This document shows, piece after piece, positions 1 to 64,000 of a stretch of DNA of 64,000 bases; position 1 is the first letter of the stretch; every line of letters begins with the position of its first letter. The stretch lies in contig JAPOYX010000026.1 in assembly GCA_026706345.1 (NCBI GenBank), positions 1,863 through 65,862 on the forward strand. The letters run 5' to 3'. The translations under genes were made by a program, and so were the position numbers. The notes under the pieces are model-generated. The model saw only the letters and a list, made by a program, of their open reading frames with translations. It was not told the DNA's origin and ran no database searches. The stretch is from Gemmatimonadota bacterium (GTDB lineage Bacteria; JAAXHH01).

Positions 1-1569
1 CACAGCGCCGGTGAGGAAGTCCTCGGTGTCTGGGAACGCGTCGCTCAGCGCGCGATTCACCCAGTCCACGATTCCCGCGAACGAGCGGAAATTAACCGAC
101 AGAGTGAGCGGTGTCAGCCGGATGGTGCCAATCCCGTTCGTCTGGGCCTGTAGAAAAAGTCCCACCTCGGCTTCGCGAAAGGCGTAGATAGACTGCATCG
201 GATCGCCGACCAAGAACAACGTTCGCTCATCGCCGGGCCGCCAGTCCCTGATGAGCCTGGAAAGCAAATCAAACTGGCTCTGGGACGTATCCTGGAATTC
301 ATCGATTAGTAAATGCTGGATCTGACAGTCCAGCGCATTGGACAGGTCGGTAGGCTCCGTATCCGGTCCCAGGGCGTTTCGTGCGCCAATCGCCATCTCC
401 GTGAAGTCGACATGGCCTTCTTCCTGAAACACTGTCCTAAGCTGGTCTACGGCTAAAGGCAGTAATAGCATCAGGGCATTCAATATGTCCCACTGTGGTT
501 CTTCAAAGTCCGGCGGAGGCAGCGATCGTACCTTGTACAATGAAGCGATGCAGACCTCGTCTAGTTCGATATTGGCGAAACGGTCTTTGGCGGCCCGGCC
601 ATCGCCGGTGGACGGAAAACCTTCCTTCACGGTAAGCCTCTGGCGTCTTTCCCCCTTTGCAGTCAGGAACATCTCCGCGAGTCCCAGCCAGACCGGCAGC
701 GAATCAACGGAGGCATCCGGGAAACGCTGGAGATCATAACAGGCTTCCAGAACGGACCTTTGGCCGATCGCATTACTGTCTGCTTGGCCCGCGTCCCGAA
801 GATTCCCGGCCGCGAAACGAGCAAGTTCGACCGTCTCGTTCCTGTATTGTGCGGGGAATGCCGCATTGACCTCTTCCAAGGCATCTGCGATTATCTGCCT
901 GATGGAGGACTCCAGTTCCGCCCGCAGCGTTTCGGACTCAGCCTTTCTGCCCACATAGCGCATCCATTGGTCGCGGGTCCTGAGCATAACGCTCAATAGC
1001 TCCTCGATCCGTCCGACGTTATTGTCCAGATGAGCCAGTAGTTTTGACAAAGCCTCCGAAACTTCGGCGGACGTCCCCTCTGAATCCAAGGAGATCAATG
1101 TCAGGCGGGCCGCCCGATCATACAGGTAACCAGCATTATCGATCGGCTGCAGCGCAGCCCCCATGCGGGAAATCCAAGGCATCTGCCGAACCAGCATGGC
1201 GCATAGTGAATCGATCGTCTGTATTCGAAGCCGCGTCGGATGATCGGAAAGGTGCCAGTCCATCCTGTTGTTTCGAGCCAGGACATCACGGGCGAGTTGC
1301 CAGGTGCGCTGCTCATGGGGTGTCGAAGGTTGAGGTCCGGCAGCGCGCTTCAGAGCGGCTAAGATCCGGTGACGCATCTCTGCGGCCGCCTTCCGTGTAA
1401 AGGTAATAGCGACGACGGCCTCGGGCCGATCCACACGGGCCAGCAACGTCAGAAACCGCTGAATGAGCAATTCGGTCTTTCCCGATCCCGCGGGCGCCTG
1501 CACGATGAAGGACCGGGTGGGATCGAGAGCCTGTTGACGTTGCTCCTGATCTGCTGCGAGGTTAGGCAT
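1..1569 (-). CDS. UvrD/AddA-type ATP-dependent DNA helicase, N-terminal part; the gene runs off the window start. The six-frame ORF track does not list it because it is open-ended.
   Basis: Reverse translation from the ATG at 1567-1569 gives MPNLAADQEQRQQALDPTRSFIVQAPAGSGKTELLIQRFL (Walker A AGSGKT). Further on it shows LIDEFQDTS (DExx-type motif II) and VGDPMQSIYAFREAEV (UvrD motif III). It is co-oriented with the AddB-like gene immediately upstream. Confidence 0.8.
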   Translation of the reverse strand, partial: MPNLAADQEQRQQALDPTRSFIVQAPAGSGKTELLIQRFLTLLARVDRPEAVVAITFTRKAAAEMRHRILAALKRAAGPQPSTPHEQRTWQLARDVLARNNRMDWHLSDHPTRLRIQTIDSLCAMLVRQMPWISRMGAALQPIDNAGYLYDRAARLTLISLDSEGTSAEVSEALSKLLAHLDNNVGRIEELLSVMLRTRDQWMRYVGRKAESETLRAELESSIRQIIADALEEVNAAFPAQYRNETVELARFAAGNLRDAGQADSNAIGQRSVLEACYDLQRFPDASVDSLPVWLGLAEMFLTAKGERRQRLTVKEGFPSTGDGRAAKDRFANIELDEVCIASLYKVRSLPPPDFEEPQWDILNALMLLLPLAVDQLRTVFQEEGHVDFTEMAIGARNALGPDTEPTDLSNALDCQIQHLLIDEFQDTSQSQFDLLSRLIRDWRPGDERTLFLVGDPMQSIYAFREAEVGLFLQAQTNGIGTIRLTPLTLSVNFRSFAGIVDWVNRALSDAFPDTEDFLTGAV

Positions 1570-4207
1570 CGTCTTCCTCCAACTCGACGGATCCCTGGCT
1601 TACCCGACATAATGACGGCAACGCGCAGAATCTACAGGTCTGATTACGGTCCTTGGGATTAACTTCCGCCCGTCCGGCTCTGTAGTCGCGGCCAAGCCGA
1701 TCCAGCGCTTCGCTCCACGCTTTGATCGTGTCCTCCATCGGTGTTTCACCGTCGGGGACCTTAACACCGCGACCGGGAACGATACCGGTGGCGTTGGCCA
1801 GGCCTCGAAAACGCACATCTCCGGCCGTGACCCTGCCGAAGAACACGCCTGCGACCGCATCGTCCGTGGCCACGGCGTAGATGGGCAGTTGGGGATTATC
1901 CGGACGGGGCCCCTCCCAATCGGAAGGGCTGCAAGATCCTGTTTTATAGTCGATGATGACGATTTCACCGTTCTCAAGACGGTCCACCCGGTCGACTCGG
2001 ATCGTCATCTCAACACCACCTACTGTAACACGTTGCCATTTTTCCTGTTCGAGGATCGTGAACGGCTTCCGCGCCGTTTCAAGGCGCAGCCAGTTCCTGA
2101 TAATGCCTTCCAGCCTGGCCTGTTCGATCTTTATGAACCGGGGATTTCGCACCGCCCAATCGCCCAACTGATTCAGGATCTCAGAACTGACGTTTATGCG
2201 GATGATATACGCCAACTCGTCCTCGGAGACGGATTGCAGTCCGTGGTGGGATCCCAGCCGTTCCCAGACACGCTCGAGAATGCGGTGAACCAGGCGTCCC
2301 CGGTCGAGGGCGTCCAGTCCGGGTACCGGCTCATCCGGCGTGCTGGCGCCGAGCCGCGATTCAGCAAAGGCCCTGAACGGACAGGCCGCCTGAAGCGTGA
2401 ACAGGGAGGTCCCGCCCCTGAGCGCCTCATCGTCGCACGGTGGTCCACGGTGGTCGTGTATTGTTTCCATCCTGGGGATGCTTAGAAGTTGATCTGCGTA
2501 ACTGGACGATGTGAGCAACCCCAAGTCGGCAGCCGGTTTCTCGGGCAGTGAAAAGAAAAGCGGGCTGACCCTGAGATCCGAATCGTCTTCCCGCTCAGGA
2601 TAGCTGACGACAATAGACGGTGCGCTCGAAAGGAGACGATCGGTGAACAGCCGGTAGTACTCCAGTTCCCGTGCCGGCGTCGACCGGGGCAACTCGAAAC
2701 GACGTTGCAGACGAAGCGGAAGGAACGGATCGGGCGCGGGAACCGCAGGCCAGGCACCGTCGTGCATTCCCATGATCCAGAGCCGGTCAAAACTCAGGCC
2801 GGCAGTTTCCAACTCGCCCAAGATCTGAACCGGTGCGGGTGATGACTCCGGTTGAAACAGTCTGGATGAAGCAAGATCTTCAAGTATATCCACCGCATCG
2901 ACGAGCGGGACGGGACCGGAAACGCTATCGAGTCTGGCCAGTTCAGATAGAAGCTCTTTCCAGACTTTCATGGTCTGGTATTCGATACTGTCGAGCTCTC
3001 GATCTCCGGGCCACCCGATGTCACCCAGTAAGCCTGAGAGGACCGACGCCCAGTCACTGGGCATACGCGGAGGCTGCAGGGTCCTGTATTGGTCCGTCCA
3101 CGGTCCGAACCGGGCCACGAGTTCGGGACAGTGGTGCGAGGTGTCATTTTCTCGGGCCAGCCCGACGAATTCCCAGAGTGAAACATGAGTCTGTCGACGC
3201 GAGCGCAAGGTTACATCCAGCAGGGCACGACTTGTCATCTCTTCCTTGGCGCCGTACAGGAACGGCGAACGCAGAATCTGACCGGCACGCTCGATCGGGA
3301 TATCCTGGGGGTCCGTTCTCAAGATCAGGAATGCTGCCTGGATAATCGGGTATTCGTCGACGGGAAGTCCGACTCCGATATTAAACAGACGCGTTGTGTC
3401 CAGGTTCGGTTGGAGTCGGGTGCGGGGATGGAACACCTCACCGAAAACGCGTTCTATCTCGCCCCGGCGCTGCTCCAGACCGGGAACGACGATACCGATC
3501 TGAAACGTTGGAGCCGCAGTTTCCGACACGTCCTCCAGGATTCTGCGCGCCCATTCGGCGGCGGCACGGATCTCACGGCCGGCGTCGGCCAGACCAATGC
3601 GTACGGCGTCGCCAACAGTATCTGGATGTTCGCGATCCCGGATTTCCACTTCGCGGCGTGCGAGAACATCGATCAGTCTTTGTTGGACAGGAGTCCGTTC
3701 ATGAAATCCCGCGAACTCGACTTTTTCAGGGACCGAGACTTCACCCCGCTCAATGAGATCTGCGACAACGGAAGATAGTTCCGCGTTCGAGAACCAGCCC
3801 TTCTCACGACAACGCGTATGGAACTCCCTGGCCCACCCGTAGAACGCTTGGGAGTCCGCCGAGTCCTTCCACTCCGTGGCATCAAGCGACAGATTCCAGC
3901 TACACAAGAGCTCCCAGGATTTGAGCGCCGCCTTAGCGGTAGCGGGTATATCCAGTGGCAGAATATCGGTCTGTGATCGAATGATCTCTTCCCAGATCAC
4001 CCGTTCTTCAGCTGGCCAGAGCAGCCGATTGGTTGTGTCCGCCGCCCGTTCGGAGAACAGCCAGGTTTTCCATAAATCTAGTAGCCAGTCGGATAATTCC
4101 AGAATCTCTGCCGAGGGCCAGGAGGGAAGGTCCGCCGCTTCTTGTTTCCAATTGTATTGCTGACGGAGTTCGCGGAAGAGCCGGGTGGTAGCGGTGATGA
4201 TGGTCAT
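1562..4207 (-). CDS. AddB-like PD-(D/E)XK (RecB-family) nuclease, the double-strand-break repair partner of the helicase
   Basis: 881-aa ORF. The C-terminal region has GEIVIIDYKTGSCSPSDW (RecB-type nuclease D..E.K core with Cys) and NQTCRFCALPSLCRV (Cys cluster typical of the AddB Fe-S domain). It sits directly upstream of a UvrD/AddA-like helicase, the addB-addA order seen in alphaproteobacteria-type systems. Confidence 0.7.
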   Translation of the reverse strand: MTIITATTRLFRELRQQYNWKQEAADLPSWPSAEILELSDWLLDLWKTWLFSERAADTTNRLLWPAEERVIWEEIIRSQTDILPLDIPATAKAALKSWELLCSWNLSLDATEWKDSADSQAFYGWAREFHTRCREKGWFSNAELSSVVADLIERGEVSVPEKVEFAGFHERTPVQQRLIDVLARREVEIRDREHPDTVGDAVRIGLADAGREIRAAAEWARRILEDVSETAAPTFQIGIVVPGLEQRRGEIERVFGEVFHPRTRLQPNLDTTRLFNIGVGLPVDEYPIIQAAFLILRTDPQDIPIERAGQILRSPFLYGAKEEMTSRALLDVTLRSRRQTHVSLWEFVGLARENDTSHHCPELVARFGPWTDQYRTLQPPRMPSDWASVLSGLLGDIGWPGDRELDSIEYQTMKVWKELLSELARLDSVSGPVPLVDAVDILEDLASSRLFQPESSPAPVQILGELETAGLSFDRLWIMGMHDGAWPAVPAPDPFLPLRLQRRFELPRSTPARELEYYRLFTDRLLSSAPSIVVSYPEREDDSDLRVSPLFFSLPEKPAADLGLLTSSSYADQLLSIPRMETIHDHRGPPCDDEALRGGTSLFTLQAACPFRAFAESRLGASTPDEPVPGLDALDRGRLVHRILERVWERLGSHHGLQSVSEDELAYIIRINVSSEILNQLGDWAVRNPRFIKIEQARLEGIIRNWLRLETARKPFTILEQEKWQRVTVGGVEMTIRVDRVDRLENGEIVIIDYKTGSCSPSDWEGPRPDNPQLPIYAVATDDAVAGVFFGRVTAGDVRFRGLANATGIVPGRGVKVPDGETPMEDTIKAWSEALDRLGRDYRAGRAEVNPKDRNQTCRFCALPSLCRVSQGSVELEEDDA

Positions 4208-4265
4208 GGTGGGGTGATCATGCGAAGGGGATGGCGAGTTAACGAAAGTGCGGTCTTAGAATCAC

Positions 4266-4988
4266 TCAGTAACGCCAATCGTCATGCGCGAGAGGTGCAC
4301 TGTTTAATTCGTCCCGGTACAATCGCCACTGGGGAAGATGTTTGTCCATCAGTTCTCTGAACCGGTCGTTATGCCTGCGCTCGATCAAGTGAACCATTTC
4401 GTGCACGAGGATGTACACCAGGCAGGATGCTGGTTTCTTGGCTAACTCTAGATTCAACCAGATACGTTTCGTCTCGATGTTGCAGGAGCCCCAGAGGGTT
4501 TTCATCCTCTTGATACGGATGTCGTTTACCGTTACACCAATTTTATGTTCCCATTCGGTCTTCAACGCCACCACCTGATTCCGAAGTTGGCGCCGATACC
4601 ACCGGTGCAGTACAGCTTCCCGTGCTTTCCGGTCGGCACTGGGACGGAAGCATAACTCCATCCTCGTATTGTTTAACAGTCGGACACCAGATGGACCATC
4701 GAACTCACTCGCCTGTAGTCGGTAGCGACGACCTCTATAGTAATGACTTTCACCCGACACGAACTCGCGCTGAGACTGTCGGACTTGCTTTTCGAATTCG
4801 GCCTGTTTCTTACGAATCCATGCCAGACGGGAGACAACCGCCGCCCTGACGGCATCGTCATCTAGATGCAACGGTGCGGCCACGCGGACTCTGCCATTCG
4901 GAGGATATACGCCAAGGTGGAGGTTCTTGATGTCCTTGCGGACGATCTCTACCGCTGTTCCACGTACTTCGATGAGGTGACCACTCAA
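4266..4988 (-). CDS. YgjP/SprT-like zinc metallopeptidase (DUF45, M48-related)
   Basis: 240-aa ORF with the HEXXH motif LVYILVHEMVHLIERRHNDRF. It lies 2 bp downstream of hsdR. This family is a frequent neighbour of Type I restriction-modification genes. Confidence 0.75.
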   Translation of the reverse strand: MSGHLIEVRGTAVEIVRKDIKNLHLGVYPPNGRVRVAAPLHLDDDAVRAAVVSRLAWIRKKQAEFEKQVRQSQREFVSGESHYYRGRRYRLQASEFDGPSGVRLLNNTRMELCFRPSADRKAREAVLHRWYRRQLRNQVVALKTEWEHKIGVTVNDIRIKRMKTLWGSCNIETKRIWLNLELAKKPASCLVYILVHEMVHLIERRHNDRFRELMDKHLPQWRLYRDELNSAPLAHDDWRY

Positions 4989-4989
4989 C

Positions 4990-7900
4990 TCAGTATTCGT
5001 CCTGGTGTTTTGCGATTTCGAAAATCGCGTTTACGAGTACGTCGTTGCCGTCGAGTTCCGACCTGATGGCATTACGGATCTTACGTTCCTTCAACGTGTT
5101 GCCCCGCCAATCATCCATTTTCGCAGTCCTTATCGTCTTATCCAATGATAAGGCTTTCGCCTCCGTAACATCCTCGGTCGATTCAAACGGGAAGTCGGGT
5201 GTTTGTTGTGCAACTTTCAGACCCTGAACTCCAACCAGGTTGTCGTATAGAGATCTCAATGCCGAGGTGTTTATGGTCGAAGGATAGGACGCGGAGGTAT
5301 CGGATGCTGGATTGTTTACTTTTTTTGCCAGTTCAACCATCTGAGCCAGGTATTCCTTGTATTCCAGTGCTTCCTGCTTGCGCTGGCGAATCAGATCGTC
5401 CAGCAATCGCGACATTTTCTCATAGTACTTTGGATTGACCGGTGCCTCGTCGATGATCAGTCGACGGACGTTATTCTCAATGGTCGAACTTACGGCTTCT
5501 TTGTCCTCTCGCATGGATTCAGGTAGCGCATCGACTGCGTCTTCACCATCTCTGACGATCAGTTCTACCAGAGTCATATCGTCGAACGTGGAAACCTGCT
5601 CACTTTCCTCTGCCCGGATATAGGTGTCGAGCAGGTGACGCATAGCAGGCTCGAACATCTTCATGTCGACAAAGTCTCCGCTGTTAAGCTTGACGACTTT
5701 CCGAGCTTTCTCGAAATGGTCCACTTCGTTTTTTATCTTCGCCGTCTCTGCCTCGGTGTAGCCGGCTTCCTGCATCTCGTTAGCCAGGTTTGCATATGCA
5801 CGCAGGAAAGCCGCCGTAAGTTTATAGAAAGCAATACGTTTCGGTTCGTTTTCTTTGAGTAGTTCAGCATCACTACTTGTCGAACCACAGAAGTACTTGA
5901 TATACGCGAAAGTATCGCGAGGCGGCTCGACAGGTTCCGTCAGCGCCTTGATCGCCTCCCTTGCTTCCTCCAACCGCTCACGACCTTGCTGGAGTCGGTC
6001 TTTTAGCAAGCCTTTTACATCTTCGGCATCGTACCCATCAAATGCTGCACCGGTGTAATCTTTGATCGACTGTTCCAGGGATTTGAAGAGGTCTTTGTAA
6101 TCGATAATATACCCGTATTCCTTGTCCTCACCGTCAAGACGGTTGACCCGGCAGATCGCCTGGAACAACCCATGGTCCTGCATATGCTTGTCGATGTAGA
6201 GACAGGTCGCGGGAGGCGCATCGAAACCGGTCAGCAGTTTGTCCACCACGATCAAGAGTTTCATCTGTCCGGGACTTTCGATGAAGCGCTTCTTGACTTC
6301 CTGCTCGAATCGGTCGGCCTTTTGCATAGCCGAGTCTTCGGGCTCGTTGAAATGATCCGCGAGCATCTTGCGGTAGACTTTGTACTTGAGCAGTCTCTCC
6401 GTGACTCCTTCGCCGGTCTCCTCCCCTTTGATATCCGCGGTGGCCGGCCGGTAGGAGGTGACGATGGCGCATTTCCCCTCCAGGCCATGGTTCTGAAACA
6501 TCTCATAGATGCGACAGGCAGAGTAGATGCTGTCTGAGACGAGCAAAGCGTTGCCTCGGTCGCTCTTAAGGCGGTCGCGTGTCTCCATGTCCAACAGAAT
6601 GTCCGCCACGATCTTCTCTAAACGATCCTGTGAACTCAACACCCTACGCATCGTGCCCCAGCGTTGCTTGAGCTGGGCCTTCGCCACATCACTCAAACCC
6701 TTGGTCTTGACGTCGAACCACAGATCGACCTTGTCCTGAGAGGTGATGTTCTGGTCTATGTCACGCGCCTCGTAGCGCAGATCCAGTACCACGCCATCGT
6801 TCACCGCTTCGTCGTATTTGTAGGTGTGTATGTAAGGTCCGAAGGTCTCAATACTTCGCCTTTTGTCATCTCTAAGCAACGGAGTGCCGGTAAACCCGAT
6901 CAGCACTGCTTCCGGCAGCAGGGAGGTCATTGCCGCGTGGAGTTTCCCGGACTGGGTGCGGTGACACTCGTCCACGAAGACGAAGATATCGCCCTTTGTG
7001 CGGAAATCGTCGGGAAGGTGTTTCCGGATATCTTCGAGGAACGCGTCGATATCGCCTTCCTCCGACGCGCCGAATTTATGGATCAGAGAGCAAACCAACC
7101 ACTCGTTGGCGGTGTTCAGTACATGCACTAGATCGGCACCGCTCTTGGTTCGATGGATATCCTCACTGACGCCCTTGAAGACCTTCTCAATCTGCTCGTC
7201 CAGTTCGGTGCGGTCGGTGATGATAAGGACGTGCCCGCCGCCGTTTAAGTTCTCACGTATCCACTTCGCCAGCCAGACCATGGTCAGACTTTTTCCACTG
7301 CCCTGGGTGTGCCATATGACGCCTCCTTCGCGCCGGTTCACGCGCTCCTGAGCGGCACGTACGCCGAAGTACTGATTGTGACGACATATCTTTTTATTCC
7401 CCGTGTCGAAGACGATGAAGTCGTGTACGATCTCCAATAGCCGCTTCTTGTCGCAAAGTTGACTGAGTTCCTGGAGCAGTGGATTGTCATCAATGGCGTT
7501 TGAGGGTTCTTGTTCCTTCCAACGCAGCCAGTACTTCTCAGGTGTCTCTATCGCGCCGTAACGAAGTCCTTCCGTCTCGTTACCCGCCATAACCAGTTGT
7601 ACGGTCGTAAAGAACGGACGGATGAACTCCTTCTTCTGGCTGTCCAGATTCTGTCGGATGCCCTCGCTTACCGATACAATAGATCGCTTCAATTCCAGCA
7701 CGCCTATGGCGATGCCGTTGACGTACAGTACAAGATCGGGGCGTCGTGTATGCTCACCGACGACTGTCACCTCTTCGGCGATGGCGAAGTCGTTGTTTTC
7801 GGGATTCTCCCAGTCGATTAGCCAGACAGTAATGGTCTGCTCTCCGACCTCCGGCTGAACTTTTACACCGTAGCGGAGCATTTCATACGTCTCGCGGTTG

Positions 7901-8169
7901 GAATCGTAGAGTGTTCTGCTTCCGCCGAGTGCTGTCGCCTTGCCAAAAGAAAACAGTGTCTTGGCGATAATCCCGTCATCGTGACCTTGGCGCTTGAGCC
8001 AGTCGGTGATCAGACCCTCTTCTATGTTGCCGTTGTCGGGCCGGTCCTTCCAGTTGCCGAGATAGGCGTAGCCGAGCACATCGTCAAATAACGCCACAAC
8101 ACACTGCTGTGTGAGGATCTCCTGTTCGCCGACTTTGCTCATGACTCGGGGTTTCCCGTGTTTTAACAC
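4990..8169 (-). CDS. hsdR: Type I restriction enzyme R subunit (HsdR), SF2 helicase/endonuclease
   Basis: 1059-aa ORF. Motif I is VIWHTQGSGKSLTMVWLAKWI. The DEAH-type motif II is FVFVDECHRTQSGK. The N-terminal region and overall length are HsdR-like. Confidence 0.9.
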   Translation of the reverse strand: MLKHGKPRVMSKVGEQEILTQQCVVALFDDVLGYAYLGNWKDRPDNGNIEEGLITDWLKRQGHDDGIIAKTLFSFGKATALGGSRTLYDSNRETYEMLRYGVKVQPEVGEQTITVWLIDWENPENNDFAIAEEVTVVGEHTRRPDLVLYVNGIAIGVLELKRSIVSVSEGIRQNLDSQKKEFIRPFFTTVQLVMAGNETEGLRYGAIETPEKYWLRWKEQEPSNAIDDNPLLQELSQLCDKKRLLEIVHDFIVFDTGNKKICRHNQYFGVRAAQERVNRREGGVIWHTQGSGKSLTMVWLAKWIRENLNGGGHVLIITDRTELDEQIEKVFKGVSEDIHRTKSGADLVHVLNTANEWLVCSLIHKFGASEEGDIDAFLEDIRKHLPDDFRTKGDIFVFVDECHRTQSGKLHAAMTSLLPEAVLIGFTGTPLLRDDKRRSIETFGPYIHTYKYDEAVNDGVVLDLRYEARDIDQNITSQDKVDLWFDVKTKGLSDVAKAQLKQRWGTMRRVLSSQDRLEKIVADILLDMETRDRLKSDRGNALLVSDSIYSACRIYEMFQNHGLEGKCAIVTSYRPATADIKGEETGEGVTERLLKYKVYRKMLADHFNEPEDSAMQKADRFEQEVKKRFIESPGQMKLLIVVDKLLTGFDAPPATCLYIDKHMQDHGLFQAICRVNRLDGEDKEYGYIIDYKDLFKSLEQSIKDYTGAAFDGYDAEDVKGLLKDRLQQGRERLEEAREAIKALTEPVEPPRDTFAYIKYFCGSTSSDAELLKENEPKRIAFYKLTAAFLRAYANLANEMQEAGYTEAETAKIKNEVDHFEKARKVVKLNSGDFVDMKMFEPAMRHLLDTYIRAEESEQVSTFDDMTLVELIVRDGEDAVDALPESMREDKEAVSSTIENNVRRLIIDEAPVNPKYYEKMSRLLDDLIRQRKQEALEYKEYLAQMVELAKKVNNPASDTSASYPSTINTSALRSLYDNLVGVQGLKVAQQTPDFPFESTEDVTEAKALSLDKTIRTAKMDDWRGNTLKERKIRNAIRSELDGNDVLVNAIFEIAKHQDEY

Positions 8170-8345
8170 GTTACGACGGATTGCCTGTTATCTGTCAGGT
8201 GTTGTATCCTTCAGATGCTGTTCGACTCATACACGGACAGATGATCATGCAGACCGAGGTTCGATCACTTGATACCGCAACGTTCAAAAAGTTCGATGTT
8301 GCGGGTCGCGGATGATGGCGTCGGACAGGTCAGTCAGGCGGCAAT

Positions 8346-8588
8346 TCAATCGAAACTCGGGGGGTCTCGCATCGGTTCTCGGGGTGGTACGTCAAACTCC
8401 ACACCACCCAAAGGAGCAAAGCGAGCACGTATAGCGCGTGCCAAATTGACCGGAGGTATGTCTTCGGTCAGCACCACCTTCAAAATCTCCCGAACTTCCT
8501 CCTCCATTGAGCGGCCATGCTCGGCTGCCCGCATACGCAATCGTTGTTTTAAGTCATCGCTCAAGTTGCGAATCGTAATGCTTGCCAT
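8346..8588 (-). CDS. Ribbon-helix-helix antitoxin (FitA/VapB-like, Arc/MetJ type)
   Basis: 80-aa ORF beginning MASITIRNLSDDLKQRLRMRAAEHGRSMEEEVREILKVVL, which matches the classical FitA/VapB RHH antitoxin N-terminus. No intact PIN toxin ORF follows it. Confidence 0.75.
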   Translation of the reverse strand: MASITIRNLSDDLKQRLRMRAAEHGRSMEEEVREILKVVLTEDIPPVNLARAIRARFAPLGGVEFDVPPREPMRDPPSFD

Positions 8589-8617
8589 TGATTCTCCGTC
8601 TTTTGTAAAGGAGCCTC

Positions 8618-9463
8618 TCAGTGTTCGTTTAGAGTGGCGTTGAGAGACTGCTCTAATTCGTTACCTAGCGATTCAAGCCCCTCTCTGTTTGGAAAATAAT
8701 GGATGTGACGAATCTGTTGAAGATCAAAAGGCACGTCTTCTCTGTTCTGTGTTATGAGAACCGTGTCGCGTCCACGCGCGTGCGCCAGTCCGGCTTCGTA
8801 CAGAACGTTTGGATTCCTTCCGGTCAGATCGCAGATGACCAGCCGACTTTGGACAATATTGTTGAATATGTCGTCGACGATTTTGGTAGGTCCATATATC
8901 TCATCTACGCGCAGGGCAGGATAGCCGACCTTCTCGCAAACAGCTTTGATGATATCATAGACAGGATTGAACTCGTCCTTAAAGGGCATCATGACAGCGA
9001 TTTGTTCTAATCTCGGGAGTGGCCACGTTTTAACGTCGAACAGTTTTGGCAAATCAGGATCGCCACGATCTTTCAATAGCTCGAAAACTTTCGATACCAA
9101 GTTGCCCCTTTTCACAGCCCAGTGAGTTCGCGTGCGTTCCCAATCCTCAGTATCAAACAACTCGCTCCCGAACACTTCTTCCGAACTCAGTCCCTTGGTT
9201 AGATGTTTGTATGAAAACCTGATACTGCGACTTAAAACTCGAACGTCTTCAAGTTGCGTAAAAAAGGCGGGGGTATGGGGTTCACTTGTTGGGCCTGCGA
9301 CCTCCGCTACAACTAAAGCAGGGAGTTCTGAAAGGTCATCCACGTTTTCTCCAAATTCTAGACGTTCCGCAGGAAAAGTAGATGCCCCCGACCAACGTTT
9401 AAAAATATCAGCCGACGGATTCCAAAAACAGATCAGGTTGTAGTAATCAAGCGACCAGTTCAT
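8618..9463 (-). CDS. Two-domain protein with a C-terminal nucleoside 2-deoxyribosyltransferase-like/TIR-like (SLOG superfamily) domain; possible abortive-infection effector
   Basis: 281-aa ORF. The C-terminal region is VMMPFKDEFNPVYDIIKAVCEKVGYPALRVDEIYG...RLVICDLTGRNPNVLYEAGLAHARGRDTVLI. The NPNV-YE-G-A-A-G motif matches the Rossmann-like 2-deoxyribosyltransferase/TIR-like fold. The N-terminal 130 aa are unrecognised. The gene is AT-richer than the flanking DNA. Confidence 0.55.
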   Translation of the reverse strand: MNWSLDYYNLICFWNPSADIFKRWSGASTFPAERLEFGENVDDLSELPALVVAEVAGPTSEPHTPAFFTQLEDVRVLSRSIRFSYKHLTKGLSSEEVFGSELFDTEDWERTRTHWAVKRGNLVSKVFELLKDRGDPDLPKLFDVKTWPLPRLEQIAVMMPFKDEFNPVYDIIKAVCEKVGYPALRVDEIYGPTKIVDDIFNNIVQSRLVICDLTGRNPNVLYEAGLAHARGRDTVLITQNREDVPFDLQQIRHIHYFPNREGLESLGNELEQSLNATLNEH

Positions 9464-9718
9464 AGACAGTCCCTTCCGTCCATCTCTTCAAGCCAAAATC
9501 GGTTTACACTGGATCAAGCAGTGGCACATGGCCTGTAAGGAACTCATGTTTAAAGCCTTGCTAGACAATATGGGGCTTGTCGTGGTATCGGTCCAGCAGA
9601 GCTATCTCGACAGAGGTTTCCGGAGGATAGCGCGGTTATGGCACGTTGACCATCTTACCCATACCAGACTGCGAGAAACCAACTTTGAAGAAGGGTATCA
9701 AGGCTAAGTATTTTGAAG

Positions 9719-10387
9719 TCACGACTCCGTGAACGCCAAGAATGCGTGATGCAATTCTATCGGTGAGTTATTATTCGTTCTCGGATGGAGACTCCCCCAA
9801 ACCCATGGCTCGCTAGTCAGATTTGACGGTCTCAAATTCTCGGCAGAGCGTGACCTGTGGTTCAAGTTGCGGTTGATACCTGCGACAGTGGTTTCAGGGT
9901 TGTCGGCGATCAGGTATCCAACCATGAATACAGCAGAGTGGTTCTCTGAGTACTGCCCGGTTTGGAAACGATCAATGCCGGCGACGACGTACTCACGGCA
10001 CAGGCGAGCATCGCCACCGGAAACCCGCTTGCATTCGATGATTGCGTGTGGGTCGTGCTCGCCGAAGCGGATGATATCGATCCACAGAATCGGAATATCG
10101 ATTCGCCCGTCTGGTACGAATACTTCAGGCCGAGAACGGGATTCGGTTCCGGGCGGAACTGCCATTAACTTGCTCCACGAAAAACGTCCCGAATTCAGCG
10201 CACATCGCATTCCATCGCGTAGCCGTTCCGTGATTTCTACTTCCCCCGCACTCGTACTGAGTTGAGACGACTGTAACGCAAGCGTCCAGCCGGCTTCGAC
10301 AGTACGCAGGATCGCTGTAGCAATTTCAGGCCATAGATTAATGAACCGACGACCGGCGACGACCGTGACATCAAATGGTAACCTCAT
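9719..10387 (-). CDS. Small Mrr-like PD-(D/E)XK (restriction endonuclease fold) protein
   Basis: 222-aa ORF with DIPILWIDIIRFGEHDPHAIIECKRV (D...ExK with the ECKR signature seen in Mrr-type catalytic domains). Its ATG overlaps the stop of the upstream methyltransferase by 4 nt (ATGA), which suggests translational coupling. Confidence 0.6.
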   Translation of the reverse strand: MRLPFDVTVVAGRRFINLWPEIATAILRTVEAGWTLALQSSQLSTSAGEVEITERLRDGMRCALNSGRFSWSKLMAVPPGTESRSRPEVFVPDGRIDIPILWIDIIRFGEHDPHAIIECKRVSGGDARLCREYVVAGIDRFQTGQYSENHSAVFMVGYLIADNPETTVAGINRNLNHRSRSAENLRPSNLTSEPWVWGSLHPRTNNNSPIELHHAFLAFTES

Positions 10388-13329
10388 AAAACGGAACCGG
10401 AGAGACTTTCGGCAATGACCGAATCCGCATCTTCCAAGGCCGATACACCCATCCAGTGCCGCCGGGCGGCAGGCTTGATGATCACAACTTCGTCGCGACC
10501 GTGTACACGAAGCTCGCGCTGGCCGATCAGGTTTGTCGTTAGGGGAACTTCCAAGCGTTCACCGACCCGGTCAATAACGTCTTTCAGGTCTCCACCTGTT
10601 CTAACAGTCTTCAACTCGGGAAGATCCGGGCATTTTGAACGCTCTTCAAGAATGAAGCGAACAACCCGAAGCGGTGCACGTTCCGGAAGTTCAAAGACCT
10701 CGGCGCGCATCCGGCGTTTGTTTGCTACGGAGAGCCAAACACCAATTGCCGCCACGAAATTGTGGGCATAGTCCGAAAGTTGGCTAACGTTTGCGGCTTC
10801 AACAGAAGCGATCCTGCCTGCCTTCCATTGCCAACTTGCACGGGACAGACCATCACGGGCAACGACACGGGCGGCTACGTCCATTTCATATAGGTCGAAT
10901 ACGGCTTCGTCAAGATTCTGCCAATCGGAGACGGAGGGAGAACCTGCCTGCATATCGCAGGCAAGTTGCACCAGGTATCTACCATTCTCGGTGTTCCGGG
11001 CTTTTTTGAGATCGGGAATCGGCATACGTTCGATGTCCCGAAGCTTGATCCGTTGCATCCACAAACCGAAAGTCGATGACGTCATGAGGAAGAACCAAGA
11101 TGCGAGCGACGAACTCAGAATAGTGGCTAGCAGGTGAAGAGTATCTCGCTCCGCGTGTGGAAGGGTCGCACCAAAGAAGGCGTCCGTGAAGATGGTATCT
11201 TGATCAGCAACAGCGGTGACCGGGCGTGGTCCGCGTCTCAGGAACTCCTTGATGAGCAGCAACGGCGCTTTGTAGATGTCGGGATTGCGCGGCCACTGCG
11301 CTTTATCGTCTTCAAACAAGCCCAAATCGGTCGAGACGGAGAACGGTCGAAGGTCGGCCGCTGTCAGGATCGGATGCCCTTGAAGGAAACGCGCAGCGCG
11401 GCTTTTATCTCCGAAAGTCAGCCCGACGTTGAACTCCGTACCGAGCTTGGCAAGCTGGTCTCCAAGCTTCGGATGACTGTCCGTCAGTTTGTCCAACAGG
11501 GACAGATCACGACGGAAACCGACAACCGCAGCCTTCAGGAACTCCGGTTTTCTCTGCCAGTCGGCCAGCGGCAACGTAATGATATCGCTTCTTGCAATCT
11601 CGAACGTGTGGCTTTGCGTTCCGGCCGGAGACCAGGGAACCTGCACCGCGGTGATCGCATCGGGGCGTGAGGGCCGGTGTCTTGCAAAGAGGACAACTGC
11701 GGGCATACTGCTTCTTGGAAACAGCCAATCGGACTGATTCGACAGATTGACCAGCGTCACGGGAGATAATTCTTCAATGATTTGACGCGAGGCGGATGCG
11801 CCGGTTCTGCTCAGACTGAAGAATTGGACCGCACTTAAAATCAGGCCAAATCGCGTATCCTCAGTGGCAAAATCCATCGCTCGAAACACGAAATCCAGAC
11901 TCTCACCACGAGGCGACAGCGCCGTCCTCCCGCTCCCTCGGGCTTGGCGTTCCGATCTGGCCGATTGACCTCGATAGCTCCATGGTGGATTACCGACGAT
12001 AACGTCGAACTTCCGGGAGGCGTCTCTTTCGGTTGGTGCTGACAGTCCATCTGCTAGAACTTTGTCATCCCACGCATCACCGACGAAGAGCGTTTTACCT
12101 ATCAACGGTTCGAACTTCAGCGTCTGAGGAGGATCTGGGTTCGGATCGAGTTCCAGGGCCGCCAGATAGAGACTGAATGCGGCTACGCGCACCGCGGCTT
12201 CGCTGATGTCCACGCCGTAGACCTGTTGGTGTAACGTGGAACGGATCAATTCACGGCTTCGTTCTTCTCTTTTCGATCGAAGATCAACCAGTCGTCGCAA
12301 GGCTTCGACCAGAAAGACGCCGGAACCGCAGGTCAGATCAAGTACGGTTTCTTCTCCAGTGAGTCCTTCCGTGATCTCATCCAGAACAAGAGAGACAAGC
12401 GACAGCCGGGTATAGAAGACATCCTTCCCGGAACGGGTATCGGAAATCGATGGATCTGCATGAGCGAATTGCTCATAGATCGAGCTGATCAACTCTACTG
12501 GTATCACGTCAAACTGGTAAGGAAAGAGCGTCATCTGCCCCGTCTCGGGGTCCATGGCTTCAAGGAAGTCCGCCACCCTTGAGAGATGCTCGGTGTCAGG
12601 CAGAGCATCTCCCTCTTCGGGGAACATGTCGCCATTGAATACCTCTCGAAGCCAATTGAACAATCGAGCTGTGGCTGGAGGATCACGCAGTACGGCGGGA
12701 AAGGACTGATGACCGTAATCCTTCTCAAGATTCTGTTCCGTGACGATCTTTCGATCAATCAGGTACTGAGTAAAAATCGAGCGGCCGATCAGTCCCTGAG
12801 CACCAGAACGGTCCAATCCTATCTTTAGTAGATCGACTTCAAGGGCATAGAGGTCAGACAACAACTTCCGGTCCACGCTGGCACTGCGATCTACGGTATC
12901 TGCCTGTTGCCAGAACCGTCCCGTTTCCATCGCAAGTCGACCGGCGAATGCATCAAGCTCATCCAACTCGTTCTCGATCTTCTGAAACGTACGCAGTCGG
13001 TTAGAGGAAGCGTCTCCGGTCTTCAGAGGTTGAGCAAAACCGTTGTAGAGGTCAATTCTTTGCGGAGAAACCACCCACAGCAGTGGAGAAAATCCCTGAT
13101 TCCATATCTCCCGGCGCCATCGGGCTATCTCCTTTTCGGGCGGAACTTCCGTTTCGCTCTTGAAATAGACGGTGAGCTCCGAGTCGCTACGCCAAAAGGC
13201 GTCAGGCATAAAGTCCCGAGTCTTACACTCGGCATGGGCCTTCTCATCAAGGTACACGCCGGGTGCCGGCTCGCCATTCGCCATGTAGCCGGTGGCTTCA
13301 AGTACTTCGCTTAGGACCTGAGTTGCCAT
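10384..13329 (-). CDS. Large gamma-class N6-adenine DNA methyltransferase (Type IIG/PglX-like architecture: N-terminal domain, HsdM-like MTase core, C-terminal target-recognition-like region)
   Basis: 981-aa ORF. Motif I is VLDLTCGSGVFLVEALRRL and motif IV is FDVIVGNPPWSYRG (the NPPW signature of adenine-N6 MTases). Upstream it has IPVELISSIYEQFAH, the HsdM-like helical motif. About 280 aa before and about 380 aa after the MTase core are not assigned. Confidence 0.8.
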   Translation of the reverse strand: MATQVLSEVLEATGYMANGEPAPGVYLDEKAHAECKTRDFMPDAFWRSDSELTVYFKSETEVPPEKEIARWRREIWNQGFSPLLWVVSPQRIDLYNGFAQPLKTGDASSNRLRTFQKIENELDELDAFAGRLAMETGRFWQQADTVDRSASVDRKLLSDLYALEVDLLKIGLDRSGAQGLIGRSIFTQYLIDRKIVTEQNLEKDYGHQSFPAVLRDPPATARLFNWLREVFNGDMFPEEGDALPDTEHLSRVADFLEAMDPETGQMTLFPYQFDVIPVELISSIYEQFAHADPSISDTRSGKDVFYTRLSLVSLVLDEITEGLTGEETVLDLTCGSGVFLVEALRRLVDLRSKREERSRELIRSTLHQQVYGVDISEAAVRVAAFSLYLAALELDPNPDPPQTLKFEPLIGKTLFVGDAWDDKVLADGLSAPTERDASRKFDVIVGNPPWSYRGQSARSERQARGSGRTALSPRGESLDFVFRAMDFATEDTRFGLILSAVQFFSLSRTGASASRQIIEELSPVTLVNLSNQSDWLFPRSSMPAVVLFARHRPSRPDAITAVQVPWSPAGTQSHTFEIARSDIITLPLADWQRKPEFLKAAVVGFRRDLSLLDKLTDSHPKLGDQLAKLGTEFNVGLTFGDKSRAARFLQGHPILTAADLRPFSVSTDLGLFEDDKAQWPRNPDIYKAPLLLIKEFLRRGPRPVTAVADQDTIFTDAFFGATLPHAERDTLHLLATILSSSLASWFFLMTSSTFGLWMQRIKLRDIERMPIPDLKKARNTENGRYLVQLACDMQAGSPSVSDWQNLDEAVFDLYEMDVAARVVARDGLSRASWQWKAGRIASVEAANVSQLSDYAHNFVAAIGVWLSVANKRRMRAEVFELPERAPLRVVRFILEERSKCPDLPELKTVRTGGDLKDVIDRVGERLEVPLTTNLIGQRELRVHGRDEVVIIKPAARRHWMGVSALEDADSVIAESLSGSVL

Positions 13330-13786
13330 CTTTTGCCTTGCGGGTTTGTATCCTGAATCGAAAAGTCAACCCACGATTACTTATCGTATGTTGAGTTAGT
13401 TCAGTTAATCATTATGTATTTAGTCGTGATTCGATTGTCAATCTCGTATTTCTCCGGCTCTTCAATGTTCACGCGGTTGTTTCAGACTGATTTCGCCGCG
13501 ATGAAACATCGGTCATCGTGATCGGTCTCTTTCGGATCAATATCCAATGCCCATGGCTTTGGCGGTTTTTGTGAGGCGGTTGACACTTTAGTACGCCGGT
13601 GCGAGGCCGGTGTCAAACCACCCCAGAACGGGATATGCGAAGGGGGCGGATAGCTCTCATGCTCGAAGGAATTCAGAAGACGTCAGGTATTCTCTCGCTG
13701 TCGTAGGCCAGACGGTCCGACGCGCCGAATTTGGGACGAGCAGACCAGTCGACCCTGGGAGGAACGTAGAGTAATGGGCGAGTATC
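13330..13786. promoter_or_regulatory. 457-bp AT-rich intergenic region upstream of the large methyltransferase, with an inverted repeat GTTGACAC(n26)GTGTCAAC
   Basis: This is the largest non-coding gap in the restriction-modification island. The inverted repeat ggttgacactt...ggtgtcaaacc lies at about 13575-13625, and no ORF of 60 aa or more is present. It probably carries promoter/operator elements for the methyltransferase and nuclease pair. Confidence 0.35.
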
Positions 13787-16700
13787 CTAATATCCGATAG
13801 ATCCCAACGGACCGATTTTATCATTCGGTATGGGCAGATCTGAAAGGAATCTCATTGGTACCTGAACGTTTGTAACTAACCTCTGATCAATTCGATTTGG
13901 ATTTACCGGGAACCCTATGATCGTGTTCAAGCTTGAGGGCTTGGTTTCGATCCAGTTTACCCTTCTCATATGCTTAAACAGTTCATCTTTCGCTTCTCCG
14001 CGAAAACGACGGCAGATTTCACTGATCTCGGCGGCTGTTCGAGCAAGTCTCAATCGTTTACACTCAACGATTAAGATTGCTCCATTTGATTTCCATGCCA
14101 AGACATCAATATCCCCTAAGTCGGACGACGCACCTAACTGAGTCATCGAAATCTCGGTTTTGGTTCGCCATCCATTCGTACTCAGATGTTCAGCGACTGT
14201 GACTGTGAAGTCATGACCTTTCTTGTCTGTGATTCCGCCGATATAGCTTCTCATCGTATCCGAACTGAAAAACTCCTGAGGTAGATACCCGTTTTCAATA
14301 CAGTATAGTAGATAACGGAATCCCAACTGTAAGGTGCCAACTCCGAAGATCACTACGTCCGTGTCCTGTTTTCCAAAAACAAGTATCGGCTTAAAAACCA
14401 CGGACATTCGACGACTGTAACGCCACGGTTGGATATCCCTGTTTGTCATTCCAGGCGGTGTTACATCCCATTTGGGCCTATGGAATAAACTGAAAGCAGA
14501 TATGAACGCATTGGTTGCGTTCTCGGAAAAGCCCCTTGTTGTAATAAGTCTGTTTCTAATTTCACCCAATGTCGTCTTGACAACGATTTGATCGCAATCG
14601 ACTGCCATTTCGAACAATTCTTCAATTCCCACAACGGCATCTCGTAACGAAATGTCGAACTCGGATTCAAACGCGTTAAGTAAGCTTTCAGGATAAAGTT
14701 CCTCTATCGGCTTTGGATTTTCAAATAGTCTGTTTTGATACAGGTTAGGATATCTGGAAACATCCTCTTCAAAACCATCAGTAACGTGTGCTTTAATAAA
14801 TGGTTCGATTACAGTGCTTATGATATCCCTTTCAATGGAATAAGTTCCATTTTGGTGTAATTCTATTGGAGGATCGAGCAACTTGTTTTTGAATCCGTCG
14901 GAGTGAGATGCGACTTGCATCATCAGGGCAGTCTTTGCTAAGAGTTCATCCATTTGCTGTTGTGATAGGAGATTCCCTCCCGATTCCGGACATTCACAGA
15001 TTGCTATTTCAAGTAAGGTACGAGTTGCCAAGTCAGTGATGCTCCTGATTCCCTCGCGTTCATGTGCGGTATGGAGCACATCATCATCAGATCCATAGAG
15101 TGCTTGCATTGCTTTTGCCGTCCGTCGCCAACGAATTCGGTCATGGAGGATACCTTCATGAACGAAAAACATCCCCTGTATTACCGACGCTCGATCAAGA
15201 GAGTTTAATTGGTATCGCAACTGATCCCATATCTTTTCAACGACCTTATTCAAGAACTTGTTACATGCGCTTATTGAGTCGATATTACTTACGTTATCAC
15301 TTTGTAGGCAGCCCTCAGACAGTTTCAGTTCTGAAAATGAAAAGTCCTCACGTGATAGCATTACAGGATTCATGTTGTGTTTTTGTAGCAGTTGTTCAAC
15401 GTAATCATAGCTCGTGAAAACATGTAATATCCGTATCCCCGCATCACCAGTTACTATTCTGGTTAACTGCTCGATTTTGCTATCATCGAAGTCCGTGCCC
15501 AATCCCACATGTAGCCTGGTAAGGCCTTTCGTAATACAGTTGACAACATATTGTTCGCCGAAGTTTTCCGGATGCTGGAAGTACTTCAAGAGAACCGGCG
15601 GAAACTTTATTACGACAGTTCGGTTCTTTATGGATATTCCTGGTTCAATGAACTCCGTCGCCGACTGTATACCTGCACTAACACTCGGTAAGTCCACATC
15701 TGTTAAATCTAGGCATACTTCTATTGGACCGGACTGTAGATCCTTGCCCTGCGACTCGAATTCAATCACAAGCCTGAAGAACAAGTCAATAAAGCCATTC
15801 CAAATTTGATAAGCATGGTCCCTTAATCCATTGCCCTCTTCACGAAGGCGTAAACTAAACCAACTGGGGCCACGCTCTGTTTCAATCGCCCCTGCTAATA
15901 CACCTGATCGTAGATGTCCAAGGCTGGCATATACTGGGCGATCTGAAACGGAATCAAAGTATGAATCTGCATCAAGTCTTTCGACGTAAACATAATTTCC
16001 TGTCGTTGATTGGATTAAATGACGGTCGAGTGTTCTTCTGCCTTTGGCGCGTACATTCATCGGGTAACCACAATCAACCAAGAGAACTGAACCCAGGCTC
16101 ACTGATAGCCCTCGAGGTACTATCTGGAAATTAGACCTTAACCAAGAGCAGAAAAAAGTGTAGTCACCACTGATGCCTGCAAATTCAACTCCTTGTTCTT
16201 CCACCCATCTTTTCTGTTTGATGAATTTCAAAAACCTTCGAATCGATTGAGCGGGATCATTAACCAACATTAGAAAATCTGAAATATGTATAACGGTCAG
16301 ACTCCACCGCCCCTGCCAATCTTCAGTGCTTAAGCCACAATTTCCTCCTAATCCACCTGCGACCAATATTGTTGTTCCGCGATCTACTCCTGGTGAAGAC
16401 ACGCAATGATCTACGGTTCGATTAAGGTATACCCACAGGCGTTTTTCTGTTTCTTTCGCATACTCAATCACACTGTCAAGTCCTTCAATCAACGGGTCTA
16501 CACTACAGTGAAGGAGGACTACATGTAGACCCTGATTCAGGTCGACCTTGAGCAACCAATCTTGAATAGGCAAATCTGACGTGTCTGTGCTTGGTACTTG
16601 ATGAGAATCCACGTTTTCTAGCGTGCTTAGTCCCTCCGACTCTATTTGATAGGACTGATAGGAGGCTAGCAATTGTGCGAAGTGCGGCAACAGTCCCGTC

Positions 16701-17470
16701 AATTGTAACTGACCCAAAAGGAATCTCCTGATAGCAGGGCCGACTGCATGAGGCAACACAAGTACCAGTTCGTTCCCAAACTGCAAAAGCGGGTATCGCT
16801 CCAGTGAAGTATGTCCTAATCTCTCGGAATCAAGGAGTTTCCTGTTGTGAGACTTAAGGATAAACGGTTCCAGTAAAACAGAACTAACCTGTAGTGCAGT
16901 GAGGTCGTTTGTGGTGAATGATACGGATTTCGCCCTGTCGACAATTCGAATCGCTGGCGATAATCTACTGACGCTTTTGGGGGTTGATGATTCAGTATGC
17001 CACCGTTGCAATCCAACTCTATCTGCGACACATTCGCTCAGTGCTAGCAAAGCAAATAATGGGTCTAGCATTTTCTTATATTCAGGCAATGCTCTATGGT
17101 GGTATATGATATCGAGAACAGTCTGTGTAAAGTAACCGCTTGAATGCCAGATTCCCTCAAACAACCGCCGATTTCCATTTGGTGTACTAACGTTCGTGAT
17201 GAAAACATCTTCGGCCGGGTCTTCTGCCATTACAATAGAAGTATCGCCCAGAAATCTGTTTAGCCAACGATCTACATCATTCAACGTTGGTTTCCGTTTC
17301 CCTCGACAGTGGAGAACAGCTAGATGAACGAGGATTTCCAGACGTATAGTATTCGCATGTAATGATGGTACAGTGAGGAGACTAGCAAGACGACTTGATG
17401 TATGACGTAAGTCGTACTTTTGAAGATCCTGCACAAGTGGCTTCAGTTCGGGGTCGTCAAGAGCGATCAT
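13787..17470 (-). CDS. Large (1227-aa) uncharacterised protein with a C-terminal Mrr-like PD-(D/E)XK nuclease motif and no recognisable NTPase motif
   Basis: The long ORF sits in the most AT-rich part of the window. Its C-terminus has GDIDVLAWKSNGAILIVECKRLRLART (D...ECKR, nuclease core). No Walker A/B was seen. The roughly 1000-aa N-terminal portion has no motif I recognise. Confidence 0.6.
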   Translation of the reverse strand: MIALDDPELKPLVQDLQKYDLRHTSSRLASLLTVPSLHANTIRLEILVHLAVLHCRGKRKPTLNDVDRWLNRFLGDTSIVMAEDPAEDVFITNVSTPNGNRRLFEGIWHSSGYFTQTVLDIIYHHRALPEYKKMLDPLFALLALSECVADRVGLQRWHTESSTPKSVSRLSPAIRIVDRAKSVSFTTNDLTALQVSSVLLEPFILKSHNRKLLDSERLGHTSLERYPLLQFGNELVLVLPHAVGPAIRRFLLGQLQLTGLLPHFAQLLASYQSYQIESEGLSTLENVDSHQVPSTDTSDLPIQDWLLKVDLNQGLHVVLLHCSVDPLIEGLDSVIEYAKETEKRLWVYLNRTVDHCVSSPGVDRGTTILVAGGLGGNCGLSTEDWQGRWSLTVIHISDFLMLVNDPAQSIRRFLKFIKQKRWVEEQGVEFAGISGDYTFFCSWLRSNFQIVPRGLSVSLGSVLLVDCGYPMNVRAKGRRTLDRHLIQSTTGNYVYVERLDADSYFDSVSDRPVYASLGHLRSGVLAGAIETERGPSWFSLRLREEGNGLRDHAYQIWNGFIDLFFRLVIEFESQGKDLQSGPIEVCLDLTDVDLPSVSAGIQSATEFIEPGISIKNRTVVIKFPPVLLKYFQHPENFGEQYVVNCITKGLTRLHVGLGTDFDDSKIEQLTRIVTGDAGIRILHVFTSYDYVEQLLQKHNMNPVMLSREDFSFSELKLSEGCLQSDNVSNIDSISACNKFLNKVVEKIWDQLRYQLNSLDRASVIQGMFFVHEGILHDRIRWRRTAKAMQALYGSDDDVLHTAHEREGIRSITDLATRTLLEIAICECPESGGNLLSQQQMDELLAKTALMMQVASHSDGFKNKLLDPPIELHQNGTYSIERDIISTVIEPFIKAHVTDGFEEDVSRYPNLYQNRLFENPKPIEELYPESLLNAFESEFDISLRDAVVGIEELFEMAVDCDQIVVKTTLGEIRNRLITTRGFSENATNAFISAFSLFHRPKWDVTPPGMTNRDIQPWRYSRRMSVVFKPILVFGKQDTDVVIFGVGTLQLGFRYLLYCIENGYLPQEFFSSDTMRSYIGGITDKKGHDFTVTVAEHLSTNGWRTKTEISMTQLGASSDLGDIDVLAWKSNGAILIVECKRLRLARTAAEISEICRRFRGEAKDELFKHMRRVNWIETKPSSLNTIIGFPVNPNRIDQRLVTNVQVPMRFLSDLPIPNDKIGPLGSIGY

Positions 17471-17567
17471 CTATTTTCCGGTTTATCGGTCCGTAGAGTT
17501 AACCCGGTCAAGGGTGCAGTACTATTGATCCAATCTTTGTAAAGAAGAGCCAACTTGTCATTCCGTC

Positions 17568-18842
17568 CTATTTGGAAGGAGATGCGGGTTTAACAAGCCT
17601 CACTCGACCTGTGAGAAGCTGTTGCATCATGCCCTGCTTGATGGCGCGAGTCTTGTCCCGGTGGCGCTCCAGCACGGCGATCTCGATATCCATATCAGAA
17701 AGAGTGCCAGCAATAGCACGTTGTTCCCGAACTGGCGGTAGCCAGATCTCAAAGTTTCGCATTACATCCCAGTCTGTGCGTGGCATGTGTGTTCCATAGG
17801 AGACACTGGCCGCTTTGATGAATTGGTCGGATTGAATGATGGTATATAGGAAACCGTTGTCTGCCTGCTTCGTATCAGTCACCAGTGGCCATATCTCAGT
17901 CGTGCATATTCCGTCCCGGTCTGCGAGCCAGAACTTTCGAAGATATGAACGAAGTCGGCCAAAGAGCACATCACCAGAATAGAAACGATATTTGGAAGAA
18001 GTTGAGTACTGAGCCGTTGAACACCCCAGTAGCCGCCCCTCGCGTTGCCCGATATGGTCGAGTTCCACACAGGGCGTATCTATTGGTACTTTCGAGGGTA
18101 GTACCTTTTGATTGCGAATGGACGCAATATCCCCTAGTCGTTTTGTCTCCCACTTCCCACTGAATCCCGGCAGCCGAAACTTTCCAGTGAGAAGTTGCTG
18201 CGTGGTAGCTTGTTTGACAGCCTGCTTCTTGTCGATCAGTTCCTCCAACGCCGTGAGTAATCCATCTACATCCGATAACGCCTCAGCGATGGTGCGTTGT
18301 TCAGTAGGAGATGGTAACGGTATGCGCACCTCTCTGAGTGCCTGTTTCGATATTCCAAAGACCTTTAGACCAGTGGCGAGACTACGCAACTGCCTCTTTA
18401 CGGATTCCTTATCCAGAAGGTACCCGCGATAGCCTTCATGGGTGCGTAGGTCCTTTGGTCTCAACAGGAGAGTATGCAGTCCGGCAACTGCTTCAGTAAC
18501 GCCAAGATTTCGAACTTCCACGCTCTTGCCGACCCCGGTTTCGTCCTCAGAAGCATCAGCAACTATCAGATCGCCCTCACGAAGCCGGTTCGCTGTAACG
18601 CCTTTATCAACCGAAAGGCGTGGTAATTTATCGCGAGAGAAGTCGATGAAGTGATGAAAGCGGGTATGGATATCTCCGTAATGCACGTATGCAACGTCAC
18701 CGGTGTCACCGAGTTCGGCCCTCGAATTAGAAGCAGTACGCAGATAGTCAAAAAGATCACCAATGGAATACATGGACCAATCAGACGGTATCACCCCCAC
18801 TTCGGTTCGCTTGTAACCTTTTGGCACCTTATCCGATAGCAC
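17568..18842 (-). CDS. hsdS: Type I restriction-modification specificity subunit (HsdS), two target-recognition domains
   Basis: 424-aa ORF with HsdS-like conserved regions (GDIHTRFHHF, central repeat LLTGKFRLPGF, C-terminal QQLLTGRVRL). It overlaps hsdM by 14 nt. Confidence 0.85.
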   Translation of the reverse strand: MLSDKVPKGYKRTEVGVIPSDWSMYSIGDLFDYLRTASNSRAELGDTGDVAYVHYGDIHTRFHHFIDFSRDKLPRLSVDKGVTANRLREGDLIVADASEDETGVGKSVEVRNLGVTEAVAGLHTLLLRPKDLRTHEGYRGYLLDKESVKRQLRSLATGLKVFGISKQALREVRIPLPSPTEQRTIAEALSDVDGLLTALEELIDKKQAVKQATTQQLLTGKFRLPGFSGKWETKRLGDIASIRNQKVLPSKVPIDTPCVELDHIGQREGRLLGCSTAQYSTSSKYRFYSGDVLFGRLRSYLRKFWLADRDGICTTEIWPLVTDTKQADNGFLYTIIQSDQFIKAASVSYGTHMPRTDWDVMRNFEIWLPPVREQRAIAGTLSDMDIEIAVLERHRDKTRAIKQGMMQQLLTGRVRLVKPASPSK

Positions 18843-21396
18843 GTGACCTCCGAATTTGTCGTACCGTAAGCCCCATCCGCTTCAAGTGCCCCTCGACCTT
18901 CTCGCCGAACGCCTCCACTTCCCGATCCAACTCCGGCAACGGACAGGCATAGCGTTCTTCCAGTTCTGTCACGCGCCCGGTAAGTTGCCGTGTCAACCCT
19001 TGCACCTCATCCTTGACGGCGGCCCGTATACTCGTAAACCACTTGTCCTCGATCACAAGCGTCTTTATCTCAATTTCGGTGAGCATCGTGTACTTCTGGA
19101 TCACCGATGTAAGTAACGTGTCCCGTGTCTGCTTGCATGTATCCTTTTGGACCTTCTCGTCTTCCATGAACTGGAGATAGTCGTAGAGAATATCCAACTC
19201 CTCGAATAGTCCTTCTTCGTCTTGGACGTTCTTGGTCCAATCATGAACGCCAAAGGTTGTTTTCTTGATGGCCTTTACCTGATTGTGCTCCGGCGTTCCT
19301 TCGGAACAACTCTTTAGAATGGCTTCCTTTAACTCGATGACGCGTTGCCGCACATTACCCTTGGTGATACCACTCTTTCCTTCAAGACCGTTGAGAGCGC
19401 CCTCATCGGCACCATGTTCCTCTTCGAATTCCTCCTTACGTTCCGCCAATTCGGAAACTTCCGCCTCAAGTCGCTCCAGTTCTTGCTGTTCGTTCTTGAA
19501 GAATTTCGCAATTAACAAAGTATGCGGGATAAGTTCACCAATGTACTTGGTAGTCTTTTGGCCCTTCTTGATAGTGAACTCCGGAGTTTCCTTGTCATGG
19601 GAGGAACGAAGGTTGCGACCTACCTGCCAGCCTTCCGCGGCGATAAGGTACACATCGTCCTGCATCGTTTCATCCCAATAGTCCATCAACCGTTGGTACA
19701 TGTCGTACGGGTCGAGCAGCGGCAGGTCAGCGAAACGCGCCAGCAGATCCTCTGCCAAGGCGCGAATGAGTTCCCTGGGGTTGGCGCCTGTCTCCAGTCC
19801 TTTCAGAACGGCCTCATGTGTCTTGCACCAATCGTCGAGAACGGCCGCAACCCGGGTCTCGTACGATCTGAATTCCATGTGATCGAGAATGGCGGCCTTC
19901 ACCTGTCCCGTCTCGATGCGACTTTCGCTGTAGCCCTCTCGGCCGTTGCCGACAAACAACGTCCGGCGCAGTGAGGGGAAGACGTCCCAGTAGACACTGA
20001 GCGCGTCGAGGTCGCGGTCCGGGATGCCGCCACGCAAATGGGCGTCGAGATCGTGCAGATCTTCCGGCTCGCTGGAATCGACCCAGCGCGGGATGTTGAG
20101 GTTGTAGTCGTTAGCGGGGCCGACAATCTGGGCGGTCGGAACCATGCGGGAATAACGCGGCAACTTAATCTGTCGGTTAAATACGTCGACGATTCGGTGG
20201 ATGTCCTGTGCGCGCAGGCGGTTCTTGTTGCCGTCCTTGCGGAAGCCCTTGCTCGCGTCGATCATGAAGATGCCGCCGCGCGCATGGGCGTTTTCCTTGT
20301 CTACAACCAGGATGCAGGCGGGGATGCCGGTGCCGTAGAACAGGTTGGGCGGCAGGCCGATGATACCCTTGATGAATCCGCGTTGGATGAGGTTCTTTCG
20401 AATGTCCGCTTCCCGGTTGCCCCGGAACAGTACGCCGTGCGGCAGGATGATCGCCCCCTTGCCCTTGCTGTTGAGCGACGCAATGAGGTGAAGGAGGAAC
20501 GCGTAGTCACCATTCCTGGCAGGTGGGATACCGTAGCCGAAACGTCCGAACTCGTCGTTGGCAGGATCAAGGCCGTTGGACCAGGCCTTGGCGGAAAAAG
20601 GTGGATTGGCAACGGCAAAGTCGAAGGTCTTGAGGCGGTCGTTCTGGTTCTTGAAGTACGGAGCGGCCAGGGTGTTGCCTCGCCAGATTTCGGCGGTCTC
20701 GTGACCATGCAGGATCATGTTCATCCGCGCCAGCGCATAGGTGGCGTTGTCCATCTCTTGGCCATAGACGGTAATGCCATGCGGTGCTTCATCGGCGGCC
20801 CTGAGCAGGAGCGAACCTGAACCGCAGGTCGGGTCGTAGAGGGTCTGATCCTGCCGGGTATCCGGTCCGATGCCGATCACCTGGGCCATGATGCGTGAGA
20901 CCTCGGCCGGCGTGTAGAACTGTCCCTTGCTCTTGCCGGATTCCGTGGCGAAGTGCATCATCAAATACTCGTAGGCGTCGCCGAGGAGATCATCCCCATC
21001 GGCCCGGTTCGCGCCAAAATCGAGACTGTCAAATATGGCGACGAGCCTGGAAAGCCTGTCCTGCATCTCCTTGCCGGACCCCAGCTTGTTTTCGTCGTTG
21101 AAATCCGCCTGATCGATGACGTCTCCAAGATCGTTCGCTTCCGCGAGCGTGGCGATCACCGTGTTTATCTTATCGCCGATCTCTTTATCGCCGACCAGCT
21201 TTACGATATCGGCGAAACTCCCGCCCTCGGGCACTTCGATGAGCATATTCGGATCTTTGGACGCCTTGTCAGAGACGTATTTCATGAACAGCAGCGTAAG
21301 GACATAATCCTTGTACTGAGAGGCATCCATGCCACCACGCAGTTCATCGCAGCTTTGCCAAAGAGAGGAATATAGTTGGGACTTCTTCAGGGCCAT
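18829..21396 (-). CDS. hsdM: Type I restriction-modification methyltransferase subunit (HsdM), with a long C-terminal coiled-coil-like extension
   Basis: 855-aa ORF. It has LGDAYEYLMMHFA, motif I LYDPTCGSGSLLLRA, and motif IV FDFAVANPPFSAKAW (NPPF). The charged C-terminal region ELERLEAEVSELAERKEEFEEEH is unusual in length. Confidence 0.9.
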   Translation of the reverse strand: MALKKSQLYSSLWQSCDELRGGMDASQYKDYVLTLLFMKYVSDKASKDPNMLIEVPEGGSFADIVKLVGDKEIGDKINTVIATLAEANDLGDVIDQADFNDENKLGSGKEMQDRLSRLVAIFDSLDFGANRADGDDLLGDAYEYLMMHFATESGKSKGQFYTPAEVSRIMAQVIGIGPDTRQDQTLYDPTCGSGSLLLRAADEAPHGITVYGQEMDNATYALARMNMILHGHETAEIWRGNTLAAPYFKNQNDRLKTFDFAVANPPFSAKAWSNGLDPANDEFGRFGYGIPPARNGDYAFLLHLIASLNSKGKGAIILPHGVLFRGNREADIRKNLIQRGFIKGIIGLPPNLFYGTGIPACILVVDKENAHARGGIFMIDASKGFRKDGNKNRLRAQDIHRIVDVFNRQIKLPRYSRMVPTAQIVGPANDYNLNIPRWVDSSEPEDLHDLDAHLRGGIPDRDLDALSVYWDVFPSLRRTLFVGNGREGYSESRIETGQVKAAILDHMEFRSYETRVAAVLDDWCKTHEAVLKGLETGANPRELIRALAEDLLARFADLPLLDPYDMYQRLMDYWDETMQDDVYLIAAEGWQVGRNLRSSHDKETPEFTIKKGQKTTKYIGELIPHTLLIAKFFKNEQQELERLEAEVSELAERKEEFEEEHGADEGALNGLEGKSGITKGNVRQRVIELKEAILKSCSEGTPEHNQVKAIKKTTFGVHDWTKNVQDEEGLFEELDILYDYLQFMEDEKVQKDTCKQTRDTLLTSVIQKYTMLTEIEIKTLVIEDKWFTSIRAAVKDEVQGLTRQLTGRVTELEERYACPLPELDREVEAFGEKVEGHLKRMGLTVRQIRRSRAIG

Positions 21397-21596
21397 TGGT
21401 CAGTTTCAAGTATGGGTTGGACTTGGTGGACGATTGAGCACGAGATTGGGTAGAACGCACCCACGATTCAGCCTCAATCGATACTACGTGAGGTACGTAG
21501 CACGGACATGATTGAAGTATACTACTCCTCGGCCGAGGTAACTTAATTCGCCCTACAAAAGGACAAGCAGGTTCGTGTCTATGAGTACGCTATTCA

Positions 21597-21923
21597 TTAC
21601 GAAGCAGCCAGTTCCCGTATTTTCATTGCAGTCACCTGCCCGTCGCTGTCGCGTATTACTACGATTTTGTACGTTCTGTTGTTAGGTCTTAGTGGAACAA
21701 AGGCGGGGATATGAGCTGGATGAGGGATATCCCATTTACGGGCAAATCCTACTGTCACGTTCCACTGAGCGGTCGGTTCATCGTATTCGACCTCTTCTAA
21801 CCCAATATGCGATATATTCTCTTCCGAGTATACATCGGCAACATGTTCCATGGCTGTCTTTACTGCTTGCTTGACGTTCATTGGTAACCTCACGATTCGA
21901 TGAGCCAGAACAACATAACTCAT
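21597..21923 (-). CDS. Hypothetical small protein (108 aa)
   Basis: Intact ORF with plausible coding composition, lying between hsdM and an oxygenase gene. No motif recognised. Confidence 0.35.
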   Translation of the reverse strand: MSYVVLAHRIVRLPMNVKQAVKTAMEHVADVYSEENISHIGLEEVEYDEPTAQWNVTVGFARKWDIPHPAHIPAFVPLRPNNRTYKIVVIRDSDGQVTAMKIRELAAS

Positions 21924-21960
21924 TTAGTCGGTAGATTGACAGCCTGCCCGTAATCTTTCT

Positions 21961-22734
21961 TCACTCCATCCCGACCCCGACTCCGCGTCGACTCCGTTCC
22001 CGTTTCCGGTACCTGGCGTTAGGCGCCTCGAGTATCTGTTGCTGCTTTTCCGTCAGGTCTTCATACCAGTCCGGATCATAGTATTGAGCGTACCATGAAA
22101 CAGAGTTGGGCGAGTACTTGTAGAAGAGGGTGCGGCGCTCGTCGCCGTGCCAGGGCATGGTGCCGTGGGTCAGCGCCTCGGTGAAGATCACGGCGGTGCC
22201 CGCCTTGCCGGTCACGGCGCGGATGAAGGGCTGATCGGTCTTCAGGTTGCGCCACTCGTCGGGGAACCGGAAGTTGCTTTTGTGACTGCCGGGCACGCAG
22301 CCGAAGCCGCCGTCGCCGGGGTTCACGTCCTTCAGGTTGTAGGCGACCACGGTCAGGCCACACCGGATTTCCTCATTTATACAGGTGTAGGAATACAGCG
22401 GGTCGAAGGGAATTGCCCCGCCGTGCAGGGTCGTGCCGATGGGCCCGTCGCCCTTCCGGATGATGTCGGCGTAATCGTGGTCAAGCCGGTACTTCGGTCC
22501 GACCAGTTGCTCCAGGTAAGGATCTATCCGCGGGTTGTCGATCAACGCCCGGTACGCGGGACCCCAGTCGAGCAGGGTGAAACCGAAACGGTGCGTGGTC
22601 GCGCCGGGTTCCATGGCCTCCTCGACCTTTTCGTCGAGGATGCGGTTCAATTCTGCGAGTCGTCCGGCGTCAAGGGCGTCCGGGACCTCGATGAAGCCCT
22701 GCAGGTCGAAGAGATACCGTTCATGGGGGGTCAT
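21961..22734 (-). CDS. Phytanoyl-CoA dioxygenase (PhyH) family Fe(II)/2-oxoglutarate oxygenase
   Basis: 257-aa ORF with a PhyH-like layout (LDHDYADII...HGG...TEALTHGTMPWHGD; His/Asp/His ligand pattern). Confidence 0.7.
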   Translation of the reverse strand: MTPHERYLFDLQGFIEVPDALDAGRLAELNRILDEKVEEAMEPGATTHRFGFTLLDWGPAYRALIDNPRIDPYLEQLVGPKYRLDHDYADIIRKGDGPIGTTLHGGAIPFDPLYSYTCINEEIRCGLTVVAYNLKDVNPGDGGFGCVPGSHKSNFRFPDEWRNLKTDQPFIRAVTGKAGTAVIFTEALTHGTMPWHGDERRTLFYKYSPNSVSWYAQYYDPDWYEDLTEKQQQILEAPNARYRKRERSRRGVGVGME

Positions 22735-22808
22735 GCGCTGTCCTTTTCCGGATCAGGGCTCGATCGTCGACCATTCCGTAACCTCGAAGCGTATCCGCTC
22801 CCGGCCCG

Positions 22809-23897
22809 TCAGTCGTCGTCCACCGCGTAGTCGTCACCGTAGTACTTGCTCGTGGTGCGGGTATGGAACTGAACCGCCGAGATGGGTTCGTACTTGGGCT
22901 CGCCCGTGTTGGGCAGCACCTCGAGCATCTCTTCCTCCCAGACGTAGACGGCCATGGGAATGCTGATGCGGGCGGTTTCGAAGAGACGGGCGTCCTGCGG
23001 CTTGCTGACCCGGTGGGTCGTGGACGGGAGGCGGTCGTTGGTGATCCGCTGCATGTAGTCGCCCGTGTTGATGATGATACTGCCTTCCGGGGGATTGAGG
23101 CGGATCCACTTCATGTTCTCCCGGTTCAGCACCTGCAGTCCGTCCACCCCGTGGGAGGGCAGGATGGTGAACAGGTCGACGTCCTCGTGTCCCAGCATGC
23201 GGCCGGCCCCGGATGCGTCGTCCTCCGCCGTGATGGGCGGGTAGTAGTTGAGCCGGAACCCGAAGTTCGTCCGGGTGAGTTTTTCGTCGTAAAGCGTCGG
23301 ATCGCAGCCGAGGTAGGTCAGGATGCTCTGCATGAGGGGCAGGATAAGCTTTTCGTGATTCAGGATGACTTCCCGGAAGAACGGTTCGTATCCGCTGGCG
23401 GGCCAGAAATCCGCTTCCCGGTAATCCGGGTTCTCGCCCAGATTGAAGGCCCGCCGGCAGAAGACCCAGCCCTCGACGAGATCGGGATGCATGCGGCTGG
23501 TCTGTTTGATCGGGAAGTACCCCTGGTTGACCGAACCCTGCCGCTGCGCCTCGTACTTCAACTTGTCGGCCATAGGCGTGGCCGTGAAGAATTCGGCCAC
23601 CTTGCGCTCGGTCTCCTCGTACAGGCTGGTCGGGATTTCGTGGTTCTCGAGGATGACGAATCCGATACCTTCCATGGCCTCGCCGATATCCCGGGCGAAT
23701 TGCGCCCTGCCCTCCGGACCGCCGCGGTAGAAAAGGGCCATGTCGCAGGTCCTGATCTGCGTTTCCTCGTCGAATTCCTCTAAGGCCGCGCCTTCGGCCA
23801 GGTTGTAGGTCTGTTCCTTTTTAACCTGGTCGTACTGGGTGTATTCCTGGTTGACTGCCTTGATACCGTGTTCCTGGTCCGCCTGATCGGTGCTCAT
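22809..23897 (-). CDS. Isopenicillin N synthase-like 2OG-Fe(II) oxygenase family protein
   Basis: 362-aa ORF with a DIOX_N-like N-terminal half and a C-terminal GHEDVDLFTILPSHGVDGLQV...STTHRV typical of IPNS-like 2OG oxygenases (HxD...H). Confidence 0.7.
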   Translation of the reverse strand: MSTDQADQEHGIKAVNQEYTQYDQVKKEQTYNLAEGAALEEFDEETQIRTCDMALFYRGGPEGRAQFARDIGEAMEGIGFVILENHEIPTSLYEETERKVAEFFTATPMADKLKYEAQRQGSVNQGYFPIKQTSRMHPDLVEGWVFCRRAFNLGENPDYREADFWPASGYEPFFREVILNHEKLILPLMQSILTYLGCDPTLYDEKLTRTNFGFRLNYYPPITAEDDASGAGRMLGHEDVDLFTILPSHGVDGLQVLNRENMKWIRLNPPEGSIIINTGDYMQRITNDRLPSTTHRVSKPQDARLFETARISIPMAVYVWEEEMLEVLPNTGEPKYEPISAVQFHTRTTSKYYGDDYAVDDD

Positions 23898-24169
23898 GAC
23901 CGTACCCCCGGCCCGGGCGGCCGCCGTTCCGTACCGCCGCGAACCCTGCTGTTATGGATCGGGTGTCTTGATCGTTTAGTATCATCAATATCTCATATCA
24001 CCGCGGGGTCTGGCAAGGGTAAAATGGTCGTGGGGAGCGCTGCGGATCAGCGTGGTGGGATGCCATGGGGAGCGCTGCGGAAGGTGCCACAGATCAGTGC
24101 GGCGGGATGCCGTCCGGGCGGCCCACAAAACAGTTGACACGGCGGCTTCGCGCCAGATACATATGGGGC

Positions 24170-25801
<1,632 letters not shown>

Positions 25802-25837
25802 CCCTATCGATTCACGGAAGTTCAACCGGAGGAACCA

Positions 25838-26629
25838 ATGAGTGAAGCACGACCCTTAAAGGTACATGTAACCGGAGCGTACGGACTGATCGGCAACCTG
25901 ACGTACCGCCATCTGAGCGCGAAGGATGAGTACGAAGTCTACGGGAGCGGCCGGCGGACCGCCTCATCGGACCGCATCGACGATGAGGATCTCCTGCGAA
26001 TCCCCGATGACCGTTTCTTTCTTGCCGACCTGACCGACCGGGACGCCGTGTCGAGGGCCCTTACCGGCATGGACGCGGTGATCCATCTCGGCGCGGTTCC
26101 CGATCCCGGGGCGTCCTTCGAGACCATTCTGGAGAGCAACATCCGGGGCACCTACAACGTGCTGGAAGTCTGCAGGGAGGAGGGCATCAGGCGCCTGATC
26201 TACGCGAGCTCCGTCATGGCGAGTTGGGGCTACGGCCAGTTCTCCGAACCCTACGTGTCCCTCAACGAGGGCCGCCTCGAGGGGCTGCCCGATCCCATGC
26301 CCATCGTGAAGGTCACCGACCCGCCCCGGCCCACGGAACCCTATTCGGCCAGCAAAGTGTGGGGCGAAGGCATCTGCCGCACCTACCACGACGCCCATGG
26401 TTTTTCCGTCGTCTGCCTCCGCATCGGCTGGGTCAACAAGCAGAACGAGGCCACCGAGCCGTTCCTGCGGTCGGTATGGTGCAGCCAGGCGGACATCACG
26501 CAGATCATAGAACTGGCTCTGAAGGCCACGGAGAATTCGGTCTACGAGGTCTGCTTCGCCGTGACCGACGGCCCGCACCGCTGGGTGGACCTGGAGCATA
26601 CGCGGAATCGGCTGGGTCACGAGTTTTAA
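25838..26629 (+). CDS. NAD-dependent epimerase/dehydratase family (SDR) protein
   Basis: N-terminal Rossmann motif VTGAYGLIGNLTYRHL, with an SDR-like YxxxK region (YSASKVWGE). Confidence 0.7.
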   Translation: MSEARPLKVHVTGAYGLIGNLTYRHLSAKDEYEVYGSGRRTASSDRIDDEDLLRIPDDRFFLADLTDRDAVSRALTGMDAVIHLGAVPDPGASFETILESNIRGTYNVLEVCREEGIRRLIYASSVMASWGYGQFSEPYVSLNEGRLEGLPDPMPIVKVTDPPRPTEPYSASKVWGEGICRTYHDAHGFSVVCLRIGWVNKQNEATEPFLRSVWCSQADITQIIELALKATENSVYEVCFAVTDGPHRWVDLEHTRNRLGHEF

Positions 26630-26749
26630 GGGTTGAAAACCCCGGTTGCGCGGGCGTTAAGTGGCAGCCATTAAAGTAACAGTCGAATCATGCTCGAATA
26701 GAAGCTGATTCACACCACACGATCTCACACTCGAAAGGAGCGTGGAAAC

Positions 26750-27109
26750 ATGCCGAAACTCACCGTCAACGGAGTGGAGAACGAGGTCGATTCGGGGCAA
26801 CGTCTCGTACTGGCCATCGAGGGAACCGGCGTTAACATCGGCCACCGCTGCGGCGGGAACGCCAAGTGTACGACCTGTCGCGTGACGTTCGTATCGGGCG
26901 AGCCGGACACCATGACCGAAGCCGAACGCGACGTGCTGACCGAGAAGGGCGCCCTCGGCGAGGTGCGGCTGTCCTGCCAGATCATCTGCGATCACGACAT
27001 GTCCGTCGAGCCGGGATTCCTGCTGGAGAACGAGGAAGAGTGGACCGACACAGGGCCGACGCCGGAGACGAGTATCACACCCGACCCGGTCTGGACCGAC
27101 AAGCCCTAG
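26750..27109 (+). CDS. 2Fe-2S ferredoxin
   Basis: 119-aa ORF with the Cys pattern [12 protein letters not shown] ... C (plant/adrenodoxin-type 2Fe-2S ligands). Confidence 0.8.
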
Positions 27110-27126
27110 GTGTTTGGCTATTGGTC

Positions 27127-29253
27127 ATGACTGATGTAATCTACACCTGCCCGATGCATCCGGAGGTGCGCCAGGCGCATGCCGGCTCATGCCCGGTCTG
27201 CGGCATGGGCCTGGAGCTTGAATCCGCCGCGATGGCCGATGACGATCCGAATCCCGAACTGGTGGATTTCACCCGGCGATTCCGGGTCGGCGCCGCGTTG
27301 ACATTTCCCCTCCTGATTCTTACGATGGGGCCCTTTTTCGGCTTCGGGGGCCTGCGAGAGGCCTTTGGAGCACGCGGGGCGCTCTGGATCGAGGTGCTGC
27401 TGGGCACGCCGGTGGTGCTGTGGTGTGGCTGGCCGTTCCTCGCGCGCGGATGGACGTCGTTTCGCACCATGAACCTCAACATGTTCTCCCTGATTGCGAT
27501 GGGGGTGGCCACCGCCTGGCTCTTCAGCCTGGTCGCGGTGCTGGCGCCCGACTTGTTCCCGGAAGGCTTCCGCGACGCGGAGGGCCATGTCGGCGTCTAT
27601 TTCGAAGCGGCGGCGGTGATCGTGACGCTGGTGCTTCTGGGCCAGGTCCTGGAACTTCGCGCCCGCGAGAGCTCCGGCAGGGCAATCCGGGCGCTGCTCG
27701 ACATGGCGGCCAGGGCCGCGCGCGTGGTCCGCGAGGACGGACGAGAGGAAGAGATCCCGGTTGACGAGGTGCGACCCGGAGACCGGCTGCGGGTGCGGCC
27801 GGGTGACAAGGTGCCTGTCGACGGCGTGGTGGTCGAAGGCCGCTCCTCCGTCGACGAGAGCATGATCACCGGTGAGCCGATACCCGTGGAGAAAACGGCG
27901 GGCGATGCACTCACGGGCGCAACCATCAACGGTACCGGAAGCCTGATCATGGAGGCCACGCGCATCGGCGCCGACACGATGCTGAGCCAGATCGTCGAGA
28001 TGGTGGCAAATGCGCAGCGGAGTCGCGCGCCGATCCAGAAGTACGTCGACAAGGTGGCGGGCCTGTTCGTACCGGCGGTGATCCTGGCAGCGGCCTGCGC
28101 GTTCATTGCCTGGGCGCTTTGGGGTCCGGCGCCCGCGCTGTCCTACGCGATACTTGCGTCGGTTTCGGTTCTGATCATCGCCTGCCCGTGCGCGCTGGGT
28201 CTCGCAACGCCCATGTCGATCATGACGGCGACGGGGCGCGGCGCACAGATGGGCGTGCTGATCAAGAACGCCGAAGCGCTCGAGCGGTTTGAAACGGTCG
28301 ACACGCTGCTCGTCGACAAGACGGGCACGTTGACGGAGGGAAAACCCCGGCTGGTGGCCGTCCTGCCCGAGACCGGATACGACGAAGCCACGGTACTGAG
28401 GCTGGCCGCGTCCCTGGAAAAGGGTTCCGAGCATCCCCTGGCCGAGGCCATCGTGCGCGGAGCCGAAGACCGTGGCGTCCAGCTGGGCGAGGCGACGGAC
28501 TTCGAAGCCGTGACCGGCAAGGGCGCCAAAGGCAGGATCGACGGCAGGACGGTCGCGATCGGCAACTTGAAAATGGCGCGCGACCTCGGCCTGGAGGTCG
28601 AAGCGCTGGCCGAACGGGCCGATCGCCGGCGTGACCATGGCGAAACGGTGGTGGCCGTCATGCCGGACGGCAAGCTCGCGGGCCTCGTGAGCGTCGCCGA
28701 TCCGGTAAAGGACTCCACGCCTGACGCGCTCGGTGCCCTTCGTCAACTCGGTTTTCGCATCATCATGGCCACGGGCGACAGCGAGCGCACGGCGAAGGCC
28801 GTGGCAACCCGCGTCGGCATCGATGACATTCGCGCCGATGTGCTGCCCGAGGACAAGGCCCGCATGATCCAGGAACTGCAGGCCGAGGGGCGGAAGGTCG
28901 CCATGGCGGGAGACGGGGTCAACGACGCGCCCGCCCTCGCCCAGGCTGATGTCGGGATCGCCATGGGCACGGGCGCCGACGCGGCCATCGAGACCGCCGG
29001 CATCACGCTGGTCAGAGGCGACCTTAACGGCATCGTCCGTGCCCGGCGGCTCGCGCGCGCCAGCATGCGCAACATTCGCCAGAACCTGTTCCTGGCCTTT
29101 GCCTATAACACCGCTGGCGTACCGGTGGCCGGTGGATTGCTCTTCCCCGTCTTCGGCATCCTCATCAGTCCGATGTTCGCGGCCTTCGCGATGACCGCAT
29201 CGTCGATTTCCGTCGTCTCGAACGCGCTGCGCCTGCGCAGCAAGCGCCTCTGA
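27127..29253 (+). CDS. copA: Copper-translocating P1B-type ATPase
   Basis: N-terminal metal-binding YTCPMHPEV...CPVCGM. Membrane CPC motif [13 protein letters not shown]. Phosphorylation site DKTGTLT. Hinge [10 protein letters not shown]. Start taken at [13 protein letters not shown] (27127). Confidence 0.9.
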
Positions 29254-29254
29254 T

Positions 29255-30160
29255 TCACCCCTTCAGCGCACCCACCGTGATCCCCCGGGTCACCTGGCGC
29301 TGGAGCAGGGCGTAGACCAGCATCGTGGGCAGCATCATGAGCACCAGGCCGGCGAAGGCCATGCCCCAGTCGCTGCGGTACTGGCTCACAATGGTGATGT
29401 TGGCCAGGCCGAGGGGAAGGGTGCGCAGGCTTTCAGCGTTTTCTCCCGACAGGAACATGAAGGCCATGAAGAACTCGTTCCAGGTGCCGAGGAAGGCGAA
29501 GATGCCCACGGTGACCAGGGCGGGCTTGGCCAGCGGCAGCATGATGTGCCAGAAGGCCCGCAGTTCGCCGGCGCCGTCCATCAGCGCCGATTCGTGGAGT
29601 CCGGACGGCAGCGACTTGAAGAAGCCCGCCAGGATGAAGATGGCGAAGGGCATCCCGAAGGCGATGTAGACGAGGAGCAATCCCAGGCGGGAGTTGAGCA
29701 GCATCAGGTCCTTCATCTGAAAGAACAGCGGTACGATGGCCAGCTGCAGTGGCACCATCAGACCCGCCAGAAAGAAGAAGAACAATGGCCGGGCGCCGAA
29801 GAAACGGAACCGCGACAGGGCATAGGCCGCCATGGCCGCGAAGAGCAGCGACAGGATTACTGTCAGTACCGTCAGCACCGCGCTGTTCAGGAAGTAGTCT
29901 CCGAAATGCCCCACCGTCCACGCCCGTGAGAAGTTGATCCACTGCAGGTCCGCCCAGTCCGGCAGTGTGAAAGGCGCCAGGAAAATCTCCCGGTCCGTCT
30001 TGAGCGACGTGTACAGCAGCCAGGCCATCGGGTAGACCACGATGACCAGGTAGCCGAGCAGCACGGGATAGATGAGGAGATTCCAGGTCGCTGTCCGGCG
30101 CGTTTCGCCCGTCTGTTTCTTCTCTTCCATCCTTTTATCCTCTTTCGTCCGCGTCATCAA
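29255..30160 (-). CDS. Carbohydrate ABC transporter permease (MalG-like)
   Basis: EAA-loop motif HESALMDGAGELRAFWHIMLPLAKPAL with multiple TM segments. The exact start is uncertain because the 5' end overlaps a tandem repeat array. Confidence 0.8.
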   Translation of the reverse strand: MMTRTKEDKRMEEKKQTGETRRTATWNLLIYPVLLGYLVIVVYPMAWLLYTSLKTDREIFLAPFTLPDWADLQWINFSRAWTVGHFGDYFLNSAVLTVLTVILSLLFAAMAAYALSRFRFFGARPLFFFFLAGLMVPLQLAIVPLFFQMKDLMLLNSRLGLLLVYIAFGMPFAIFILAGFFKSLPSGLHESALMDGAGELRAFWHIMLPLAKPALVTVGIFAFLGTWNEFFMAFMFLSGENAESLRTLPLGLANITIVSQYRSDWGMAFAGLVLMMLPTMLVYALLQRQVTRGITVGALKG

Positions 30161-30340
30161 TATCCCACCGTCGTTCGCTTCTTCGTTCTCGTCCGCGTCA
30201 TCAATATCCCACCGTCGTTCGCTTCTTCGTTCTCGTCCGCGTCATCAATATCCCACCGTCGTTCGCTTCTTCGTTCTCGTCCGCGTCATCAATATCCCAC
30301 CGTCGTTCGCTTCTTCGTTCTCGTCCGCGTCATCAGAATT
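30153..30340. repeat. 44-bp tandem direct repeat: 4 near-perfect copies plus degenerate flanking copies
   Basis: The unit gtcatcaatatcccaccgtcgttcgcttcttcgttctcgtccgc starts at 30153, 30197, 30241 and 30285. A variant copy lies at 30329 and a degenerate copy upstream. It sits in the junction between the two ABC permease genes. Confidence 0.9.
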
Positions 30341-31340
30341 CCACCGTTTCCCTTCGCATGAGCCTCAGCGTGGCGGCCGTGCCGAAGAAGACCATGATGA
30401 ACAGCAGCACCGCGATGGCCGTGGCCTCGCCGATCTTGAACTCGGTGAACATGTCCTGCACCATGAGCGTGCCGATGACGTGCACCTGCGTGGTGGGCGT
30501 CTGGTTGGTGAGGAGCCAGATGGTTTCGAAGGCCTTCATCCCCCCGATGACCATGAAGACGATGGAGATGGACAGCACCTCCCAGATCAGCGGCAGGGTG
30601 ATGGTCCAGAACTGTCGCCATGACGAGGCGCCGTCGATGTCCGCCGCTTCGTAGAGGCTCTGGGGGATGCTCTCCATGGCGGCGAGGAACAGGATCATGT
30701 TGAAGCCGCAGGCGCCCCAGATGGACATGGGGATCAGGGCCCAGTACAGGTTGGACTGCGACAGCCAGGCGAATCCTTCCATGGCCTGCAGCCAGCTTCC
30801 CGCGCTTTCGAGACCGGCGGCGGACAGGATCACGCCCAGTCCCACCAGCGCCGTGTTGATCGGTCCGCCCTGGGGATTGTAGAGGTGCATCCAGAGGAGC
30901 GTGGCGGCCACGGCCCCCAGGATATTCGGGAAGAAGAAGGCGATGCGGAAGAACTTCGATCCCCGTATCTGCCGGCTGATGCACACGGCCAGGAAGAGGG
31001 AGATCGGGATGACGAACAGCGGGATGACGAACATGATGAACAGGTTGTTGTTCAGCGCGATCCAGAACCCGTCGCTTTCGAAGAGCAGGCGGCCGAAGTT
31101 GAGCAGGCCCGTGAACCGCATGTCGGTCAGCCCGTCCCATTCGTTCAGGCTCCAGACGAAGGATTTCACGCTTGGGATAATGACGAACACGGAGTACAGC
31201 AGCAGGGCGGGCGCGATGAAGATGATCCGGTCGGTCCTCCGGAGGAACGGGAGGCCGGCTGCGTGCGCGGTTCCGGCGCGACGGCGGTCCCGGTAGCGCT
31301 TGCAGGTCGTGGCCGACCAGTAGCCCACGGCCAGGGCCAT
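30333..31340 (-). CDS. Carbohydrate ABC transporter permease (MalF-like); it reads in the same open frame as the upstream solute-binding protein
   Basis: TM-rich sequence with EAA motif LYEAADIDGASSWRQFWTITLPL. No stop codon separates it from the solute-binding domain upstream, so the start assigned at MALAVGYW is tentative. Confidence 0.6.
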   Translation of the reverse strand: MALAVGYWSATTCKRYRDRRRAGTAHAAGLPFLRRTDRIIFIAPALLLYSVFVIIPSVKSFVWSLNEWDGLTDMRFTGLLNFGRLLFESDGFWIALNNNLFIMFVIPLFVIPISLFLAVCISRQIRGSKFFRIAFFFPNILGAVAATLLWMHLYNPQGGPINTALVGLGVILSAAGLESAGSWLQAMEGFAWLSQSNLYWALIPMSIWGACGFNMILFLAAMESIPQSLYEAADIDGASSWRQFWTITLPLIWEVLSISIVFMVIGGMKAFETIWLLTNQTPTTQVHVIGTLMVQDMFTEFKIGEATAIAVLLFIMVFFGTAATLRLMRRETVEF

Positions 31341-32672
31341 GAGTCCGATCAGCAGACTGGGCTTCCACACGTGCCGGATGTTGATCTCGTCCGGTGCGAT
31401 GGTCTGCCGCCGTACGACGGCCGCGGCGGCTTCCAGCTCAGCCGCGGCCACCGCGGGCATGGTCTGACCGGTAATCACCCTGAACCGGGCATCGGTCCAG
31501 TACTGTGTCATGGCCGGATAGCCTTCCCCAGGCGGTGTGCCGTAGGTGACGGCCGCGTCCTTCAGCATGGCGGCCAGGTCGGCCATGTCCTCCGACAGGT
31601 TCTCTTCGGATACACCGGCCACGGACACGGGGATGTCGCGCATCCGGGCGAAAAGACCGGCCATGCGCCGGGAGGTCATGAACCGCAGGAACTCGACTCC
31701 GGCAAGCGGGTTGTCGCTATCCTTCATGACGAAATAGTACCCGGAACCGCCGTAGACGGCCGTCGGATCCGCCTTGCCGGTCGGCGCCACCGGCAGGTTG
31801 AAGGACCCCAGGCGGAATCCCTCCGGTATCTTGCCCAGCATCTCGCTCTTGAGCCACGAACCGCAGAAGATCATGGCCGTGTGTCCCAGGAAGAACTCGA
31901 GCTGGGATTCCGTGTGGCTCATGCCCATGGCGCCTGGCTGGAAGTAGTTCAATGCGATCCGCTGCGCGACGGACAGGGCTTCCCCGAATTCGGGATTGTC
32001 GAAACTGCCGGGCACCAGGTTCTTCTGGTCGTCGTACCGGTCAGGCCCGGCGAGGTGGTAGTACGCGTGGTCGATTACGGCCTGCACGTATCCCGGATAC
32101 CGGCCCTGAAAGGCGAGCGGCCACATGCCCGCCGCCCTGATCTCTTCGCAAAGCGCGAAGAACTCCTCCCAGGTGGTGGCGGGCTGCCAGCCGTGTTCCT
32201 CGAAGAGGTTCTTATTGTACCACACGGCGTAGGCCGAGGCCATCAAGGGTACGCTGTAGGTCTTGCCTTCATGGGAATAGCGATCCAGGGTGCCGGGCAG
32301 GAACGATTCGCGCCAGGTGCGGTCGCCCTCCCAGTTGGGCTGATCGAGGAATTCGTCCAGCGGAAGGAGATCGCCGTTGCGGATGAGCGCCCAGTAGTTC
32401 AGCCGGGCATTGGTGACCTCGGGGAAAGACCGTTCCAGGATACGCACCCGCACTTTGTCGTGGATGCGGGGATCTCCGTAGAGGTCGATCTGAACGCCTT
32501 CATGCTCCTGTTCGTAGGTGCGGGCGCATTCGAGGAAGAACTCCAGTCCCTGGCCGCCCTCGAAAAGGGGCACTTCGACGCGGACGGGGGGTTGGTCCCG
32601 CGCTTCGGCAACGGCCGCAACGACCGGTAACGACACGACGATAGCGAGCAGGAGGAAGCGGAACGGGGTCAT
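31341..32672 (-). CDS. ABC transporter extracellular solute-binding protein (family 1, sugar type), N-terminal signal peptide
   Basis: Begins MTPFRFLLLAIVVSLPVVAAVAEA (signal peptide) followed by SBP-like sequence (YGGSGYYFVMKDS etc.). It continues in frame into the permease (one 779-aa ORF in the ORF track). Confidence 0.6.
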
Positions 32673-32878
32673 GGTTGGAGAACCGATGGATTCGAGCCTC
32701 AGAGAACGGTAGAGTAAATGTAGGATACGTGGTATATCCTGTCAACGCCGCCCACTTTGTCCCCTGGCGAGCGCCCCAGGTACGCGCATAAGCGGTTGAC
32801 AGGCGCGGTGCGGCTTTTCTACATTCACCGATTGACTTTCCTACGACGGCGTCACCGCCACCCTACAGGAGCAGATCC

Positions 32879-34018
32879 ATGCGTGAGATCAATTTCGGCG
32901 CGGGAAGACCCGATCCGCAGTCTTTTCCCTCGGACGCGCTGGCAGAGGCTGCCGCGAAGGTCATTTCGAGCCGCGGCGCGGAACTGGTGAATTACCCGGA
33001 CGGACGCGGTTATCAACCCTTGCGGGCCATCGCTTCACACCGATTCGAGCGCGGTACGGGACGGGCGGTGCCCTTGGAGGAGATCGTGCTGACGTCCGGA
33101 TCCATGCAGGCACTCCAGCTGATTACGGACGCCTTCACGTCGCCGGGAGACACGATCGTCACGGAATCCTTCACCTACGGCGGATCGCTGAGCGTGTTCC
33201 GAAGCCGGCAGGTGTGCATCGAGCCGGCCCCGATAGACGACCACGGCCTGGTCACCGATGGACTGGAGACGGTGTTGAAACGGCTCGTCGACTCGGGTAC
33301 GCCACCGAAGTTCATCTATACCATACCCACGCATCACAACCCCACGGGCTCCATCCTGCCGCTGGAACGGCGGGAACGCCTGCTCGAACTGGCCAGGAAG
33401 TTCGACACGCTGGTCGTGGACGACCACTGTTACGGAGATCTGGTGTTCCAGTCCGATCCGGTGCCGCCGAACCTGTACCACCTCGACGAAGACGACCGTG
33501 TCGTGTACGTCGCCTCTTTCTCCAAGATCCTCGGACCGGGCGTACGGCAGGGCTACTTCATGGCGCCGGAGGCGCTGCAGCAGCGGATCATGGCGAACAA
33601 GATGGACGGTGGAACCAACGCGCTGGCGAGCATGATCGTGGCCGAATACCTGGGCGATCACCTCTGGGACCACATCCGCGATGTAAATAAAGTCATGAAG
33701 GCGCGCAAGGACGCGTTAGTCGAGTCGCTGGCGACCCACTTCAGTGATCTGGGCGAGGAAGTATGGTGGACGGATCCGCCCGGCGGCATGTTCGTCTGGG
33801 TGCGGATACCGGCGGCTACGGACACCCGAAAAGCGCTGCAACTGGCCGCCGGACGGGGGGTTTACTACAGCCTCGGGCAGTCCTTCAGCGCCGGGAACGA
33901 GGATATTCCCTACCTGCGCATCGCTTTCGGATTCCCCACGATAGAGGATATCCGCGAAGGCGTGCCTATTCTCGCGGATTGCATTAAAGAAGCCCAGGGC
34001 AAGGACCTGGCGGCGTAG
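32879..34018 (+). CDS. PLP-dependent aminotransferase, class I/II
   Basis: 379-aa ORF with HHNPTGS and the PLP-lysine motif SFSKILGPGVRQGY. Confidence 0.8.
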   Translation: MREINFGAGRPDPQSFPSDALAEAAAKVISSRGAELVNYPDGRGYQPLRAIASHRFERGTGRAVPLEEIVLTSGSMQALQLITDAFTSPGDTIVTESFTYGGSLSVFRSRQVCIEPAPIDDHGLVTDGLETVLKRLVDSGTPPKFIYTIPTHHNPTGSILPLERRERLLELARKFDTLVVDDHCYGDLVFQSDPVPPNLYHLDEDDRVVYVASFSKILGPGVRQGYFMAPEALQQRIMANKMDGGTNALASMIVAEYLGDHLWDHIRDVNKVMKARKDALVESLATHFSDLGEEVWWTDPPGGMFVWVRIPAATDTRKALQLAAGRGVYYSLGQSFSAGNEDIPYLRIAFGFPTIEDIREGVPILADCIKEAQGKDLAA

Positions 34019-34029
34019 AAATGGGTGCG

Positions 34030-34323
34030 TTACTCATCGCCGGACACCCTCAGATACCCCTCGACTCTGCCTAGTCGGGTGTTTATGTTGTCGAGACGAT
34101 TGTTCATATCTCGCATTGCGGTACGGATTTCCGTAAAGTCGATTTGCATTTCAGTTCGGAACGCGGCCAACTCGGTCCGTATCTCATTCCTGAATTCCTG
34201 GTCTTCCCGGTCCAGATATGTAAGCGTAGCGATGAACAAGATGCCCAGGGTTACGATGAACATGCCTACGGCAGTTACGATCTGTGCTCCGAAGGTCCAG
34301 TTATCGCGGGACATCACGGTCAT
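34030..34323 (-). CDS. Small single-TM protein with a C-terminal RLGRVEG coiled-coil motif
   Basis: 97 aa, with TM IVTAVGMFIVTLGILFIATL and C-terminus NINTRLGRVEGYLRV. Paralogous to the next gene. Confidence 0.45.
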   Translation of the reverse strand: MTVMSRDNWTFGAQIVTAVGMFIVTLGILFIATLTYLDREDQEFRNEIRTELAAFRTEMQIDFTEIRTAMRDMNNRLDNINTRLGRVEGYLRVSGDE

Positions 34324-34383
34324 CGTCTGATTCCTTCCATTAGTAAAACCCTCGGAACAAGCGTTTTGGCTTCTTCGGATAAC

Positions 34384-34698
34384 TTAACTGTCCATCATCC
34401 TGCCAGTAATTGGGTTCATGCCTAATTGACCTTCAACTCTTTCCAGCCTTCCTTCAACTCTTTCCAGCCTTCCTTCAACTCTTTCCAGCCTTCCCTCAAC
34501 TCTTCCCAGTCTTCCCTCAACTCTTTCCAACCTTTCATTGATTTCGAACAGTACGCTTTTTATTTCATCAATGGATTCACGAAGTGCTGCCATCTCGCTT
34601 TGATTCATCTGCGAGAACTTCCATGACAGCGTAACTACTGCCAAGAGAACGAGGCATGCAGTCGATACTGAACCTATGACCAAAAGAAGGTTGTCCAT
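34384..34698 (-). CDS. Small single-TM protein with five tandem RLERVEG heptads, encoded by a 21-bp in-frame tandem repeat
   Basis: 104 aa, with TM LLLVIGSVSTACLVLLAVVTL and C-terminus RLERVEGRLGRVEGRLERVEGRLERVEGRLERVEGQLG. The DNA at 34429-34535 is a 21-bp unit in 5 copies. Confidence 0.5.
   Translation of the reverse strand: MDNLLLVIGSVSTACLVLLAVVTLSWKFSQMNQSEMAALRESIDEIKSVLFEINERLERVEGRLGRVEGRLERVEGRLERVEGRLERVEGQLGMNPITGRMMDS
34429..34535. repeat. 21-bp in-frame tandem repeat (5 copies) encoding RLERVEG heptads
   Basis: The unit ccttcaactctttccagcctt is repeated with minor variants. It lies inside the 34384-34698 CDS. Confidence 0.9.
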
Positions 34699-34775
34699 AC
34701 TTGATTGGTCGAAATTGGAACCCCAATCTCGTACCGGTCTGGCAACAAAATCGAAAACGGATCCTGCTTCTCCCT

Positions 34776-35486
34776 CTACACCATCTTCCTTGCCCCATTC
34801 TCGTACCTGACCTCGTAATCACCGTCCGGCACCGGCATAGCCCGCATGGCCAGTTCTCCGTCGGTCACCAGGGGATCGGTCTTAAGCAGCAGTTCGTCCA
34901 GCGACTCCTCCGGAGACTTTTCGGTCGTATCCAGCGTGACGAGATGACCGTTGCGCGTCAGGAGCGATCGGTCTACTTCGTCCTCGAAGCGTTTCTTGAG
35001 ATCCGATATGTCCTTTTCGTCGATGATCTGGTACTCGTGCGGGTCGGTGCGCATGCGCTCGCGGACCGCCTCGTCGTCGGCCGTGAGGTGGATCAACACC
35101 ACGTCGGGCAGCCGGGCTTCCAGCACCAGCACCTCGTAGTGCCGCTGATTGTGGTGGACGTAGTTGGGATAGTAGGGATTCCCCTCCACGCTGCCGTACA
35201 CGTCGCAGTAGATCTTTTCCTCGATGTGCCAGCCAGCGATCAGCGTGTGGGGATAGTTGCGGATGACCTCCACGTGGTAGTGCAACTGCATCCGTTGCAG
35301 GCGTTCTTTCACATCGTCGGGGTAGTGGACGTACTGCGCCCGCGAAACGGGACTCAGGGAAGCGTCCGGGATGGTGAAGTGATCGTCGAGATGCGTCCGG
35401 CGCCGCCGCTTCTGGTAATAGGCGTCCAGGAGATCGATGAGGGTGGACTTGCCGGCATACTCGATACCGACGAAAATGGACCGCAT
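34776..35486 (-). CDS. P-loop NTPase (kinase-like ATP-binding protein)
   Basis: Walker A IFVGIEYAGKSTLIDLL at the N-terminus. Start taken at MRSIFVG (35486). Confidence 0.55.
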   Translation of the reverse strand: MRSIFVGIEYAGKSTLIDLLDAYYQKRRRRTHLDDHFTIPDASLSPVSRAQYVHYPDDVKERLQRMQLHYHVEVIRNYPHTLIAGWHIEEKIYCDVYGSVEGNPYYPNYVHHNQRHYEVLVLEARLPDVVLIHLTADDEAVRERMRTDPHEYQIIDEKDISDLKKRFEDEVDRSLLTRNGHLVTLDTTEKSPEESLDELLLKTDPLVTDGELAMRAMPVPDGDYEVRYENGARKMV

Positions 35487-35622
35487 GCTTTGCTCCTTTC
35501 CACGATAGGATTGATTTGGAATCGGGCCCCGTTTGGCTGCTCGACCGCTTTGTCGCGCGGCTGCGTGGCGGGCCACCTGTATTTTGTTTCCGGCCGTGAA
35601 CCGGACGGTCGGTCCTGGCCGC

Positions 35623-36348
35623 CTAACCCTTCAACATCTCGACCCAGGCATCCACAACCGCCTCGACCATGGCTTCCCCATGGACCGCGTTGGCCGTCCA
35701 GCTGTTCCGGTCCTCCTCCTGGCGGCAGTACCACGGCGCGTTCTCGTCCAGGCGGCCCTGATCCACCAGTTCGGGGCGCGTGGCCAGCAGGAAGGAGGTC
35801 TCGTTGTACCCGGCGTGGTCTCCGCCGGCCGGGGGGGACGACGCCGGAAGGACCATGGGATGTACCTCGACCCGGCCGAACCGGCGAGCCTCCCTGGACA
35901 TCCTGGCATCCGCCCACCATCCCCGCGGTTTGCCTTCGGCCAGGACCATTTCGAAGGAAAGCTCCGCCGCGGCCTTCTTGAAGGCCAGCGCCAGCGGCGC
36001 CTCCATGCCCTGGTGCATGATCATCACGTAGATACGCCGGAAGCCCATCTCCAGGAAGTTGCGCAGGATCGACTTCACGTACGACCCGAAGGATGCGTAG
36101 TCCGGATCGATGGTGCCGTCTTCGGGGCCGCCGAGGGCGTAACCGGTTGGACCGAAATCGAAGGGCGGCGAGATGACTACGTCGAGACGCTCCGCGACCC
36201 GCGCGCAGATCTCCTCCACGATGATCGTATCGTGACCGATGGCCATGTGGGGACCGTGGGTCTCGATGCAGCCGGCGGGAACCAGCAGCGGGTCGCCCCG
36301 TTCCACCGCCTCGCGCAACTGGTGGGGACGCATGAGTTTCATGTACAT
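35623..36348 (-). CDS. Creatininase (creatinine amidohydrolase) family protein
   Basis: Conserved creatininase-fold motifs LVPAGCIETHGPHMAIGHD, GGPEDG and MIMHQG. Start taken at an internal Met (36348) because the longer ORF would overlap the upstream PhyH gene. Confidence 0.7.
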   Translation of the reverse strand: MYMKLMRPHQLREAVERGDPLLVPAGCIETHGPHMAIGHDTIIVEEICARVAERLDVVISPPFDFGPTGYALGGPEDGTIDPDYASFGSYVKSILRNFLEMGFRRIYVMIMHQGMEAPLALAFKKAAAELSFEMVLAEGKPRGWWADARMSREARRFGRVEVHPMVLPASSPPAGGDHAGYNETSFLLATRPELVDQGRLDENAPWYCRQEEDRNSWTANAVHGEAMVEAVVDAWVEMLKG

Positions 36349-36371
36349 GGGATTCTGTCCGGCGGGGTGGA

Positions 36372-37220
36372 TCAGGCTTCTATGGTATGCGTGTGCTGCG
36401 CCACGTCGAGTCCGTGCCGATCTGCCCATCCCCGGATGGCCCAGTCGATACCGTCGGGCGCGTCGCGTCCTTCGGAATCCACGGTGCCTCCCAGCAACTG
36501 GCGTCCGATGTCGTCGGTCCTCTTGAGCAGATTGGCATCGGGCTGCGGCGCGTCGTTGTAGAACCGCATGTAGTGATCGGGCTTGATCCAACGGTAGTGA
36601 TAGCCGTAGATGACGACCTTGGCGATCTGCTTCGTGAAATTCAATCCGGCCGCATGGTAGGTCCGGTTTTCGAAAAGGAAAGCGTCGCCTGCCCGAAGGA
36701 CCGGCTGCACGTATTCGTCCGGATGGACGTGCCCCTTTCGTATCGGCAGCGCGGACTTCATGTTGTTGCTGCCTTGCACGAACATGGTCGCCCCGGTGTC
36801 CGGGCCGGGGAAATCCGTCAGGCAATAGCCGATCTTGAGGCCGACGAACGGAAGCAACACGTGGCCGACGTCCAGTGAAACGCCCACGTCGCGGTGCCAG
36901 TTGACCTGGTCGGTATCCCCGGGCGCCTCCGGGTGCTTGTAGATGAGCGCGGTGTTCGTGATATGGATATTGAAGCCGAGGAGGGCGACGATCAGCGGGA
37001 CCGTGCGCTCGTTCGTTACGAGGTCCAGGAAGGGCTGTTCCTGCACGAGACCGGGACGGCGATGGGCGTAGAAGTCGGGGTACTCGAACCCGTCCATGAG
37101 CCGGTCGCCCGTCTCCGTCAGCGCTTCGATCTGAGCAGGATCCAGCGCGCCCTGGACGATCAGGTAGCCGTCCTCTTCAAAGGAACGTCGTTGGGACTCG
37201 GTCAGAGGCGTGGGATGCAT
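36372..37220 (-). CDS. Phytanoyl-CoA dioxygenase (PhyH) family oxygenase
   Basis: 282-aa ORF with a PhyH-like HxD...H pattern (NWHRDVG ... RTYHAAGLN). Confidence 0.7.
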   Translation of the reverse strand: MHPTPLTESQRRSFEEDGYLIVQGALDPAQIEALTETGDRLMDGFEYPDFYAHRRPGLVQEQPFLDLVTNERTVPLIVALLGFNIHITNTALIYKHPEAPGDTDQVNWHRDVGVSLDVGHVLLPFVGLKIGYCLTDFPGPDTGATMFVQGSNNMKSALPIRKGHVHPDEYVQPVLRAGDAFLFENRTYHAAGLNFTKQIAKVVIYGYHYRWIKPDHYMRFYNDAPQPDANLLKRTDDIGRQLLGGTVDSEGRDAPDGIDWAIRGWADRHGLDVAQHTHTIEA

Positions 37221-37447
37221 GGTGTGGTCCGGGGATGTCCGAAATGCGTGATACCGTCACTCGGTGAATGGATCTTTTAAGCTGTACAATTGTACAACGA
37301 TAAAGCGTCAGGCACCGCGGAGGCAATCGTGCAAGGTGATCCGTTGCAGCGAGACTTTCCGGTCTGACGGATATTCATCATTATATGCCGGCGCATTCGG
37401 AGCGCAAGGCGGAAATGGCCGTCGCAGACGCAAGGCGGAATTGGCCG

Positions 37448-38029
37448 TCACAGCGGCAACCGCCAGATCAACTGGATCTCTTCAGGGAACTCCGCGTAGG
37501 CGCGTTCGATGATGGCGCTTAGCCGGCATCCCTGGCGGGCGTAGAACCGGCACGCGGGCACGTTGGTATTCTGGGTCTCTATTTTCATCTCGACGCAGCC
37601 GTGGCGCCGCGCCCATTCAACGGATGCTTCAAAGAGCCGGCGTCCCACACCGGCCCCGCGACAGTCCGGGTGCACACGGAAGTCCCACAGCACCGCCAGG
37701 TCGTCCCGTCCCTCCAGCATATTCACGTTCGCCGTACGCCGGGCCAGCACCGCTCCGCCCACGCGCCGGGAACCTTCGTAGGCCGCGAGCAGTCCCCACG
37801 CCGACGTGTCCCAGTCCCACCGTCGGAGCCATCGGGCGGGGCCCTCTTCAGACGTGGCGTCGTAGTCCTTCAAGTAAGGGGGATCAACCGGCTCTTCCAC
37901 CAATCTGATGCCGCCCAGGCCGCTTTCCGTCGGTTCGGGCCTCAGGCGCGATGTCACCTCGTAGGCGATCGGCACGTCGCCGTGTTCGGCCAGACGGGGT
38001 AAGGTTAAGGGTTCTTCGACGATCTTCAC
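37448..38029 (-). CDS. GNAT family N-acetyltransferase
   Basis: Acetyl-CoA binding motif HPDCRGAGVGRRLFEASVEWARRHG. Confidence 0.75.
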   Translation of the reverse strand: MKIVEEPLTLPRLAEHGDVPIAYEVTSRLRPEPTESGLGGIRLVEEPVDPPYLKDYDATSEEGPARWLRRWDWDTSAWGLLAAYEGSRRVGGAVLARRTANVNMLEGRDDLAVLWDFRVHPDCRGAGVGRRLFEASVEWARRHGCVEMKIETQNTNVPACRFYARQGCRLSAIIERAYAEFPEEIQLIWRLPL

Positions 38030-38037
38030 GGCGGCAT

Positions 38038-38212
38038 GACCAGCGTTTCACCACGGCGATCTTCAAAATCAACGTGGCATCTACCTGGTTTCACCATAAC
38101 GGTGTGTTCGGATTTTCGCCACGGCGATCGGCACGATCCGCATGGCTTCTACCTATGGTTTGCCGCCGCGATAACCACGACGGCATGCTCAGAGTTTCGC
38201 CACGGCGATGGT
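38038..38212. repeat. Recurring 14-15-mer tttcgccacggcgat (3 copies) within imperfect longer repeats, between the GNAT gene and the 3' end of the receiver-PP2C gene
   Basis: tttcaccacggcgat at about 38041, tttcgccacggcgat at about 38107, and tttcgccacggcgat at about 38197. Flanking segments (ggcatctacctggtttcacc / ggcttctacctatggtttgcc) are also repeated. Confidence 0.6.
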
Positions 38213-39352
38213 CATGTCGTCCAGCAGCGGGACGCCCTGGCAGAACGCCTCCAGGGCATTGATGATCCGCTGCCTCAATTCGGGCGGCGATTCCTGTCCG
38301 TGGGATTCCACCAGGGCCTGCAACCGGTCTTCTCCGAATATGTCCCCCGCGGCGTTTTCCGCTTCGACGATCCCGTCCGAGAAGAGGACCATCACGTCGC
38401 CCGGAGACCAGGACCGCTCGACGACCGGAAAGGCCATGTCCGCGTCTACGCCGAGCGGCAGTCCGGTCGATTCCATCGGTTCGGCTTTCCCGGTCTCCGC
38501 GCGGTAGTGGAAGGGGAAATGATGGCCGGCGTTGGCGTAGAAGAAACCGCGGGTCGACGGATCGATCAGGATGTAGCACGCCGTCATCAACCGCCAGTCC
38601 GGTCCGGTCGTCTGCACGATCCGGTTGAGGGCATCCATGACCGGCGCCACGTCCGGGTCTATCCGGGTCTGCGTGGACCGGCAACTGCACGCCACGGCCA
38701 TGATCAGGCTCGCGTCGAACCCGTGTCCGGTCACGTCGCCGATCAGCAGTCCGACCCGGTCATCGGGCAGTACGAAGTAGTCGTAGTAGTCGCCTCCCAC
38801 GTTCTCGGCCGGGCGGCAGTACCCGCTGAAATGCATGCCGGCGTGATGCAGGTCCCCGGGGGGCAGCAGGGATTGCTGGATTTCGTAGGCGCGCTGCAGG
38901 TCCTGCTTGATACGTTCGTCCGCCTTGATCTGCTCCTGGGCTGCCTCGAGCTGTTTCAGGCGGCGGGTTTCCACGGCCCGGTGGATGGTCGTGATCAGCA
39001 GGCCGGTGGCGTCGTCGGCGGCGCGGCCCGACTTCTCCACGTAGCTGAAGGCGCCGGTCTCCATGCACTTGACGATGTTGGCGTGGGTGCCGTAGGCCGT
39101 CAACACGATGCATTCGGGAGGCGAGTCGCAGGCCCTGATGCCCCGGATCGCGTCCAGTCCGCCCTCCCGGTCCGTTTCGATCCACATGTCGACGACCGCC
39201 ACTTCCACGGCGCCGCGGGCGTCCCTGATCTTGTCGACGCAATCCTCCACGCCGGTGACGCAGATCACGTCGAAGGCGCCTTCAAGATCAAGAGTGACCG
39301 CGTCCAGCATGGCGGTGTCGTCGTCGAGGAGGAGAACGAGGGGTTTCGTCAT
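38189..39352 (-). CDS. Response regulator receiver domain fused to PP2C-type (SpoIIE/RsbU-like) serine phosphatase
   Basis: N-terminal receiver LVLLLDDDTAMLDAV...D. C-terminal PP2C motifs GGDYYDYF, DVTGHGFDASLIMA and LFSDGIVEA. Confidence 0.85.
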   Translation of the reverse strand: MTKPLVLLLDDDTAMLDAVTLDLEGAFDVICVTGVEDCVDKIRDARGAVEVAVVDMWIETDREGGLDAIRGIRACDSPPECIVLTAYGTHANIVKCMETGAFSYVEKSGRAADDATGLLITTIHRAVETRRLKQLEAAQEQIKADERIKQDLQRAYEIQQSLLPPGDLHHAGMHFSGYCRPAENVGGDYYDYFVLPDDRVGLLIGDVTGHGFDASLIMAVACSCRSTQTRIDPDVAPVMDALNRIVQTTGPDWRLMTACYILIDPSTRGFFYANAGHHFPFHYRAETGKAEPMESTGLPLGVDADMAFPVVERSWSPGDVMVLFSDGIVEAENAAGDIFGEDRLQALVESHGQESPPELRQRIINALEAFCQGVPLLDDMTIAVAKL

Positions 39353-39375
39353 GGCGTCTGCCGTTCAGCCCGCCC

Positions 39376-39507
39376 GAGCGGTTCACTGGTCCGTCGGTCG
39401 GAGCCGACTGTGCCCGTCAGAGCGGTCCATCGGTTCATCGGTCTGAACCGACTGTGCCCGTCAGAGCGGTTCACCTGTTCACCGGTCGGAGCCGCCTGTG
39501 CCCGCTA
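39376..39507. repeat. Three imperfect tandem repeats of about 44 bp between the histidine kinase and response-regulator/phosphatase genes
   Basis: gagcggttcactggtccgtcggtcggagccgactgtgcccgtca, gagcggtccatcggttcatcggtctgaaccgactgtgcccgtca and gagcggttcacctgttcaccggtcggagccgcctgtgcccgcta. The last copy overlaps the 3' end of the kinase CDS. Confidence 0.8.
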
Positions 39508-42292
39508 CGGGCAGGGCGAAGGTAAAGGTGGCGCCGCCCGGGCCCGTGTCTTCGAGCCAGACTTCGCCGTGGTGTTCCGCGGCAATGGTCTGTATGGCAT
39601 AGAGCCCGAGTCCGGAACCGCCGGTCGTGGACACGCCCGGCCTGAAAAGTTCCTTGAGCACGGATTCCGGGATTCCGGGCCCCGTGTCGCGGACGTTGAT
39701 CAATACGTACCGACCGTCCTTCCGGCGCATCAGCCGGGGATATTGCGAAGCGAGGCCGAGCCGCGTGGAAACGTGGATGCGTCCGTTGTAGTCCATGACC
39801 TTCCAGGCATTGCCGGTCAGCTCGGTGATCACCTGGTCGATCTCCTCCACGTTGGCCTCCACGAAGGGGGGCGGGTCCGCGAGATCGAATTCCACCTCGC
39901 AGGTCTCGCCGATCACGCCGTCCATGACCGTACGCCGCACGATCTCGTTGATATCCACTTTCCGCTTCGGGGTGAGGGTCAGCTTGGTCAGGCGCTGCAT
40001 ATCCTCGGCGATCGCGGCGATACGGTCGATCTGTCCCCGGATCTTGTTCATGAGCTCCCCCGCCCGGCCGTTGTGCGGCGTCTCGTCGCCGATCTCCTGG
40101 TTGAGGTGCCTCAGGAAGATCTGCGTGGCCATCGCCGGTGTCTTCAGGGCGTGCAGCGTCCGCTGGGCCAGTTCGCTGCGCGCTTCGGCCCGGGTACGGT
40201 CGCGCAGGAGTTCCACGGTCTGGGAATTCGCGATGACCTGCGCAGCCAGCGCGCCTATGACGGTCATGAATTCAAGGTGGTCCCGGGTGATATCGTGGCG
40301 GGTGCGCATGTTGTCCGCCCCGATCAGGCCGTAGAACTGTCCCGCGATGACCAGCGGCACGGCCAGCCACGGCAGATCGTCGTCCTTGCCAAGCGCCGCC
40401 GCGTCGGGAGAGCGGCCATGGAACGCGGAATCGGCGGGGTCGAACCAACAGGCCGAGGGCCTGGTCCTGGATTGCCTGGCCACGAAGTCCGTGTAAGGAT
40501 TGTCCTTGATGATGATCGTATAGCCCGCGAAACCGTCCGGGTCGTCCATGCCGACCGAGTCGATGCCCACGAGTTTTCCTCCCGTTTCGTCGGCTTCGAA
40601 TATGCGCGCCCGGTCGAAGCCGGCCATCTGCACGCCGTGGAGAATGAGGCGCAGGTTCTTCTCCCTGGACAACTCGGTCTGCATCAGGGTCAGGATCTCC
40701 TGGATGGATTCCAGGGCCGTGCTGCGGTGGCGCTCGGTCTCCGACAGCGCGATGTTCGCGGCGGCGAGCCGGGCAAAGGGTTCCATTTCGCTCAGATGGC
40801 GCTCGTTTGGCGTGACCTGGCCGCTCTGGCTCCACAGGGTGAATACGCCCACGACCTTCTGATCGTACAGCAGCGGCATGACGACGATGGGCACGTCGAA
40901 TTTCAGTATACTCAGGGCGCGGGGGCTGATTTGGGGATCCGACTGCGGATCGACGCAGAGATAGCTCTTCCGGTCCCGGAACGCCTTGGTCGCCAGCGCC
41001 TTCTCGTCGAAACGGAAGCTCAGGCGGGAAAGATCGCCGTCGAAGCCCTCGCAACCGATGTAGGACAGGCAGTGGAGCATCTGGTCCGTGTAGTCTACGA
41101 TGTAGATGATGCCGTCCGTGAACCCGTAGATCGACCGCACGCTGACCAGAATCCGATTCAGGATCTCGTTGCGGGGCGGCGAATGTTCGACCAGGCGCTG
41201 GACGATCCCCCTGAACTGGGCTTCCCGTCCGACGACCTGGTAGGCGATCGCCGCGTAATGAGCGAGCCAGTGCAGCATCTCCAGGTCGTGGTCGTCAAAG
41301 GCGTCCGCCTCGTAAGATTCCACGCTCAGGATGCCGATGGGCCGGCCCTCGAACTGGAGCTTGACCGCGATCTGGCATTTCGTCCTGTCGTCTATGGCGT
41401 GATAGTCCGGGTCGACCGATACGTCCGGGACGCGGATCTCCGTAAGCGACGGATCGTCCCAGAGACGGCGCACGATACTGGGACTGTGGGCGGAACTTCC
41501 CGCCGGTAAGGTTGCCTCTCCCAGTTGAGCGGCGATGACCAGGTCGCCCAGTGTTTCGTTCCAGGAGACGAAGTCGCCCCGGTCGGCCCGAACCAGCGCC
41601 CGGCTGCGATGCAGGATCTCCTCTAGCATGGACGCGCGGTCGCGGGTCGTGTGGATGGCGTGCACCAGGTCGCGGTTGAGGGAGACCGTTCTGAGATGCT
41701 CCAGGACGACGACGATCTTGTTGGCCAGGATCCGGGCGATGTACTCGTCCGCCTCATCGAAGCCGTCCGACGAGAGCGGACCGCCCGGGCCATCCGAACC
41801 GCCCGAGCCGTCCGAGCCGTCCGGCGACTTCTTGTTCTCCACCTTGACGAGTCCCAGGACGACGTCCTTATGATCTTTGAGGGGAATGGCCAGGAGGGAC
41901 CGCAACTCCTTGCTGGCCAGGTACTCGCGTACGTTGCCGGAGTAGAAGGGACTGCGGGTGAGCTGCGTCCCGTGCAGGCGGACGATGTCGCCCTGGTCGG
42001 CGATATGCCCGGTCATGCCGCCCTTCGGGGCGCTGTGAATCTGCAACCGGACGGGCGACGGGTCGTCGTGGCCGGAAAGGTCCGAGTACTGCGCCGTCAA
42101 CACCAGTTCGTGGGGCGCGTCCTCCGGGACCAGGAAGATGCCGCAGTACTCGGCGTCGAGGAGATCGTGGACACACCGGGTCACCGTGCGCAGCGTGGCG
42201 CTATGATCCCGGTGGAACACGCTTCGCATCATCTGGTCGCTGGCCCTGGACAGCGCGAGGAGCTGGTCAACCGGTACGCTGGGTTCGTTCAT
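39479..42292 (-). CDS. Multi-GAF sensor histidine kinase
   Basis: 937 aa. H-box [12 protein letters not shown]. HATPase N and G boxes [16 protein letters not shown] and [18 protein letters not shown]. Several GAF-like segments lie upstream. Confidence 0.85.
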
Positions 42293-42863
42293 ACTCCGCT
42301 ATGTCATCCTCGTATTGCAGGGTCCAGCCGATTTCGTCCAGACCCTTCAGGATAAAGGTCTTGCGAAAGGGATCGACCTCGAACCGGTCGGAGGCGCCGT
42401 CCGGTTCGGTGACGACCTGCCGTTCGAGGTCCACCGAAACGGTATAGCGGGGCTGCTCCGCGGCGCTTTCGAGCATGCGGCGCACGGTATCGGCGGGCAG
42501 CACGACGGGAAGCAGGCCGTTCTTGAAGCAGTTATTGTAGAAGATGTCCGCGAAGGACGGCGCGATGATCACGCGAAAGCCGTAGTCCTGCAACGCCCAG
42601 GGCGCGTGCTCCCGGGAACTACCGCAGCCGAAATTGTCCCCCGCGACCAGGATCGTCGCGCCCCGGTACCGGTCTTCGTTGAGCACGAAACCGGGGTTGG
42701 GGGAACCGTCGGCCGTGAAACGCCAGTCGTAGAACAGGAACTGGCCGAAGCCGGTGCGCTCGATGCGCTTCAGGAACTGCTTGGGGATGATCTGGTCCGT
42801 ATCCACGTTGATCCGGTCCAGCGGGGCGACCAGGCCGGTGTGCCGGGTAAAGGATTCTGCCAT
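42267..42863 (-). CDS. leuD: 3-isopropylmalate dehydratase small subunit
   Basis: 198-aa LeuD-like sequence ([20 protein letters not shown]), adjacent to leuC. Confidence 0.85.
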
Positions 42864-42887
42864 GCGAGGCTCCGTTTCCGGGTTGCC

Positions 42888-44288
<1,401 letters not shown>

Positions 44289-44651
44289 GGATGTTCCCCG
44301 GTAATCACGAACGGCGAACCGGCGCGGGCCTCTTCCCCTGAACCAGAGCGCCGGCAAGTCCCGAAATGGCCCTTAAAGACTGTAAATTCATATGCTTACG
44401 CCCGCTTGACAGCTCCGCGGGCCAACGCATCCAATATAGCCCTGGAGGCGGGCTCGGGGCAAGCAAAAAGTCCATGGTCCCCCGGGCCGATGAACCGGCC
44501 GGCGGACCGCCCCGTCAGCGGCCCCCAAGGCACGCCAATCTCCTTGACAGGAAGAGTCCGATTCTCTATATTGTCAAGGGTCGCAATTTGTTATTGGAAA
44601 TACCTAAACGATTGCTTGTGATGACCCGGTTTTTGTTGCAGCAATTTCAAA

Positions 44652-45962
44652 GTGTTATGTGATATGCGTATCGAACAGGTGCGTCCGGACAGCATTGCGG
44701 AGCATGTCGGCCTGGTGCCAGGGGACCGGTTGATCCGGATCAATCAGGCCCGGGTCAGGGATTCCCTCGACTACCGGTTCTGGTCCAGCGAGGACGTGCT
44801 TGAGCTCGACGTGCTCCAGGTGAACGGAAGCCGGGTGCTGATCGACGTGGAAAAGGATCCGGACGAGGACCTGGGGCTGTCTCTGCACGAACCGCCCTAC
44901 CAGTCCTGTGCCAACAAGTGCGTGTTCTGCTTCATTCATCAGAACCCGAAGGGCATGCGCAAGGCCGTCTACTTCCAGGACGAGGACGTGCGCCTCACGT
45001 TCCTGTACGGTAATTATGTTACGCTGGCCTTCGCATCCGACGCCTACCTCGAACGCATCATCGTCCAGCGCCTGAGCCCGATCTACGTGTCGGTCCACGC
45101 CACGGACCCGGAGCTGCGCCGGATGCTGCTGGGCGCACCCAAGGCGAAGGACGTCATGCCCATCCTCAGGCGGCTGGCGGAGGGCGGCATCCTGATCGAG
45201 ACGCAGATCGTCCTCTGTCCCGGACTCAACGACGGTCCCGCGCTCCGCAAGACCGTGGACGACCTGGCCGAACTGTATCCGGCGGTGGAGTCGATCTCCA
45301 TTGTGCCCGTCGGTCTCACCGGACACCGCCAGGGACTGTACCGCCTCGAGCCGGTAACCGTGGATTACGCCCGGCGCATGATCGACACGATCGGCGCCTG
45401 GCAGGATGAGCTCCGCGAACGGCTGGGCCATCCGCTGGTCTACCTGTCCGACGAATGGTATCTGATGTCTTCCACACCCCTGCCGCCGCCGTCCTTCTAC
45501 GAGGACTGCCCCGTCGTGGAGAACGGCGTCGGCATGGTCACGCAGTTCGAAGCCGATATGGCCGGGCAGACCCGGACGCTGCCCGAACGGGCGGCCGAAC
45601 CGCTCCGGACGACACTCGTCACAGCCGAACTGGCACAGGACGTCGTGAGGAAGTCGCTGGTGGAGCCGCTGAACCGGGTGGAGCGCGTCGACGCGAATCT
45701 GGTCGTCGCGCAGAACACCTTTTTCGGACCGGGCATCACCGTGTCGGGACTGCTGACCGGCCAGGACATCCTTCACGCGCTGAAGGACGAGGAAGTGGGG
45801 GACCGCGTGTACCTTCCGCCCAACGTCCTGAACGACGACGGACTGCTGCTGGACGATATGACCCTGTCCGGGCTGAGCGAGCGGGTCGGCGCGCCGGTGG
45901 AGCTGTTCCCGGAATTAATGGGAGAGCTTCCCGGTCTTCGCTCCGCGGCCGGACCGCGCTGA
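44652..45962 (+). CDS. DUF512 family protein (PDZ domain plus Fe-S-type Cys cluster), conserved neighbour of der
   Basis: The CANKCVFCF cysteine cluster after a PDZ-like N-terminus. The gene sits immediately upstream of der, as is typical. Confidence 0.65.
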   Translation: MLCDMRIEQVRPDSIAEHVGLVPGDRLIRINQARVRDSLDYRFWSSEDVLELDVLQVNGSRVLIDVEKDPDEDLGLSLHEPPYQSCANKCVFCFIHQNPKGMRKAVYFQDEDVRLTFLYGNYVTLAFASDAYLERIIVQRLSPIYVSVHATDPELRRMLLGAPKAKDVMPILRRLAEGGILIETQIVLCPGLNDGPALRKTVDDLAELYPAVESISIVPVGLTGHRQGLYRLEPVTVDYARRMIDTIGAWQDELRERLGHPLVYLSDEWYLMSSTPLPPPSFYEDCPVVENGVGMVTQFEADMAGQTRTLPERAAEPLRTTLVTAELAQDVVRKSLVEPLNRVERVDANLVVAQNTFFGPGITVSGLLTGQDILHALKDEEVGDRVYLPPNVLNDDGLLLDDMTLSGLSERVGAPVELFPELMGELPGLRSAAGPR

Positions 45963-45992
45963 ACCCAGGCCGCAACAGGACGACAAACCGCC

Positions 45993-47318
45993 ATGTCTTC
46001 TGTCATCGCCATCATAGGCCGTCCCAACGTGGGCAAGTCGGTGCTGTTCAACCGGATGATCGGCCGCCGCGACGCTATCGTGCACGACGCCCCGGGCATC
46101 ACGCGGGACCGGCACTACGCCGAGGCGGACTGGTTCGGGAAGAAGTTCACCGTGGTGGACACGGGCGGCCTGGTCCCGGAATCCGACGAACCCATGGAGG
46201 CGGCCATCGAACAGCAGGCCCGGCTGGCCGTCAGCGAAGCCGACGTGATCCTGCTGGTCACGGACGTCCGCACGGGCATCACGCCCCTGGACCAGAAGGC
46301 GGCCGAAGTCGTCCGAAGGGCCGGCAAGCAGGTCATCGTCGTCGCCAACAAGGTGGACAGCGGCGCGCAGGAGAACCACGCCTACGAATTCGGCGCCCTG
46401 GGGTTGGGCGAGCCCATGATGATCTCCGCCCTGAAGGGACGGAATACCGGCGACCTGATGGATATGCTGGCTGAACATATGCCCGAACCCGCCCCCGTCG
46501 TCGAAGAGGAAGACGGCGCGATCAAAGTGGCGATCGTGGGCAAGCCGAACGTGGGGAAGTCGTCCCTGGTCAACGCCATCGTGGGCCGGGACACCGTGAT
46601 CGTATCCGACGTCCCCGGTACGACGCGGGACTCGGTGGACACGCGGATCACCCGGCAGGGCGTGAAGTACAACCTGATCGATACCGCCGGCCTCAGGCGC
46701 CGGTCCCGGATTAAGAGCGACATAGAGTTCTACAGTTTCACGCGCACGATGCGGAGCATAGCGCGCTGCGACGTGGCGGTACTGCTGGTGGACGCCGTCG
46801 ACGGCCTGGCCACGCAGGAGCAGCGGATCGTCTCGCAGGTGGACGAGGCGGGGAAGGGGCTGGTCATCGCCTTCAACAAGTGGGACCTGGTGGACTGGAC
46901 CGAGCATCCGACGGAGGCCTACGCCCAGACGGCCAGGGAGTATCTCCGGTTCGCCGACTACGCGCCGATCCTGTTCGTTTCGGCCGAGACCCGCCGCGGG
47001 GTGACCCAGATCATGCAGAAGACGCGCCACGTCCACGAAATGCGTTCGCTCCGGGTGTCCACCGGCGAGCTGAACCGCGTCGTGGAAAGCATCACGGCCT
47101 ATTATCCGCCCCCGGCCGCGCCGGACGGAGGGGCGACCCGGATCCTTTACTGCACGCAGGTACAGATCGCTCCGCCCACCTTCGTGTTTTTCGTGAACCA
47201 TCCGGACGCGGTACCGGATTCGTACAGGCGGTACCTGTCGAACCGGCTCCGGGAGGCCTTCGTATTCGAGGGTTCGCCCATACGGGTGCTGATCCGCGGA
47301 CGGGAAGGGAAACGATGA
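45993..47318 (+). CDS. der: Ribosome biogenesis GTPase Der (EngA), tandem GTPase domains
   Basis: Two G1 motifs IAIIGRPNVGKSVLFN and VAIVGKPNVGKSSLVN, with DTGG/DTAG and NKxD motifs and a KH-like C-terminus. Confidence 0.9.
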   Translation: MSSVIAIIGRPNVGKSVLFNRMIGRRDAIVHDAPGITRDRHYAEADWFGKKFTVVDTGGLVPESDEPMEAAIEQQARLAVSEADVILLVTDVRTGITPLDQKAAEVVRRAGKQVIVVANKVDSGAQENHAYEFGALGLGEPMMISALKGRNTGDLMDMLAEHMPEPAPVVEEEDGAIKVAIVGKPNVGKSSLVNAIVGRDTVIVSDVPGTTRDSVDTRITRQGVKYNLIDTAGLRRRSRIKSDIEFYSFTRTMRSIARCDVAVLLVDAVDGLATQEQRIVSQVDEAGKGLVIAFNKWDLVDWTEHPTEAYAQTAREYLRFADYAPILFVSAETRRGVTQIMQKTRHVHEMRSLRVSTGELNRVVESITAYYPPPAAPDGGATRILYCTQVQIAPPTFVFFVNHPDAVPDSYRRYLSNRLREAFVFEGSPIRVLIRGREGKR

Positions 47319-47758
47319 GCAAGCTGTATTATTCCAGCAGCGAAGTCTCGACCATGCTCGACCTGGAGCCGTCCGTACTCCGGTTCTGGGAAGATCAGTT
47401 CGGTCAGCTCCGAATCAAGCGGAACCGCGCCGGCAAGCGGATGTACCGGGAGAAGGACATCGAGCTGATCCGCGCGATCAAGCAGCTCACCCGGGACGAG
47501 GGATACACCATAGCCGGCGCCAGGAAGAAGCTCCAGGAATCCGCGGCGGACCGCGCCGCGGCAAAGGCGGACCGTGGCGCGGAACAGACCGGCCGAACCG
47601 CGGAAAAAGCGGATCCCACCGCGGCAAAAGTTGACCGAACCACGGAAAAGGCCGACCGCGACGCGGAAAGGAGGGCGCCCCCCGAATCCGCCTCCGAATC
47701 CGAAGTCATACAGTGGATCCGATCCCGCCTGATCGATATGCGGGAAATGATGGACTAG
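47315..47758 (+). CDS. MerR-family transcriptional regulator with a low-complexity Ala/Lys/Asp-rich C-terminal tail
   Basis: N-terminal HTH YSSSEVSTMLDLEPSVLRFWEDQFG. Its ATG overlaps the der stop (ATGA). The C-terminal tail has imperfect AEKADR-like repeats. Confidence 0.7.
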   Translation: MSKLYYSSSEVSTMLDLEPSVLRFWEDQFGQLRIKRNRAGKRMYREKDIELIRAIKQLTRDEGYTIAGARKKLQESAADRAAAKADRGAEQTGRTAEKADPTAAKVDRTTEKADRDAERRAPPESASESEVIQWIRSRLIDMREMMD

Positions 47759-47787
47759 GATCATGCATCCTGTGTGAGGAAACGGTC

Positions 47788-50475
47788 ATGATCGTCTCTC
47801 TTCCACGTCCGTCATCCCGGGTATTGCCCGCCTTGCTGTTTTTCCTATTGTCTCACTTTGTTCACCCCGCCTGCGACAGTGCCCGCGGGGAACCGCCTTC
47901 GCCACAGGAAATCGCTGCCACAGCCATCGCGGACGGCGCAGGTGACACAACCGAAGCTCCGGTTCTCCGCGGCGGCGCGGCCCAAGACCGCGTGATCGAC
48001 GGCGGCGCCATCGAACGCGCCCTGGGGGAACTTTACGAGCTGCTGAACGACCGGGACATCGGCGACAATCCCCTCGAGGAGATCCGCGAAGAAAACGCTC
48101 CTTCCCTGGCTGAACGATTCGACGATGCCCGGATCAGACTGAGGAAGCGACACGCGGTCGACAGTCTCCTCGTGCACCCCGAAGTCCGGCTCAGCGTTTT
48201 CATCGAAGAGGAAGACCGGCTTTCGGCCGAACTGTGGAAAGTCCATTTCGCTCCGGACGGGAATGGCTGGAAGACCGGCCGGTACGAGTCGCTGCTGACC
48301 GCCCGTCTCGGCTTCCGGTTCTCGCTCCGCGAGGACGAGGTCTACGCCTTCGACCGCCTGACGATCGAGGGACCTGCCTGTGTATTCGACATCGAAGACG
48401 GCCTGCTGATGCCCGGGTTTTCCGGAGACCGCATAGGGCGCGTGGTTCTCATGGGCGCGGGCCGTTTCACCTTCACGCCGCCGGACCGGGTCGAGCGCCA
48501 GCAGATGAACAAGTACGCCCGCACCACCGACGCGGTGTACACGACCCGGTTCGAACGGATCGTGCTGATCCTTTCTCCTGAGGGCTACGAGAAACTGGTG
48601 GAAGGCGTCGTGCTGTCCCGCGTCAAGGGCGGCCGGGCCTTCGACCGGGCGGAAGCCCTGATGAAACGCGTCGACAGAGACTACCTGATGGACATGAAGC
48701 CCGCCCGGAAACGCTTCTCGCTGGCCCACTCGCATCCGGCGTTTCTCCAGGCGGAAATCGACCTCGCGGAATCGGACCGGTGGCTGGTCTACACGTACAG
48801 CCCCTATGAATCGGAAGCGGTCAGCCTGGTGCAGAAGAGCGGTTTTCCCAGGAATCCGCATATCAGTCCCCCCGTGGTGTGGTGCCGTTTCGGGGTGGAC
48901 CGGACGGACGCCACCGGAAAGGACGAGAAGGTCCGCGGTCCGCTGCTGTCCGTGGATCACTACGGGATCTCCGGGACGCTGGAGAAAAACGGGAAGCGCA
49001 TGCGGCTGAAGACGATTCTGGACATCACGGCCAGGGCGGACACGCTCACCGCGGCGACTTTCACGCTGAATCCGGCCTTCGACGTCTTTCGCGTGGATTA
49101 CGCCGACGGCCGGGGCGCCCTGTTCACGAGACAGGGGACCTATCGCACCATTCCGTTTCTCCAGCCTGTCCCGAGGGACAGCACCACCACGCTGACCCTG
49201 TGGTACGAAGGGGACGTCTTCCGGGACGGCGGCGGAGACTTCTTCGGCCTGTTGAACAACCAGCAGTGGCTGCCCGTGCATTCCAACGAGGACCTGTACA
49301 CTTTCGACCTGGAACTGCGCTACCCGGAAAAGCTGGCCGTGGCGACGACGGGCGCCGCGGTGGACGGGTACGTGGAGGGCGACACGCGGGTATCCCGGTG
49401 GCAGCGCCGGCATCCGGTGTCATCGCTGGGCGTCACCTTCTCCGAGAACCGTACCCGGTCGGTTTCCGTGGGTGAAGTCGAGTTGTCCTTCAGCGTGGAT
49501 AAAGACCGGCGCAAGAGTGATTCGAGTACGGAGCGGATCATCCGACATATCGGTCCCGCGCTCGATTTCTTCGGCGGCATCTTCGGTCCCTATCCCTACG
49601 GGAAGCTCGACATCATCCAGATGCCCGACGACTACGAATTCGGCCGGGCGCTGCCGTCGATGCTGATGCTGTGGGGCCTGTATTTCCAGGATGCCTTCAG
49701 CCTGGACGCGAATCTGCACGCCCACATGTACACGGAAGTGCAGCATATCTTCCGCGGCTTCCTGGCCCATGAGCTCGCCCACCAGTGGTGGGGCGGCGCC
49801 GTGATCCCGAAGACGTATCGCGACGCCTGGCTTTCGGAGGCCATGGCGACGTATGCGGCAGACCTGTTCATCGAACGCGAGATCGGCGGCGACGGATTCC
49901 GGGAGATGCTGGAGCGGCACACGGACCAGGCGCTCTTCGCCGACCGGCACGGCGCCGTCGACCTGGGTCGCCGGCTCAGGGAAAACTACCAGGCCATCGT
50001 CTACGAGAAGGGCGCCATGGTGCTGCACATGCTGCGGCGCACCATAGGCGACGAACACTTTATGGCCGCGCTCTCCCGTTTCTACCGGGACAATGTGGGC
50101 AAGGTGGTGACCACGGAGGACTTCGAGGCGGCGGTGGAAGCGGTCGCCGGCCGGGAGATGGACTGGTTCTTCGACCAGTGGATCCGGCGCACGGGCTATC
50201 CGGTCTACCGGGTGTATCACACCACCAGTAAGAGAGACGGCGGTGAGGGGGCCGGGAAGGTGTTTACGGTGCGGGGACAGTTACTGCAGGAACAGGAAAG
50301 GGAAGTCTTCCAGGCGATCGTGCCCCTGGTCTTCGAACTGGAAAACGGGGACCGGATTACCCGGGAAATCTGGAATACCCAGAAGCGGCAGACCTTCGAG
50401 TACGCGGTGCCGGACGGAGTAAAGCGCATCCTCATCGCACCGGACTATTCCGTGTATTTCAAGACGGCCAGGTAG
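47788..50475 (+). CDS. Secreted M1-family (aminopeptidase N-like) zinc metallopeptidase
   Basis: Signal-peptide-like N-terminus MIVSLPRPSSRVLPALLFFLLSHFVHPA. Gluzincin motif HELAHQWWGG followed by WLSEAMATY (the third zinc ligand Glu). Confidence 0.75.
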   Translation: MIVSLPRPSSRVLPALLFFLLSHFVHPACDSARGEPPSPQEIAATAIADGAGDTTEAPVLRGGAAQDRVIDGGAIERALGELYELLNDRDIGDNPLEEIREENAPSLAERFDDARIRLRKRHAVDSLLVHPEVRLSVFIEEEDRLSAELWKVHFAPDGNGWKTGRYESLLTARLGFRFSLREDEVYAFDRLTIEGPACVFDIEDGLLMPGFSGDRIGRVVLMGAGRFTFTPPDRVERQQMNKYARTTDAVYTTRFERIVLILSPEGYEKLVEGVVLSRVKGGRAFDRAEALMKRVDRDYLMDMKPARKRFSLAHSHPAFLQAEIDLAESDRWLVYTYSPYESEAVSLVQKSGFPRNPHISPPVVWCRFGVDRTDATGKDEKVRGPLLSVDHYGISGTLEKNGKRMRLKTILDITARADTLTAATFTLNPAFDVFRVDYADGRGALFTRQGTYRTIPFLQPVPRDSTTTLTLWYEGDVFRDGGGDFFGLLNNQQWLPVHSNEDLYTFDLELRYPEKLAVATTGAAVDGYVEGDTRVSRWQRRHPVSSLGVTFSENRTRSVSVGEVELSFSVDKDRRKSDSSTERIIRHIGPALDFFGGIFGPYPYGKLDIIQMPDDYEFGRALPSMLMLWGLYFQDAFSLDANLHAHMYTEVQHIFRGFLAHELAHQWWGGAVIPKTYRDAWLSEAMATYAADLFIEREIGGDGFREMLERHTDQALFADRHGAVDLGRRLRENYQAIVYEKGAMVLHMLRRTIGDEHFMAALSRFYRDNVGKVVTTEDFEAAVEAVAGREMDWFFDQWIRRTGYPVYRVYHTTSKRDGGEGAGKVFTVRGQLLQEQEREVFQAIVPLVFELENGDRITREIWNTQKRQTFEYAVPDGVKRILIAPDYSVYFKTAR

Positions 50476-50539
50476 TGCCGACCGTGATGCTGGTCCGGCA
50501 TTGATCTTTCCGGTCTGACGGCCGCCGTGCCCGCGCACG

Positions 50540-51376
50540 TTACTCGGGCACCGGCCTCTCCACCCTCGCACGATTCGCTTCCGGCGTGTCGGGATACCGC
50601 GTGATCAGACGCTGGTACACGTAGCCGGCCTCCACGTCGCGTCCCGCCTGCCGCAGGCACTGTCCCGCCTGCAGGAGGACCTTTTCCAGCCCTTCTGCTC
50701 CGGGGAACTCCACTTCGAATTTCAGGTACTGACGGGCGGCTTCGATGAGGTCGCCCTGGTCGCGGTAACTGTCCGCTATCGCCAGGCGCGCCGAACGAAC
50801 GAGCGTCGAATCGGGTTGCGAGGCAAGGAGTTGCTGGAATACCATGCGAGACAGTTCCGGCCGCCGTCCGGCCAGGAGCGCCTTGCCCAGGAGAAAACGC
50901 GTTTCATCCTTCAGTTCCGAATCCGGATAGGCTTTCAGGAGCCGGTTGCAGGCGTTGACCGCGTCGTCGTGTCGTTCCAGGTCGAACTGTATGCGGGACA
51001 CTTCGAGCAGCGCGTCGTCCGCCAGAACGTGATCCGGGTCGTGGAGCAGTACCTGCAGGTAGTATTGTTCCGCGGCCTCCCGATCCGGGTCCAGGCGTCC
51101 CAGGTGGAAGAGCGCCACCGGTTCCCGGGGCTGGTCTTCCAGTATACGCAGGAAGGCGTCGCGGGCCCGGTCGTGCCGGCCTGCCTCGTAGAAGGCTACC
51201 GCTTCGCCAAGCGATATGGTGGGGGTCTGCTGCGAGGTTTCGGCAACGGCCGTATCCTGCGCCGCGACCAGGAAAGTGCAGAGGCACATCGCCCACCTGG
51301 ACAGATTCAGACGGGCAAGAGTTGCAAATTTCGACAGGACGGCGGGGGTGTGACAGCCCGCCTTCGTTTCACTCAT
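50540..51376 (-). CDS. Tetratricopeptide-repeat protein with an N-terminal signal/anchor
   Basis: Repeated TPR-like helical units (EAEQYYLQVLL, AARQYLKFEVEF and others), with a hydrophobic N-terminus. Confidence 0.6.
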   Translation of the reverse strand: MSETKAGCHTPAVLSKFATLARLNLSRWAMCLCTFLVAAQDTAVAETSQQTPTISLGEAVAFYEAGRHDRARDAFLRILEDQPREPVALFHLGRLDPDREAAEQYYLQVLLHDPDHVLADDALLEVSRIQFDLERHDDAVNACNRLLKAYPDSELKDETRFLLGKALLAGRRPELSRMVFQQLLASQPDSTLVRSARLAIADSYRDQGDLIEAARQYLKFEVEFPGAEGLEKVLLQAGQCLRQAGRDVEAGYVYQRLITRYPDTPEANRARVERPVPE

Positions 51377-51665
51377 CGAGGGGGACCCGAAGGGCCTCTT
51401 TCAAAAGTTTTCCAGGTTTGAAACGGGTCTTTTTTCCGGCCGGAACGTAAACGATGGCGCTCGTGCGGGGATTGCGCGCGGAGGTACGGGCCTTGGTGTC
51501 CTTCACCTCGAAAACGCCGAACCCACGGATCTCGATTCGATCTCCCTGGACGAGCGAATCCCGCATGGCCACGAACGTCTGGTCGACAACGGGAAAGACC
51601 TGTTCTTTCTTCAATCCCAGGCGCTTGCTGATCTGTTCCACCAACTCCTTCTTGGTGGTGGTCAT
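51369..51665 (-). CDS. HU/IHF family DNA-binding protein
   Basis: 98 aa ending GFGVFEVKDTKARTSARNPRT (the HU/IHF beta-arm signature). Confidence 0.85.
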   Translation of the reverse strand: MTTTKKELVEQISKRLGLKKEQVFPVVDQTFVAMRDSLVQGDRIEIRGFGVFEVKDTKARTSARNPRTSAIVYVPAGKKTRFKPGKLLKEALRVPLDE

Positions 51666-51901
51666 GGAGGACCTCCTCCCTGCAACGGGACCGCCGGCCG
51701 GAACCGGACGCTATCCCTATGCAGTCTTTTAACTTAACAACGCCGCACCGTATACTATAGACCGGCAGCCGCCGTGTCAAAGGATTTCGATTTCACCCCC
51801 TCCCGGCACCACGATGCGCCCGGAATTCGAGTCCGGTCTTCCATGCTTGCGTGAGGCGAGGCTGATTCGGCCACTTCACGTGCGGCAGCCATTCCGACAA
51901 C

Positions 51902-52714
51902 CTAGTTCATTCCGGCCGGCGCCGTCTTGTGGAAGGGGAAGGAACCGTTGAAGGGCCGGGGGCTGGAGACGTACCAGACGCCTTCGTACATGGGACAGGT
52001 CTGGTAGTGGCAGACCACGTTGCACCGCTCCATGCCATCGTCCTCTTTGGCTCCCTGGTGGGGGATGTGGCTGAGGAAGACCACGGCGTCGCCCGCCATG
52101 GGGCGCAGTACCACGTGTTCCTGGGCGTAACACCATTCCTCGAAGGCGACATGGTCTATCCGTGGATAGAGGTGGGGCGGTTCGGCGAGATGGCCGTTCT
52201 TGACGAATCTCAAATTGCCCTGTCCGGGGACGTTGTCCTGGAAATAGAAGGTCGTGTTCACGCTGCTGGGCTGAACCGCGAGGCGGCGTTTCTCCGTTTC
52301 CCGCTTCTCGTTCCAGTACCCGTAGAAGTCCATGTGCCATTCCTGGACGTAGGGTCCCGGATTGATGTGCGCCCTGAAGCTGCGGAGCTGGCACTGCTTG
52401 CCCATCATGGCATAGAGCAGCGGCGCCACGCTCGGATGGCCCACGAGGGGACTGAATATATCGGGTTCCCGGTCCAGCAGGGTGTCGAACCACATGTTGC
52501 CGACCGAGTTCAGTCCTTCCTCCCAACCTTGATCCTTCGCGTGGAATATGCGTGACCGCACCTGCTCGGTCTCCTCCGGGGACAGGGCGCCCTTGATCAG
52601 CACAAAACCGTCCCGCTCCAGTTGATCCAGCTTTTCGTTGAGATCCTTCACTACACCGCTCCTTGTATGTCTCTCACTGAGCCGTTCCCTGTACGTCTTC
52701 GCGAATTTCCTCAT
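51902..52714 (-). CDS. Phytanoyl-CoA dioxygenase (PhyH) family oxygenase
   Basis: 270 aa with a PhyH-like HxD...H (WHMDFYG ... FLSHIPHQG). Third paralog in the window. Confidence 0.65.
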   Translation of the reverse strand: MRKFAKTYRERLSERHTRSGVVKDLNEKLDQLERDGFVLIKGALSPEETEQVRSRIFHAKDQGWEEGLNSVGNMWFDTLLDREPDIFSPLVGHPSVAPLLYAMMGKQCQLRSFRAHINPGPYVQEWHMDFYGYWNEKRETEKRRLAVQPSSVNTTFYFQDNVPGQGNLRFVKNGHLAEPPHLYPRIDHVAFEEWCYAQEHVVLRPMAGDAVVFLSHIPHQGAKEDDGMERCNVVCHYQTCPMYEGVWYVSSPRPFNGSFPFHKTAPAGMN

Positions 52715-52872
52715 TCATCGGCGTGGCAGGCCATAGATGACCGGACCGGATGGTTCGATCTTCATCGGAAAACCATAATCACAGGGCGGGTTGCTGTCAA
52801 GCCATACGGAATGTGGTTCGCGTCCGCCGAGACGGGGCGGAAGCGCATCAAACACCGATTCGAGTCTCATGA

Positions 52873-54339
52873 TCAATCTTCGAATGGATAGAGGGGCCGG
52901 CGCCGGTACCGATAGGTGAACCTCCGCATGTCCGCCGTCGTGGCGCCGGGCGTGTCCACCCGTATCAGGCGCCTGCTCACGGGGGCGTAGGCCGCCGTCG
53001 GCGCGTGCACGCCCTTGGCGATCAGCACCTGAAAATCGACCGGGTCCAGGCCGATGCTGGTCATCATGCCCAGGCTCACGGGCACGGTACGCAGCGACGT
53101 CAGACTGACCGTCAGTCCGCTGTCCGCGGTCACCACTGCCGTCAACCCCATGTCGAAGGACGTTTTGCCGCCGTGGCGCACGGCCGATTCGGTGAAGCGT
53201 CCCTCGTGGATGCCCCGCACCCGCACCTCGGCCCGGATGGACGGGCCGTGCCGGTCGTCCGTCTTGCCTCCCATATTCAGGACGAGGCGCGCGCCGGTCC
53301 CCGCGCCAACGGCCTGTTCGACGCACCCGGGATCGTACAGGCAGAGGAAGGCATCGGCGCCTCCGCGATCCAGCAGTTCGTGGGCGATGAGCGTGCCGTC
53401 CGCGGCCGAGCCGCCGCCCACGTTGTCTCCCATGTCGAGCAGGCATACGGGACCCTCGCCTGCCAGCGCGGCGTCGACGGCATCGGGAATGGAGACGAAC
53501 TCGCCGACGAACTCGTCCCGGTGCGCCACCAGGTATCCGGCGAGATCGTCCGCGATGCGCCGGGCCAGGTCCGGGTCGCCATCGGTAACGGCAATGAACG
53601 CCGATCCCATCTCCGGCACGTCCGCGTAGGGAAAGCCGAGGACGATGCTGTCGGACAGGACGCCCGGCTCCTTCAGCCGCGCATCCGCCTTTTCGTAGAG
53701 GGGCAGGCAGGGCGGCGAGGAGGTGTCCTGGCGTTCGATGCCGATGGCCACCGCGGGGAAGGCGGCCGCCTGCACGGGGCGCACTTCCCCGCGCAGGGTC
53801 CGGTTCATGAGCGAAGCGGCTTCCAGGCCCCGCTGCTTCTGGTCCAGGTGCGGGTTGGTGCGGTAGGCGATGGTGGCGTCGCAGGCGGAAACCATGCGTT
53901 GCGAAAGGTTGGCGTGGGGATCTATGGTACAGATGATCGGAAGACCGGGTCCGACCTCCTTACGCAGCCGGGTAAGCCAGAACCCGTCCAGGTCGTGGTA
54001 GTCCGTCCCCTCGCCGGCGTTGGCGCCGTGGGGAGCGACCAGCAGGCCGTCGAGGGGTCCCGCGCCCGCGAGCTGCTCGAACATCATTTTGATCAGCGCG
54101 TCGCAGGTATCCCGCGTGATCCGGCCGGACGGCGGGGTGGACGCATAGAACAGCGGCACGGCGTCGATGCCGGCGTCGTCCAGGCCGTCCAGGAAGCCGC
54201 TGATCTCGTGGAAGCCGCCCCTGAATTGGTCGTTGACGGCTTCGCCCGTAAGGATCCCGTCCCGCCGGAACAGGTCGAGGGTCGTCGGCGTGTGGCTGAA
54301 CGTATTGGATTCGTGGATCAGCGAGAGGATGCCTACGCG
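52873..54339 (-). CDS. M81 family metallopeptidase (MlrC-like, DUF1485/DUF1446)
   Basis: Start region VRVGILSLIHESNTFSHTPT matches the MlrC N-terminus. A GTG start at 54339 with an AGGAG-like RBS upstream is preferred over the longer N-terminal extension in the ORF track. Confidence 0.65.
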   Translation of the reverse strand, partial: RVGILSLIHESNTFSHTPTTLDLFRRDGILTGEAVNDQFRGGFHEISGFLDGLDDAGIDAVPLFYASTPPSGRITRDTCDALIKMMFEQLAGAGPLDGLLVAPHGANAGEGTDYHDLDGFWLTRLRKEVGPGLPIICTIDPHANLSQRMVSACDATIAYRTNPHLDQKQRGLEAASLMNRTLRGEVRPVQAAAFPAVAIGIERQDTSSPPCLPLYEKADARLKEPGVLSDSIVLGFPYADVPEMGSAFIAVTDGDPDLARRIADDLAGYLVAHRDEFVGEFVSIPDAVDAALAGEGPVCLLDMGDNVGGGSAADGTLIAHELLDRGGADAFLCLYDPGCVEQAVGAGTGARLVLNMGGKTDDRHGPSIRAEVRVRGIHEGRFTESAVRHGGKTSFDMGLTAVVTADSGLTVSLTSLRTVPVSLGMMTSIGLDPVDFQVLIAKGVHAPTAAYAPVSRRLIRVDTPGATTADMRRFTYRYRRRPLYPFED

Positions 54340-54485
54340 CACGGATAAGCGCTCCTTAGACTGCGGATCACACTGACACGGACCGCACCTGACGCGGACC
54401 GCACTGACGCGGTCGCGAAGACCACGGATCGCAAAGGCCGCGGGTCGCGCGCCGGAAGCACGCCCGGGCGGCCCGGTCCGGTGGA

Positions 54486-55025
54486 TCACGACATCATGTG
54501 CTGGAAGGACTTCCTGAACTTGTCCACTTTCGGATCGATGACCATGAAACAGTAGGGTTGCCGGGGGTTGTTGCGATAGTAGTTGTGGTGATAAGCTTCG
54601 GCCTCGTAAAAATCCCGCAGGGGCTCGACCTCCGTGACGATCGGATCGCTCCAGAGGTCTGTAGCGTCCGTCTCCGCCTTCGAATACTCGGCAGCGCGCT
54701 TCTGCGCTTCGTCGTGGTACAGGATGATCGAACGATACTGGGTGCCGATGTCCCCGCCCTGGCGGTTGAGCGTGGTCGGATCGTGTATGCGCCAGAAGAT
54801 ATGCAGCAGATCCGCGTAGGAGATCACGGCCGGATCGAAGGTGATCCGCACGACCTCGGCATGGCCCGTCGCGCCGGTGCACACGGACTTGTAATCCGGG
54901 TCTGCCACGCTGCCGCCGGCATAGCCGGACACCACGCTCGAGACGCCTTTGACCTGCTGATAGATCGCTTCGAGACACCAGAAGCAACCTCCGCCCAGCG
55001 TTGCCGCCTGCGCCTGTTGTGTCAT
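54486..55025 (-). CDS. msrA: Peptide-methionine (S)-S-oxide reductase
   Basis: Catalytic motif GGGCFWCLEAIY. Start taken at MTQQAQAATLGGG. Confidence 0.85.
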   Translation of the reverse strand: MTQQAQAATLGGGCFWCLEAIYQQVKGVSSVVSGYAGGSVADPDYKSVCTGATGHAEVVRITFDPAVISYADLLHIFWRIHDPTTLNRQGGDIGTQYRSIILYHDEAQKRAAEYSKAETDATDLWSDPIVTEVEPLRDFYEAEAYHHNYYRNNPRQPYCFMVIDPKVDKFRKSFQHMMS

Positions 55026-55038
55026 GCTGCCATCCTCC

Positions 55039-55242
55039 TCAATCACGCGGATTCCGCGTAACACGCGTGTAGGTAAAAACGAAAATCGGTATCGCGAGGG
55101 CCAGGAAAATCCAGATCAGCACCCGGTCGTCCTCGATGATCCCGGTCATGGCCAGCAGCGTACTGACGCCCGCCGCTGGAATGGCCGCTGTGGCGGCGGA
55201 TACGGCCAAGCAGAACATGAGATCCTTGATCATGCGTTTCAT
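55039..55242 (-). CDS. Small membrane protein (67 aa), tentative
   Basis: MKRMIKDLMFCLAVSAATAAIPAAG...IWIFLALAIPIFVFTY forms two hydrophobic helices. Its start overlaps the stop of the upstream amidohydrolase. Confidence 0.35.
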   Translation of the reverse strand: MKRMIKDLMFCLAVSAATAAIPAAGVSTLLAMTGIIEDDRVLIWIFLALAIPIFVFTYTRVTRNPRD

Positions 55243-56546
55243 GAAACCGGCCGATTCACGTGTTTGCCGTCGACGTAATCCAGCAGATCCCGGGTGACCG
55301 CGCCGTCCGGTTCCCGGTCGAAGGTCGTCCTGAAGTCCCGCATCAGGCCGGACGGTTCGAACCGACGGCCTTCGCGCACGGTGCACGACACGTTTTCGAT
55401 ATCTTCGATCCGTTCGAGAGGATTCCCCTGCACCGCGACGAGGTCGGCCTGCCTTCCCGGCCTGACGGAACCGGTCCTTTCGTCAATGCCCAGCACCCGG
55501 GCGTTTATCGAAGTGGCCGACCGGAGCGCGTCCACGGCCGGAATGCCGGCATCCGTGTACATGGCGAGTTCGTCGTGCAGGCTCATCCCCGGTACGAGGT
55601 GGGGGAAGGGCGTATCGGTTCCCAGCGCGACCGTCACGCCCCGCTGATGGGCCCTGCGCAGGAACCGCTTCAGGTGCACCATGGCGCCCTGGTACCGCCA
55701 CCGGTGTTCCGCCGGTCCGAATCGGCTGAGGTACCGCTGCCATATATCGAGATGGCGGGGATGTACCCAGGCCCGCCGGGCATCGTGGTGGAAAGGCCGG
55801 TCCAGGATGCGGCCGAGCCGGTCCCAGACCACCAGGGTAGGGTCGATGATCACGTCCCGTTCCAAGAGCTGGTCGATCATGAGATCGTCTTCCACCTCGG
55901 ACGCCGCGCGCCAGGCCACGCCGCAGCCGGCCAGGTGCTCGAACTCGTCCAGCCCGTACCGCACGGCGTCTTCGGCGGACGTCGCCTGCAGATGGGCCAC
56001 TACGAATTTACCCGATTCATGGGCGGCGTCAACAGCCGCCTTCAGCAGGGAAGGGTCCACGCCCGCGTACAGCTTGATCTGGTCCACCCCGGCCTCCACG
56101 TGCCGGCGGACCGATTCGGCGATCTCCCCGGGCGTGCCGTGCGCACGGCCCAATTGGGGCCAGTAGACCCTGGGCCCGTCGAGGAGATGGCCGCAGCACA
56201 GGATGGCCGGCCCCGCGGAAAGGTCATTCGCGTGGCGCTCGCGCTCGCCGAGGATCCACGCCAGATCGTTGCCCACGTCGCGGACCGTGGTTACGCCCGC
56301 GGCCAGGAAGGCCAGGCCCATGACGGAACTGTAGTGGACGTGGGCGTCCATCAGGCCCGGCAGGAGTGTGCAGCCCGGCAGGGTTACGGACTCCATGTCA
56401 GCGGGGATTTCGGCGACGGGCAGCACCGCGTCGATGAGGCGGCCTCTGACCACTACGGCCACCCCGGACTGCGTCCCTTCGGAAACGCCGTCCCACACCC
56501 GGTCCGCGGCCAGCGCGTATGTGGCATTCCCCGTGTTGTTATTCAT
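55239..56546 (-). CDS. Amidohydrolase family metal-dependent hydrolase
   Basis: PGLMDAHVHY metal-binding motif and overall amidohydrolase layout. Confidence 0.75.
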   Translation of the reverse strand: MNNNTGNATYALAADRVWDGVSEGTQSGVAVVVRGRLIDAVLPVAEIPADMESVTLPGCTLLPGLMDAHVHYSSVMGLAFLAAGVTTVRDVGNDLAWILGERERHANDLSAGPAILCCGHLLDGPRVYWPQLGRAHGTPGEIAESVRRHVEAGVDQIKLYAGVDPSLLKAAVDAAHESGKFVVAHLQATSAEDAVRYGLDEFEHLAGCGVAWRAASEVEDDLMIDQLLERDVIIDPTLVVWDRLGRILDRPFHHDARRAWVHPRHLDIWQRYLSRFGPAEHRWRYQGAMVHLKRFLRRAHQRGVTVALGTDTPFPHLVPGMSLHDELAMYTDAGIPAVDALRSATSINARVLGIDERTGSVRPGRQADLVAVQGNPLERIEDIENVSCTVREGRRFEPSGLMRDFRTTFDREPDGAVTRDLLDYVDGKHVNRPVS

Positions 56547-56704
56547 CGCGGATTCCCGGTTGCCTTTCTTCGACGGGGTTGTGGCGGGACAGCCCTTTCC
56601 GCGGCGTCCGGCGCACTATAAATCCCTTGCCCGGAGCGCGTTCCGGCCTTTACTTGATCCCATCGGTAATATCTAATGTCACCGTGGTTTCTGTCAAAGG
56701 GCTA

Positions 56705-56968
56705 ATGTCCATTCCCCTGTACATCGGCTGGCAACGCATCCTGGACGGCCAGGGTATCGGCATCGCCTTCACCGGCATGTTCATCGTGTTCCTGGCCCTC
56801 GCCGCGATCAGCCTCTGCATTGCCTTGCTGCCGAAGGTCATGGCTGCGATCGGGGATGTTCTCCCTGAACGGCCGCACAATCCCACCGAACCGGAATCCT
56901 CGCACGACGACGAAGCCGTGGCCGCGGCGGTCGGATTCGCGCTCGACGAAAAAAACAATAACCGGTAA
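56705..56968 (+). CDS. oadG: Oxaloacetate decarboxylase gamma subunit (OadG-like small membrane subunit)
   Basis: 87 aa with a single TM (IAFTGMFIVFLALAAISLCIALL) followed by an acidic tail. It sits immediately upstream of the beta and alpha subunits. Confidence 0.65.
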   Translation: MSIPLYIGWQRILDGQGIGIAFTGMFIVFLALAAISLCIALLPKVMAAIGDVLPERPHNPTEPESSHDDEAVAAAVGFALDEKNNNR

Positions 56969-56990
56969 TCAGGCCATGCGGGCGGATTAG

Positions 56991-58121
56991 ATGACGATAC
57001 TGTATGACTTTCTGTCGGCTTCCGGCCTGGCCGCGGCGACGTGGGGCCATGGCGTGATGATCCTGATCGGCGTGGTCATGATCATGCTCGCGATCGCCCG
57101 CCGTTACGAGCCGCTACTGCTGGTGCCCATCGGCTTCGGCATCATGCTGGGCAACATCCCCATGATGGAAGGCGACGGCCACGGGGTATACGATGAAGGA
57201 AGCGTACTTTACTATATCTATTTCGGCGTCAGGGAAGGGGTCTTCCCGCCCCTGATCTTCCTGGGGATCGGGGCCATGACCGATTTCTCGGCCCTGCTGT
57301 CCAGTCCGCGGCTCGTCCTCCTGGGCGCCGCGGCGCAGATCGGCATCTTCCTGACCCTGCTGGGCGCCATGGCCATCGGCTTCACGCCGGCGGAATCAGG
57401 CGCCATCGCCATCATCGGCGGCGCGGACGGTCCCACGGCCATTTTCCTGTCGTCGAAACTGGCGCCCCACCTGCTATCCATGATCGCGATCGCGTCGTAT
57501 TCCTACATGGCCCTGGTTCCCATCATCCAGCCGCCCATCATGCGGCTGTTTACGACGCGACAGGAACGGCTCATCCGCATGGCGCCGCCCCGCGCGGTTT
57601 CGCGGCGGGAGAAGATCATCTTCCCCATCGTCGCCTTTTTCGTCGCGGCGATGATCGCACCGGATTCTGTCGTGCTGGTGGGTATGCTCTTTTTCGGAAA
57701 CCTGCTCAAGGAATGCGGCATGACGGAAAGGCTGGCAAACACCGCCCGCACGTCGATGATAGACATCGTTACGATCCTGCTGGGCTTCTCGGTCGGCGCC
57801 AGCACCCAGGCGAAGGCTTTTCTCTCGCTGGAGTCGCTCTTCATCTTCGCCCTGGGCGTGATCTCCTTCTGCATCGCGACGGCCGGTGGCGTGCTCTTCG
57901 CCAAGGGCATGAACCTGTTTACGAAAGACAAGATCAACCCGCTAATCGGGGCGGCGGGGGTTTCCGCCGTGCCCATGGCAGCGCGGGTGGCCCAGGTGGA
58001 AGCGCACCGCGAGGACCCGCAGAACTTCCTGTTGTTCCACGCCATGGCGCCCAACGTGGCGGGCGTTCTCGGATCCGCCATCGCGGCGGGCATACTCTGG
58101 TCGGTGCTCGTGGGCGCATAA
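56991..58121 (+). CDS. oadB: Sodium ion-translocating decarboxylase beta subunit
   Basis: 376-aa polytopic membrane protein with an OadB-like conserved stretch (IIGGADGPTAIFLSSKLAPHLL). Confidence 0.8.
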   Translation: MTILYDFLSASGLAAATWGHGVMILIGVVMIMLAIARRYEPLLLVPIGFGIMLGNIPMMEGDGHGVYDEGSVLYYIYFGVREGVFPPLIFLGIGAMTDFSALLSSPRLVLLGAAAQIGIFLTLLGAMAIGFTPAESGAIAIIGGADGPTAIFLSSKLAPHLLSMIAIASYSYMALVPIIQPPIMRLFTTRQERLIRMAPPRAVSRREKIIFPIVAFFVAAMIAPDSVVLVGMLFFGNLLKECGMTERLANTARTSMIDIVTILLGFSVGASTQAKAFLSLESLFIFALGVISFCIATAGGVLFAKGMNLFTKDKINPLIGAAGVSAVPMAARVAQVEAHREDPQNFLLFHAMAPNVAGVLGSAIAAGILWSVLVGA

Positions 58122-58136
58122 CTAAAGGAACCAATC

Positions 58137-59948
58137 GTGAAGAAGAAAGTCAATTTCATGTGCACCACGTTCCGGGACGGATTCCAGTCCGTTTACGGCG
58201 CACGCGTATTCACCCGGGACTTCCTGCCCGCCGTGGAAGCGGCGCGTAACGCGGGAATCGATTACTTCGAGGCGGGCGGCGGCGCCCTGTTCCAGTCGCC
58301 CTATTTCTACTGCAACGAAGACGCCTTCGAACGGATGGACGCCATACGGGAAGCCGTGGGACCCGAGGCCAACCTGCAGACGCTGTCCCGGGGCGTCAAC
58401 GTGGTCGGGCTGGATTCGCAGCCCAGCGACATCATCCGGCTGCACGCGCAGTTATTTAAAAAACACGGCATGACGACCATCCGGAACTTCGACGCCCTGA
58501 ACGACGTGGAGAACTTGGTGCACAGCGGCCGGTGCATCACGGAGGCCGGTCTCAGGCACCAGGTGTGCGTTACCGTCATGGAACTGCCGCCGGGATGCTC
58601 GGGCGCCCACGACGCGGCGTTCTACACGGAAACGTTGAGGAAGATCCTCGACGCCGACATTCCCTTCGACTCGGTGTGTTTCAAGGACGCCTCGGGCACG
58701 GCTGTTCCCTCCAAGGCGTACGATTCCGTCAAGGCCGCCCGGAAGCTGCTGCCCGAGGGTACCTGGATCCATTACCATACCCACGATACCTCCGGCATCG
58801 CGGTGGCGGCGTACCAGGCGGCGCTCGAGGCCGGCGCCGACGCCATCGACCTGGCCTTCGCGCCAGTGTCGGGGGGCACCTCCCAGCCGGACATCCTCGT
58901 CATGTGGCACGCGCTTCGCGGCACCGATTACGACCTGGACATAGATCCCGACGGCGTGCGGGAAGCTGCGGAACTCCTGAAGGAATGCATGGCGGACTAT
59001 TTCCTGCCTCCCGAGGCCGTGGCCGTCGAACCCCTGCTCCCCTGGAGCCCCATGCCGGGCGGGGCCCTGACCGCCAACACGCAGATGCTCCGGGACAACG
59101 GGATCATGGACCGCTATCCGGCCATCATCAAGGCCATGAGCGAGGTCGTGGAGAAGGGCGGGTACGGCACGTCGGTCACGCCGGTATCCCAGTTCTATTT
59201 CCAGCAGGCCTTCAATAACGTGATGATCGGACCGTGGAAGAAGATCGCGGAAGACTACGGCCGGATGGTCCTGGGCTATTTCGGCAGGACGCCCGTGCCT
59301 CCGGATCCGGTCGTCGTGAACATCGCGTCGGAACAGCTTGGCCTGCCGCCCAACAGACGGCCGGTACTGGAACTCAACGACAGCGATCCCAAGAAGGGCG
59401 TCGAGGCGGCGCGCGGCGTGCTGAAGGAAGCCGGGATCGAAGATACGGACGAGAACGTCTTCATCGTCGCGGCATGCGGCGAACGGGGACTGGCCTTCCT
59501 GAAGGGCGAGGGGTTCATAGGGGTCCGCAAGAAGACTCCGGCAGACCAGGAGGCGCTGCAGGAGGACGCGCTGTCTTCGACGGACGGCCCCCGCGGATAC
59601 CAGGTGACCGTCAACGGCAGGAGTTACGCGCTGCGCATCGAAGGAAAGACGGCCATCGTGAACGGAAAAGCCTATGAAGTCGACCTGCAGCCCGATATGT
59701 CCGAGGCCGCGACAGAGGCGGCGGAACGCGCCGGGACCACGCCGGTCATCGCGCCGATCCCGGGGAAAGTGCTCAAGGTGGCGGTCTCCCCCGGACAGAC
59801 CGTAGAGGAAGGAGACGTCATCGTGGTCCTGGAAGCCATGAAAATGGAAATGCAGGTCACCGCCGACGTCAGCGGGACCGTGACCCATGTCTCCATAAAC
59901 CCGGGCGTCCAGGTGATCGCGGGCCAGACGCTGGCCTATCTGGGTTGA
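58137..59948 (+). CDS. oadA: Oxaloacetate decarboxylase alpha subunit (carboxyltransferase plus biotinyl domain)
   Basis: N-terminal carboxyltransferase (TTFRDGFQS, HTHDTSG). C-terminal biotin carrier motif LEAMKMEMQV. Confidence 0.85.
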   Translation: MKKKVNFMCTTFRDGFQSVYGARVFTRDFLPAVEAARNAGIDYFEAGGGALFQSPYFYCNEDAFERMDAIREAVGPEANLQTLSRGVNVVGLDSQPSDIIRLHAQLFKKHGMTTIRNFDALNDVENLVHSGRCITEAGLRHQVCVTVMELPPGCSGAHDAAFYTETLRKILDADIPFDSVCFKDASGTAVPSKAYDSVKAARKLLPEGTWIHYHTHDTSGIAVAAYQAALEAGADAIDLAFAPVSGGTSQPDILVMWHALRGTDYDLDIDPDGVREAAELLKECMADYFLPPEAVAVEPLLPWSPMPGGALTANTQMLRDNGIMDRYPAIIKAMSEVVEKGGYGTSVTPVSQFYFQQAFNNVMIGPWKKIAEDYGRMVLGYFGRTPVPPDPVVVNIASEQLGLPPNRRPVLELNDSDPKKGVEAARGVLKEAGIEDTDENVFIVAACGERGLAFLKGEGFIGVRKKTPADQEALQEDALSSTDGPRGYQVTVNGRSYALRIEGKTAIVNGKAYEVDLQPDMSEAATEAAERAGTTPVIAPIPGKVLKVAVSPGQTVEEGDVIVVLEAMKMEMQVTADVSGTVTHVSINPGVQVIAGQTLAYLG

Positions 59949-61099
59949 TGCTCTCCGCGACGGGTCCATGGCTGGAGCGTCGAATGACCGGATTCCTCTT
60001 ACACCGCATCCGGATTGAAAAGTGCTCCGTGAACGCGGCTCGCGTGCTGCGCCCGGCGGTCGTCTTCAGCCTGTTGTTCCTCGCCTTGCCCGTCTCCTCC
60101 CAGACCCCGGCCCCGGCCACCGGCCCCTTCATGCAGCGGGACCAGTTCCCCGTGAGGATGCTGTTCCTGGGTCTGCGTCCCGAGGGCGGAGACCTCCTTC
60201 CGCGGAGATCGTTCCAGTGGGCGGTTCAATTCGACTACGCCAATACCTACGCGAGCACTCTTCCCGTGGGCGACACCCTGATAGCTGACGACTACTACCA
60301 GGCCGCGCCGGCGGACGAATACCGGCTGTTCGTGGATACGGAATCCCTGCGCCTGTCGGTGGATCTGGACTGGCGGATCGCGTCGCGGCTGCAGATAGGC
60401 GCGACCATGCCTTTTCTCAAGCACGGCGGTGGCTTTCTGGACGGCGTGGTGGAGGGGTTTCACGGCATGTTCAACCTGTCCAACGGGGGCCGGGAGTGGG
60501 CGCCCAGGAACGACTATGGCGTTTTCGTCGTGCGCAACCGCCGTTTCTGGATCAAGAGCGTGGAGTCCGCCTCCTTCCGGCCGGGAGACCTCGTAGTACG
60601 GATGAAGACGCCGTTGAACGTCGGCGGCGAGGAACTCAACCTGGCCCTTGCCGGCGCCGTGAAGCTGCCCACGGGCAGCCTGGAAACGCTGACCGGGAGC
60701 GGGGGATGGGATTTCCAGGCGGCGTTGTTCGCAACCTGGCGGCCGGAGCGGCCGAAACAGGGCATGGTCTTTCACGCCAACCTCGCCCACAGCCGGCTGG
60801 GCAGGCCTACCCTGGGCGAGGGGTTCCCCCTCCGGTCCATCACGACGCTCGTGCTGGCCTTCGAATACCGGACCACGGGCCGGCTCGCCGTGCTGGTCCA
60901 GACGCAGGTAAACATCGGCCCCTTTCCCGGCAGCAGGCTGGGCCCCTTGAACCGCACGGCCATCGAGGCGACCGCCGGCGTGCGGTATGCCATGTCTGAA
61001 TCGCTGTCGCTCGATTTGGGCCTGACCGAGAATCTCAGCCAGTACCAGAACACCCCCGACGTGGGGCTCCACGTTGGAATCGTGTGGCGGACGCCCTAG
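59945..61099 (+). CDS. Hypothetical secreted/outer-membrane protein
   Basis: Signal-peptide-like VVFSLLFLALPVSSQ, with the remainder rich in alternating beta-strand-like segments. No motif recognised. Confidence 0.4.
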   Translation: MMLSATGPWLERRMTGFLLHRIRIEKCSVNAARVLRPAVVFSLLFLALPVSSQTPAPATGPFMQRDQFPVRMLFLGLRPEGGDLLPRRSFQWAVQFDYANTYASTLPVGDTLIADDYYQAAPADEYRLFVDTESLRLSVDLDWRIASRLQIGATMPFLKHGGGFLDGVVEGFHGMFNLSNGGREWAPRNDYGVFVVRNRRFWIKSVESASFRPGDLVVRMKTPLNVGGEELNLALAGAVKLPTGSLETLTGSGGWDFQAALFATWRPERPKQGMVFHANLAHSRLGRPTLGEGFPLRSITTLVLAFEYRTTGRLAVLVQTQVNIGPFPGSRLGPLNRTAIEATAGVRYAMSESLSLDLGLTENLSQYQNTPDVGLHVGIVWRTP

Positions 61100-61122
61100 C
61101 GGCCGCCACATAGGGAGTCATC

Positions 61123-62346
61123 ATGCAAAACACGTATAGACGGTTGCTTTTCAACGCGCATGGGCGGTTGGGTGTGATCGACCTGGACAACACCGCGACC
61201 ACGGCTGTTCTCGATGTCGCCGGGAGCCCGGTCCACCAGGACGCTGCCGCGACCACGGCTGGTACGCGAGTCTGGTACCCGGATCCGGATGTTCCAGGCA
61301 TGGCCAGTTGGAGGTGGGGCCCCCTGTTCGCGGACCGGCGCAGGGTGATCCTGTCCAGCTACGAACCCGGCAAGGCCTGGGAAGGCAACGTGCGGGTCCA
61401 TCTCTGGATATACGACCTGGAGGAAGACCGCGTGCTGGAGGAGATCGCCCTGAAGAACCGGCCCGCGCCGTTCATGGGGTGCACCCATATCCTGCCCGGG
61501 GAAGAGCGGCTCGTGGTGAACCCGATCATCGACGGGAAACAGCGCATCTGGACCATGGACCTGGACGGATCCGACCCGCGGGAGATCACGGGCGCCGACG
61601 ACGGGTTCGTCTACTGCGTCCAGATCAGCCCGGACGGTCGAAGGTTCGCCTACCATTCGACCATGCTGGAAGGGCGGGACAGCTACTGCATATTCGTTTC
61701 GGATCTGGACGGAGTAAACCGGGTGGAGGTCGCGGCAGCGCAGGGGCACCTGTACTTCGGTCCCATGTGGTCGCCGGACGGGCAATGGCTGATCTACCAG
61801 GACTGCCACTATCCCGATGATCCGGGACACGACTGGGCCGATTTGTGTCTGGGCGGTCCGGACGGCCCCGACGGCGCGACGCACCAGAAGGTCACGACGG
61901 GTCAGCGCCAGTGGTTCGCCACGTCTTACGGCAACCCGGAAACCCGGGGCGGCGGATCCAATATCGCCCAGTGGACCCCGGATGGGAGCAAGGTCACCTA
62001 CACCCGCGCGGAACCCGGATCCCGGACGGCCTGGCCGTACCAGGCCCAAAGGCCGGATACCGATCACTTCAACCGGGACTACTACCCGGAAGACGCCCGC
62101 GGCGGCACCGCCATCTGCCTGCTCGACCCCTTCACGGGCGAGGAATCGGAGTTCATACCCTATGAACCCCGCGTCTGGAACTTCCGGTCGGCCTGGTCGC
62201 CGGACGGTTCCGTGTTCGCCTTCTGTCGCGCCGAAGTGGGATCGCCGAGCGGCATCTGGCTGGTCGATACCGACGGCGGCAATGCGCACATGCTGACGGA
62301 CGGATACGAACACCTGGGCGCGGATCACCCGGTGTGGGTGGGGTGA
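61123..62346 (+). CDS. TolB-like beta-propeller repeat protein
   Basis: Repeated SPDG-containing blades (ISPDGRRFAY, WSPDGQWLIY, WTPDGSKVTY, WSPDGSVFAF). Confidence 0.65.
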   Translation: MQNTYRRLLFNAHGRLGVIDLDNTATTAVLDVAGSPVHQDAAATTAGTRVWYPDPDVPGMASWRWGPLFADRRRVILSSYEPGKAWEGNVRVHLWIYDLEEDRVLEEIALKNRPAPFMGCTHILPGEERLVVNPIIDGKQRIWTMDLDGSDPREITGADDGFVYCVQISPDGRRFAYHSTMLEGRDSYCIFVSDLDGVNRVEVAAAQGHLYFGPMWSPDGQWLIYQDCHYPDDPGHDWADLCLGGPDGPDGATHQKVTTGQRQWFATSYGNPETRGGGSNIAQWTPDGSKVTYTRAEPGSRTAWPYQAQRPDTDHFNRDYYPEDARGGTAICLLDPFTGEESEFIPYEPRVWNFRSAWSPDGSVFAFCRAEVGSPSGIWLVDTDGGNAHMLTDGYEHLGADHPVWVG

Positions 62347-62399
62347 TAGAGACGACGCGCAGTGGAACCCCACCGGGAGTCGGCCAATCGGACAGGGCA

Positions 62400-62744
62400 C
62401 TAGGGCAGGCCGTCAATTCTCCAGCGGGAAGTGCCGGGTATCTTGCTTGCGCTAAAGGCGTTCAGGTTAAGGCCGGTTCCAGCACATAGGCCGCCGACAC
62501 AACCGAAACCGTCATCCCTGACTTCAAACGCAGCCCCGCCGAACGAACAGCTCTCGCCAGGTCCTAATACCAACCCCACGGTACACGCCGGTCTTGATGT
62601 TGGTGCTGGTGTGGTTGGTGAGGTTGGCGCTGATGGTTCTGTTACCGACGGAGACATCGGATTGTCATCTCCTCCACAAGCATACAGTCCAACGGCGATG
62701 AATATGATGGTAGCAAACAACCGGCATTCAGTTGGAATCTTCAT
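62400..62744 (-). CDS. Putative small lipoprotein
   Basis: N-terminal signal peptide with lipobox LYAC, then a Pro/Thr-rich linker and a Gly/Cys-rich domain. Confidence 0.4.
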   Translation of the reverse strand: MKIPTECRLFATIIFIAVGLYACGGDDNPMSPSVTEPSAPTSPTTPAPTSRPACTVGLVLGPGESCSFGGAAFEVRDDGFGCVGGLCAGTGLNLNAFSASKIPGTSRWRIDGLP

Positions 62745-62826
62745 ATCGGACCTCCGTTCTGTGGGTTATCAAGAAGAACCACTGCAATTGTAGCTTCACA
62801 ACAGTAAACGGATGACTCAGAGGTGG

Positions 62827-63609
62827 TCACCAGGACGCCTGATCGGGAACGCCGCCGCTGACGGTTATATCCATCCCGGGTTCGGGCGGGATACGCCGGC
62901 CCGCCGTCGAGGGGTTCGATGGATCAGGCCAGTCTCTGAAGATTCCTCTGACCTCGCCGGTTACCTCGTCCCGCAGGAGCGCCATGAATCGATCCCCGTC
63001 ACCGTCGAGCTCGGCATAACTCGCGGAGCCGGAGAGGGTTATGCGGTACAGGCCGCCAGGCCAAGTCTCCCGCACGGGGAGAATGAAGGCGAAGGAGCCG
63101 CCCTCGGCATCGGCGTATTCCGACATGGCGAAGGAAAGAGAGAACAGATTGCCGCCGTCTTCGGTCTCTGCCGTAATGGTATACGGACCGTCCGCATCAG
63201 GCAGTTTGGGCGGCGCGTCGACCACAAATGCAGGCTCGAGCGTGAGTTCACCGGCTCCGTCCAGCCCTCCCCAGAGCAATAGTCCTTTCGAGGCGGCTGC
63301 AATTGCCGGCGGGATCATGGTGCCTAACGCAATGCGGTGGGTCAACGCCCTGGAGAAGGAATAGTCGCTGATCCACATCGGCTCGCAGTAACTCATCAGG
63401 TCCCAGGTCTGGGAACTCACCAGGGATTCGCTCATCATATCGTATCCGGAAACCCCGATGGATCCATCGTCATAGGGATAGTACGGGTCGGGACCTCCGG
63501 CGCCGGCAACGGGTTGCCCGTTTCCAATGAAATGGAGACAGGCTGGGTCCGTAGCTGTCGGATGTGCCGTGGCCCGAAGTGGTGAGGAACTAATAGATAT
63601 ACGGTGCAA
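62827..63609 (-). CDS. Hypothetical protein
   Basis: 260-aa ORF with no recognised motif. Coding-like composition. Confidence 0.3.
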   Translation of the reverse strand: MHRISISSSPLRATAHPTATDPACLHFIGNGQPVAGAGGPDPYYPYDDGSIGVSGYDMMSESLVSSQTWDLMSYCEPMWISDYSFSRALTHRIALGTMIPPAIAAASKGLLLWGGLDGAGELTLEPAFVVDAPPKLPDADGPYTITAETEDGGNLFSLSFAMSEYADAEGGSFAFILPVRETWPGGLYRITLSGSASYAELDGDGDRFMALLRDEVTGEVRGIFRDWPDPSNPSTAGRRIPPEPGMDITVSGGVPDQASW

Positions 63610-63615
63610 GTGAAA

Positions 63616-63924
63616 TCAGAATTTGAGCGTCAGGCTTACGCCAGCGAGATCGTCCGCAACGACCGGGTTGATCTGCAACGACGCCTGCCGTAACTCCCGG
63701 TTGATTCTGTTGGCGGAAATCGGTGCGTCGATTATGGACCAGATTACGCTTCCCACCAGGACCGCTGCCCCGATGTTAATGGCCGTTTCATTGGAACGCT
63801 CTTCATAGCGAAAATGAAACGTAGTCGAACCTGGGGTCTGCGTTATGCTTCCTGAGGATTCCTCCTTTTTGTCATTGACGCCATAAACCAGGATGCCGAC
63901 ACCGGTAGCGGCGCCCAGCAACAT
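63616..63924 (-). CDS. Hypothetical small membrane protein
   Basis: 102 aa with hydrophobic segments (AAVLVGSVIWSIID). Confidence 0.3.
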   Translation of the reverse strand: MLLGAATGVGILVYGVNDKKEESSGSITQTPGSTTFHFRYEERSNETAINIGAAVLVGSVIWSIIDAPISANRINRELRQASLQINPVVADDLAGVSLTLKF

Positions 63925-64000
63925 AAGGCCGCCCTTCGTGTTTTCTCCGTTATAGAACTGCCCGCCACCCGGGATCAGCCACGATAAGAAGAAGGCCGCC

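What the first reader, a model, noticed from the sequence alone, without database searches (positions are those of the whole stretch)
8346..9463. SLOG/2-deoxyribosyltransferase-like protein followed 30 bp later by an RHH antitoxin; candidate reverse-order toxin-antitoxin or abortive-infection pair
The 281-aa protein ends in a domain with the NPNVLYEAGLAHARG motif. That motif marks the TIR-like/nucleoside 2-deoxyribosyltransferase (SLOG) fold used by nucleotide- or NAD-degrading defence effectors. The gene immediately downstream encodes a FitA/VapB-type RHH antitoxin that has no intact PIN toxin after it. The pairing suggests the SLOG protein may be the toxic partner neutralised or regulated by the RHH protein.
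Basis: partly seen in the sequence, partly recalled or inferred. Interest (0 to 1): 0.7.

Follow-up and report, generated by a model that had tools for sequence, protein, structure and literature searches.

The report
Single-gene sensor–TIR-like defence protein, not toxin–antitoxin
The 281-aa gene most likely encodes a self-contained candidate anti-phage protein (a probable modified-base-reader domain fused to a TIR/deoxyribosyltransferase-like enzyme domain) carried as cargo inside a Type I restriction-modification operon, and the small RHH gene after it is the leftover antitoxin of a decayed RHH–PIN module, not its partner.

Summary
Both ORFs are real: a 281-aa protein (8618-9463, minus strand) and an 80-aa FitA-like RHH protein (8346-8588), 29 nt apart.

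**Fold call holds.** The C-terminal half models as a TIR / nucleoside-2-deoxyribosyltransferase / DNPH1-like domain. It also hits a PADLOC TIR-effector model (9e-14).

**Pairing idea fails.**
- The 176 bp after the RHH gene holds the 3' stump of a PIN gene. A relative (L005) has the intact RHH–PIN pair beside hsdR, 4.6 kb away from its copy of the 281-aa gene.
- RHH is a pseudogene in two close relatives and absent in a third, yet the 281-aa gene is intact in all three.
- No RHH was found next to 22 distant genomic homologs or 3 plasmid homologs.

**Context.** At least 20 of 33 homolog loci lie beside R-M, BREX, Druantia-like or other defence genes.

**Best reading.** A one-protein sensor–effector defence module, probably an N-glycosidase acting on NAD+ or nucleotides. 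It is an untested new variant of a known kind.

The parts
8618..9463 (-). 281-aa two-domain protein: N-terminal PUA-like module, linker, C-terminal TIR/NDT-like module. Candidate single-gene defence protein.
   Evidence: ORF. 496 full-length-type homologs, with no Pfam match and no source name. dN/dS 0.20-0.26 against L001/L002. AF2 pLDDT 84.5 with two domains and a disordered linker at residues 137-147.
9059..9463 (-). N-terminal domain (aa 1-135): beta-barrel-like module with conserved N9, R34, P48, E54, E109 and T113-H114-W115-A116-x-K118-x-G120. Predicted ligand or nucleic-acid sensor.
8621..9016 (-). C-terminal domain (aa 150-281): TIR / nucleoside 2-deoxyribosyltransferase-like flavodoxin-type fold. 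Predicted N-glycosidase effector.
   Evidence: Foldseek PDB hits: SARM1, RUN1, RPS4, TIR-STING and SPARTA TIR domains, NDT (8pqt), DNPH1 (8rpt, 4kxm), with TM normalised to target 0.5-0.72. PADLOC PDLC00733 'Effector/TIR' 9e-14 over aa 163-257. Relatives carry AbiJ_NTD5, or reach the Pfam Nuc_deoxyrib_tr gathering score.
8771..8815 (-). Motif NPNVLYEAGLAHARG (aa 217-231). The invariant E223 is the candidate catalytic glutamate.
   Evidence: Invariant columns in the 42-sequence alignment. The motif lies at the start of the helix after strand 208-212. This is the position of the Glu nucleophile in NDT (established knowledge; residue equivalence was not verified by superposition).
8346..8588 (-). 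80-aa FitA/VapB-type RHH protein: orphan antitoxin of a decayed RHH-PIN module.
   Evidence: Pfam PF22513 6.9e-21. The ortholog in L005 is followed by an intact PIN. dN/dS is 0.17 against L002 and 0.16 against L005, so it is still under purifying selection.
8170..8345 (-). Remnant of the PIN toxin gene after an internal deletion of roughly 250-330 bp. The C-terminal stump 'ATRNIELFERCGIK*' lies at 8265-8309.
   Evidence: Translations. tblastn of the L005 PIN gives E 0.001 for the window and 3e-7 for L001 (13/18 identical). The spacer is collinear in the window, L001 and L002.
4990..8169 (-). Context: hsdR of the Type I R-M operon that hosts the cargo genes.
   Evidence: Pfam HSDR_N, SWI2_SNF2 and T1R_D3. 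PADLOC REase_I E=0.
17568..21396 (-). Context: hsdM (18829-21396) and hsdS (17568-18842). The hsdS-hsdR gap (8170-17567) holds the cargo cassettes.
   Evidence: Pfam and PADLOC. Cassette order differs in L001-L005.

Best explanation
The 281-aa gene is a self-contained, one-polypeptide candidate anti-phage module. It sits as horizontally acquired cargo in the variable hsdS-hsdR gap of a Type I restriction-modification operon.

The N-terminal ~135 residues form a PUA-like (YTH/EVE-like) barrel that I infer to be the sensor. Most likely it binds a modified nucleobase, nucleotide or nucleic acid that appears during infection. The C-terminal ~130 residues form a TIR / nucleoside-2-deoxyribosyltransferase-like domain that I infer to be the effector. 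I expect it to be an N-glycosidase using invariant E223, and to deplete NAD+ or nucleotides once the sensor is engaged, probably through ligand-driven oligomerisation as in other TIR effectors. That would abort the infection.

The adjacent RHH gene is not part of this module. It is the surviving antitoxin of an RHH-PIN (FitAB/VapBC-type) pair whose toxin gene was deleted.

Shown: the domain folds, the modular fusions, the variable defence-rich neighbourhoods, the decay of the PIN, and the independence from RHH. Inferred: the ligand, the substrate, the activation mode and the anti-phage phenotype.
For: - **Architecture.** Two confidently modelled domains.
- **C-domain.** Foldseek hits TIR, NDT and DNPH1 structures at E 5e-5 to 1e-3. 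It hits the PADLOC TIR effector model at 9e-14. It has a weak Cap12 TIR-STING sequence match over the NVLYE motif.
- **Modularity typical of conflict systems.** The same N-module is fused to TIR_2 (L051, L053, L056), to FRG (L052, L059) and to CAP12/Pycsar TIR PF10137 (P0127, P0138, P0163). The same C-module is fused to AbiJ_NTD5 at 2.7e-29. That architecture was already predicted to be an Abi sensor plus toxin (PMC3710099).
- **No conserved partner gene** across 33 loci. Plasmid copies are stand-alone.
- **Defence context.** 16 of 33 loci have Type I, IIG or BREX-like methylase systems within 10 kb. In several the gene is embedded directly after hsdS, after the methylase or after hsdR. Other loci lie next to a DpdF/GajB-like helicase, DruE, a IIG R-M enzyme or PDC-M23B.
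- **Horizontal acquisition.** The island has low GC, 43-56% against 60-68% in the flanks.
- **Selection.** The gene is under purifying selection, dN/dS about 0.2.
- **Precedent.** A PUA-like sensor that binds m6-dAMP drives an effector filament. That PUA-like family is also seen fused to TIR and embedded in N6A-methylase R-M operons (bioRxiv 10.64898/2026.01.15.699771).
- **RHH independence.**
Against: - No experiment exists on any member of this family.
- No Pfam, NCBIfam or dedicated PADLOC family covers the protein.
- I could not inspect the model coordinates for an aromatic cage.
- The substrate (NAD+, nucleotides or DNA) is unknown.
- 13 of 33 loci showed no recognised defence neighbour with the limited query panel used.
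- TIRL-RHH adjacency does recur in the four closest loci (window, L001, L002, L003). The window RHH is still under purifying selection, so a local regulatory link cannot be fully excluded.
Confidence: 0.6

Rival explanations
1. One reading: the 281-aa protein is a toxin, and the downstream RHH protein is its cognate antitoxin or repressor (a reverse-order type II toxin-antitoxin or Abi pair).
For: The two genes are 29 nt apart on the same strand. The adjacency is kept in L001, L002 and L003. The window RHH has a good Shine-Dalgarno sequence and dN/dS 0.16-0.17. TIR-like domains can be toxic.
Against: RHH is followed by a PIN stump, and in L005 by an intact PIN 4.6 kb from the homolog. RHH is pseudogenised in L001 and L003 and absent in L004, while the 281-aa gene is intact in all three. 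There is no RHH next to 22 distant homologs or 3 plasmid homologs. No conserved neighbour exists.
Confidence: 0.05
2. Direct-acting 'restriction glycosidase'. The PUA-like domain recognises a modified base in phage DNA, or a phage-specific modified nucleotide such as hm-dCMP or hm-dUMP. The NDT/DNPH1-like domain then cleaves that base's glycosidic bond. The result is non-abortive, modification-dependent immunity rather than NAD+ depletion.
For: DNPH1 and NDT, which cleave (modified) deoxynucleotide glycosidic bonds, are among the best structural matches, with TM to target up to 0.72. The N-domain resembles readers used by modification-dependent restriction enzymes (VcaM4I, McrB N-domains, PD-T4-3). 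Anantharaman et al. proposed that NDT-like Abi domains act on DNA (PMC3710099). Embedding in R-M operons would complement them against modified phages, as shown for TgvAB (PMC11411939).
Against: The same N-module is fused to canonical TIR_2 and PF10137 TIR domains and to FRG. That pattern fits a generic sensor that triggers interchangeable effectors better than a substrate-binding subdomain does. The best sequence-level match is to a TIR effector model. There is no biochemical evidence.
Confidence: 0.15
3. Signal-generating TIR. The protein produces a nucleotide-derived second messenger, as ThsB does, for an effector encoded elsewhere.
For: Bacterial TIR domains can make cADPR isomers or His-ADPR signals (papers listed). 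The fold is TIR-like.
Against: No conserved partner or effector gene occurs in 33 loci. Plasmid copies are isolated genes. The domain is closer to the NDT/CAP12-type effector TIRs.
Confidence: 0.05
4. Housekeeping or non-defence enzyme, for example nucleotide salvage or sanitation by an NDT/DNPH1-like hydrolase, that happens to sit in a mobile island.
For: NDT and DNPH1 are metabolic enzymes with the same fold. 13 of 33 loci had no recognised defence neighbour.
Against: The gene has a patchy distribution across many phyla and plasmids. It is inserted inside R-M and BREX operons. It shares domain shuffling with TIR_2, FRG and AbiJ_NTD5. The C-domain occurs in prophages. The island has low GC.
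Confidence: 0.07

Closest known systems
PUA-like sensor fused to effector systems (PUA-Cal-HAD and its PUA-TIR/HEPN/HNH relatives; bioRxiv 10.64898/2026.01.15.699771)
   Same: An N-terminal PUA-like sensor is fused to an interchangeable effector. Members are embedded in R-M operons with N6-adenine methylases. TIR is listed among the fused effectors. The proven logic is modified-nucleotide (m6-dAMP) binding, then filament formation, then metabolite depletion.
   Different: That PUA-like family is defined by the motifs VWWGWWxKxxExxP and TPxYY. The present N-domain has no WWGWW motif and instead has the signature RTHWA[VI]KxG[DN]. Here the effector is NDT/TIR-like with no HAD partner, and no member has been tested.
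TIR-like NADase single-protein defences (DUF4062 Swarozyc/Evangelion; CAP12 TIR-STING and Pycsar PycTIR effectors, PF10137)
   Same: They have a flavodoxin-type TIR-like fold with a catalytic Glu, and they act as abortive effectors that deplete NAD+ when a sensor domain is engaged. The PADLOC TIR effector model hits the C-domain at 9e-14. The same N-module is found fused to PF10137.
   Different: The C-domain does not reach Pfam thresholds for DUF4062, TIR_2 or PF10137. The sensor is a PUA-like barrel rather than STING, SAVED or a portal-binding region.
AbiJ-NTD-type Abi proteins (N-terminal sensor plus C-terminal TIR or nucleoside 2-deoxyribosyltransferase toxin; Anantharaman et al. 2013, PMC3710099)
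   Same: The same C-domain family is fused to AbiJ_NTD5 in L035, L037, L038, L039 and L041. The predicted logic is the same: the N-terminal domain senses a phage component and the C-terminal enzyme acts as the toxin.
   Different: The N-terminal module here is unrelated to the mostly helical AbiJ N-terminal domains.
Modification-dependent (Type IV) restriction enzymes with PUA-like readers (VcaM4I/TspA15I, McrB N-domains, PD-T4-3) and EVE/DCD proteins in Type I R-M operons (PMC6765204, PMC7641849)
   Same: They have a PUA-like reader fold. EVE and DCD proteins are frequently associated with hsdRMS operons.
   Different: Their effector is a nuclease or GTPase rather than a TIR/NDT-like N-glycosidase. 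EVE-TIR fusions are not mentioned in the EVE survey.
FitAB/VapBC type II toxin-antitoxin modules
   Same: The 80-aa protein is a bona fide FitA-like RHH, and its ortholog in L005 precedes an intact PIN.
   Different: In the window the PIN toxin is reduced to a stump of about 45 nt, so only an orphan antitoxin remains.

Membership tests
Type II toxin-antitoxin pair formed by the 281-aa protein and RHH | Toxin and antitoxin genes co-occur and co-evolve as a conserved two-gene unit across homologs | tested here: not met
   RHH lies next to the homolog only in L001-L003. It is dead in L001 and L003, absent in L004, and 4.6 kb away with its own PIN in L005. None was found in 22 distant loci or 3 plasmids.
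Type II toxin-antitoxin pair formed by the 281-aa protein and RHH | The toxin is lethal or static alone and is neutralised by the antitoxin | not testable with these tools
   Needs expression experiments.
FitAB/VapBC (RHH-PIN) module | RHH antitoxin matching the family HMM | tested here: met
   PF22513, 74.4 bits against a cutoff of 27.
FitAB/VapBC (RHH-PIN) module | Intact PIN toxin gene immediately downstream | tested here: not met
   Only 176 bp remain, carrying a C-terminal PIN stump. The PIN is intact only in L005.
TIR domain superfamily | Flavodoxin-like three-layer alpha/beta fold superposable on TIR structures | tested here: met
   Foldseek hits to SARM1, RUN1, RPS4, MAL, TIR-STING and SPARTA TIR domains, prob 1.0, TM to target 0.5-0.7.
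TIR domain superfamily | Match to a TIR family HMM above its threshold (PF01582, PF13676, PF10137, PF13271) | tested here: not met
   No Pfam TIR family at E<=1. Only the PADLOC TIR effector model hits, at 9e-14.
TIR domain superfamily | Catalytic glutamate and NAD+ glycohydrolase activity | tested here: inconclusive
   Invariant E223 lies in NVLYE. It aligns to the NVVFE segment of Cap12, but only at E 0.7. Activity is not testable here.
Nucleoside 2-deoxyribosyltransferase family (PF05014) | HMM match at or above the gathering score | tested here: not met
   12.2 bits against 28.8 for this protein. A C-domain relative, L047, reaches 29.1 bits.
Nucleoside 2-deoxyribosyltransferase family (PF05014) | NDT/DNPH1-like fold with the Glu nucleophile after strand 4 | tested here: inconclusive
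   Fold matches to 8pqt, 8rpt, 4kxm and 7o62. E223 sits at the start of the helix after strand 208-212. No residue-level superposition was available.
SLOG superfamily (LOG, DprA, YpsA and relatives) | Closest structural or sequence relatives are SLOG members | tested here: not met
   No LOG or DprA structures among the top 50 Foldseek hits. No SLOG Pfam family hit.
PUA-like modified-base readers (EVE/YTH/ASCH) | PUA-like beta-barrel fold | tested here: met
PUA-like modified-base readers (EVE/YTH/ASCH) | Sequence membership (Pfam EVE, YTH or ASCH HMM) and an aromatic cage that binds a modified base | tested here: not met
   No Pfam hit at E<=1 and no PDB sequence hit. Cage geometry could not be inspected and ligand binding is not testable here.
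PUA-like family of the PUA-Cal-HAD system | Motif II VWWGWWxKxxExxP and motif V TPxYY | tested here: not met
   No WWGWW motif in the 19- or 42-sequence alignments. Only a loose 'TPAFF' is present.

The most novel reading that the evidence does not exclude
The family is a modification-sensing abortive-infection or 'restriction glycosidase' protein. A previously unnamed PUA-like domain reads a modified nucleobase. The base could be hypermodified phage DNA, or a methylome-derived nucleotide such as m6-dAMP released when phage degrades the host chromosome marked by the neighbouring N6A methylases. Binding switches on a TIR/NDT-like N-glycosidase that either collapses NAD+ or nucleotide pools, or directly removes the modified bases. 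If so, a large untested family directly links R-M methylation marks to TIR-type immunity. The two-domain architecture fills roughly two-thirds of the top 150 of 859 50%-identity clusters with E<=1e-30.
Probability: 0.3. Interest if true: 0.7.

Novelty: new variant of a known kind. Interest (0 to 1): 0.45.

Why it matters
If confirmed, this would add a widespread, compact (~290 aa) single-gene immune module. It occurs in Verrucomicrobiota, Acidobacteriota, Chloroflexota, Gemmatimonadota, Binatia and Proteobacteria, and on Serratia and Agrobacterium plasmids.

It would define a new PUA-like sensor domain that is swapped between TIR_2, CAP12-type TIR, NDT-like and FRG effectors.

It would give a second, independent example of R-M-embedded sensors that may read nucleobase modification to trigger metabolite depletion.

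It also shows that an RHH gene adjacent to a putative toxin can be a relic of a different, decayed toxin-antitoxin module. That is a useful caution for automated 'toxin plus antitoxin' calls in defence islands.

Tried and rejected
- **Reverse-order toxin-antitoxin pair:** rejected on comparative genomics.
- **SLOG membership:** not supported by the fold hits.
- **Named family in Pfam or NCBIfam for the 281-aa protein:** none found. PADLOC gave only the generic TIR effector model.
- **Sequence-profile search of PDB:** the full-length profile gave only E>0.3 hits, including Cap12. The N-domain profile gave nothing meaningful.
- **Conserved neighbour search** by all-against-all clustering of ORFs from 34 loci: no universal partner.
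- **Promoter and terminator scan of 8000-10500:** no sigma-70-like site, and one terminator-like hairpin inside hsdR, below the number expected by chance. The transcription unit therefore remains undefined.
- **tRNA and Rfam scans of the window:** nothing found, so there is no island-boundary tRNA or riboswitch.
- **AFDB fold search:** the library was unavailable.
- **N-domain profile search**: it returned only proteins of 261 aa or shorter, so architecture frequencies from it are incomplete.
- **Same PUA-like family as PUA-Cal-HAD:** considered, but the motifs do not match.
Full report
**1. Observation**

The two ORFs exist exactly as described. The 281-aa ORF lies at 8618-9463 and the 80-aa ORF at 8346-8588, both on the minus strand. 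They are 29 nt apart, with a GGAG eight bases before the second ATG.

The 80-aa protein is a clear FitA-like ribbon-helix-helix protein (Pfam PF22513, 6.9e-21).

The motif NPNVLYEAGLAHARG occupies residues 217-231. Its core (N217, N219, V220, L221, Y222, E223, G225, A227, H228, A229) is invariant in an alignment of 42 homologs that go down to 49% identity.

By sequence the 281-aa protein belongs to no curated family:
- Pfam gives only a sub-threshold Nuc_deoxyrib_tr match (E 0.21).
- NCBIfam gives nothing.
- PADLOC gives one hit, model PDLC00733 ('Effector', TIR), at 9e-14 over residues 163-257.

**2. Genomic setting**

All genes from 1.5 to 21.4 kb are on the minus strand and form a Type I R-M operon with cargo. 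In order they are:

| Coordinates | Gene |
|---|---|
| 18829-21396 | hsdM |
| 17568-18842 | hsdS |
| 13787-17470 | Upx-like protein (PADLOC 2e-153) |
| 10384-13329 | IIG-like N6A methylase |
| 9719-10387 | overlapping 222-aa ORF |
| 8618-9463 | the 281-aa gene |
| 8346-8588 | RHH |
| 4990-8169 | hsdR |
| 4266-4988 | YgjP-like peptidase |
| 1562-4207 | PD-(D/E)XK protein |

The island has 43-56% GC against 60-68% in the flanking genes. Defence systems embedded inside Type I R-M clusters are a known phenomenon, for example TgvAB in Vibrio cholerae (PMC11411939).

**3. The RHH gene is the relic of an RHH-PIN module**

Only 176 bp separate RHH from hsdR. Translating that stretch shows 'ATRNIELFERCGIK*'.

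In the related locus L005 the orthologous RHH (76% identical) is followed by an intact 139-aa PIN gene (Pfam PIN 1.7e-14). That PIN ends '...ATRNVGDFEHCRIEVINPWSV'. A tblastn of this PIN against the spacers recovers the stump in the window (E 0.001), in L002 (7e-4) and in L001 (13/18 identical, 3e-7). The three spacers are collinear, so they share one ancestral internal deletion of the toxin gene.

In L005 the RHH-PIN pair sits directly upstream of hsdR. Its copy of the 281-aa gene lies 4.6 kb away, directly after hsdS and separated by the IIG cassette.

**4. The 281-aa gene does not need RHH**

State of the close relatives:

| Locus | Identity of 281-aa homolog | RHH state |
|---|---|---|
| L001 | 92% | ATG changed to ATA, plus in-frame TAA at codon 74 |
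| L003 | 73% | stop at codon 3 |
| L004 | 66% | none; the gene abuts hsdR |

The 281-aa gene is intact in all three. It is under purifying selection in the two pairs tested, window–L001 and window–L002 (dN/dS 0.20-0.26).

Twenty-two full-length homologs at 41-54% identity come from Binatia, Terriglobia, Dehalococcoidia, Vicinamibacterales, Gemmatimonadota and Pseudomonadales. Among them:
- None has an RHH hit.
- Ten small downstream ORFs scanned against Pfam gave only one Gp49/HigB-like protein and one HTH protein.
- Clustering of all neighbouring ORFs found no conserved partner.

Full-length homologs on Serratia marcescens, Agrobacterium tumefaciens and Arsenophonus plasmids are isolated 'hypothetical protein' genes next to integrase or partition genes.

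One caveat remains. The window RHH is still under purifying selection after PIN loss (dN/dS 0.17 against L002). It probably retains some function, such as an orphan antitoxin or a local repressor.

**5. What the 281-aa protein is**

AlphaFold2 with the 42-sequence alignment gives a two-domain model (pLDDT 84.5) with a disordered linker at residues 137-147.

*C-terminal domain (about residues 150-281).* Foldseek against the PDB matches TIR domains (SARM1, RUN1, RPS4, MAL, TIR-STING, SPARTA). It also matches nucleoside 2'-deoxyribosyltransferases and DNPH1. E-values run from 5e-5 to about 3e-3, and TM normalised to target reaches 0.72. No SLOG (LOG or DprA) structure appears in the top 50, so 'TIR/NDT-like' is the accurate label. 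The invariant E223 sits at the start of the helix that follows strand 208-212, the position of the Glu nucleophile in NDT. This equivalence is inferred and was not verified by superposition.

- YTH domains (YTHDC2 at 7.4, Mmi1, YTHDF1, YTHDC1, CPSF30)
- the modification-dependent endonuclease VcaM4I
- two McrB N-terminal domains
- ASCH

Foldseek agrees only weakly. The top hit is the YTHDF3-m6A RNA complex at E 0.011, prob 0.91, and no hit has E<=1e-3. There is no sequence-level match. I therefore treat the PUA-like fold as moderately supported, and membership of EVE or YTH proper as not shown.

**6. Domain shuffling**

The N-module has the signature MFNLL...R..EYT...LP.L...E...RTHWA[VI]KxG[DN]. 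It occurs at the N-terminus of proteins whose C-terminal part is one of the following:
- TIR_2 (L051, L053, L056; E 2e-17 to 5e-11)
- FRG (L052, L059)
- a large helical repeat region (L061)
- CAP12/Pycsar-type TIR PF10137 (P0127, P0138, P0163)

The C-module (MMPF...RVDEIY...NPNVLYETGIAH) is in turn fused to AbiJ_NTD5 (2.7e-29) and to other N-terminal regions, or to transmembrane tails. The relative in L047 just reaches the Pfam Nuc_deoxyrib_tr gathering score, 29.1 against 28.8 bits.

AbiJ-NTD5-TIR and AbiJ-NTD1-NDT architectures were predicted in 2013 to be abortive-infection proteins in which the N-terminal domain senses a phage component and the C-terminal enzyme is the toxin (PMC3710099).

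A profile search of 1.84 billion cluster representatives finds 27,752 clusters at E<=1e-3 and 859 at E<=1e-30. The ~275-300-aa two-domain architecture makes up roughly two-thirds of the top 150. C-domain-only homologs occur in temperate phages of Streptococcus, Staphylococcus, Klebsiella and Enterococcus.

**7. Neighbourhoods**

Sixteen of 33 full-length loci carry Type I, IIG-like or BREX-like methylase systems within 10 kb. In several loci the gene sits inside the operon:
- directly after hsdS (L005-L008)
- directly after hsdR (L015)
- between a BREX-type methylase and PglZ (L012, L013, L029)

Four more loci have large neighbours that match other defence models: a DpdF/GajB-like helicase (L010), DruE (L016), a IIG R-M/DrmMI enzyme (L018) and PDC-M23B/HamB-like (L020). 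That gives at least 20 of 33 loci with recognised defence genes nearby. This is a lower bound, because only a small query panel was used.

**8. Mechanism proposed**

The protein is a one-polypeptide sensor-effector. The PUA-like N-domain binds an infection-associated ligand, most plausibly a modified nucleobase, nucleotide or nucleic acid. That binding activates the TIR/NDT-like N-glycosidase domain, probably through oligomerisation, to deplete NAD+ or nucleotides.

The closest experimentally grounded precedent is the PUA-Cal-HAD system. Its PUA-like sensor binds m6-dAMP released from the Dam-methylated chromosome and assembles an effector filament. Its authors also note PUA-like fusions to TIR, HEPN, DrHyd, HNH and McrB, and embedding in N6A-methylase R-M operons (bioRxiv 10.64898/2026.01.15.699771). 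The present N-domain lacks that family's WWGWW motif, so it appears to be a different PUA-like family used in the same way.

TIR-like single-protein NADase defences (DUF4062/Swarozyc) are the closest effector analogues.

The main rival is direct glycosidic cleavage of modified nucleotides or DNA (DNPH1-like chemistry). It cannot be excluded.

Everything about ligand, substrate, activation and phenotype is inference. The folds, the fusions, the contexts and the independence from RHH are shown.

**9. Verdict**

The fold call is right, apart from the 'SLOG' label. The toxin-antitoxin pairing is wrong.

The locus holds an uncharacterised but widespread candidate defence gene with a new sensor domain, next to the wreck of an RHH-PIN module. 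I rate it a new variant of a known kind, of moderate interest. Cultivable plasmid-borne homologs are available for testing.

Noticed in passing
window 8170-17567: The hsdS-hsdR gap behaves as a cassette-swapping site. The window has Upx, IIG methylase plus 222-aa ORF, the 281-aa gene and RHH. L001 has KwaA/KwaB (Kiwa) in place of Upx. L005 has the 281-aa gene first and RHH-PIN last. L004 lacks the full-length IIG cassette (only a ~108-aa fragment is detected) and lacks RHH.
   Followed up: partly
window 9719-13329 (-): A 981-aa IIG-like N6A methylase (PADLOC REase_MTase_IIG 6e-54; N6_Mtase, Eco57I, MmeI_Mtase, weak TaqI_C) overlaps by 4 nt a 222-aa ORF that has no family hit but carries a 'D...IIECKR' PD-(D/E)XK-like motif. 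The two move together as a unit in L001, L002, L003 and L005. This may be a split methylase/nuclease restriction system.
   Followed up: partly
window 13787-17470 (-): A 1227-aa protein with no Pfam domain matches the PADLOC model 'Upx' at 2e-153. It lies in the lowest-GC segment of the island (43-46%).
   Followed up: no
window 8346-8588 (-) and orthologs in L002 and L005: The orphan RHH antitoxin stays under purifying selection (dN/dS 0.16-0.17) long after loss of its PIN toxin (dS 0.52 to L002). It is pseudogenised in L001 and L003. It may act as an anti-addiction factor or a local repressor.
   Followed up: partly
window 9464-9718: A 255-bp spacer upstream of the 281-aa gene is kept at a similar length in L001 and L002. 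It has no sigma-70-like promoter match and contains a 59-aa plus-strand ORF (9528-9707) of unknown significance.
   Followed up: no
window 1562-4988 (-): A YgjP-like metallopeptidase and an 881-aa PD-(D/E)XK (PDDEXK_1) protein follow hsdR. In the relatives L001 and L002 a UvrD-type helicase comes next. The peptidase and PD-(D/E)XK genes are conserved in L001, L002 and L005 (L005 ends before the helicase position). This may be a fixed accessory block of this R-M island.
   Followed up: no
L052, L057, L059, L060 (ORFs at ~9.6-11.4 kb of each locus): The same N-terminal PUA-like module is fused to FRG domains in Rhizobium, Devosia, Duganella and Sphingomonas. In L061 it is fused to a ~450-aa helical region with weak squalene-cyclase-like repeats. 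The function of FRG in this context is unknown.
   Followed up: partly
L006 7594-8251 and 11051-11383; L007 and L008 equivalents: HigA-like (dnstrm_HI1420) and Gp49/HigB-like toxin-antitoxin genes flank the hsdS plus 281-aa-homolog pair in Binatia loci. Toxin-antitoxin modules of different families recurrently sit inside these R-M operons.
   Followed up: no
L063 (Serratia marcescens UMH7 plasmid), L064 (Agrobacterium tumefaciens pAtLMG292b), L065 (Arsenophonus paPb4, two copies): Full-length homologs (31-38% identity) occur on plasmids of cultivable bacteria. They are annotated as hypothetical proteins and sit next to integrases or partition genes. They are convenient for experiments.
   Followed up: partly

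What the first reader, a model, noticed from the sequence alone, without database searches (positions are those of the whole stretch)
13787..17470. 1227-aa orphan protein whose only recognisable feature is a C-terminal Mrr-like (ECKR) PD-(D/E)XK nuclease core; candidate novel effector or sensor
The C-terminus reads GDIDVLAWKSNGAILIVECKRLRLART, a D...ExK motif of the Mrr-catalytic type. I can assign no ATPase, helicase or methyltransferase motif to the preceding roughly 1000 residues. The length, the AT-rich composition and the position directly upstream of a large N6-methyltransferase and a second Mrr-like nuclease suggest a modification-dependent (Type IV-like) or sensor-nuclease defence protein of an undescribed family.
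Basis: partly seen in the sequence, partly recalled or inferred. Interest (0 to 1): 0.85.

Follow-up and report, generated by a model that had tools for sequence, protein, structure and literature searches.

The report
Upx-family anti-phage sensor nuclease
The 1227-residue "orphan" is a divergent but complete member of Upx, a known single-protein phage-defence nuclease whose structure and trigger were published in 2026, so it is a real defence gene but not a new kind of one.

Summary
The ORF (13787-17470, minus strand, 1227 aa) and its C-terminal D...ExK motif are real. The protein is not an orphan. It matches the Upx anti-phage family over its full length: PADLOC E=2e-153, NCBIfam NF042954 E=1e-173 (below the equivalog cut-off), and Pfam PF28173 "Upx-like" on an identical protein. 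It also matches the SeUpx cryo-EM chain 9wuf (phmmer E=1e-98). An AlphaFold2 model (pLDDT 89.6) superposes on 9wuf with TM 0.82.

The catalytic residues D1122, E1136 and K1138 align with SeUpx D1161, E1176 and K1178. They are invariant in 112 close homologs and in 80 genome-derived ones.

The neighbouring 981-aa methyltransferase and 222-aa nuclease form a separable cassette. It accompanies Upx in 3 of 89 Upx loci, and three other loci carry it without Upx. The modification-dependent (Type IV-like) reading is therefore not supported.

Most likely mechanism, inferred from homologs: the N-terminal and middle domains sense a phage protein (the large terminase ATPase domain, Evans 2026) and activate the C-terminal PD-(D/E)XK nuclease, aborting infection.

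Side findings:
- Two of the five residues proposed as an N-terminal second nuclease site in SeUpx are not conserved here or across most of the family.
- Upx sits as cargo between hsdS and hsdR of a Type I R-M operon, an arrangement also seen in an unrelated Type I lineage.

Verdict: new member of a known kind; low interest.

The parts
13787..17470 (-). Upx-family anti-phage protein, 1227 aa, complete ORF including the stop codon
   Evidence: ORF. PADLOC Upx E=2.1e-153, aa 10-1208. NCBIfam NF042954 E=1.3e-173. PDB 9wuf_A E=1.2e-98. AF2 model against 9wuf: TM 0.82. An identical protein in L093 carries PF28173 Upx-like.
16022..17470 (-). N-terminal domain (aa 1-483, equivalent to SeUpx NTD 1-515). 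Putative phage-protein sensor.
   Evidence: Boundary taken from the phmmer alignment to 9wuf (window D482 = SeUpx D514). SeUpx domain limits are from PMC13099982. The sensor role is inferred from PMC13601566.
17201..17224 (-). EDPAEDVF motif (aa 83-90), a family hallmark just before the N-terminal beta-hairpin
   Evidence: Nearly invariant in alignment A1. It was one of the three peptide patterns that retrieved 320 genome loci. It is visible in the alignment block.
17165..17188 (-). Beta-hairpin aa 95-102, holding the positions equivalent to the proposed SeUpx NTD nuclease residues D122, D127 and R129. Here they are S95, N100 and R102.
   Evidence: N100 is invariant in 112/112 close homologs. 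In 80 genome homologs this position is N in 61 and D in 14. The D122 position is hypervariable.
15416..16021 (-). Middle domain (aa 484-685, equivalent to SeUpx MD 516-714)
   Evidence: Alignment to 9wuf (window F685 = SeUpx M714). The domain definition is from PMC13099982.
13790..15415 (-). C-terminal domain (aa 686-1227, equivalent to SeUpx CTD 715-1272)
13790..14218 (-). PD-(D/E)XK nuclease core (aa ~1085-1227, equivalent to SeUpx 1121-1272)
   Evidence: Alignment to 9wuf. Pfam Mrr_cat 20.7 bits, E=4.6e-4. The model shows an alternating strand/helix core at trimmed residues 1093-1191.
14105..14107 (-). Catalytic Asp D1122 (= SeUpx D1161)
   Evidence: alignment. Invariant in 112/112 and 80/80.
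14057..14065 (-). Catalytic E1136-C1137-K1138 (= SeUpx E1176-C-K1178)
   Evidence: alignment. E and K are invariant in 112/112 and 80/80. E1176A abolishes defence in SeUpx (PMC13601566; PMC13099982).
17568..21396 (-). Context only: hsdM (18829-21396) and hsdS (17568-18842) of the Type I R-M operon that hosts Upx as cargo
   Evidence: Pfam, PADLOC and NCBIfam.
4990..8169 (-). Context only: hsdR of the same Type I R-M operon. The 9.4-kb gap between hsdS and hsdR carries Upx and four other cargo genes.
   Evidence: The same operon carries different cargo in L001, L002, L003, L008, L010 and L091.

Best explanation
The gene encodes a divergent (about 22% identity) but full-length member of the Upx family, a stand-alone anti-phage protein.

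Shown here:
- It has the same three-domain fold as the SeUpx cryo-EM structure.
- It has an intact, invariant C-terminal PD-(D/E)XK triad (D1122/E1136/K1138).
- It has no obligatory partner gene.
- It is a horizontally acquired cargo gene inside a Type I R-M operon.

Inferred from experiments on homologs: the large N-terminal and middle region acts as a sensor that binds a phage protein made during infection. The most likely ligand is the ATPase domain of the large terminase. Binding switches on the C-terminal Mg-dependent nuclease, whose DNA degradation stops phage replication and/or kills the infected cell (abortive infection).

For this protein only the C-terminal domain is likely to be a nuclease.
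For: Family membership:
- PADLOC PDLC02221 Upx, E=2.1e-153 over aa 10-1208.
- NCBIfam NF042954, E=1.3e-173 over profile positions 20-1222 of 1240.
- PF28173 Upx-like on the 100%-identical L093 product.
- phmmer to PDB 9wuf_A, E=1.2e-98 over aa 15-1172.
- AF2 model with pLDDT 89.6 and pTM 0.88. Foldseek to 9wuf gives E=2.2e-63 and TM 0.82/0.81 over 1248 columns; the next hit has E=0.32.

Active site: D1122/E1136/K1138 align to SeUpx D1161/E1176/K1178. They are invariant in 112/112 and 80/80 homologs.

Autonomy: neighbours differ among homologs. The MTase cassette occurs in 3 of 89 loci.

Family size:
- 2258 50%-identity clusters at E<=1e-3.
- 320 species genomes.

Mechanism in homologs:
- SeUpx and HpUpx share 16% identity, and both defend against phage PhiV-1.
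- Three homologs are activated by diverse terminase ATPase domains.
- E1176A abolishes defence and toxicity (PMC13601566).
- SeUpx is a Mg-dependent nuclease whose CTD carries the canonical site (PMC13099982).

Foreign origin: GC3 is 42% against 80-85% in core genes.
Against: - Nothing was tested on this protein itself. Identity to the characterised SeUpx is only about 22%.
- The NCBIfam score (579 bits) is far below the equivalog cut-off (1900), so NCBI's pipeline would not name it Upx.
- The trigger is disputed in the literature. PMC13099982 proposes the ejection protein gp16 and a second, N-terminal nuclease. PMC13601566 finds only the terminase in a genome-wide screen.
- The terminase binding mode rests on AlphaFold 3 models, not on a solved complex.
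- In vitro, apo SeUpx cleaves ssDNA as a 3'-5' exonuclease but not dsDNA, so the lethal substrate in vivo is unclear.
- No phages of the host (apparently a Gemmatimonadota-like bacterium) are known.
Confidence: 0.78

Rival explanations
1. Dual-nuclease model (Zhou et al. 2026). The protein carries two nucleases: the C-terminal PD-(D/E)XK site and a minimal N-terminal 'DXR' site that the middle domain auto-inhibits. A phage ejection protein (gp16-like) releases the inhibition early in infection. The protein then degrades single-stranded replication intermediates as a 3'-5' exonuclease, without necessarily killing the cell.
For: This was shown biochemically for SeUpx: NTD exonuclease activity, loss of activity on mutating D122/R129, D127, E147 or D173, and relief of inhibition by gp16 (PMC13099982). 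The window protein has the same fold. It keeps R102 (= R129), D120 (= E147) and E146 (= D173).
Against: - Two of the five proposed NTD catalytic residues are replaced here: D122 by S95 and D127 by N100.
- The D127 position is Asn in 112/112 close homologs. In 80 genome homologs it is Asn in 61 and Asp in only 14.
- The D122 position is hypervariable (V, E, L, T, I and others). A conserved metal-dependent active site would not look like this.
- Evans et al. found no gp16-induced toxicity, and a homolog also protects against T4, which lacks gp16.
Confidence: 0.12
2. The protein is a modification-dependent (Type IV-like) or MTase-coupled restriction nuclease that works together with the downstream 981-aa N6-adenine methyltransferase and the 222-aa nuclease.
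For: The gene lies next to the MTase and the 222-aa gene, on the same strand. The trio is kept in the 92%- and 77%-identical relatives. The CTD is borderline Mrr_cat-like.
Against: - The cassette is present in only 3 of 89 Upx loci, all at the same syntenic site.
- The 71%- and 66%-identical Upx genes at the same hsdS-hsdR site lack it.
- The cassette occurs without Upx in L090, L091 and L092.
- A 457-bp gap separates Upx from the MTase, whereas the MTase and the 222-aa gene overlap by 4 bp.
- No known modified-base-binding domain is detected. The fold matches only Upx.
- SeUpx defends on its own in E. coli.
Confidence: 0.03
3. Upx is functionally coupled to the Type I R-M operon that hosts it, for example as a PrrC-like fail-safe that fires when the Type I enzyme is inhibited by a phage anti-restriction protein, or through co-regulation with hsdMS.
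For: - Upx sits 97 bp after hsdS and upstream of hsdR.
- The same placement is seen in relatives (L010, L021/L027).
- It is also seen in an unrelated Type I lineage (hsdM about 32% identical): Nitrospira L018 has a 16-bp gap after hsdS and an overlap with hsdR, and Zetaproteobacteria L026 probably has the same arrangement.
- In the window's subfamily, 3 of 14 well-flanked loci have Type I genes nearby, against 2 of 49 in the rest of the family.
Against: - Most Upx loci (about 72 of 80 species loci) have no Type I genes within 10 kb.
- The subfamily enrichment is not significant (Fisher p=0.07).
- Upx homologs defend alone in E. coli.
- Embedding of unrelated, independently acting defence genes in Type I operons is a known general phenomenon (PMC11411939; bioRxiv 10.1101/2024.01.29.577857).
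- The same slot carries many other cargo genes.
Confidence: 0.05
4. The gene is a decaying, non-functional remnant of a horizontally acquired element.
For: The composition is strongly foreign. In relative L001 the adjacent hsdR is split into two ORFs, which shows that decay does occur in this island.
Against: - The ORF is intact at the family-typical length.
- All invariant residues are kept.
- The full-length model is confident.
- An identical copy exists in an independent assembly record.
Confidence: 0.02

Closest known systems
SeUpx (Salmonella enterica NCTC6026 Upx, PDB 9wuf; PMC13099982, PMC13601566)
   Same: - Same length class (1227 vs 1272 aa) and the same NTD-MD-CTD architecture.
- Same fold (TM 0.82).
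- Identical C-terminal D...ExK triad in the same local motif: GDIDxLAW...(V/I)ECK.
- Single-gene organisation.
   Different: - About 22% identity.
- About 28 residues shorter at the N-terminus.
- Two of the five proposed NTD nuclease residues are replaced (S95, N100).
- It scores below the NCBIfam equivalog cut-off.
- It is chromosomal cargo inside a Type I R-M operon of a high-GC, Gemmatimonadota-like genome.
- It has not been tested experimentally.
HpUpx and PbUpx (Hydrobacter penzbergensis and Pyrinomonadaceae Upx homologs tested in PMC13601566)
   Same: They are divergent environmental Upx homologs that keep terminase-triggered toxicity. This shows that function survives at about 16% identity, so it plausibly holds for this protein too.
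Avs1-3 (antiviral STAND NTPases that sense the phage large terminase, often with Mrr-like nuclease effectors)
   Same: It works like them: a large sensor recognises the conserved phage terminase and activates a PD-(D/E)XK/Mrr-like nuclease effector, causing abortive infection (PMC13601566).
   Different: - It is not a member of that family. There is no Walker A motif or STAND NTPase, and no fold match.
- Apo Upx is monomeric.
- Upx is predicted to bind a locally unfolded ATPase domain by beta-augmentation rather than through a TPR pocket.
Mrr / Type IV modification-dependent restriction endonucleases
   Same: The catalytic core is a PD-(D/E)XK fold with a D...ExK motif. The match to Pfam Mrr_cat is borderline (20.7 bits against a gathering cut-off of 21).
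   Different: - It has no Mrr_N or other modified-DNA-binding domain.
- About 1080 residues of Upx-specific fold precede the core.
- There is no dependence on, or conserved linkage to, a methyltransferase.
Defence genes embedded in Type I R-M operons (PrrC; TgvAB in Vibrio cholerae VPI-2, PMC11411939; 'guilt-by-embedding', bioRxiv 10.1101/2024.01.29.577857)
   Same: The genomic arrangement is the same: an independent defence gene inserted between hsdS and hsdR.
   Different: The protein families and mechanisms are different. No evidence of functional coupling was found for Upx.

Membership tests
Upx (PADLOC PDLC02221 / Pfam PF28173 Upx-like) | Full-length match to the family profile | tested here: met
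   PADLOC E=2.1e-153, aa 10-1208 against profile positions 38-1249 of 1271. PF28173 is recorded for the 100%-identical product in L093 and for all 120 listed homologs. The local Pfam copy lacks PF28173, so that model could not be run directly.
Upx (NCBIfam NF042954, equivalog) | Score at or above the curated equivalog cut-off (1900 bits) | tested here: not met
   579 bits, E=1.3e-173, with an end-to-end alignment over positions 20-1222 of 1240. It is a homolog, but outside the narrow group the equivalog model was built for.
Upx | Three-domain fold of the solved structure (PDB 9wuf) | tested here: met
   AF2 model with pLDDT 89.6 and pTM 0.88. Foldseek gives E=2.2e-63 and TM 0.82/0.81 over 1248 columns, with no other hit below E=0.3. 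phmmer to 9wuf_A gives E=1.2e-98.
Upx | C-terminal PD-(D/E)XK triad (SeUpx D1161, E1176, K1178), required for defence | tested here: met
   D1122, E1136 and K1138 align to the triad. They are invariant in 112/112 and 80/80 homologs.
Upx | Proposed N-terminal 'DXR' nuclease site (SeUpx D122, D127, R129, E147, D173; PMC13099982) | tested here: not met
   The window has S95, N100, R102, D120 and E146. The D127 position is Asn in 112/112 close homologs and 61/80 genome homologs. The D122 position is hypervariable. This feature is not conserved family-wide, so it is better regarded as a property of SeUpx than as a defining feature of the family.
Upx | Single-gene system with no conserved partner | tested here: met
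   The neighbours of homologs differ. Only 3 of 89 loci share the MTase cassette, and about 8 of 80 have Type I genes nearby.
Upx | Anti-phage activity; toxicity triggered by the phage large terminase | not testable with these tools
   Experimental only. Shown for SeUpx, HpUpx and PbUpx (PMC13601566).
Mrr-type / Type IV modification-dependent restriction enzyme | Mrr_cat catalytic domain above the Pfam gathering threshold | tested here: inconclusive
   The isolated CTD scores 20.7 bits (E=4.6e-4) against a gathering cut-off of 21. The full-length protein gives no hit. Two homologs (P0075, P0093) carry a precomputed PF04471 hit.
Mrr-type / Type IV modification-dependent restriction enzyme | N-terminal modified-DNA recognition domain (Mrr_N, SRA, etc.) | tested here: not met
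   There are no Pfam, NCBIfam or PADLOC hits other than Upx. The only fold match is Upx.
MTase-linked R-M or BREX/DISARM-type system component | Conserved genomic linkage to a methyltransferase, or a profile hit to a known component | tested here: not met
   PADLOC gives Upx only. The MT981/nuc222 cassette is in 3 of 89 Upx loci, and it occurs without Upx elsewhere.
Avs (STAND NTPase terminase sensors) | STAND NTPase domain with Walker A/B motifs | tested here: not met
   There is no Walker A motif, no profile hit and no fold match.

The most novel reading that the evidence does not exclude
In this subfamily Upx may not be a mere passenger but a functionally coupled module of the Type I R-M operon. 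It would be co-transcribed with hsdMS and act as a second line of defence that fires when restriction fails or is inhibited, as PrrC does with EcoprrI. The lead is that Upx has been captured in the same hsdS-hsdR slot by two unrelated Type I lineages (the window/L010 type and the Nitrospira L018 / Zetaproteobacteria L026 type).

A more modest, more probable reading (about 0.6) is that the N-terminal 'second nuclease' of SeUpx does not generalise and the NTD is purely a sensor. That would help resolve the disagreement between the two 2026 papers.
Probability: 0.06. Interest if true: 0.55.

Novelty: new member of a known kind. Interest (0 to 1): 0.2.

Why it matters
For the scan, this removes a high-scoring "novel family" candidate. 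The protein belongs to Upx, which already has PADLOC, NCBIfam and Pfam models, a cryo-EM structure and an identified trigger.

What remains useful is modest:
1. It is a well-modelled, very divergent environmental Upx (about 22% identity to SeUpx, from a Gemmatimonadota-like genome). It could serve to test how general terminase sensing is.
2. Family-wide conservation data bear on a live disagreement in the literature. The C-terminal triad is invariant. The proposed N-terminal nuclease residues are not. This favours a sensor role for the N-terminal domain.
3. The locus is a clear example of the hsdS-hsdR gap of a Type I R-M operon acting as an exchangeable slot for defence cargo. One cargo is an uncharacterised, widespread MTase + 222-aa nuclease cassette, which may deserve its own look.

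Tried and rejected
- **Pfam-A (local copy) on the full protein:** no hit. This copy does not hold PF28173, so membership was established through PADLOC, NCBIfam, the PDB and the precomputed annotation of an identical protein.
- **Hypothesis of functional linkage to the MTase + 222-aa nuclease:** rejected after context analysis of 89 Upx loci and 3 cassette-only loci.
- **ATPase, helicase and MTase motif scan:** nothing found.
- **Promoter and terminator scan around the gene:** fewer promoter-like sites than in shuffles, and nothing interpretable.
- **Direct repeats that might bound the cargo modules in 8000-18900:** only short two-copy matches, taken as chance.
- **tRNA genes as integration sites:** none in the window.
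- **Phage genomes:** no Upx homolog among 50,697 phage records. On plasmids there are only 8 records, all annotated as hypothetical proteins.
- **Enrichment of Type I R-M adjacency in the window's Upx subfamily:** suggestive but not significant (3/14 vs 2/49, Fisher p=0.07).
- **Second Upx copy or Avs gene in the window:** Evans et al. report these for some loci, but none was found here.

Full report
**1. Observation**

The window holds an uninterrupted ORF of 1227 codons at 13787-17470 on the minus strand.

The gene is strikingly AT-rich for its surroundings. Its GC is 44.3% and its GC3 is 42%. The flanking core genes have GC3 of 80-85%, and the rest of the window averages 63% GC.

There is no Walker A, DEAD-box or N/D/S-PP-Y/F/W motif. 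The local Pfam-A copy gives no hit. The factual part of the finding is therefore correct.

**2. What it is**

Two curated defence libraries recognise the whole protein as Upx:
- PADLOC PDLC02221: E=2.1e-153, aa 10-1208 against profile positions 38-1249 of 1271.
- NCBIfam NF042954 "anti-phage protein Upx": E=1.3e-173, 579 bits, profile positions 20-1222 of 1240. This score is well under the 1900-bit equivalog cut-off, so the protein is a distant homolog, not a close ortholog of the enterobacterial proteins.

Further evidence:
- All 120 listed homologs from the 5.8-billion-protein collection carry Pfam PF28173 "Upx-like".
- A metagenome contig (L093) holds the same locus. Its 1227-aa product is 100% identical to the window protein and also carries PF28173.
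- Against PDB sequences the protein hits one chain only: 9wuf_A, the cryo-EM structure of Salmonella enterica Upx, at E=1.2e-98 over aa 15-1172.
- An AlphaFold2 model of aa 10-1209, built on a 112-sequence alignment, is confident (pLDDT 89.6, pTM 0.88).
- Foldseek places that model on 9wuf with E=2.2e-63, TM 0.82/0.81 and 22% identity over 1248 columns. The next best PDB hit has E=0.32.

Sequence, profile and fold evidence all agree.

**3. Active site**

The window motif GDIDVL...IVECK aligns with SeUpx D1159/D1161...E1176-C-K1178. This gives D1122, E1136 and K1138 as the catalytic triad.
- These residues, plus D1120 and C1137, are invariant in 112/112 homologs of at least 41% identity.
- The triad is invariant in 80/80 Upx genes extracted from species-representative genomes, down to about 26% identity.
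- The isolated C-terminus just misses the Pfam Mrr_cat gathering threshold (20.7 vs 21 bits), so "Mrr-like" is a reasonable label for the core.

**4. Size of the family**

A full HMMER pass over 1.84 billion cluster representatives finds 2258 clusters at E<=1e-3 and 756 at E<=1e-30. Nearly all are 1200-1270 aa. A scan of one genome per species finds 320 species across many phyla. Homologs occur on a few plasmids and in no phage record.

**5. What is known about Upx**

Upx is listed as a single-gene PD-(D/E)XK defence system. Two 2026 papers characterise it.

Zhou et al. (PMC13099982) report:
- The monomeric cryo-EM structure has an NTD (1-515), an MD (516-714) and a CTD (715-1272).
- Upx has Mg-dependent 3'-5' ssDNA exonuclease activity.
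- The CTD site is D1161/E1176/K1178.

Evans et al. (PMC13601566) report:
- SeUpx and two very divergent homologs (16% identity) are triggered by the ATPase domain of diverse phage large terminases.
- Toxicity and defence need E1176.
- gp16 does not trigger toxicity in their screen.
- AlphaFold 3 models suggest that the N-terminal sensor binds an unfolded terminase ATPase core by beta-augmentation.

**6. Mechanism proposed for the window protein**

By homology the domains are:

| Domain | Residues | Window coordinates |
|---|---|---|
| NTD | aa 1-483 | 16022-17470 |
| MD | aa 484-685 | 15416-16021 |
| CTD | aa 686-1227 | 13790-15415 |
| Nuclease core | about aa 1085-1227 | 13790-14218 |

I infer a three-step mechanism:
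1. The NTD and MD sense a phage protein, most likely the large terminase.
2. Binding activates the C-terminal nuclease.
3. The nuclease's activity stops the infection, probably at the cost of the cell.

The fold, the triad and the autonomy of the gene are shown here. The trigger and the outcome are inferred from homologs.

One point can be added from the sequence data. Of the five proposed NTD nuclease residues, the window has S95 for D122 and N100 for D127. It keeps R102, D120 (for E147) and E146 (for D173). The region is anchored by the nearly invariant EDPxEDVF motif, so the alignment is reliable.
- The D127 position is Asn in 112/112 close homologs. In the 80 genome homologs it is Asn in 61 and Asp in 14.
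- The D122 position is hypervariable.

An essential metal-dependent site would not be expected to vary like this. For this protein, and for most of the family, the "dual nuclease" model is therefore unlikely, and a sensor role of the NTD fits better. This is an inference from conservation, not a biochemical result.

**7.

All neighbours are on the minus strand:

| Gene | Coordinates |
|---|---|
| hsdM | 18829-21396 |
| hsdS | 17568-18842 |
| Upx | 13787-17470 |
| 981-aa gamma-class N6-adenine MTase | 10384-13329 |
| 222-aa ECKR protein (4-bp overlap with the MTase) | 9719-10387 |
| 281-aa TIR-like protein | 8618-9463 |
| FitA-like antitoxin | 8346-8588 |
| hsdR | 4990-8169 |
| YgjP-like peptidase | 4266-4988 |

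Upx is thus cargo in the gap between hsdS and hsdR of a Type I R-M operon.

The flanking core genes are 86-93% identical to those of Gemmatimonadetes MAGs that have the same operon at the same site. The cargo differs among these relatives:
- The 92% and 77% Upx relatives keep Upx + MTase + 222-aa. In the 77% relative's two contigs (L002, L003) an AAA_13 ATPase is added, and L003 also carries a KwaA-like gene.
- The 71% and 66% relatives have Upx followed by a small toxin-antitoxin-like pair and no MTase.
- L091 has the MTase + 222-aa + TIR-like genes and no Upx.

More distant Upx genes stand in unrelated contexts. Over 89 Upx loci the MTase cassette occurs in 3.

**8. Embedding in Type I operons**

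Type I genes lie within 10 kb of Upx in about 8 of 80 species loci. Upx lies between hsdS and hsdR in the window's lineage. It does so again in a Type I lineage whose hsdM is only about 32% identical to the window's. Nitrospira L018 is the clear case, with a 16-bp gap after hsdS and an overlap with hsdR. Zetaproteobacteria L026 probably has the same arrangement.

The enrichment in the window's subfamily is not significant (3/14 vs 2/49, p=0.07). Embedding of independent defence genes in Type I operons is already documented (PMC11411939; bioRxiv 10.1101/2024.01.29.577857). I therefore treat it as defence-island organisation. A small residual probability remains for real functional coupling.

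**9. Verdict**

It is a new, divergent member of a known and recently characterised kind. Interest is low (0.2).

The most useful by-products are:
- the conservation evidence against a general N-terminal nuclease;
- the description of the hsdS-hsdR cargo slot;
- the uncharacterised MTase + 222-aa cassette.

Noticed in passing
[not shown]
   Followed up: partly
window 8170-17567 (the gap between hsdR and hsdS), compared with L001, L002, L003, L008, L010, L090, L091, L093: The hsdS-hsdR gap of this Type I operon is a variable cargo slot in related genomes. Its contents vary:
- Upx alone with a FitA/PIN-like pair;
- Upx + MTase cassette;
- an AAA_13 ATPase, a KwaA-like gene and a 294-aa gene, followed by Upx + MTase cassette;
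- the MTase cassette + TIR-like gene without Upx.
Meanwhile hsdR stays 87-89% identical where it is complete.
   Followed up: partly
L018:287-9638 (Nitrospira MAG) and L026 (Zetaproteobacteria MAG): Upx is embedded as hsdM-hsdS-Upx-hsdR in a Type I system whose hsdM is only about 32% identical to the window's. In L018 there is a 16-bp gap after hsdS and an overlap with hsdR. This is an independent capture of Upx in the same operon slot.
   Followed up: partly
window 17165-17188 (-), aa 95-102; alignments: The residues proposed in PMC13099982 as a second, N-terminal nuclease site of SeUpx are not conserved across the family. The D127 position is Asn in 61 of 80 genomes and in 112/112 close homologs, and the D122 position is hypervariable. 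The C-terminal triad is invariant. This bears on the disagreement between the two 2026 Upx papers.
   Followed up: yes
window 8618-9463 (-): This 281-aa protein has no Pfam or NCBIfam hit, but its C-terminal part (aa 163-257) matches a PADLOC 'TIR effector' model (E=9e-14). It also has a very weak nucleoside 2-deoxyribosyltransferase-like signal. A 73%-identical copy follows the MTase cassette in L091 and L092. It may be a further defence effector.
   Followed up: partly
window 8346-8588 (-): An 80-aa FitA-like ribbon-helix-helix antitoxin gene (Pfam E=7e-21) has no PIN toxin gene beside it. Only about 177 bp separate it from hsdR. Relative L008 has the FitA + PIN pair at the same place. It looks like an orphan antitoxin left after cargo turnover.
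   Followed up: partly
window 9507-9611 (-): A 35-aa stretch similar to the conserved C-terminus of HsdS (43% identity to aa 386-420 of the window's own HsdS, E=9e-5) lies just downstream of the 222-aa gene. Similar HsdS-like fragments sit beside the cassette in L090, L091 and L092. It may be a scar showing that cargo is exchanged by recombination at hsdS 3' ends.
   Followed up: no
window 18829-21396 (-): HsdM is unusually long (855 aa). The HsdM_N and N6_Mtase domains end near aa 445, and they are followed by about 400 further residues with no Pfam domain. The length matches PADLOC MTase_I model PDLC03027 end to end.
   Followed up: no
window 1562-4207 (-) and L093:16181-20669: The defence island abuts an AddB-like PD-(D/E)XK nuclease (881 aa). 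In L093 this is followed by a UvrD/AddA-like helicase, so one island boundary is the addAB-type repair locus. The other boundary is formed by PhyH and 2OG-Fe(II) oxygenase genes at 21961-23897.
   Followed up: no
window 34701-35981 (+), in a local GC dip (57% at 34-36 kb): A 426-aa ORF has no Pfam hit and lies in the only other low-GC patch of the window.
   Followed up: no

Follow-up and report, generated by a model that had tools for sequence, protein, structure and literature searches.

Two adjacent minus-strand genes of the window (the whole 64-kb stretch of DNA that was analysed, from a sponge-symbiont bacterium) each encode a small protein with one N-terminal transmembrane (TM) segment followed by a coiled-coil stalk. 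With moderate confidence, we consider them best explained as real genes for bitopic proteins oriented N-out/C-in, forming parallel, membrane-tethered coiled coils of evolvable length. As judged from sequence, they belong to an uncharacterised protein superfamily found in a single clade of bacteria associated with sponges and corals. The two genes are located as follows.

34384..34698, minus strand: gene 1, an ORF for a 104-aa bitopic coiled-coil protein, MDNLLLVIGSVSTACLV...RLERVEGQLGMNPITGRMMDS
34030..34323, minus strand: gene 2, an ORF for a 97-aa bitopic coiled-coil protein

The original prediction had described two adjacent ORFs here, each with a TM helix and a coiled-coil tail containing RLGRVEG, and the ORFs, the hydrophobic spans and the heptad analysis bear this out. 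We take both ORFs to be protein coding because of their dN/dS values, their orthologues and the absence of frame-breaking indels. The gene 2 product matches P0121 at 100% identity, deposited at NCBI as 'hypothetical protein OXG98_03145, Gemmatimonadetes bacterium', and has about 158 homologues. For gene 1, no public assembly of this strain lists the exact product among its called genes. Its DNA is also found in a second assembly, L001, though without a gene call.

Anatomy of the encoded proteins

The segments of the two proteins, and a putative terminator behind gene 2, map to the following positions.

34621..34692, minus strand: gene 1 transmembrane segment, residues 3-26, an uncharged hydrophobic span
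34420..34614, minus strand: gene 1 coiled-coil stalk, residues 29-93, with a heptad register that is continuous throughout
34213..34302, minus strand: gene 2 hydrophobic/transmembrane segment, residues 8-37, an uncharged span
34045..34212, minus strand: gene 2 coiled-coil stalk, residues 38-93, from heptad analysis
34057..34077, minus strand: gene 2 invariant C-terminal heptad RLGRVEG, within the family motif NTRLGRVEGxLR
33994..34010, minus strand: terminator-like hairpin (consensus match only), 20 nt downstream of the gene 2 stop

The N-terminal tail ahead of the TM segment measures 2 residues in gene 1 and 7 in gene 2, where a conserved SRDNW motif lies just ahead of the membrane. The gene 1 TM segment carries a conserved small/polar motif, IGSVSTACLV, of which columns I8 to V17 are invariant in the orthologue alignment. 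That of gene 2 contains an internal duplication, MFIVTL/LFIATL. A lipoprotein reading of the gene 1 STAC motif was tried and rejected: the sequence up to the Cys is V-S-T-A-C15, with S at -3 and no K/R ahead, so that a basic n-region is missing, and the hydrophobic stretch runs past the Cys. Gene 2 has no Cys and is thus without a lipobox. It had also been proposed that the products could be signalling peptides; nothing points to this, as there is no basic n-region and one continuous helix is predicted.

Both proteins show at least four heptads of a/d periodicity in a predicted helix, the canonical criterion for a coiled coil, and the coiled-coil prediction that had been proposed as a check came out in favour of the original reading. 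In the gene 1 stalk, position a is L, I or M and position d is V, I or L, with R at g and E at e. Hydrophobic residues (L/I/V/M/F) occupy 17 of the 19 a/d positions over 65 residues, against 6.5% elsewhere. In gene 2 all nine a/d positions over the last 34 residues are hydrophobic, with one stutter upstream. For neither gene was the a/d occupancy matched by any of 2000 shuffles. The register shift in gene 2 lies near residues 56-60, where 11 residues are inserted in comparison with the 86-aa orthologues, which keep a single register throughout. Members of the gene 2 family are 79-102 aa long and differ by indels of 4, 7, 11, 14 and 18 residues, and the invariant columns of their alignment are N81-G89, L91 and R92. 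From this alignment AlphaFold2 predicts one uninterrupted helix over residues 3-95 (mean pLDDT 76.5).

The heptad repeat of gene 1

The C-terminal part of the gene 1 stalk is a tandem repeat.

34429..34533, minus strand: five in-frame 21-bp tandem units, encoding RLERVEG, RLGRVEG and three further RLERVEG

At 34430-34534, Tandem Repeats Finder (TRF) detects 5.0 copies of period 21, free of indels and with 92% matches. Five head-to-tail occurrences of the 21-mer AGGCTGGAAAGAGTTGAAGGA are found at up to 3 mismatches, for which the chance expectation from 100 dinucleotide-preserving shuffles is 0.00. Five contiguous heptads built from 21-bp repeats, as first described, are thus confirmed by TRF, shuffles and the in-frame reading alike. 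The last three units are identical or one base apart, and this near identity marks the expansion as recent. Within the 64-kb window RLGRVEG is found in the gene 1 repeat and at the gene 2 C-terminus, and nowhere else.

The syntenic site in related genomes

The pair lies in a conserved gene order: PhyH, creatininase, a 236-aa P-loop protein, the small-gene site and a convergent aminotransferase, inside the 3' end of which the terminator-like hairpin sits. The window neighbours also include an ABC transporter. Orthologues of gene 1 are P0001-P0004 and those at loci L003, L005, L009, L014, L016, L059, L061, L063 and L065, and all length differences from them are in frame. The numbers of RLxRVEG heptads at this site are given below.

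1 heptad: L061
2 heptads: L003 type, L059, L063
3 heptads: L016, L065
5 heptads: the window, L001

The repeat tract had been expected to vary in length, and syntenic orthologues with 1, 2, 3 or 5 heptads show that the count does vary between lineages. The closest gene 1 relative compared, L063 (dS 0.29), has two. Within the window's own lineage, only the window and L001 extend across the tract, with five units in both. Four other breaks in sequence are in keeping with a length-variable tract: three scaffolds have an N-gap that begins in gene 1, and a further assembly has a contig end 22 bp upstream of gene 2.

Most relatives have a 90-aa gene, here called the middle gene, between gene 1 and gene 2. 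It starts inside the gene 1 stop region, and this overlap suggests translational coupling. A model of its product is of low confidence, with a pLDDT of 49.7. In the window what is left of it is the following.

34355..34383, minus strand: 29-bp remnant of the 5' end of the 90-aa middle gene, from DNA alignment and translation

The same 29-bp remnant is present in L059 and L063. On this DNA evidence, gene 1 and gene 2 became neighbours by deletion of the intervening 90-aa gene. The remaining contents of the site are as follows.

L004, L007: deletion from gene 1 codon 32 to the end of the middle gene
L017: gene 1 fused in frame to the middle gene
L013, L018, L019: gene 2 only
L015: a different paralogue replacing gene 1
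L059: gene 1 only
L063: gene 1 and two unrelated small genes
L060-L062: gene 1 and the middle gene, no gene 2

Gene 2 is missing from the more distant syntenic loci. These variant contents mark the site as a hotspot of small-gene turnover, and since each of its three genes is absent in some relative, none of them is essential.

The original prediction had called the pair tandem paralogues, a description that does not hold. BLASTP aligns 72 aa of the two proteins at 35% (E 3e-9), and in hhalign the probability is 93% across 34 columns; the likeness is limited to the coiled-coil part and the TM segments fail to align. Gene 1 and gene 2 are members of different subfamilies and not recent tandem duplicates; they are adjacent after the loss of the 90-aa gene, and gene 2 is absent from distant syntenic loci.

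Composition and selection

The GC content is 0.45-0.52 over positions 34000-34750 and 0.60-0.69 on either side, in agreement with the lower local GC reported earlier; put in overall terms, 45-51% contrasts with about 62% in the flanks. GC3 is 0.43 in gene 1 and 0.65 in gene 2, against 0.78-0.87 in five neighbouring genes. Low GC3 is found throughout the family (median 0.64, against about 0.8 or more in neighbours). As low GC is thus a family trait, it gives no sign of recent transfer at this locus. We found no flanking inverted or direct repeats and no integrase at the locus that would hint at a mobile element. Rfam gave no match across 33500-35500, and a promoter scan gave no sigma-70-like site.

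Against syntenic orthologues, the dN/dS of gene 2 is 0.06-0.12, and that of the flanking aminotransferase is 0.10. For gene 1 it is 0.27-0.36 over the first 54 codons, the non-repeat part, and it is well under 1 in all comparisons, including those with L063 and L059, which share the partner deletion. By this measure, purifying selection acts on both genes, and gene 1 is under weaker constraint than gene 2.

These values bear on the reading that gene 1 is a decaying or functionless ORF, in which repeat growth is neutral slippage after the loss of its partner. The partner gene is deleted in the window, and the dN/dS of gene 1, about 0.3, is five times that of gene 2. Its GC3 is the low 0.43, it is uncalled in public annotations, and it is deleted, truncated or fused in L004/L007, L013 and L017-L019. 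Against decay, the ORF is intact, the register is kept through all five units, and dN/dS stays below 1 in every comparison. We consider decay quite unlikely as a description of the present gene. Nevertheless, gene 1 may be heading to loss, given the lost partner, the very atypical codon usage seen in its GC3 and the relaxed constraint.

A wider superfamily in sponge and coral symbionts

When one genome was scanned for each species, 41 loci of the superfamily came to light, all in metagenome-assembled genomes (MAGs) from sponges or a coral. These MAGs are labelled Gemmatimonadetes or Ca. Latescibacterota, and each has 4-6 loci at dispersed positions. A locus consists of 1-4 clustered small genes for coiled-coil proteins with an N-terminal TM segment. 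At least five subfamilies are represented, and a RLGRVEG-like tip ends most of the proteins. Orthologues in each subfamily are set apart by whole repeats, namely three to five copies of RRFEAVD, and LEDKMDKRFVA hendecads in proteins of 93-144 aa. Further subfamily repeats are LREDIGx (67-97 aa) and TRIDRVE. TRF detects a 33-bp array of 4.9 copies at L026 and a 21-bp array of 5.7 copies at L022.

A profile search run exhaustively over 1.84 billion representative proteins gave no more than about ten full-length relatives; the remaining hits are to the coiled-coil part of large repeat proteins. A scan of JGI metagenomes for gene 1 relatives gave one locus. The inspected contexts are all chromosomal and metabolic, with one paralogous cluster directly downstream of a gene encoding Amidase_2 and PG_binding_1 domains.

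A database search for RLERVEG, proposed as a check, returned family relatives without a characterised homologue, and it also found the heptad in tandem in unrelated proteins. The latter are small proteins of diverse bacteria with 3-8 tandem copies of RL[EDG]RVEG, such as P0005, P0008, P0009, P0026 (Calothrix) and P0046 (Hymenobacter). They are uncharacterised and carry generic automatic names. Most of them are without an N-terminal TM segment, and they have nothing in common outside the repeat. That the RLxRVEG heptad recurs across phyla is probably due to convergence between low-complexity sequences.

Comparison with known families

No model of the curated libraries Pfam, NCBIfam, PADLOC and PHROGs reaches its cut-off. 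Of the two outcomes named beforehand as counting against the original prediction, a tract of constant length and clear homology to a characterised family, neither was found. The matches are scattered, inconsistent between family members and reflect coiled-coil and TM composition only. In brief, gene 1 scores 24.2 bits against DUF7310 (PF23991; gathering threshold 40), 20.6 against FlaC_arch (PF05377; 27.8), 19 against XhlA (PF10779; 34.7), in the repeat region only, and 16.7 (E 0.008) against DUF2730 (PF10805; 24.9). XhlA, FlaC_arch and DUF7310 are short coiled-coil proteins with RLxxLE/RVE-type heptads like the gene 1 repeat, to which their matches are confined, and differ from the window genes in domain order, genomic context and taxonomy. 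Matches to PspB/PspC reached 17.9 and 16.3 bits, against the NCBIfam TIGR02978 cut-off of 104. The PADLOC defence models gave matches to JetC/LmuB confined to the coiled-coil region, at E 4.5e-4 or weaker.

The nearest phage counterpart is DUF2730. Its prototype, the Mu gp25 'releasin', is a 99-aa N-out/C-in protein with a 73-aa cytoplasmic domain, and DUF2730 genes lie within five genes of an endolysin in transposable phages (PMC9239132). Gp25 and the window proteins are alike in size and in a charged helical domain of about 70 aa, and the topology predicted for the window proteins would be the N-out/C-in arrangement of gp25. Gene 1 aligns, below threshold, to positions 11-95 of the 102-position DUF2730 model. 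Gene 2 gives no match, and DUF2730 is not among the 25 most-matched families listed in a scan of 19 gene 2 family members.

A phage-derived lysis accessory protein in the manner of gp25 (DUF2730) or XhlA would account for this match in size and predicted topology (PMC9239132), for the sub-threshold matches counted as full-length (DUF2730 16.7 bits, XhlA 19 bits, phrog_1009 E 9e-8) and for the one paralogous cluster behind the Amidase_2 and PG_binding_1 gene. The scores are, however, below the curated cut-offs of 24.9 and 34.7 bits and typical of coiled-coil composition. Unlike DUF2730 genes, the window genes have no endolysin nearby and lie instead near aminotransferase, ABC transporter, creatininase and PhyH genes, and there is no lysis cassette in the window. 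We did not find relatives in 2.9 M viral contigs (IMG/VR) or, by tblastn, in 50,697 phage genomes (INPHARED), and no phage genes were seen near the inspected loci. The phage-related origin considered in the original prediction is thus largely refuted, and we regard it as very improbable.

Searches of PDB sequences with both family profiles gave nothing significant. Heptad repeats of viral fusion proteins and the NavAb S6 helix with its coiled coil came highest, at E 9e-4 or weaker. The NavAb S6 match with the C-terminal coiled coil, itself non-significant (E about 0.08), would fit a small membrane-active toxin or a holin-like or viroporin-like oligomeric pore, in which the coiled coil holds a bundle of TM helices together, in an accessory cassette with the 90-aa partner as modulator. 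Such a reading would also draw on the highly conserved TM segments, rich in small and polar residues (GSVSTAC; G12, A13, Q14, A18, G27), on the multi-copy genes with low GC3 at a gain/loss hotspot, and on the overlap of gene 1 with the partner gene in relatives. However, no holin, toxin or defence model was matched, and purifying selection on gene 2 is on a par with that on a housekeeping enzyme. Orthologues hold stable synteny across a dS of about 0.5-0.7, and the search for an integrase, a mobile-element signature or flanking repeats was negative. We therefore hold a pore or toxin to be quite unlikely.

The best evolutionary analogue is the Bdr family of Borrelia, and the likeness is architectural and evolutionary only. 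Bdr are inner-membrane proteins of six subfamilies, present in about 18 copies (PMC2525819), and bdrT has about nine repeats in one strain and about six in another (PMC3303823). Both families are lineage-restricted, multi-copy groups of small inner-membrane proteins whose central region consists of in-frame tandem repeats that vary in number, between paralogues as well as between near-identical orthologues. The membrane anchor is a hydrophobic C-terminal segment in Bdr proteins and an N-terminal TM segment in the window proteins; Bdr genes are located on plasmids and cp32 prophages, the window genes on a chromosome. No Bdr model is among the Pfam matches listed for gene 1, gene 2 and family members. 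In the literature we found no comparable heptad-variable membrane proteins in symbionts.

Membrane topology

In 13 of 14 subfamily representatives, K+R is higher in the 15 residues after the TM segment than before it, and the N-terminal tails of these representatives have 0-8 residues. For gene 2 the margin is small (1 vs 3) and the C-terminal flank is net acidic. From the positive-inside rule and these counts we infer that the stalk is cytoplasmic, with the protein N-out/C-in.

The opposite orientation, N-in/C-out, would place the stalk in the periplasm as a spacer or a divisome-like coiled coil comparable to Lpp, FtsB/FtsL or an i-spanin, with heptad number tuning an envelope distance. Lpp, FtsB/FtsL and PspB-type proteins form small parallel coiled coils at the envelope, and changes in length by whole heptads leave their fold intact. 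An N-terminal TM segment followed by a coiled coil is found in FtsB/FtsL-type proteins too, two gene 2 family members give a weak FtsL_2 match (E 5.4e-5), some subfamilies have 2-3 K/R in the N-tail, and length changes by whole heptads or hendecads fit a ruler. The K+R excess, however, lies on the C-terminal side of the TM segment in all but one of the representatives. The window proteins also differ in being without a lipobox and in their predicted cytoplasmic stalk; there is no peptidoglycan-binding or C-terminal Lys feature, no consistent family match, and no divisome or envelope genes are found near the inspected loci. We consider the periplasmic orientation unlikely.

Proposed structure and role

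Each protein would essentially be one continuous alpha-helix about 14 nm long. In the cytoplasmic orientation the short N-terminal tail (2-7 residues) would lie outside, the TM segment would cross the membrane and the rest would project into the cytoplasm. In the RLxRVEG heptad L and V occupy positions a and d, and R and E occupy g and e, a layout that suits parallel oligomers held by g-e' salt bridges. As all chains would be anchored in one membrane by their N-termini, parallel homo- or hetero-oligomers are to be expected.

We suggest that the superfamily as a whole shares RLGRVEG as a conserved module at the C-terminal tip, and that the stalk between membrane and tip shifts in length through in-frame gain or loss of 4, 7 or 11 residues or multiples of these. 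In gene 1 the tip itself appears to have been enlarged by slipped-strand mispairing or unequal recombination on the 21-bp unit. It would have grown from the one or two heptads of relatives to five with the register unbroken, and the three extra heptads would add roughly 3 nm to the stalk.

The most likely role, we infer, is that of a membrane-tethered oligomeric scaffold or adaptor, in which the tip, together with the 90-aa partner in relatives, mediates an interaction. Stalk length would be weakly constrained in such a scaffold. A bolder and rather improbable extension is that the pair is one corner of a lineage-specific system of membrane-tethered coiled-coil 'rulers'. Each genome would hold roughly ten such genes, drawn from five or more subfamilies and clustered in groups of 2-4, and their products would co-assemble via the RLGRVEG tip. 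If true, this system would set a distance or scaffold at the cytoplasmic membrane face in sponge and coral symbionts. In-frame repeats of 21 bp and 33 bp would tune the lengths of the rulers, and length variation would be adaptive and not neutral.

Implications

The family is architecturally ordinary though uncharacterised, and as it has no assigned function the immediate impact is modest. The analysis delimits a protein superfamily that has neither annotation nor a Pfam model and is expanded in uncultured symbionts of sponges and corals. Its members evolve mainly through gain and loss of whole heptads or hendecads. For the coiled-coil field it offers a natural stalk-length series, in which indels of 4, 7 and 11 residues keep or shift the register. 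For symbiosis genomics it adds a lineage-specific family and a hotspot of small-gene gain and loss, both largely overlooked by automatic annotation.

Small-gene turnover

The intergenic site between the P-loop gene and the aminotransferase gene is a hotspot of small-gene turnover, as observed in the related genome loci L003-L019 and L059-L063 (coordinates after a locus handle are those within that locus). At least seven distinct gene contents are found at this site among related genomes, including the L017, L015 and L063 arrangements listed below after the bounding genes and the partner gene.

Window 34776-35486 (-), 236-aa P-loop gene bounding the site
Window 32879-34018 (+), aminotransferase bounding the site
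Window 34355-34383 (-), 29-bp remnant of the 90-aa partner gene
L005:5704-5976 and L061:4001-4273, 90-aa partner gene in relatives
L017, fusion of gene 1 and the partner gene
L015:4650-4856, replacement paralogue
L063:3458-3951, pair of an 89-aa gene and a 75-aa (C-tail-anchored coiled-coil) gene

Neither an integrase nor flanking repeats turned up at the turnover site. The partner gene lies between gene 1 and gene 2 in relatives, where it overlaps the stop of gene 1; the window retains only 29 bp of it. It encodes a 90-aa soluble protein (VKLTEEAKTLVLKALQTGDGLILTGQTFSGWF...) with just 11 homologues, all from one lineage and each at the same syntenic site. The protein has no Pfam match, and its AlphaFold2 model has a pLDDT of 49.7.

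Repeats within the family

Within the transmembrane segment of gene 2, residues 21-34 (window 34223-34262) hold an internal duplication, MFIVTL / LFIATL, which corresponds to DNA repeat D3 with a spacing of 24 nt. Compared with the 83-aa paralogues the transmembrane segment has seven extra residues, which make its uncharged span of 30 residues unusually long. In-frame arrays are also present in other subfamilies of the superfamily to which genes 1 and 2 belong.

L026:5849-6009, 33 bp x 4.9, LEDKMDKRFVA hendecads, orthologues of 93-144 aa
L022:4745-4863, 21 bp x 5.7, RRFEAVD, orthologues of 88-102 aa
L046:2422-2507 and 5086-5128, 21 bp x 2-2.6, orthologues of 67-97 aa

Genomic context

In locus L054 (4926-6631) a two-gene paralogous cluster is located immediately downstream of, and on the same strand as, a gene encoding Amidase_2 and PG_binding_1 domains. 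Of all the contexts seen, this one alone hints at a link to the cell wall or to lysis; the other neighbours in L054 are housekeeping genes (citrate synthase, ProRS).

Two further genes neighbour the site in the window.

30333-32672 (-), 779-aa ORF, solute-binding/permease fusion
35623-36825 (-), creatininase, mechanical 400-aa call

The former joins an extracellular solute-binding domain (SBP_bac_1/SBP_bac_8) with an ABC permease domain (BPD_transp_1) in a single polypeptide, and is kept in all syntenic loci at 779-808 aa. The mechanical creatininase call is too long; both its Pfam match and the gene calls in public records put the creatininase at approximately 241 aa (residues 165-397 of the 400-aa ORF).

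Assembly, annotation and codon usage

N runs start within gene 1 in three scaffolds (L010:3055-3310, L011:1527-2148 and L012:3260-3517), in L011 exactly at the first heptad repeat, and 22 bp upstream of gene 2 the contig of L002 (1-23) runs out. These assembly breaks are consistent with repeat or strain heterogeneity within samples.

The small coiled-coil genes at all family loci (L014-L053) have a median GC3 of 0.64 (range 0.46-0.73), and the adjoining long genes are consistently higher, at approximately 0.8-0.9. Since the family orthologues are stably syntenic yet low in GC3, their atypical codon usage is being maintained and not ameliorated. In public assemblies of the window's strain and several close relatives, gene finders miss gene 1 (window 34384-34698 (-), L001, L003, L006 and L009), which is nonetheless conserved and under purifying selection. 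Low-GC3, repeat-containing small ORFs such as gene 1 are a systematic annotation gap.
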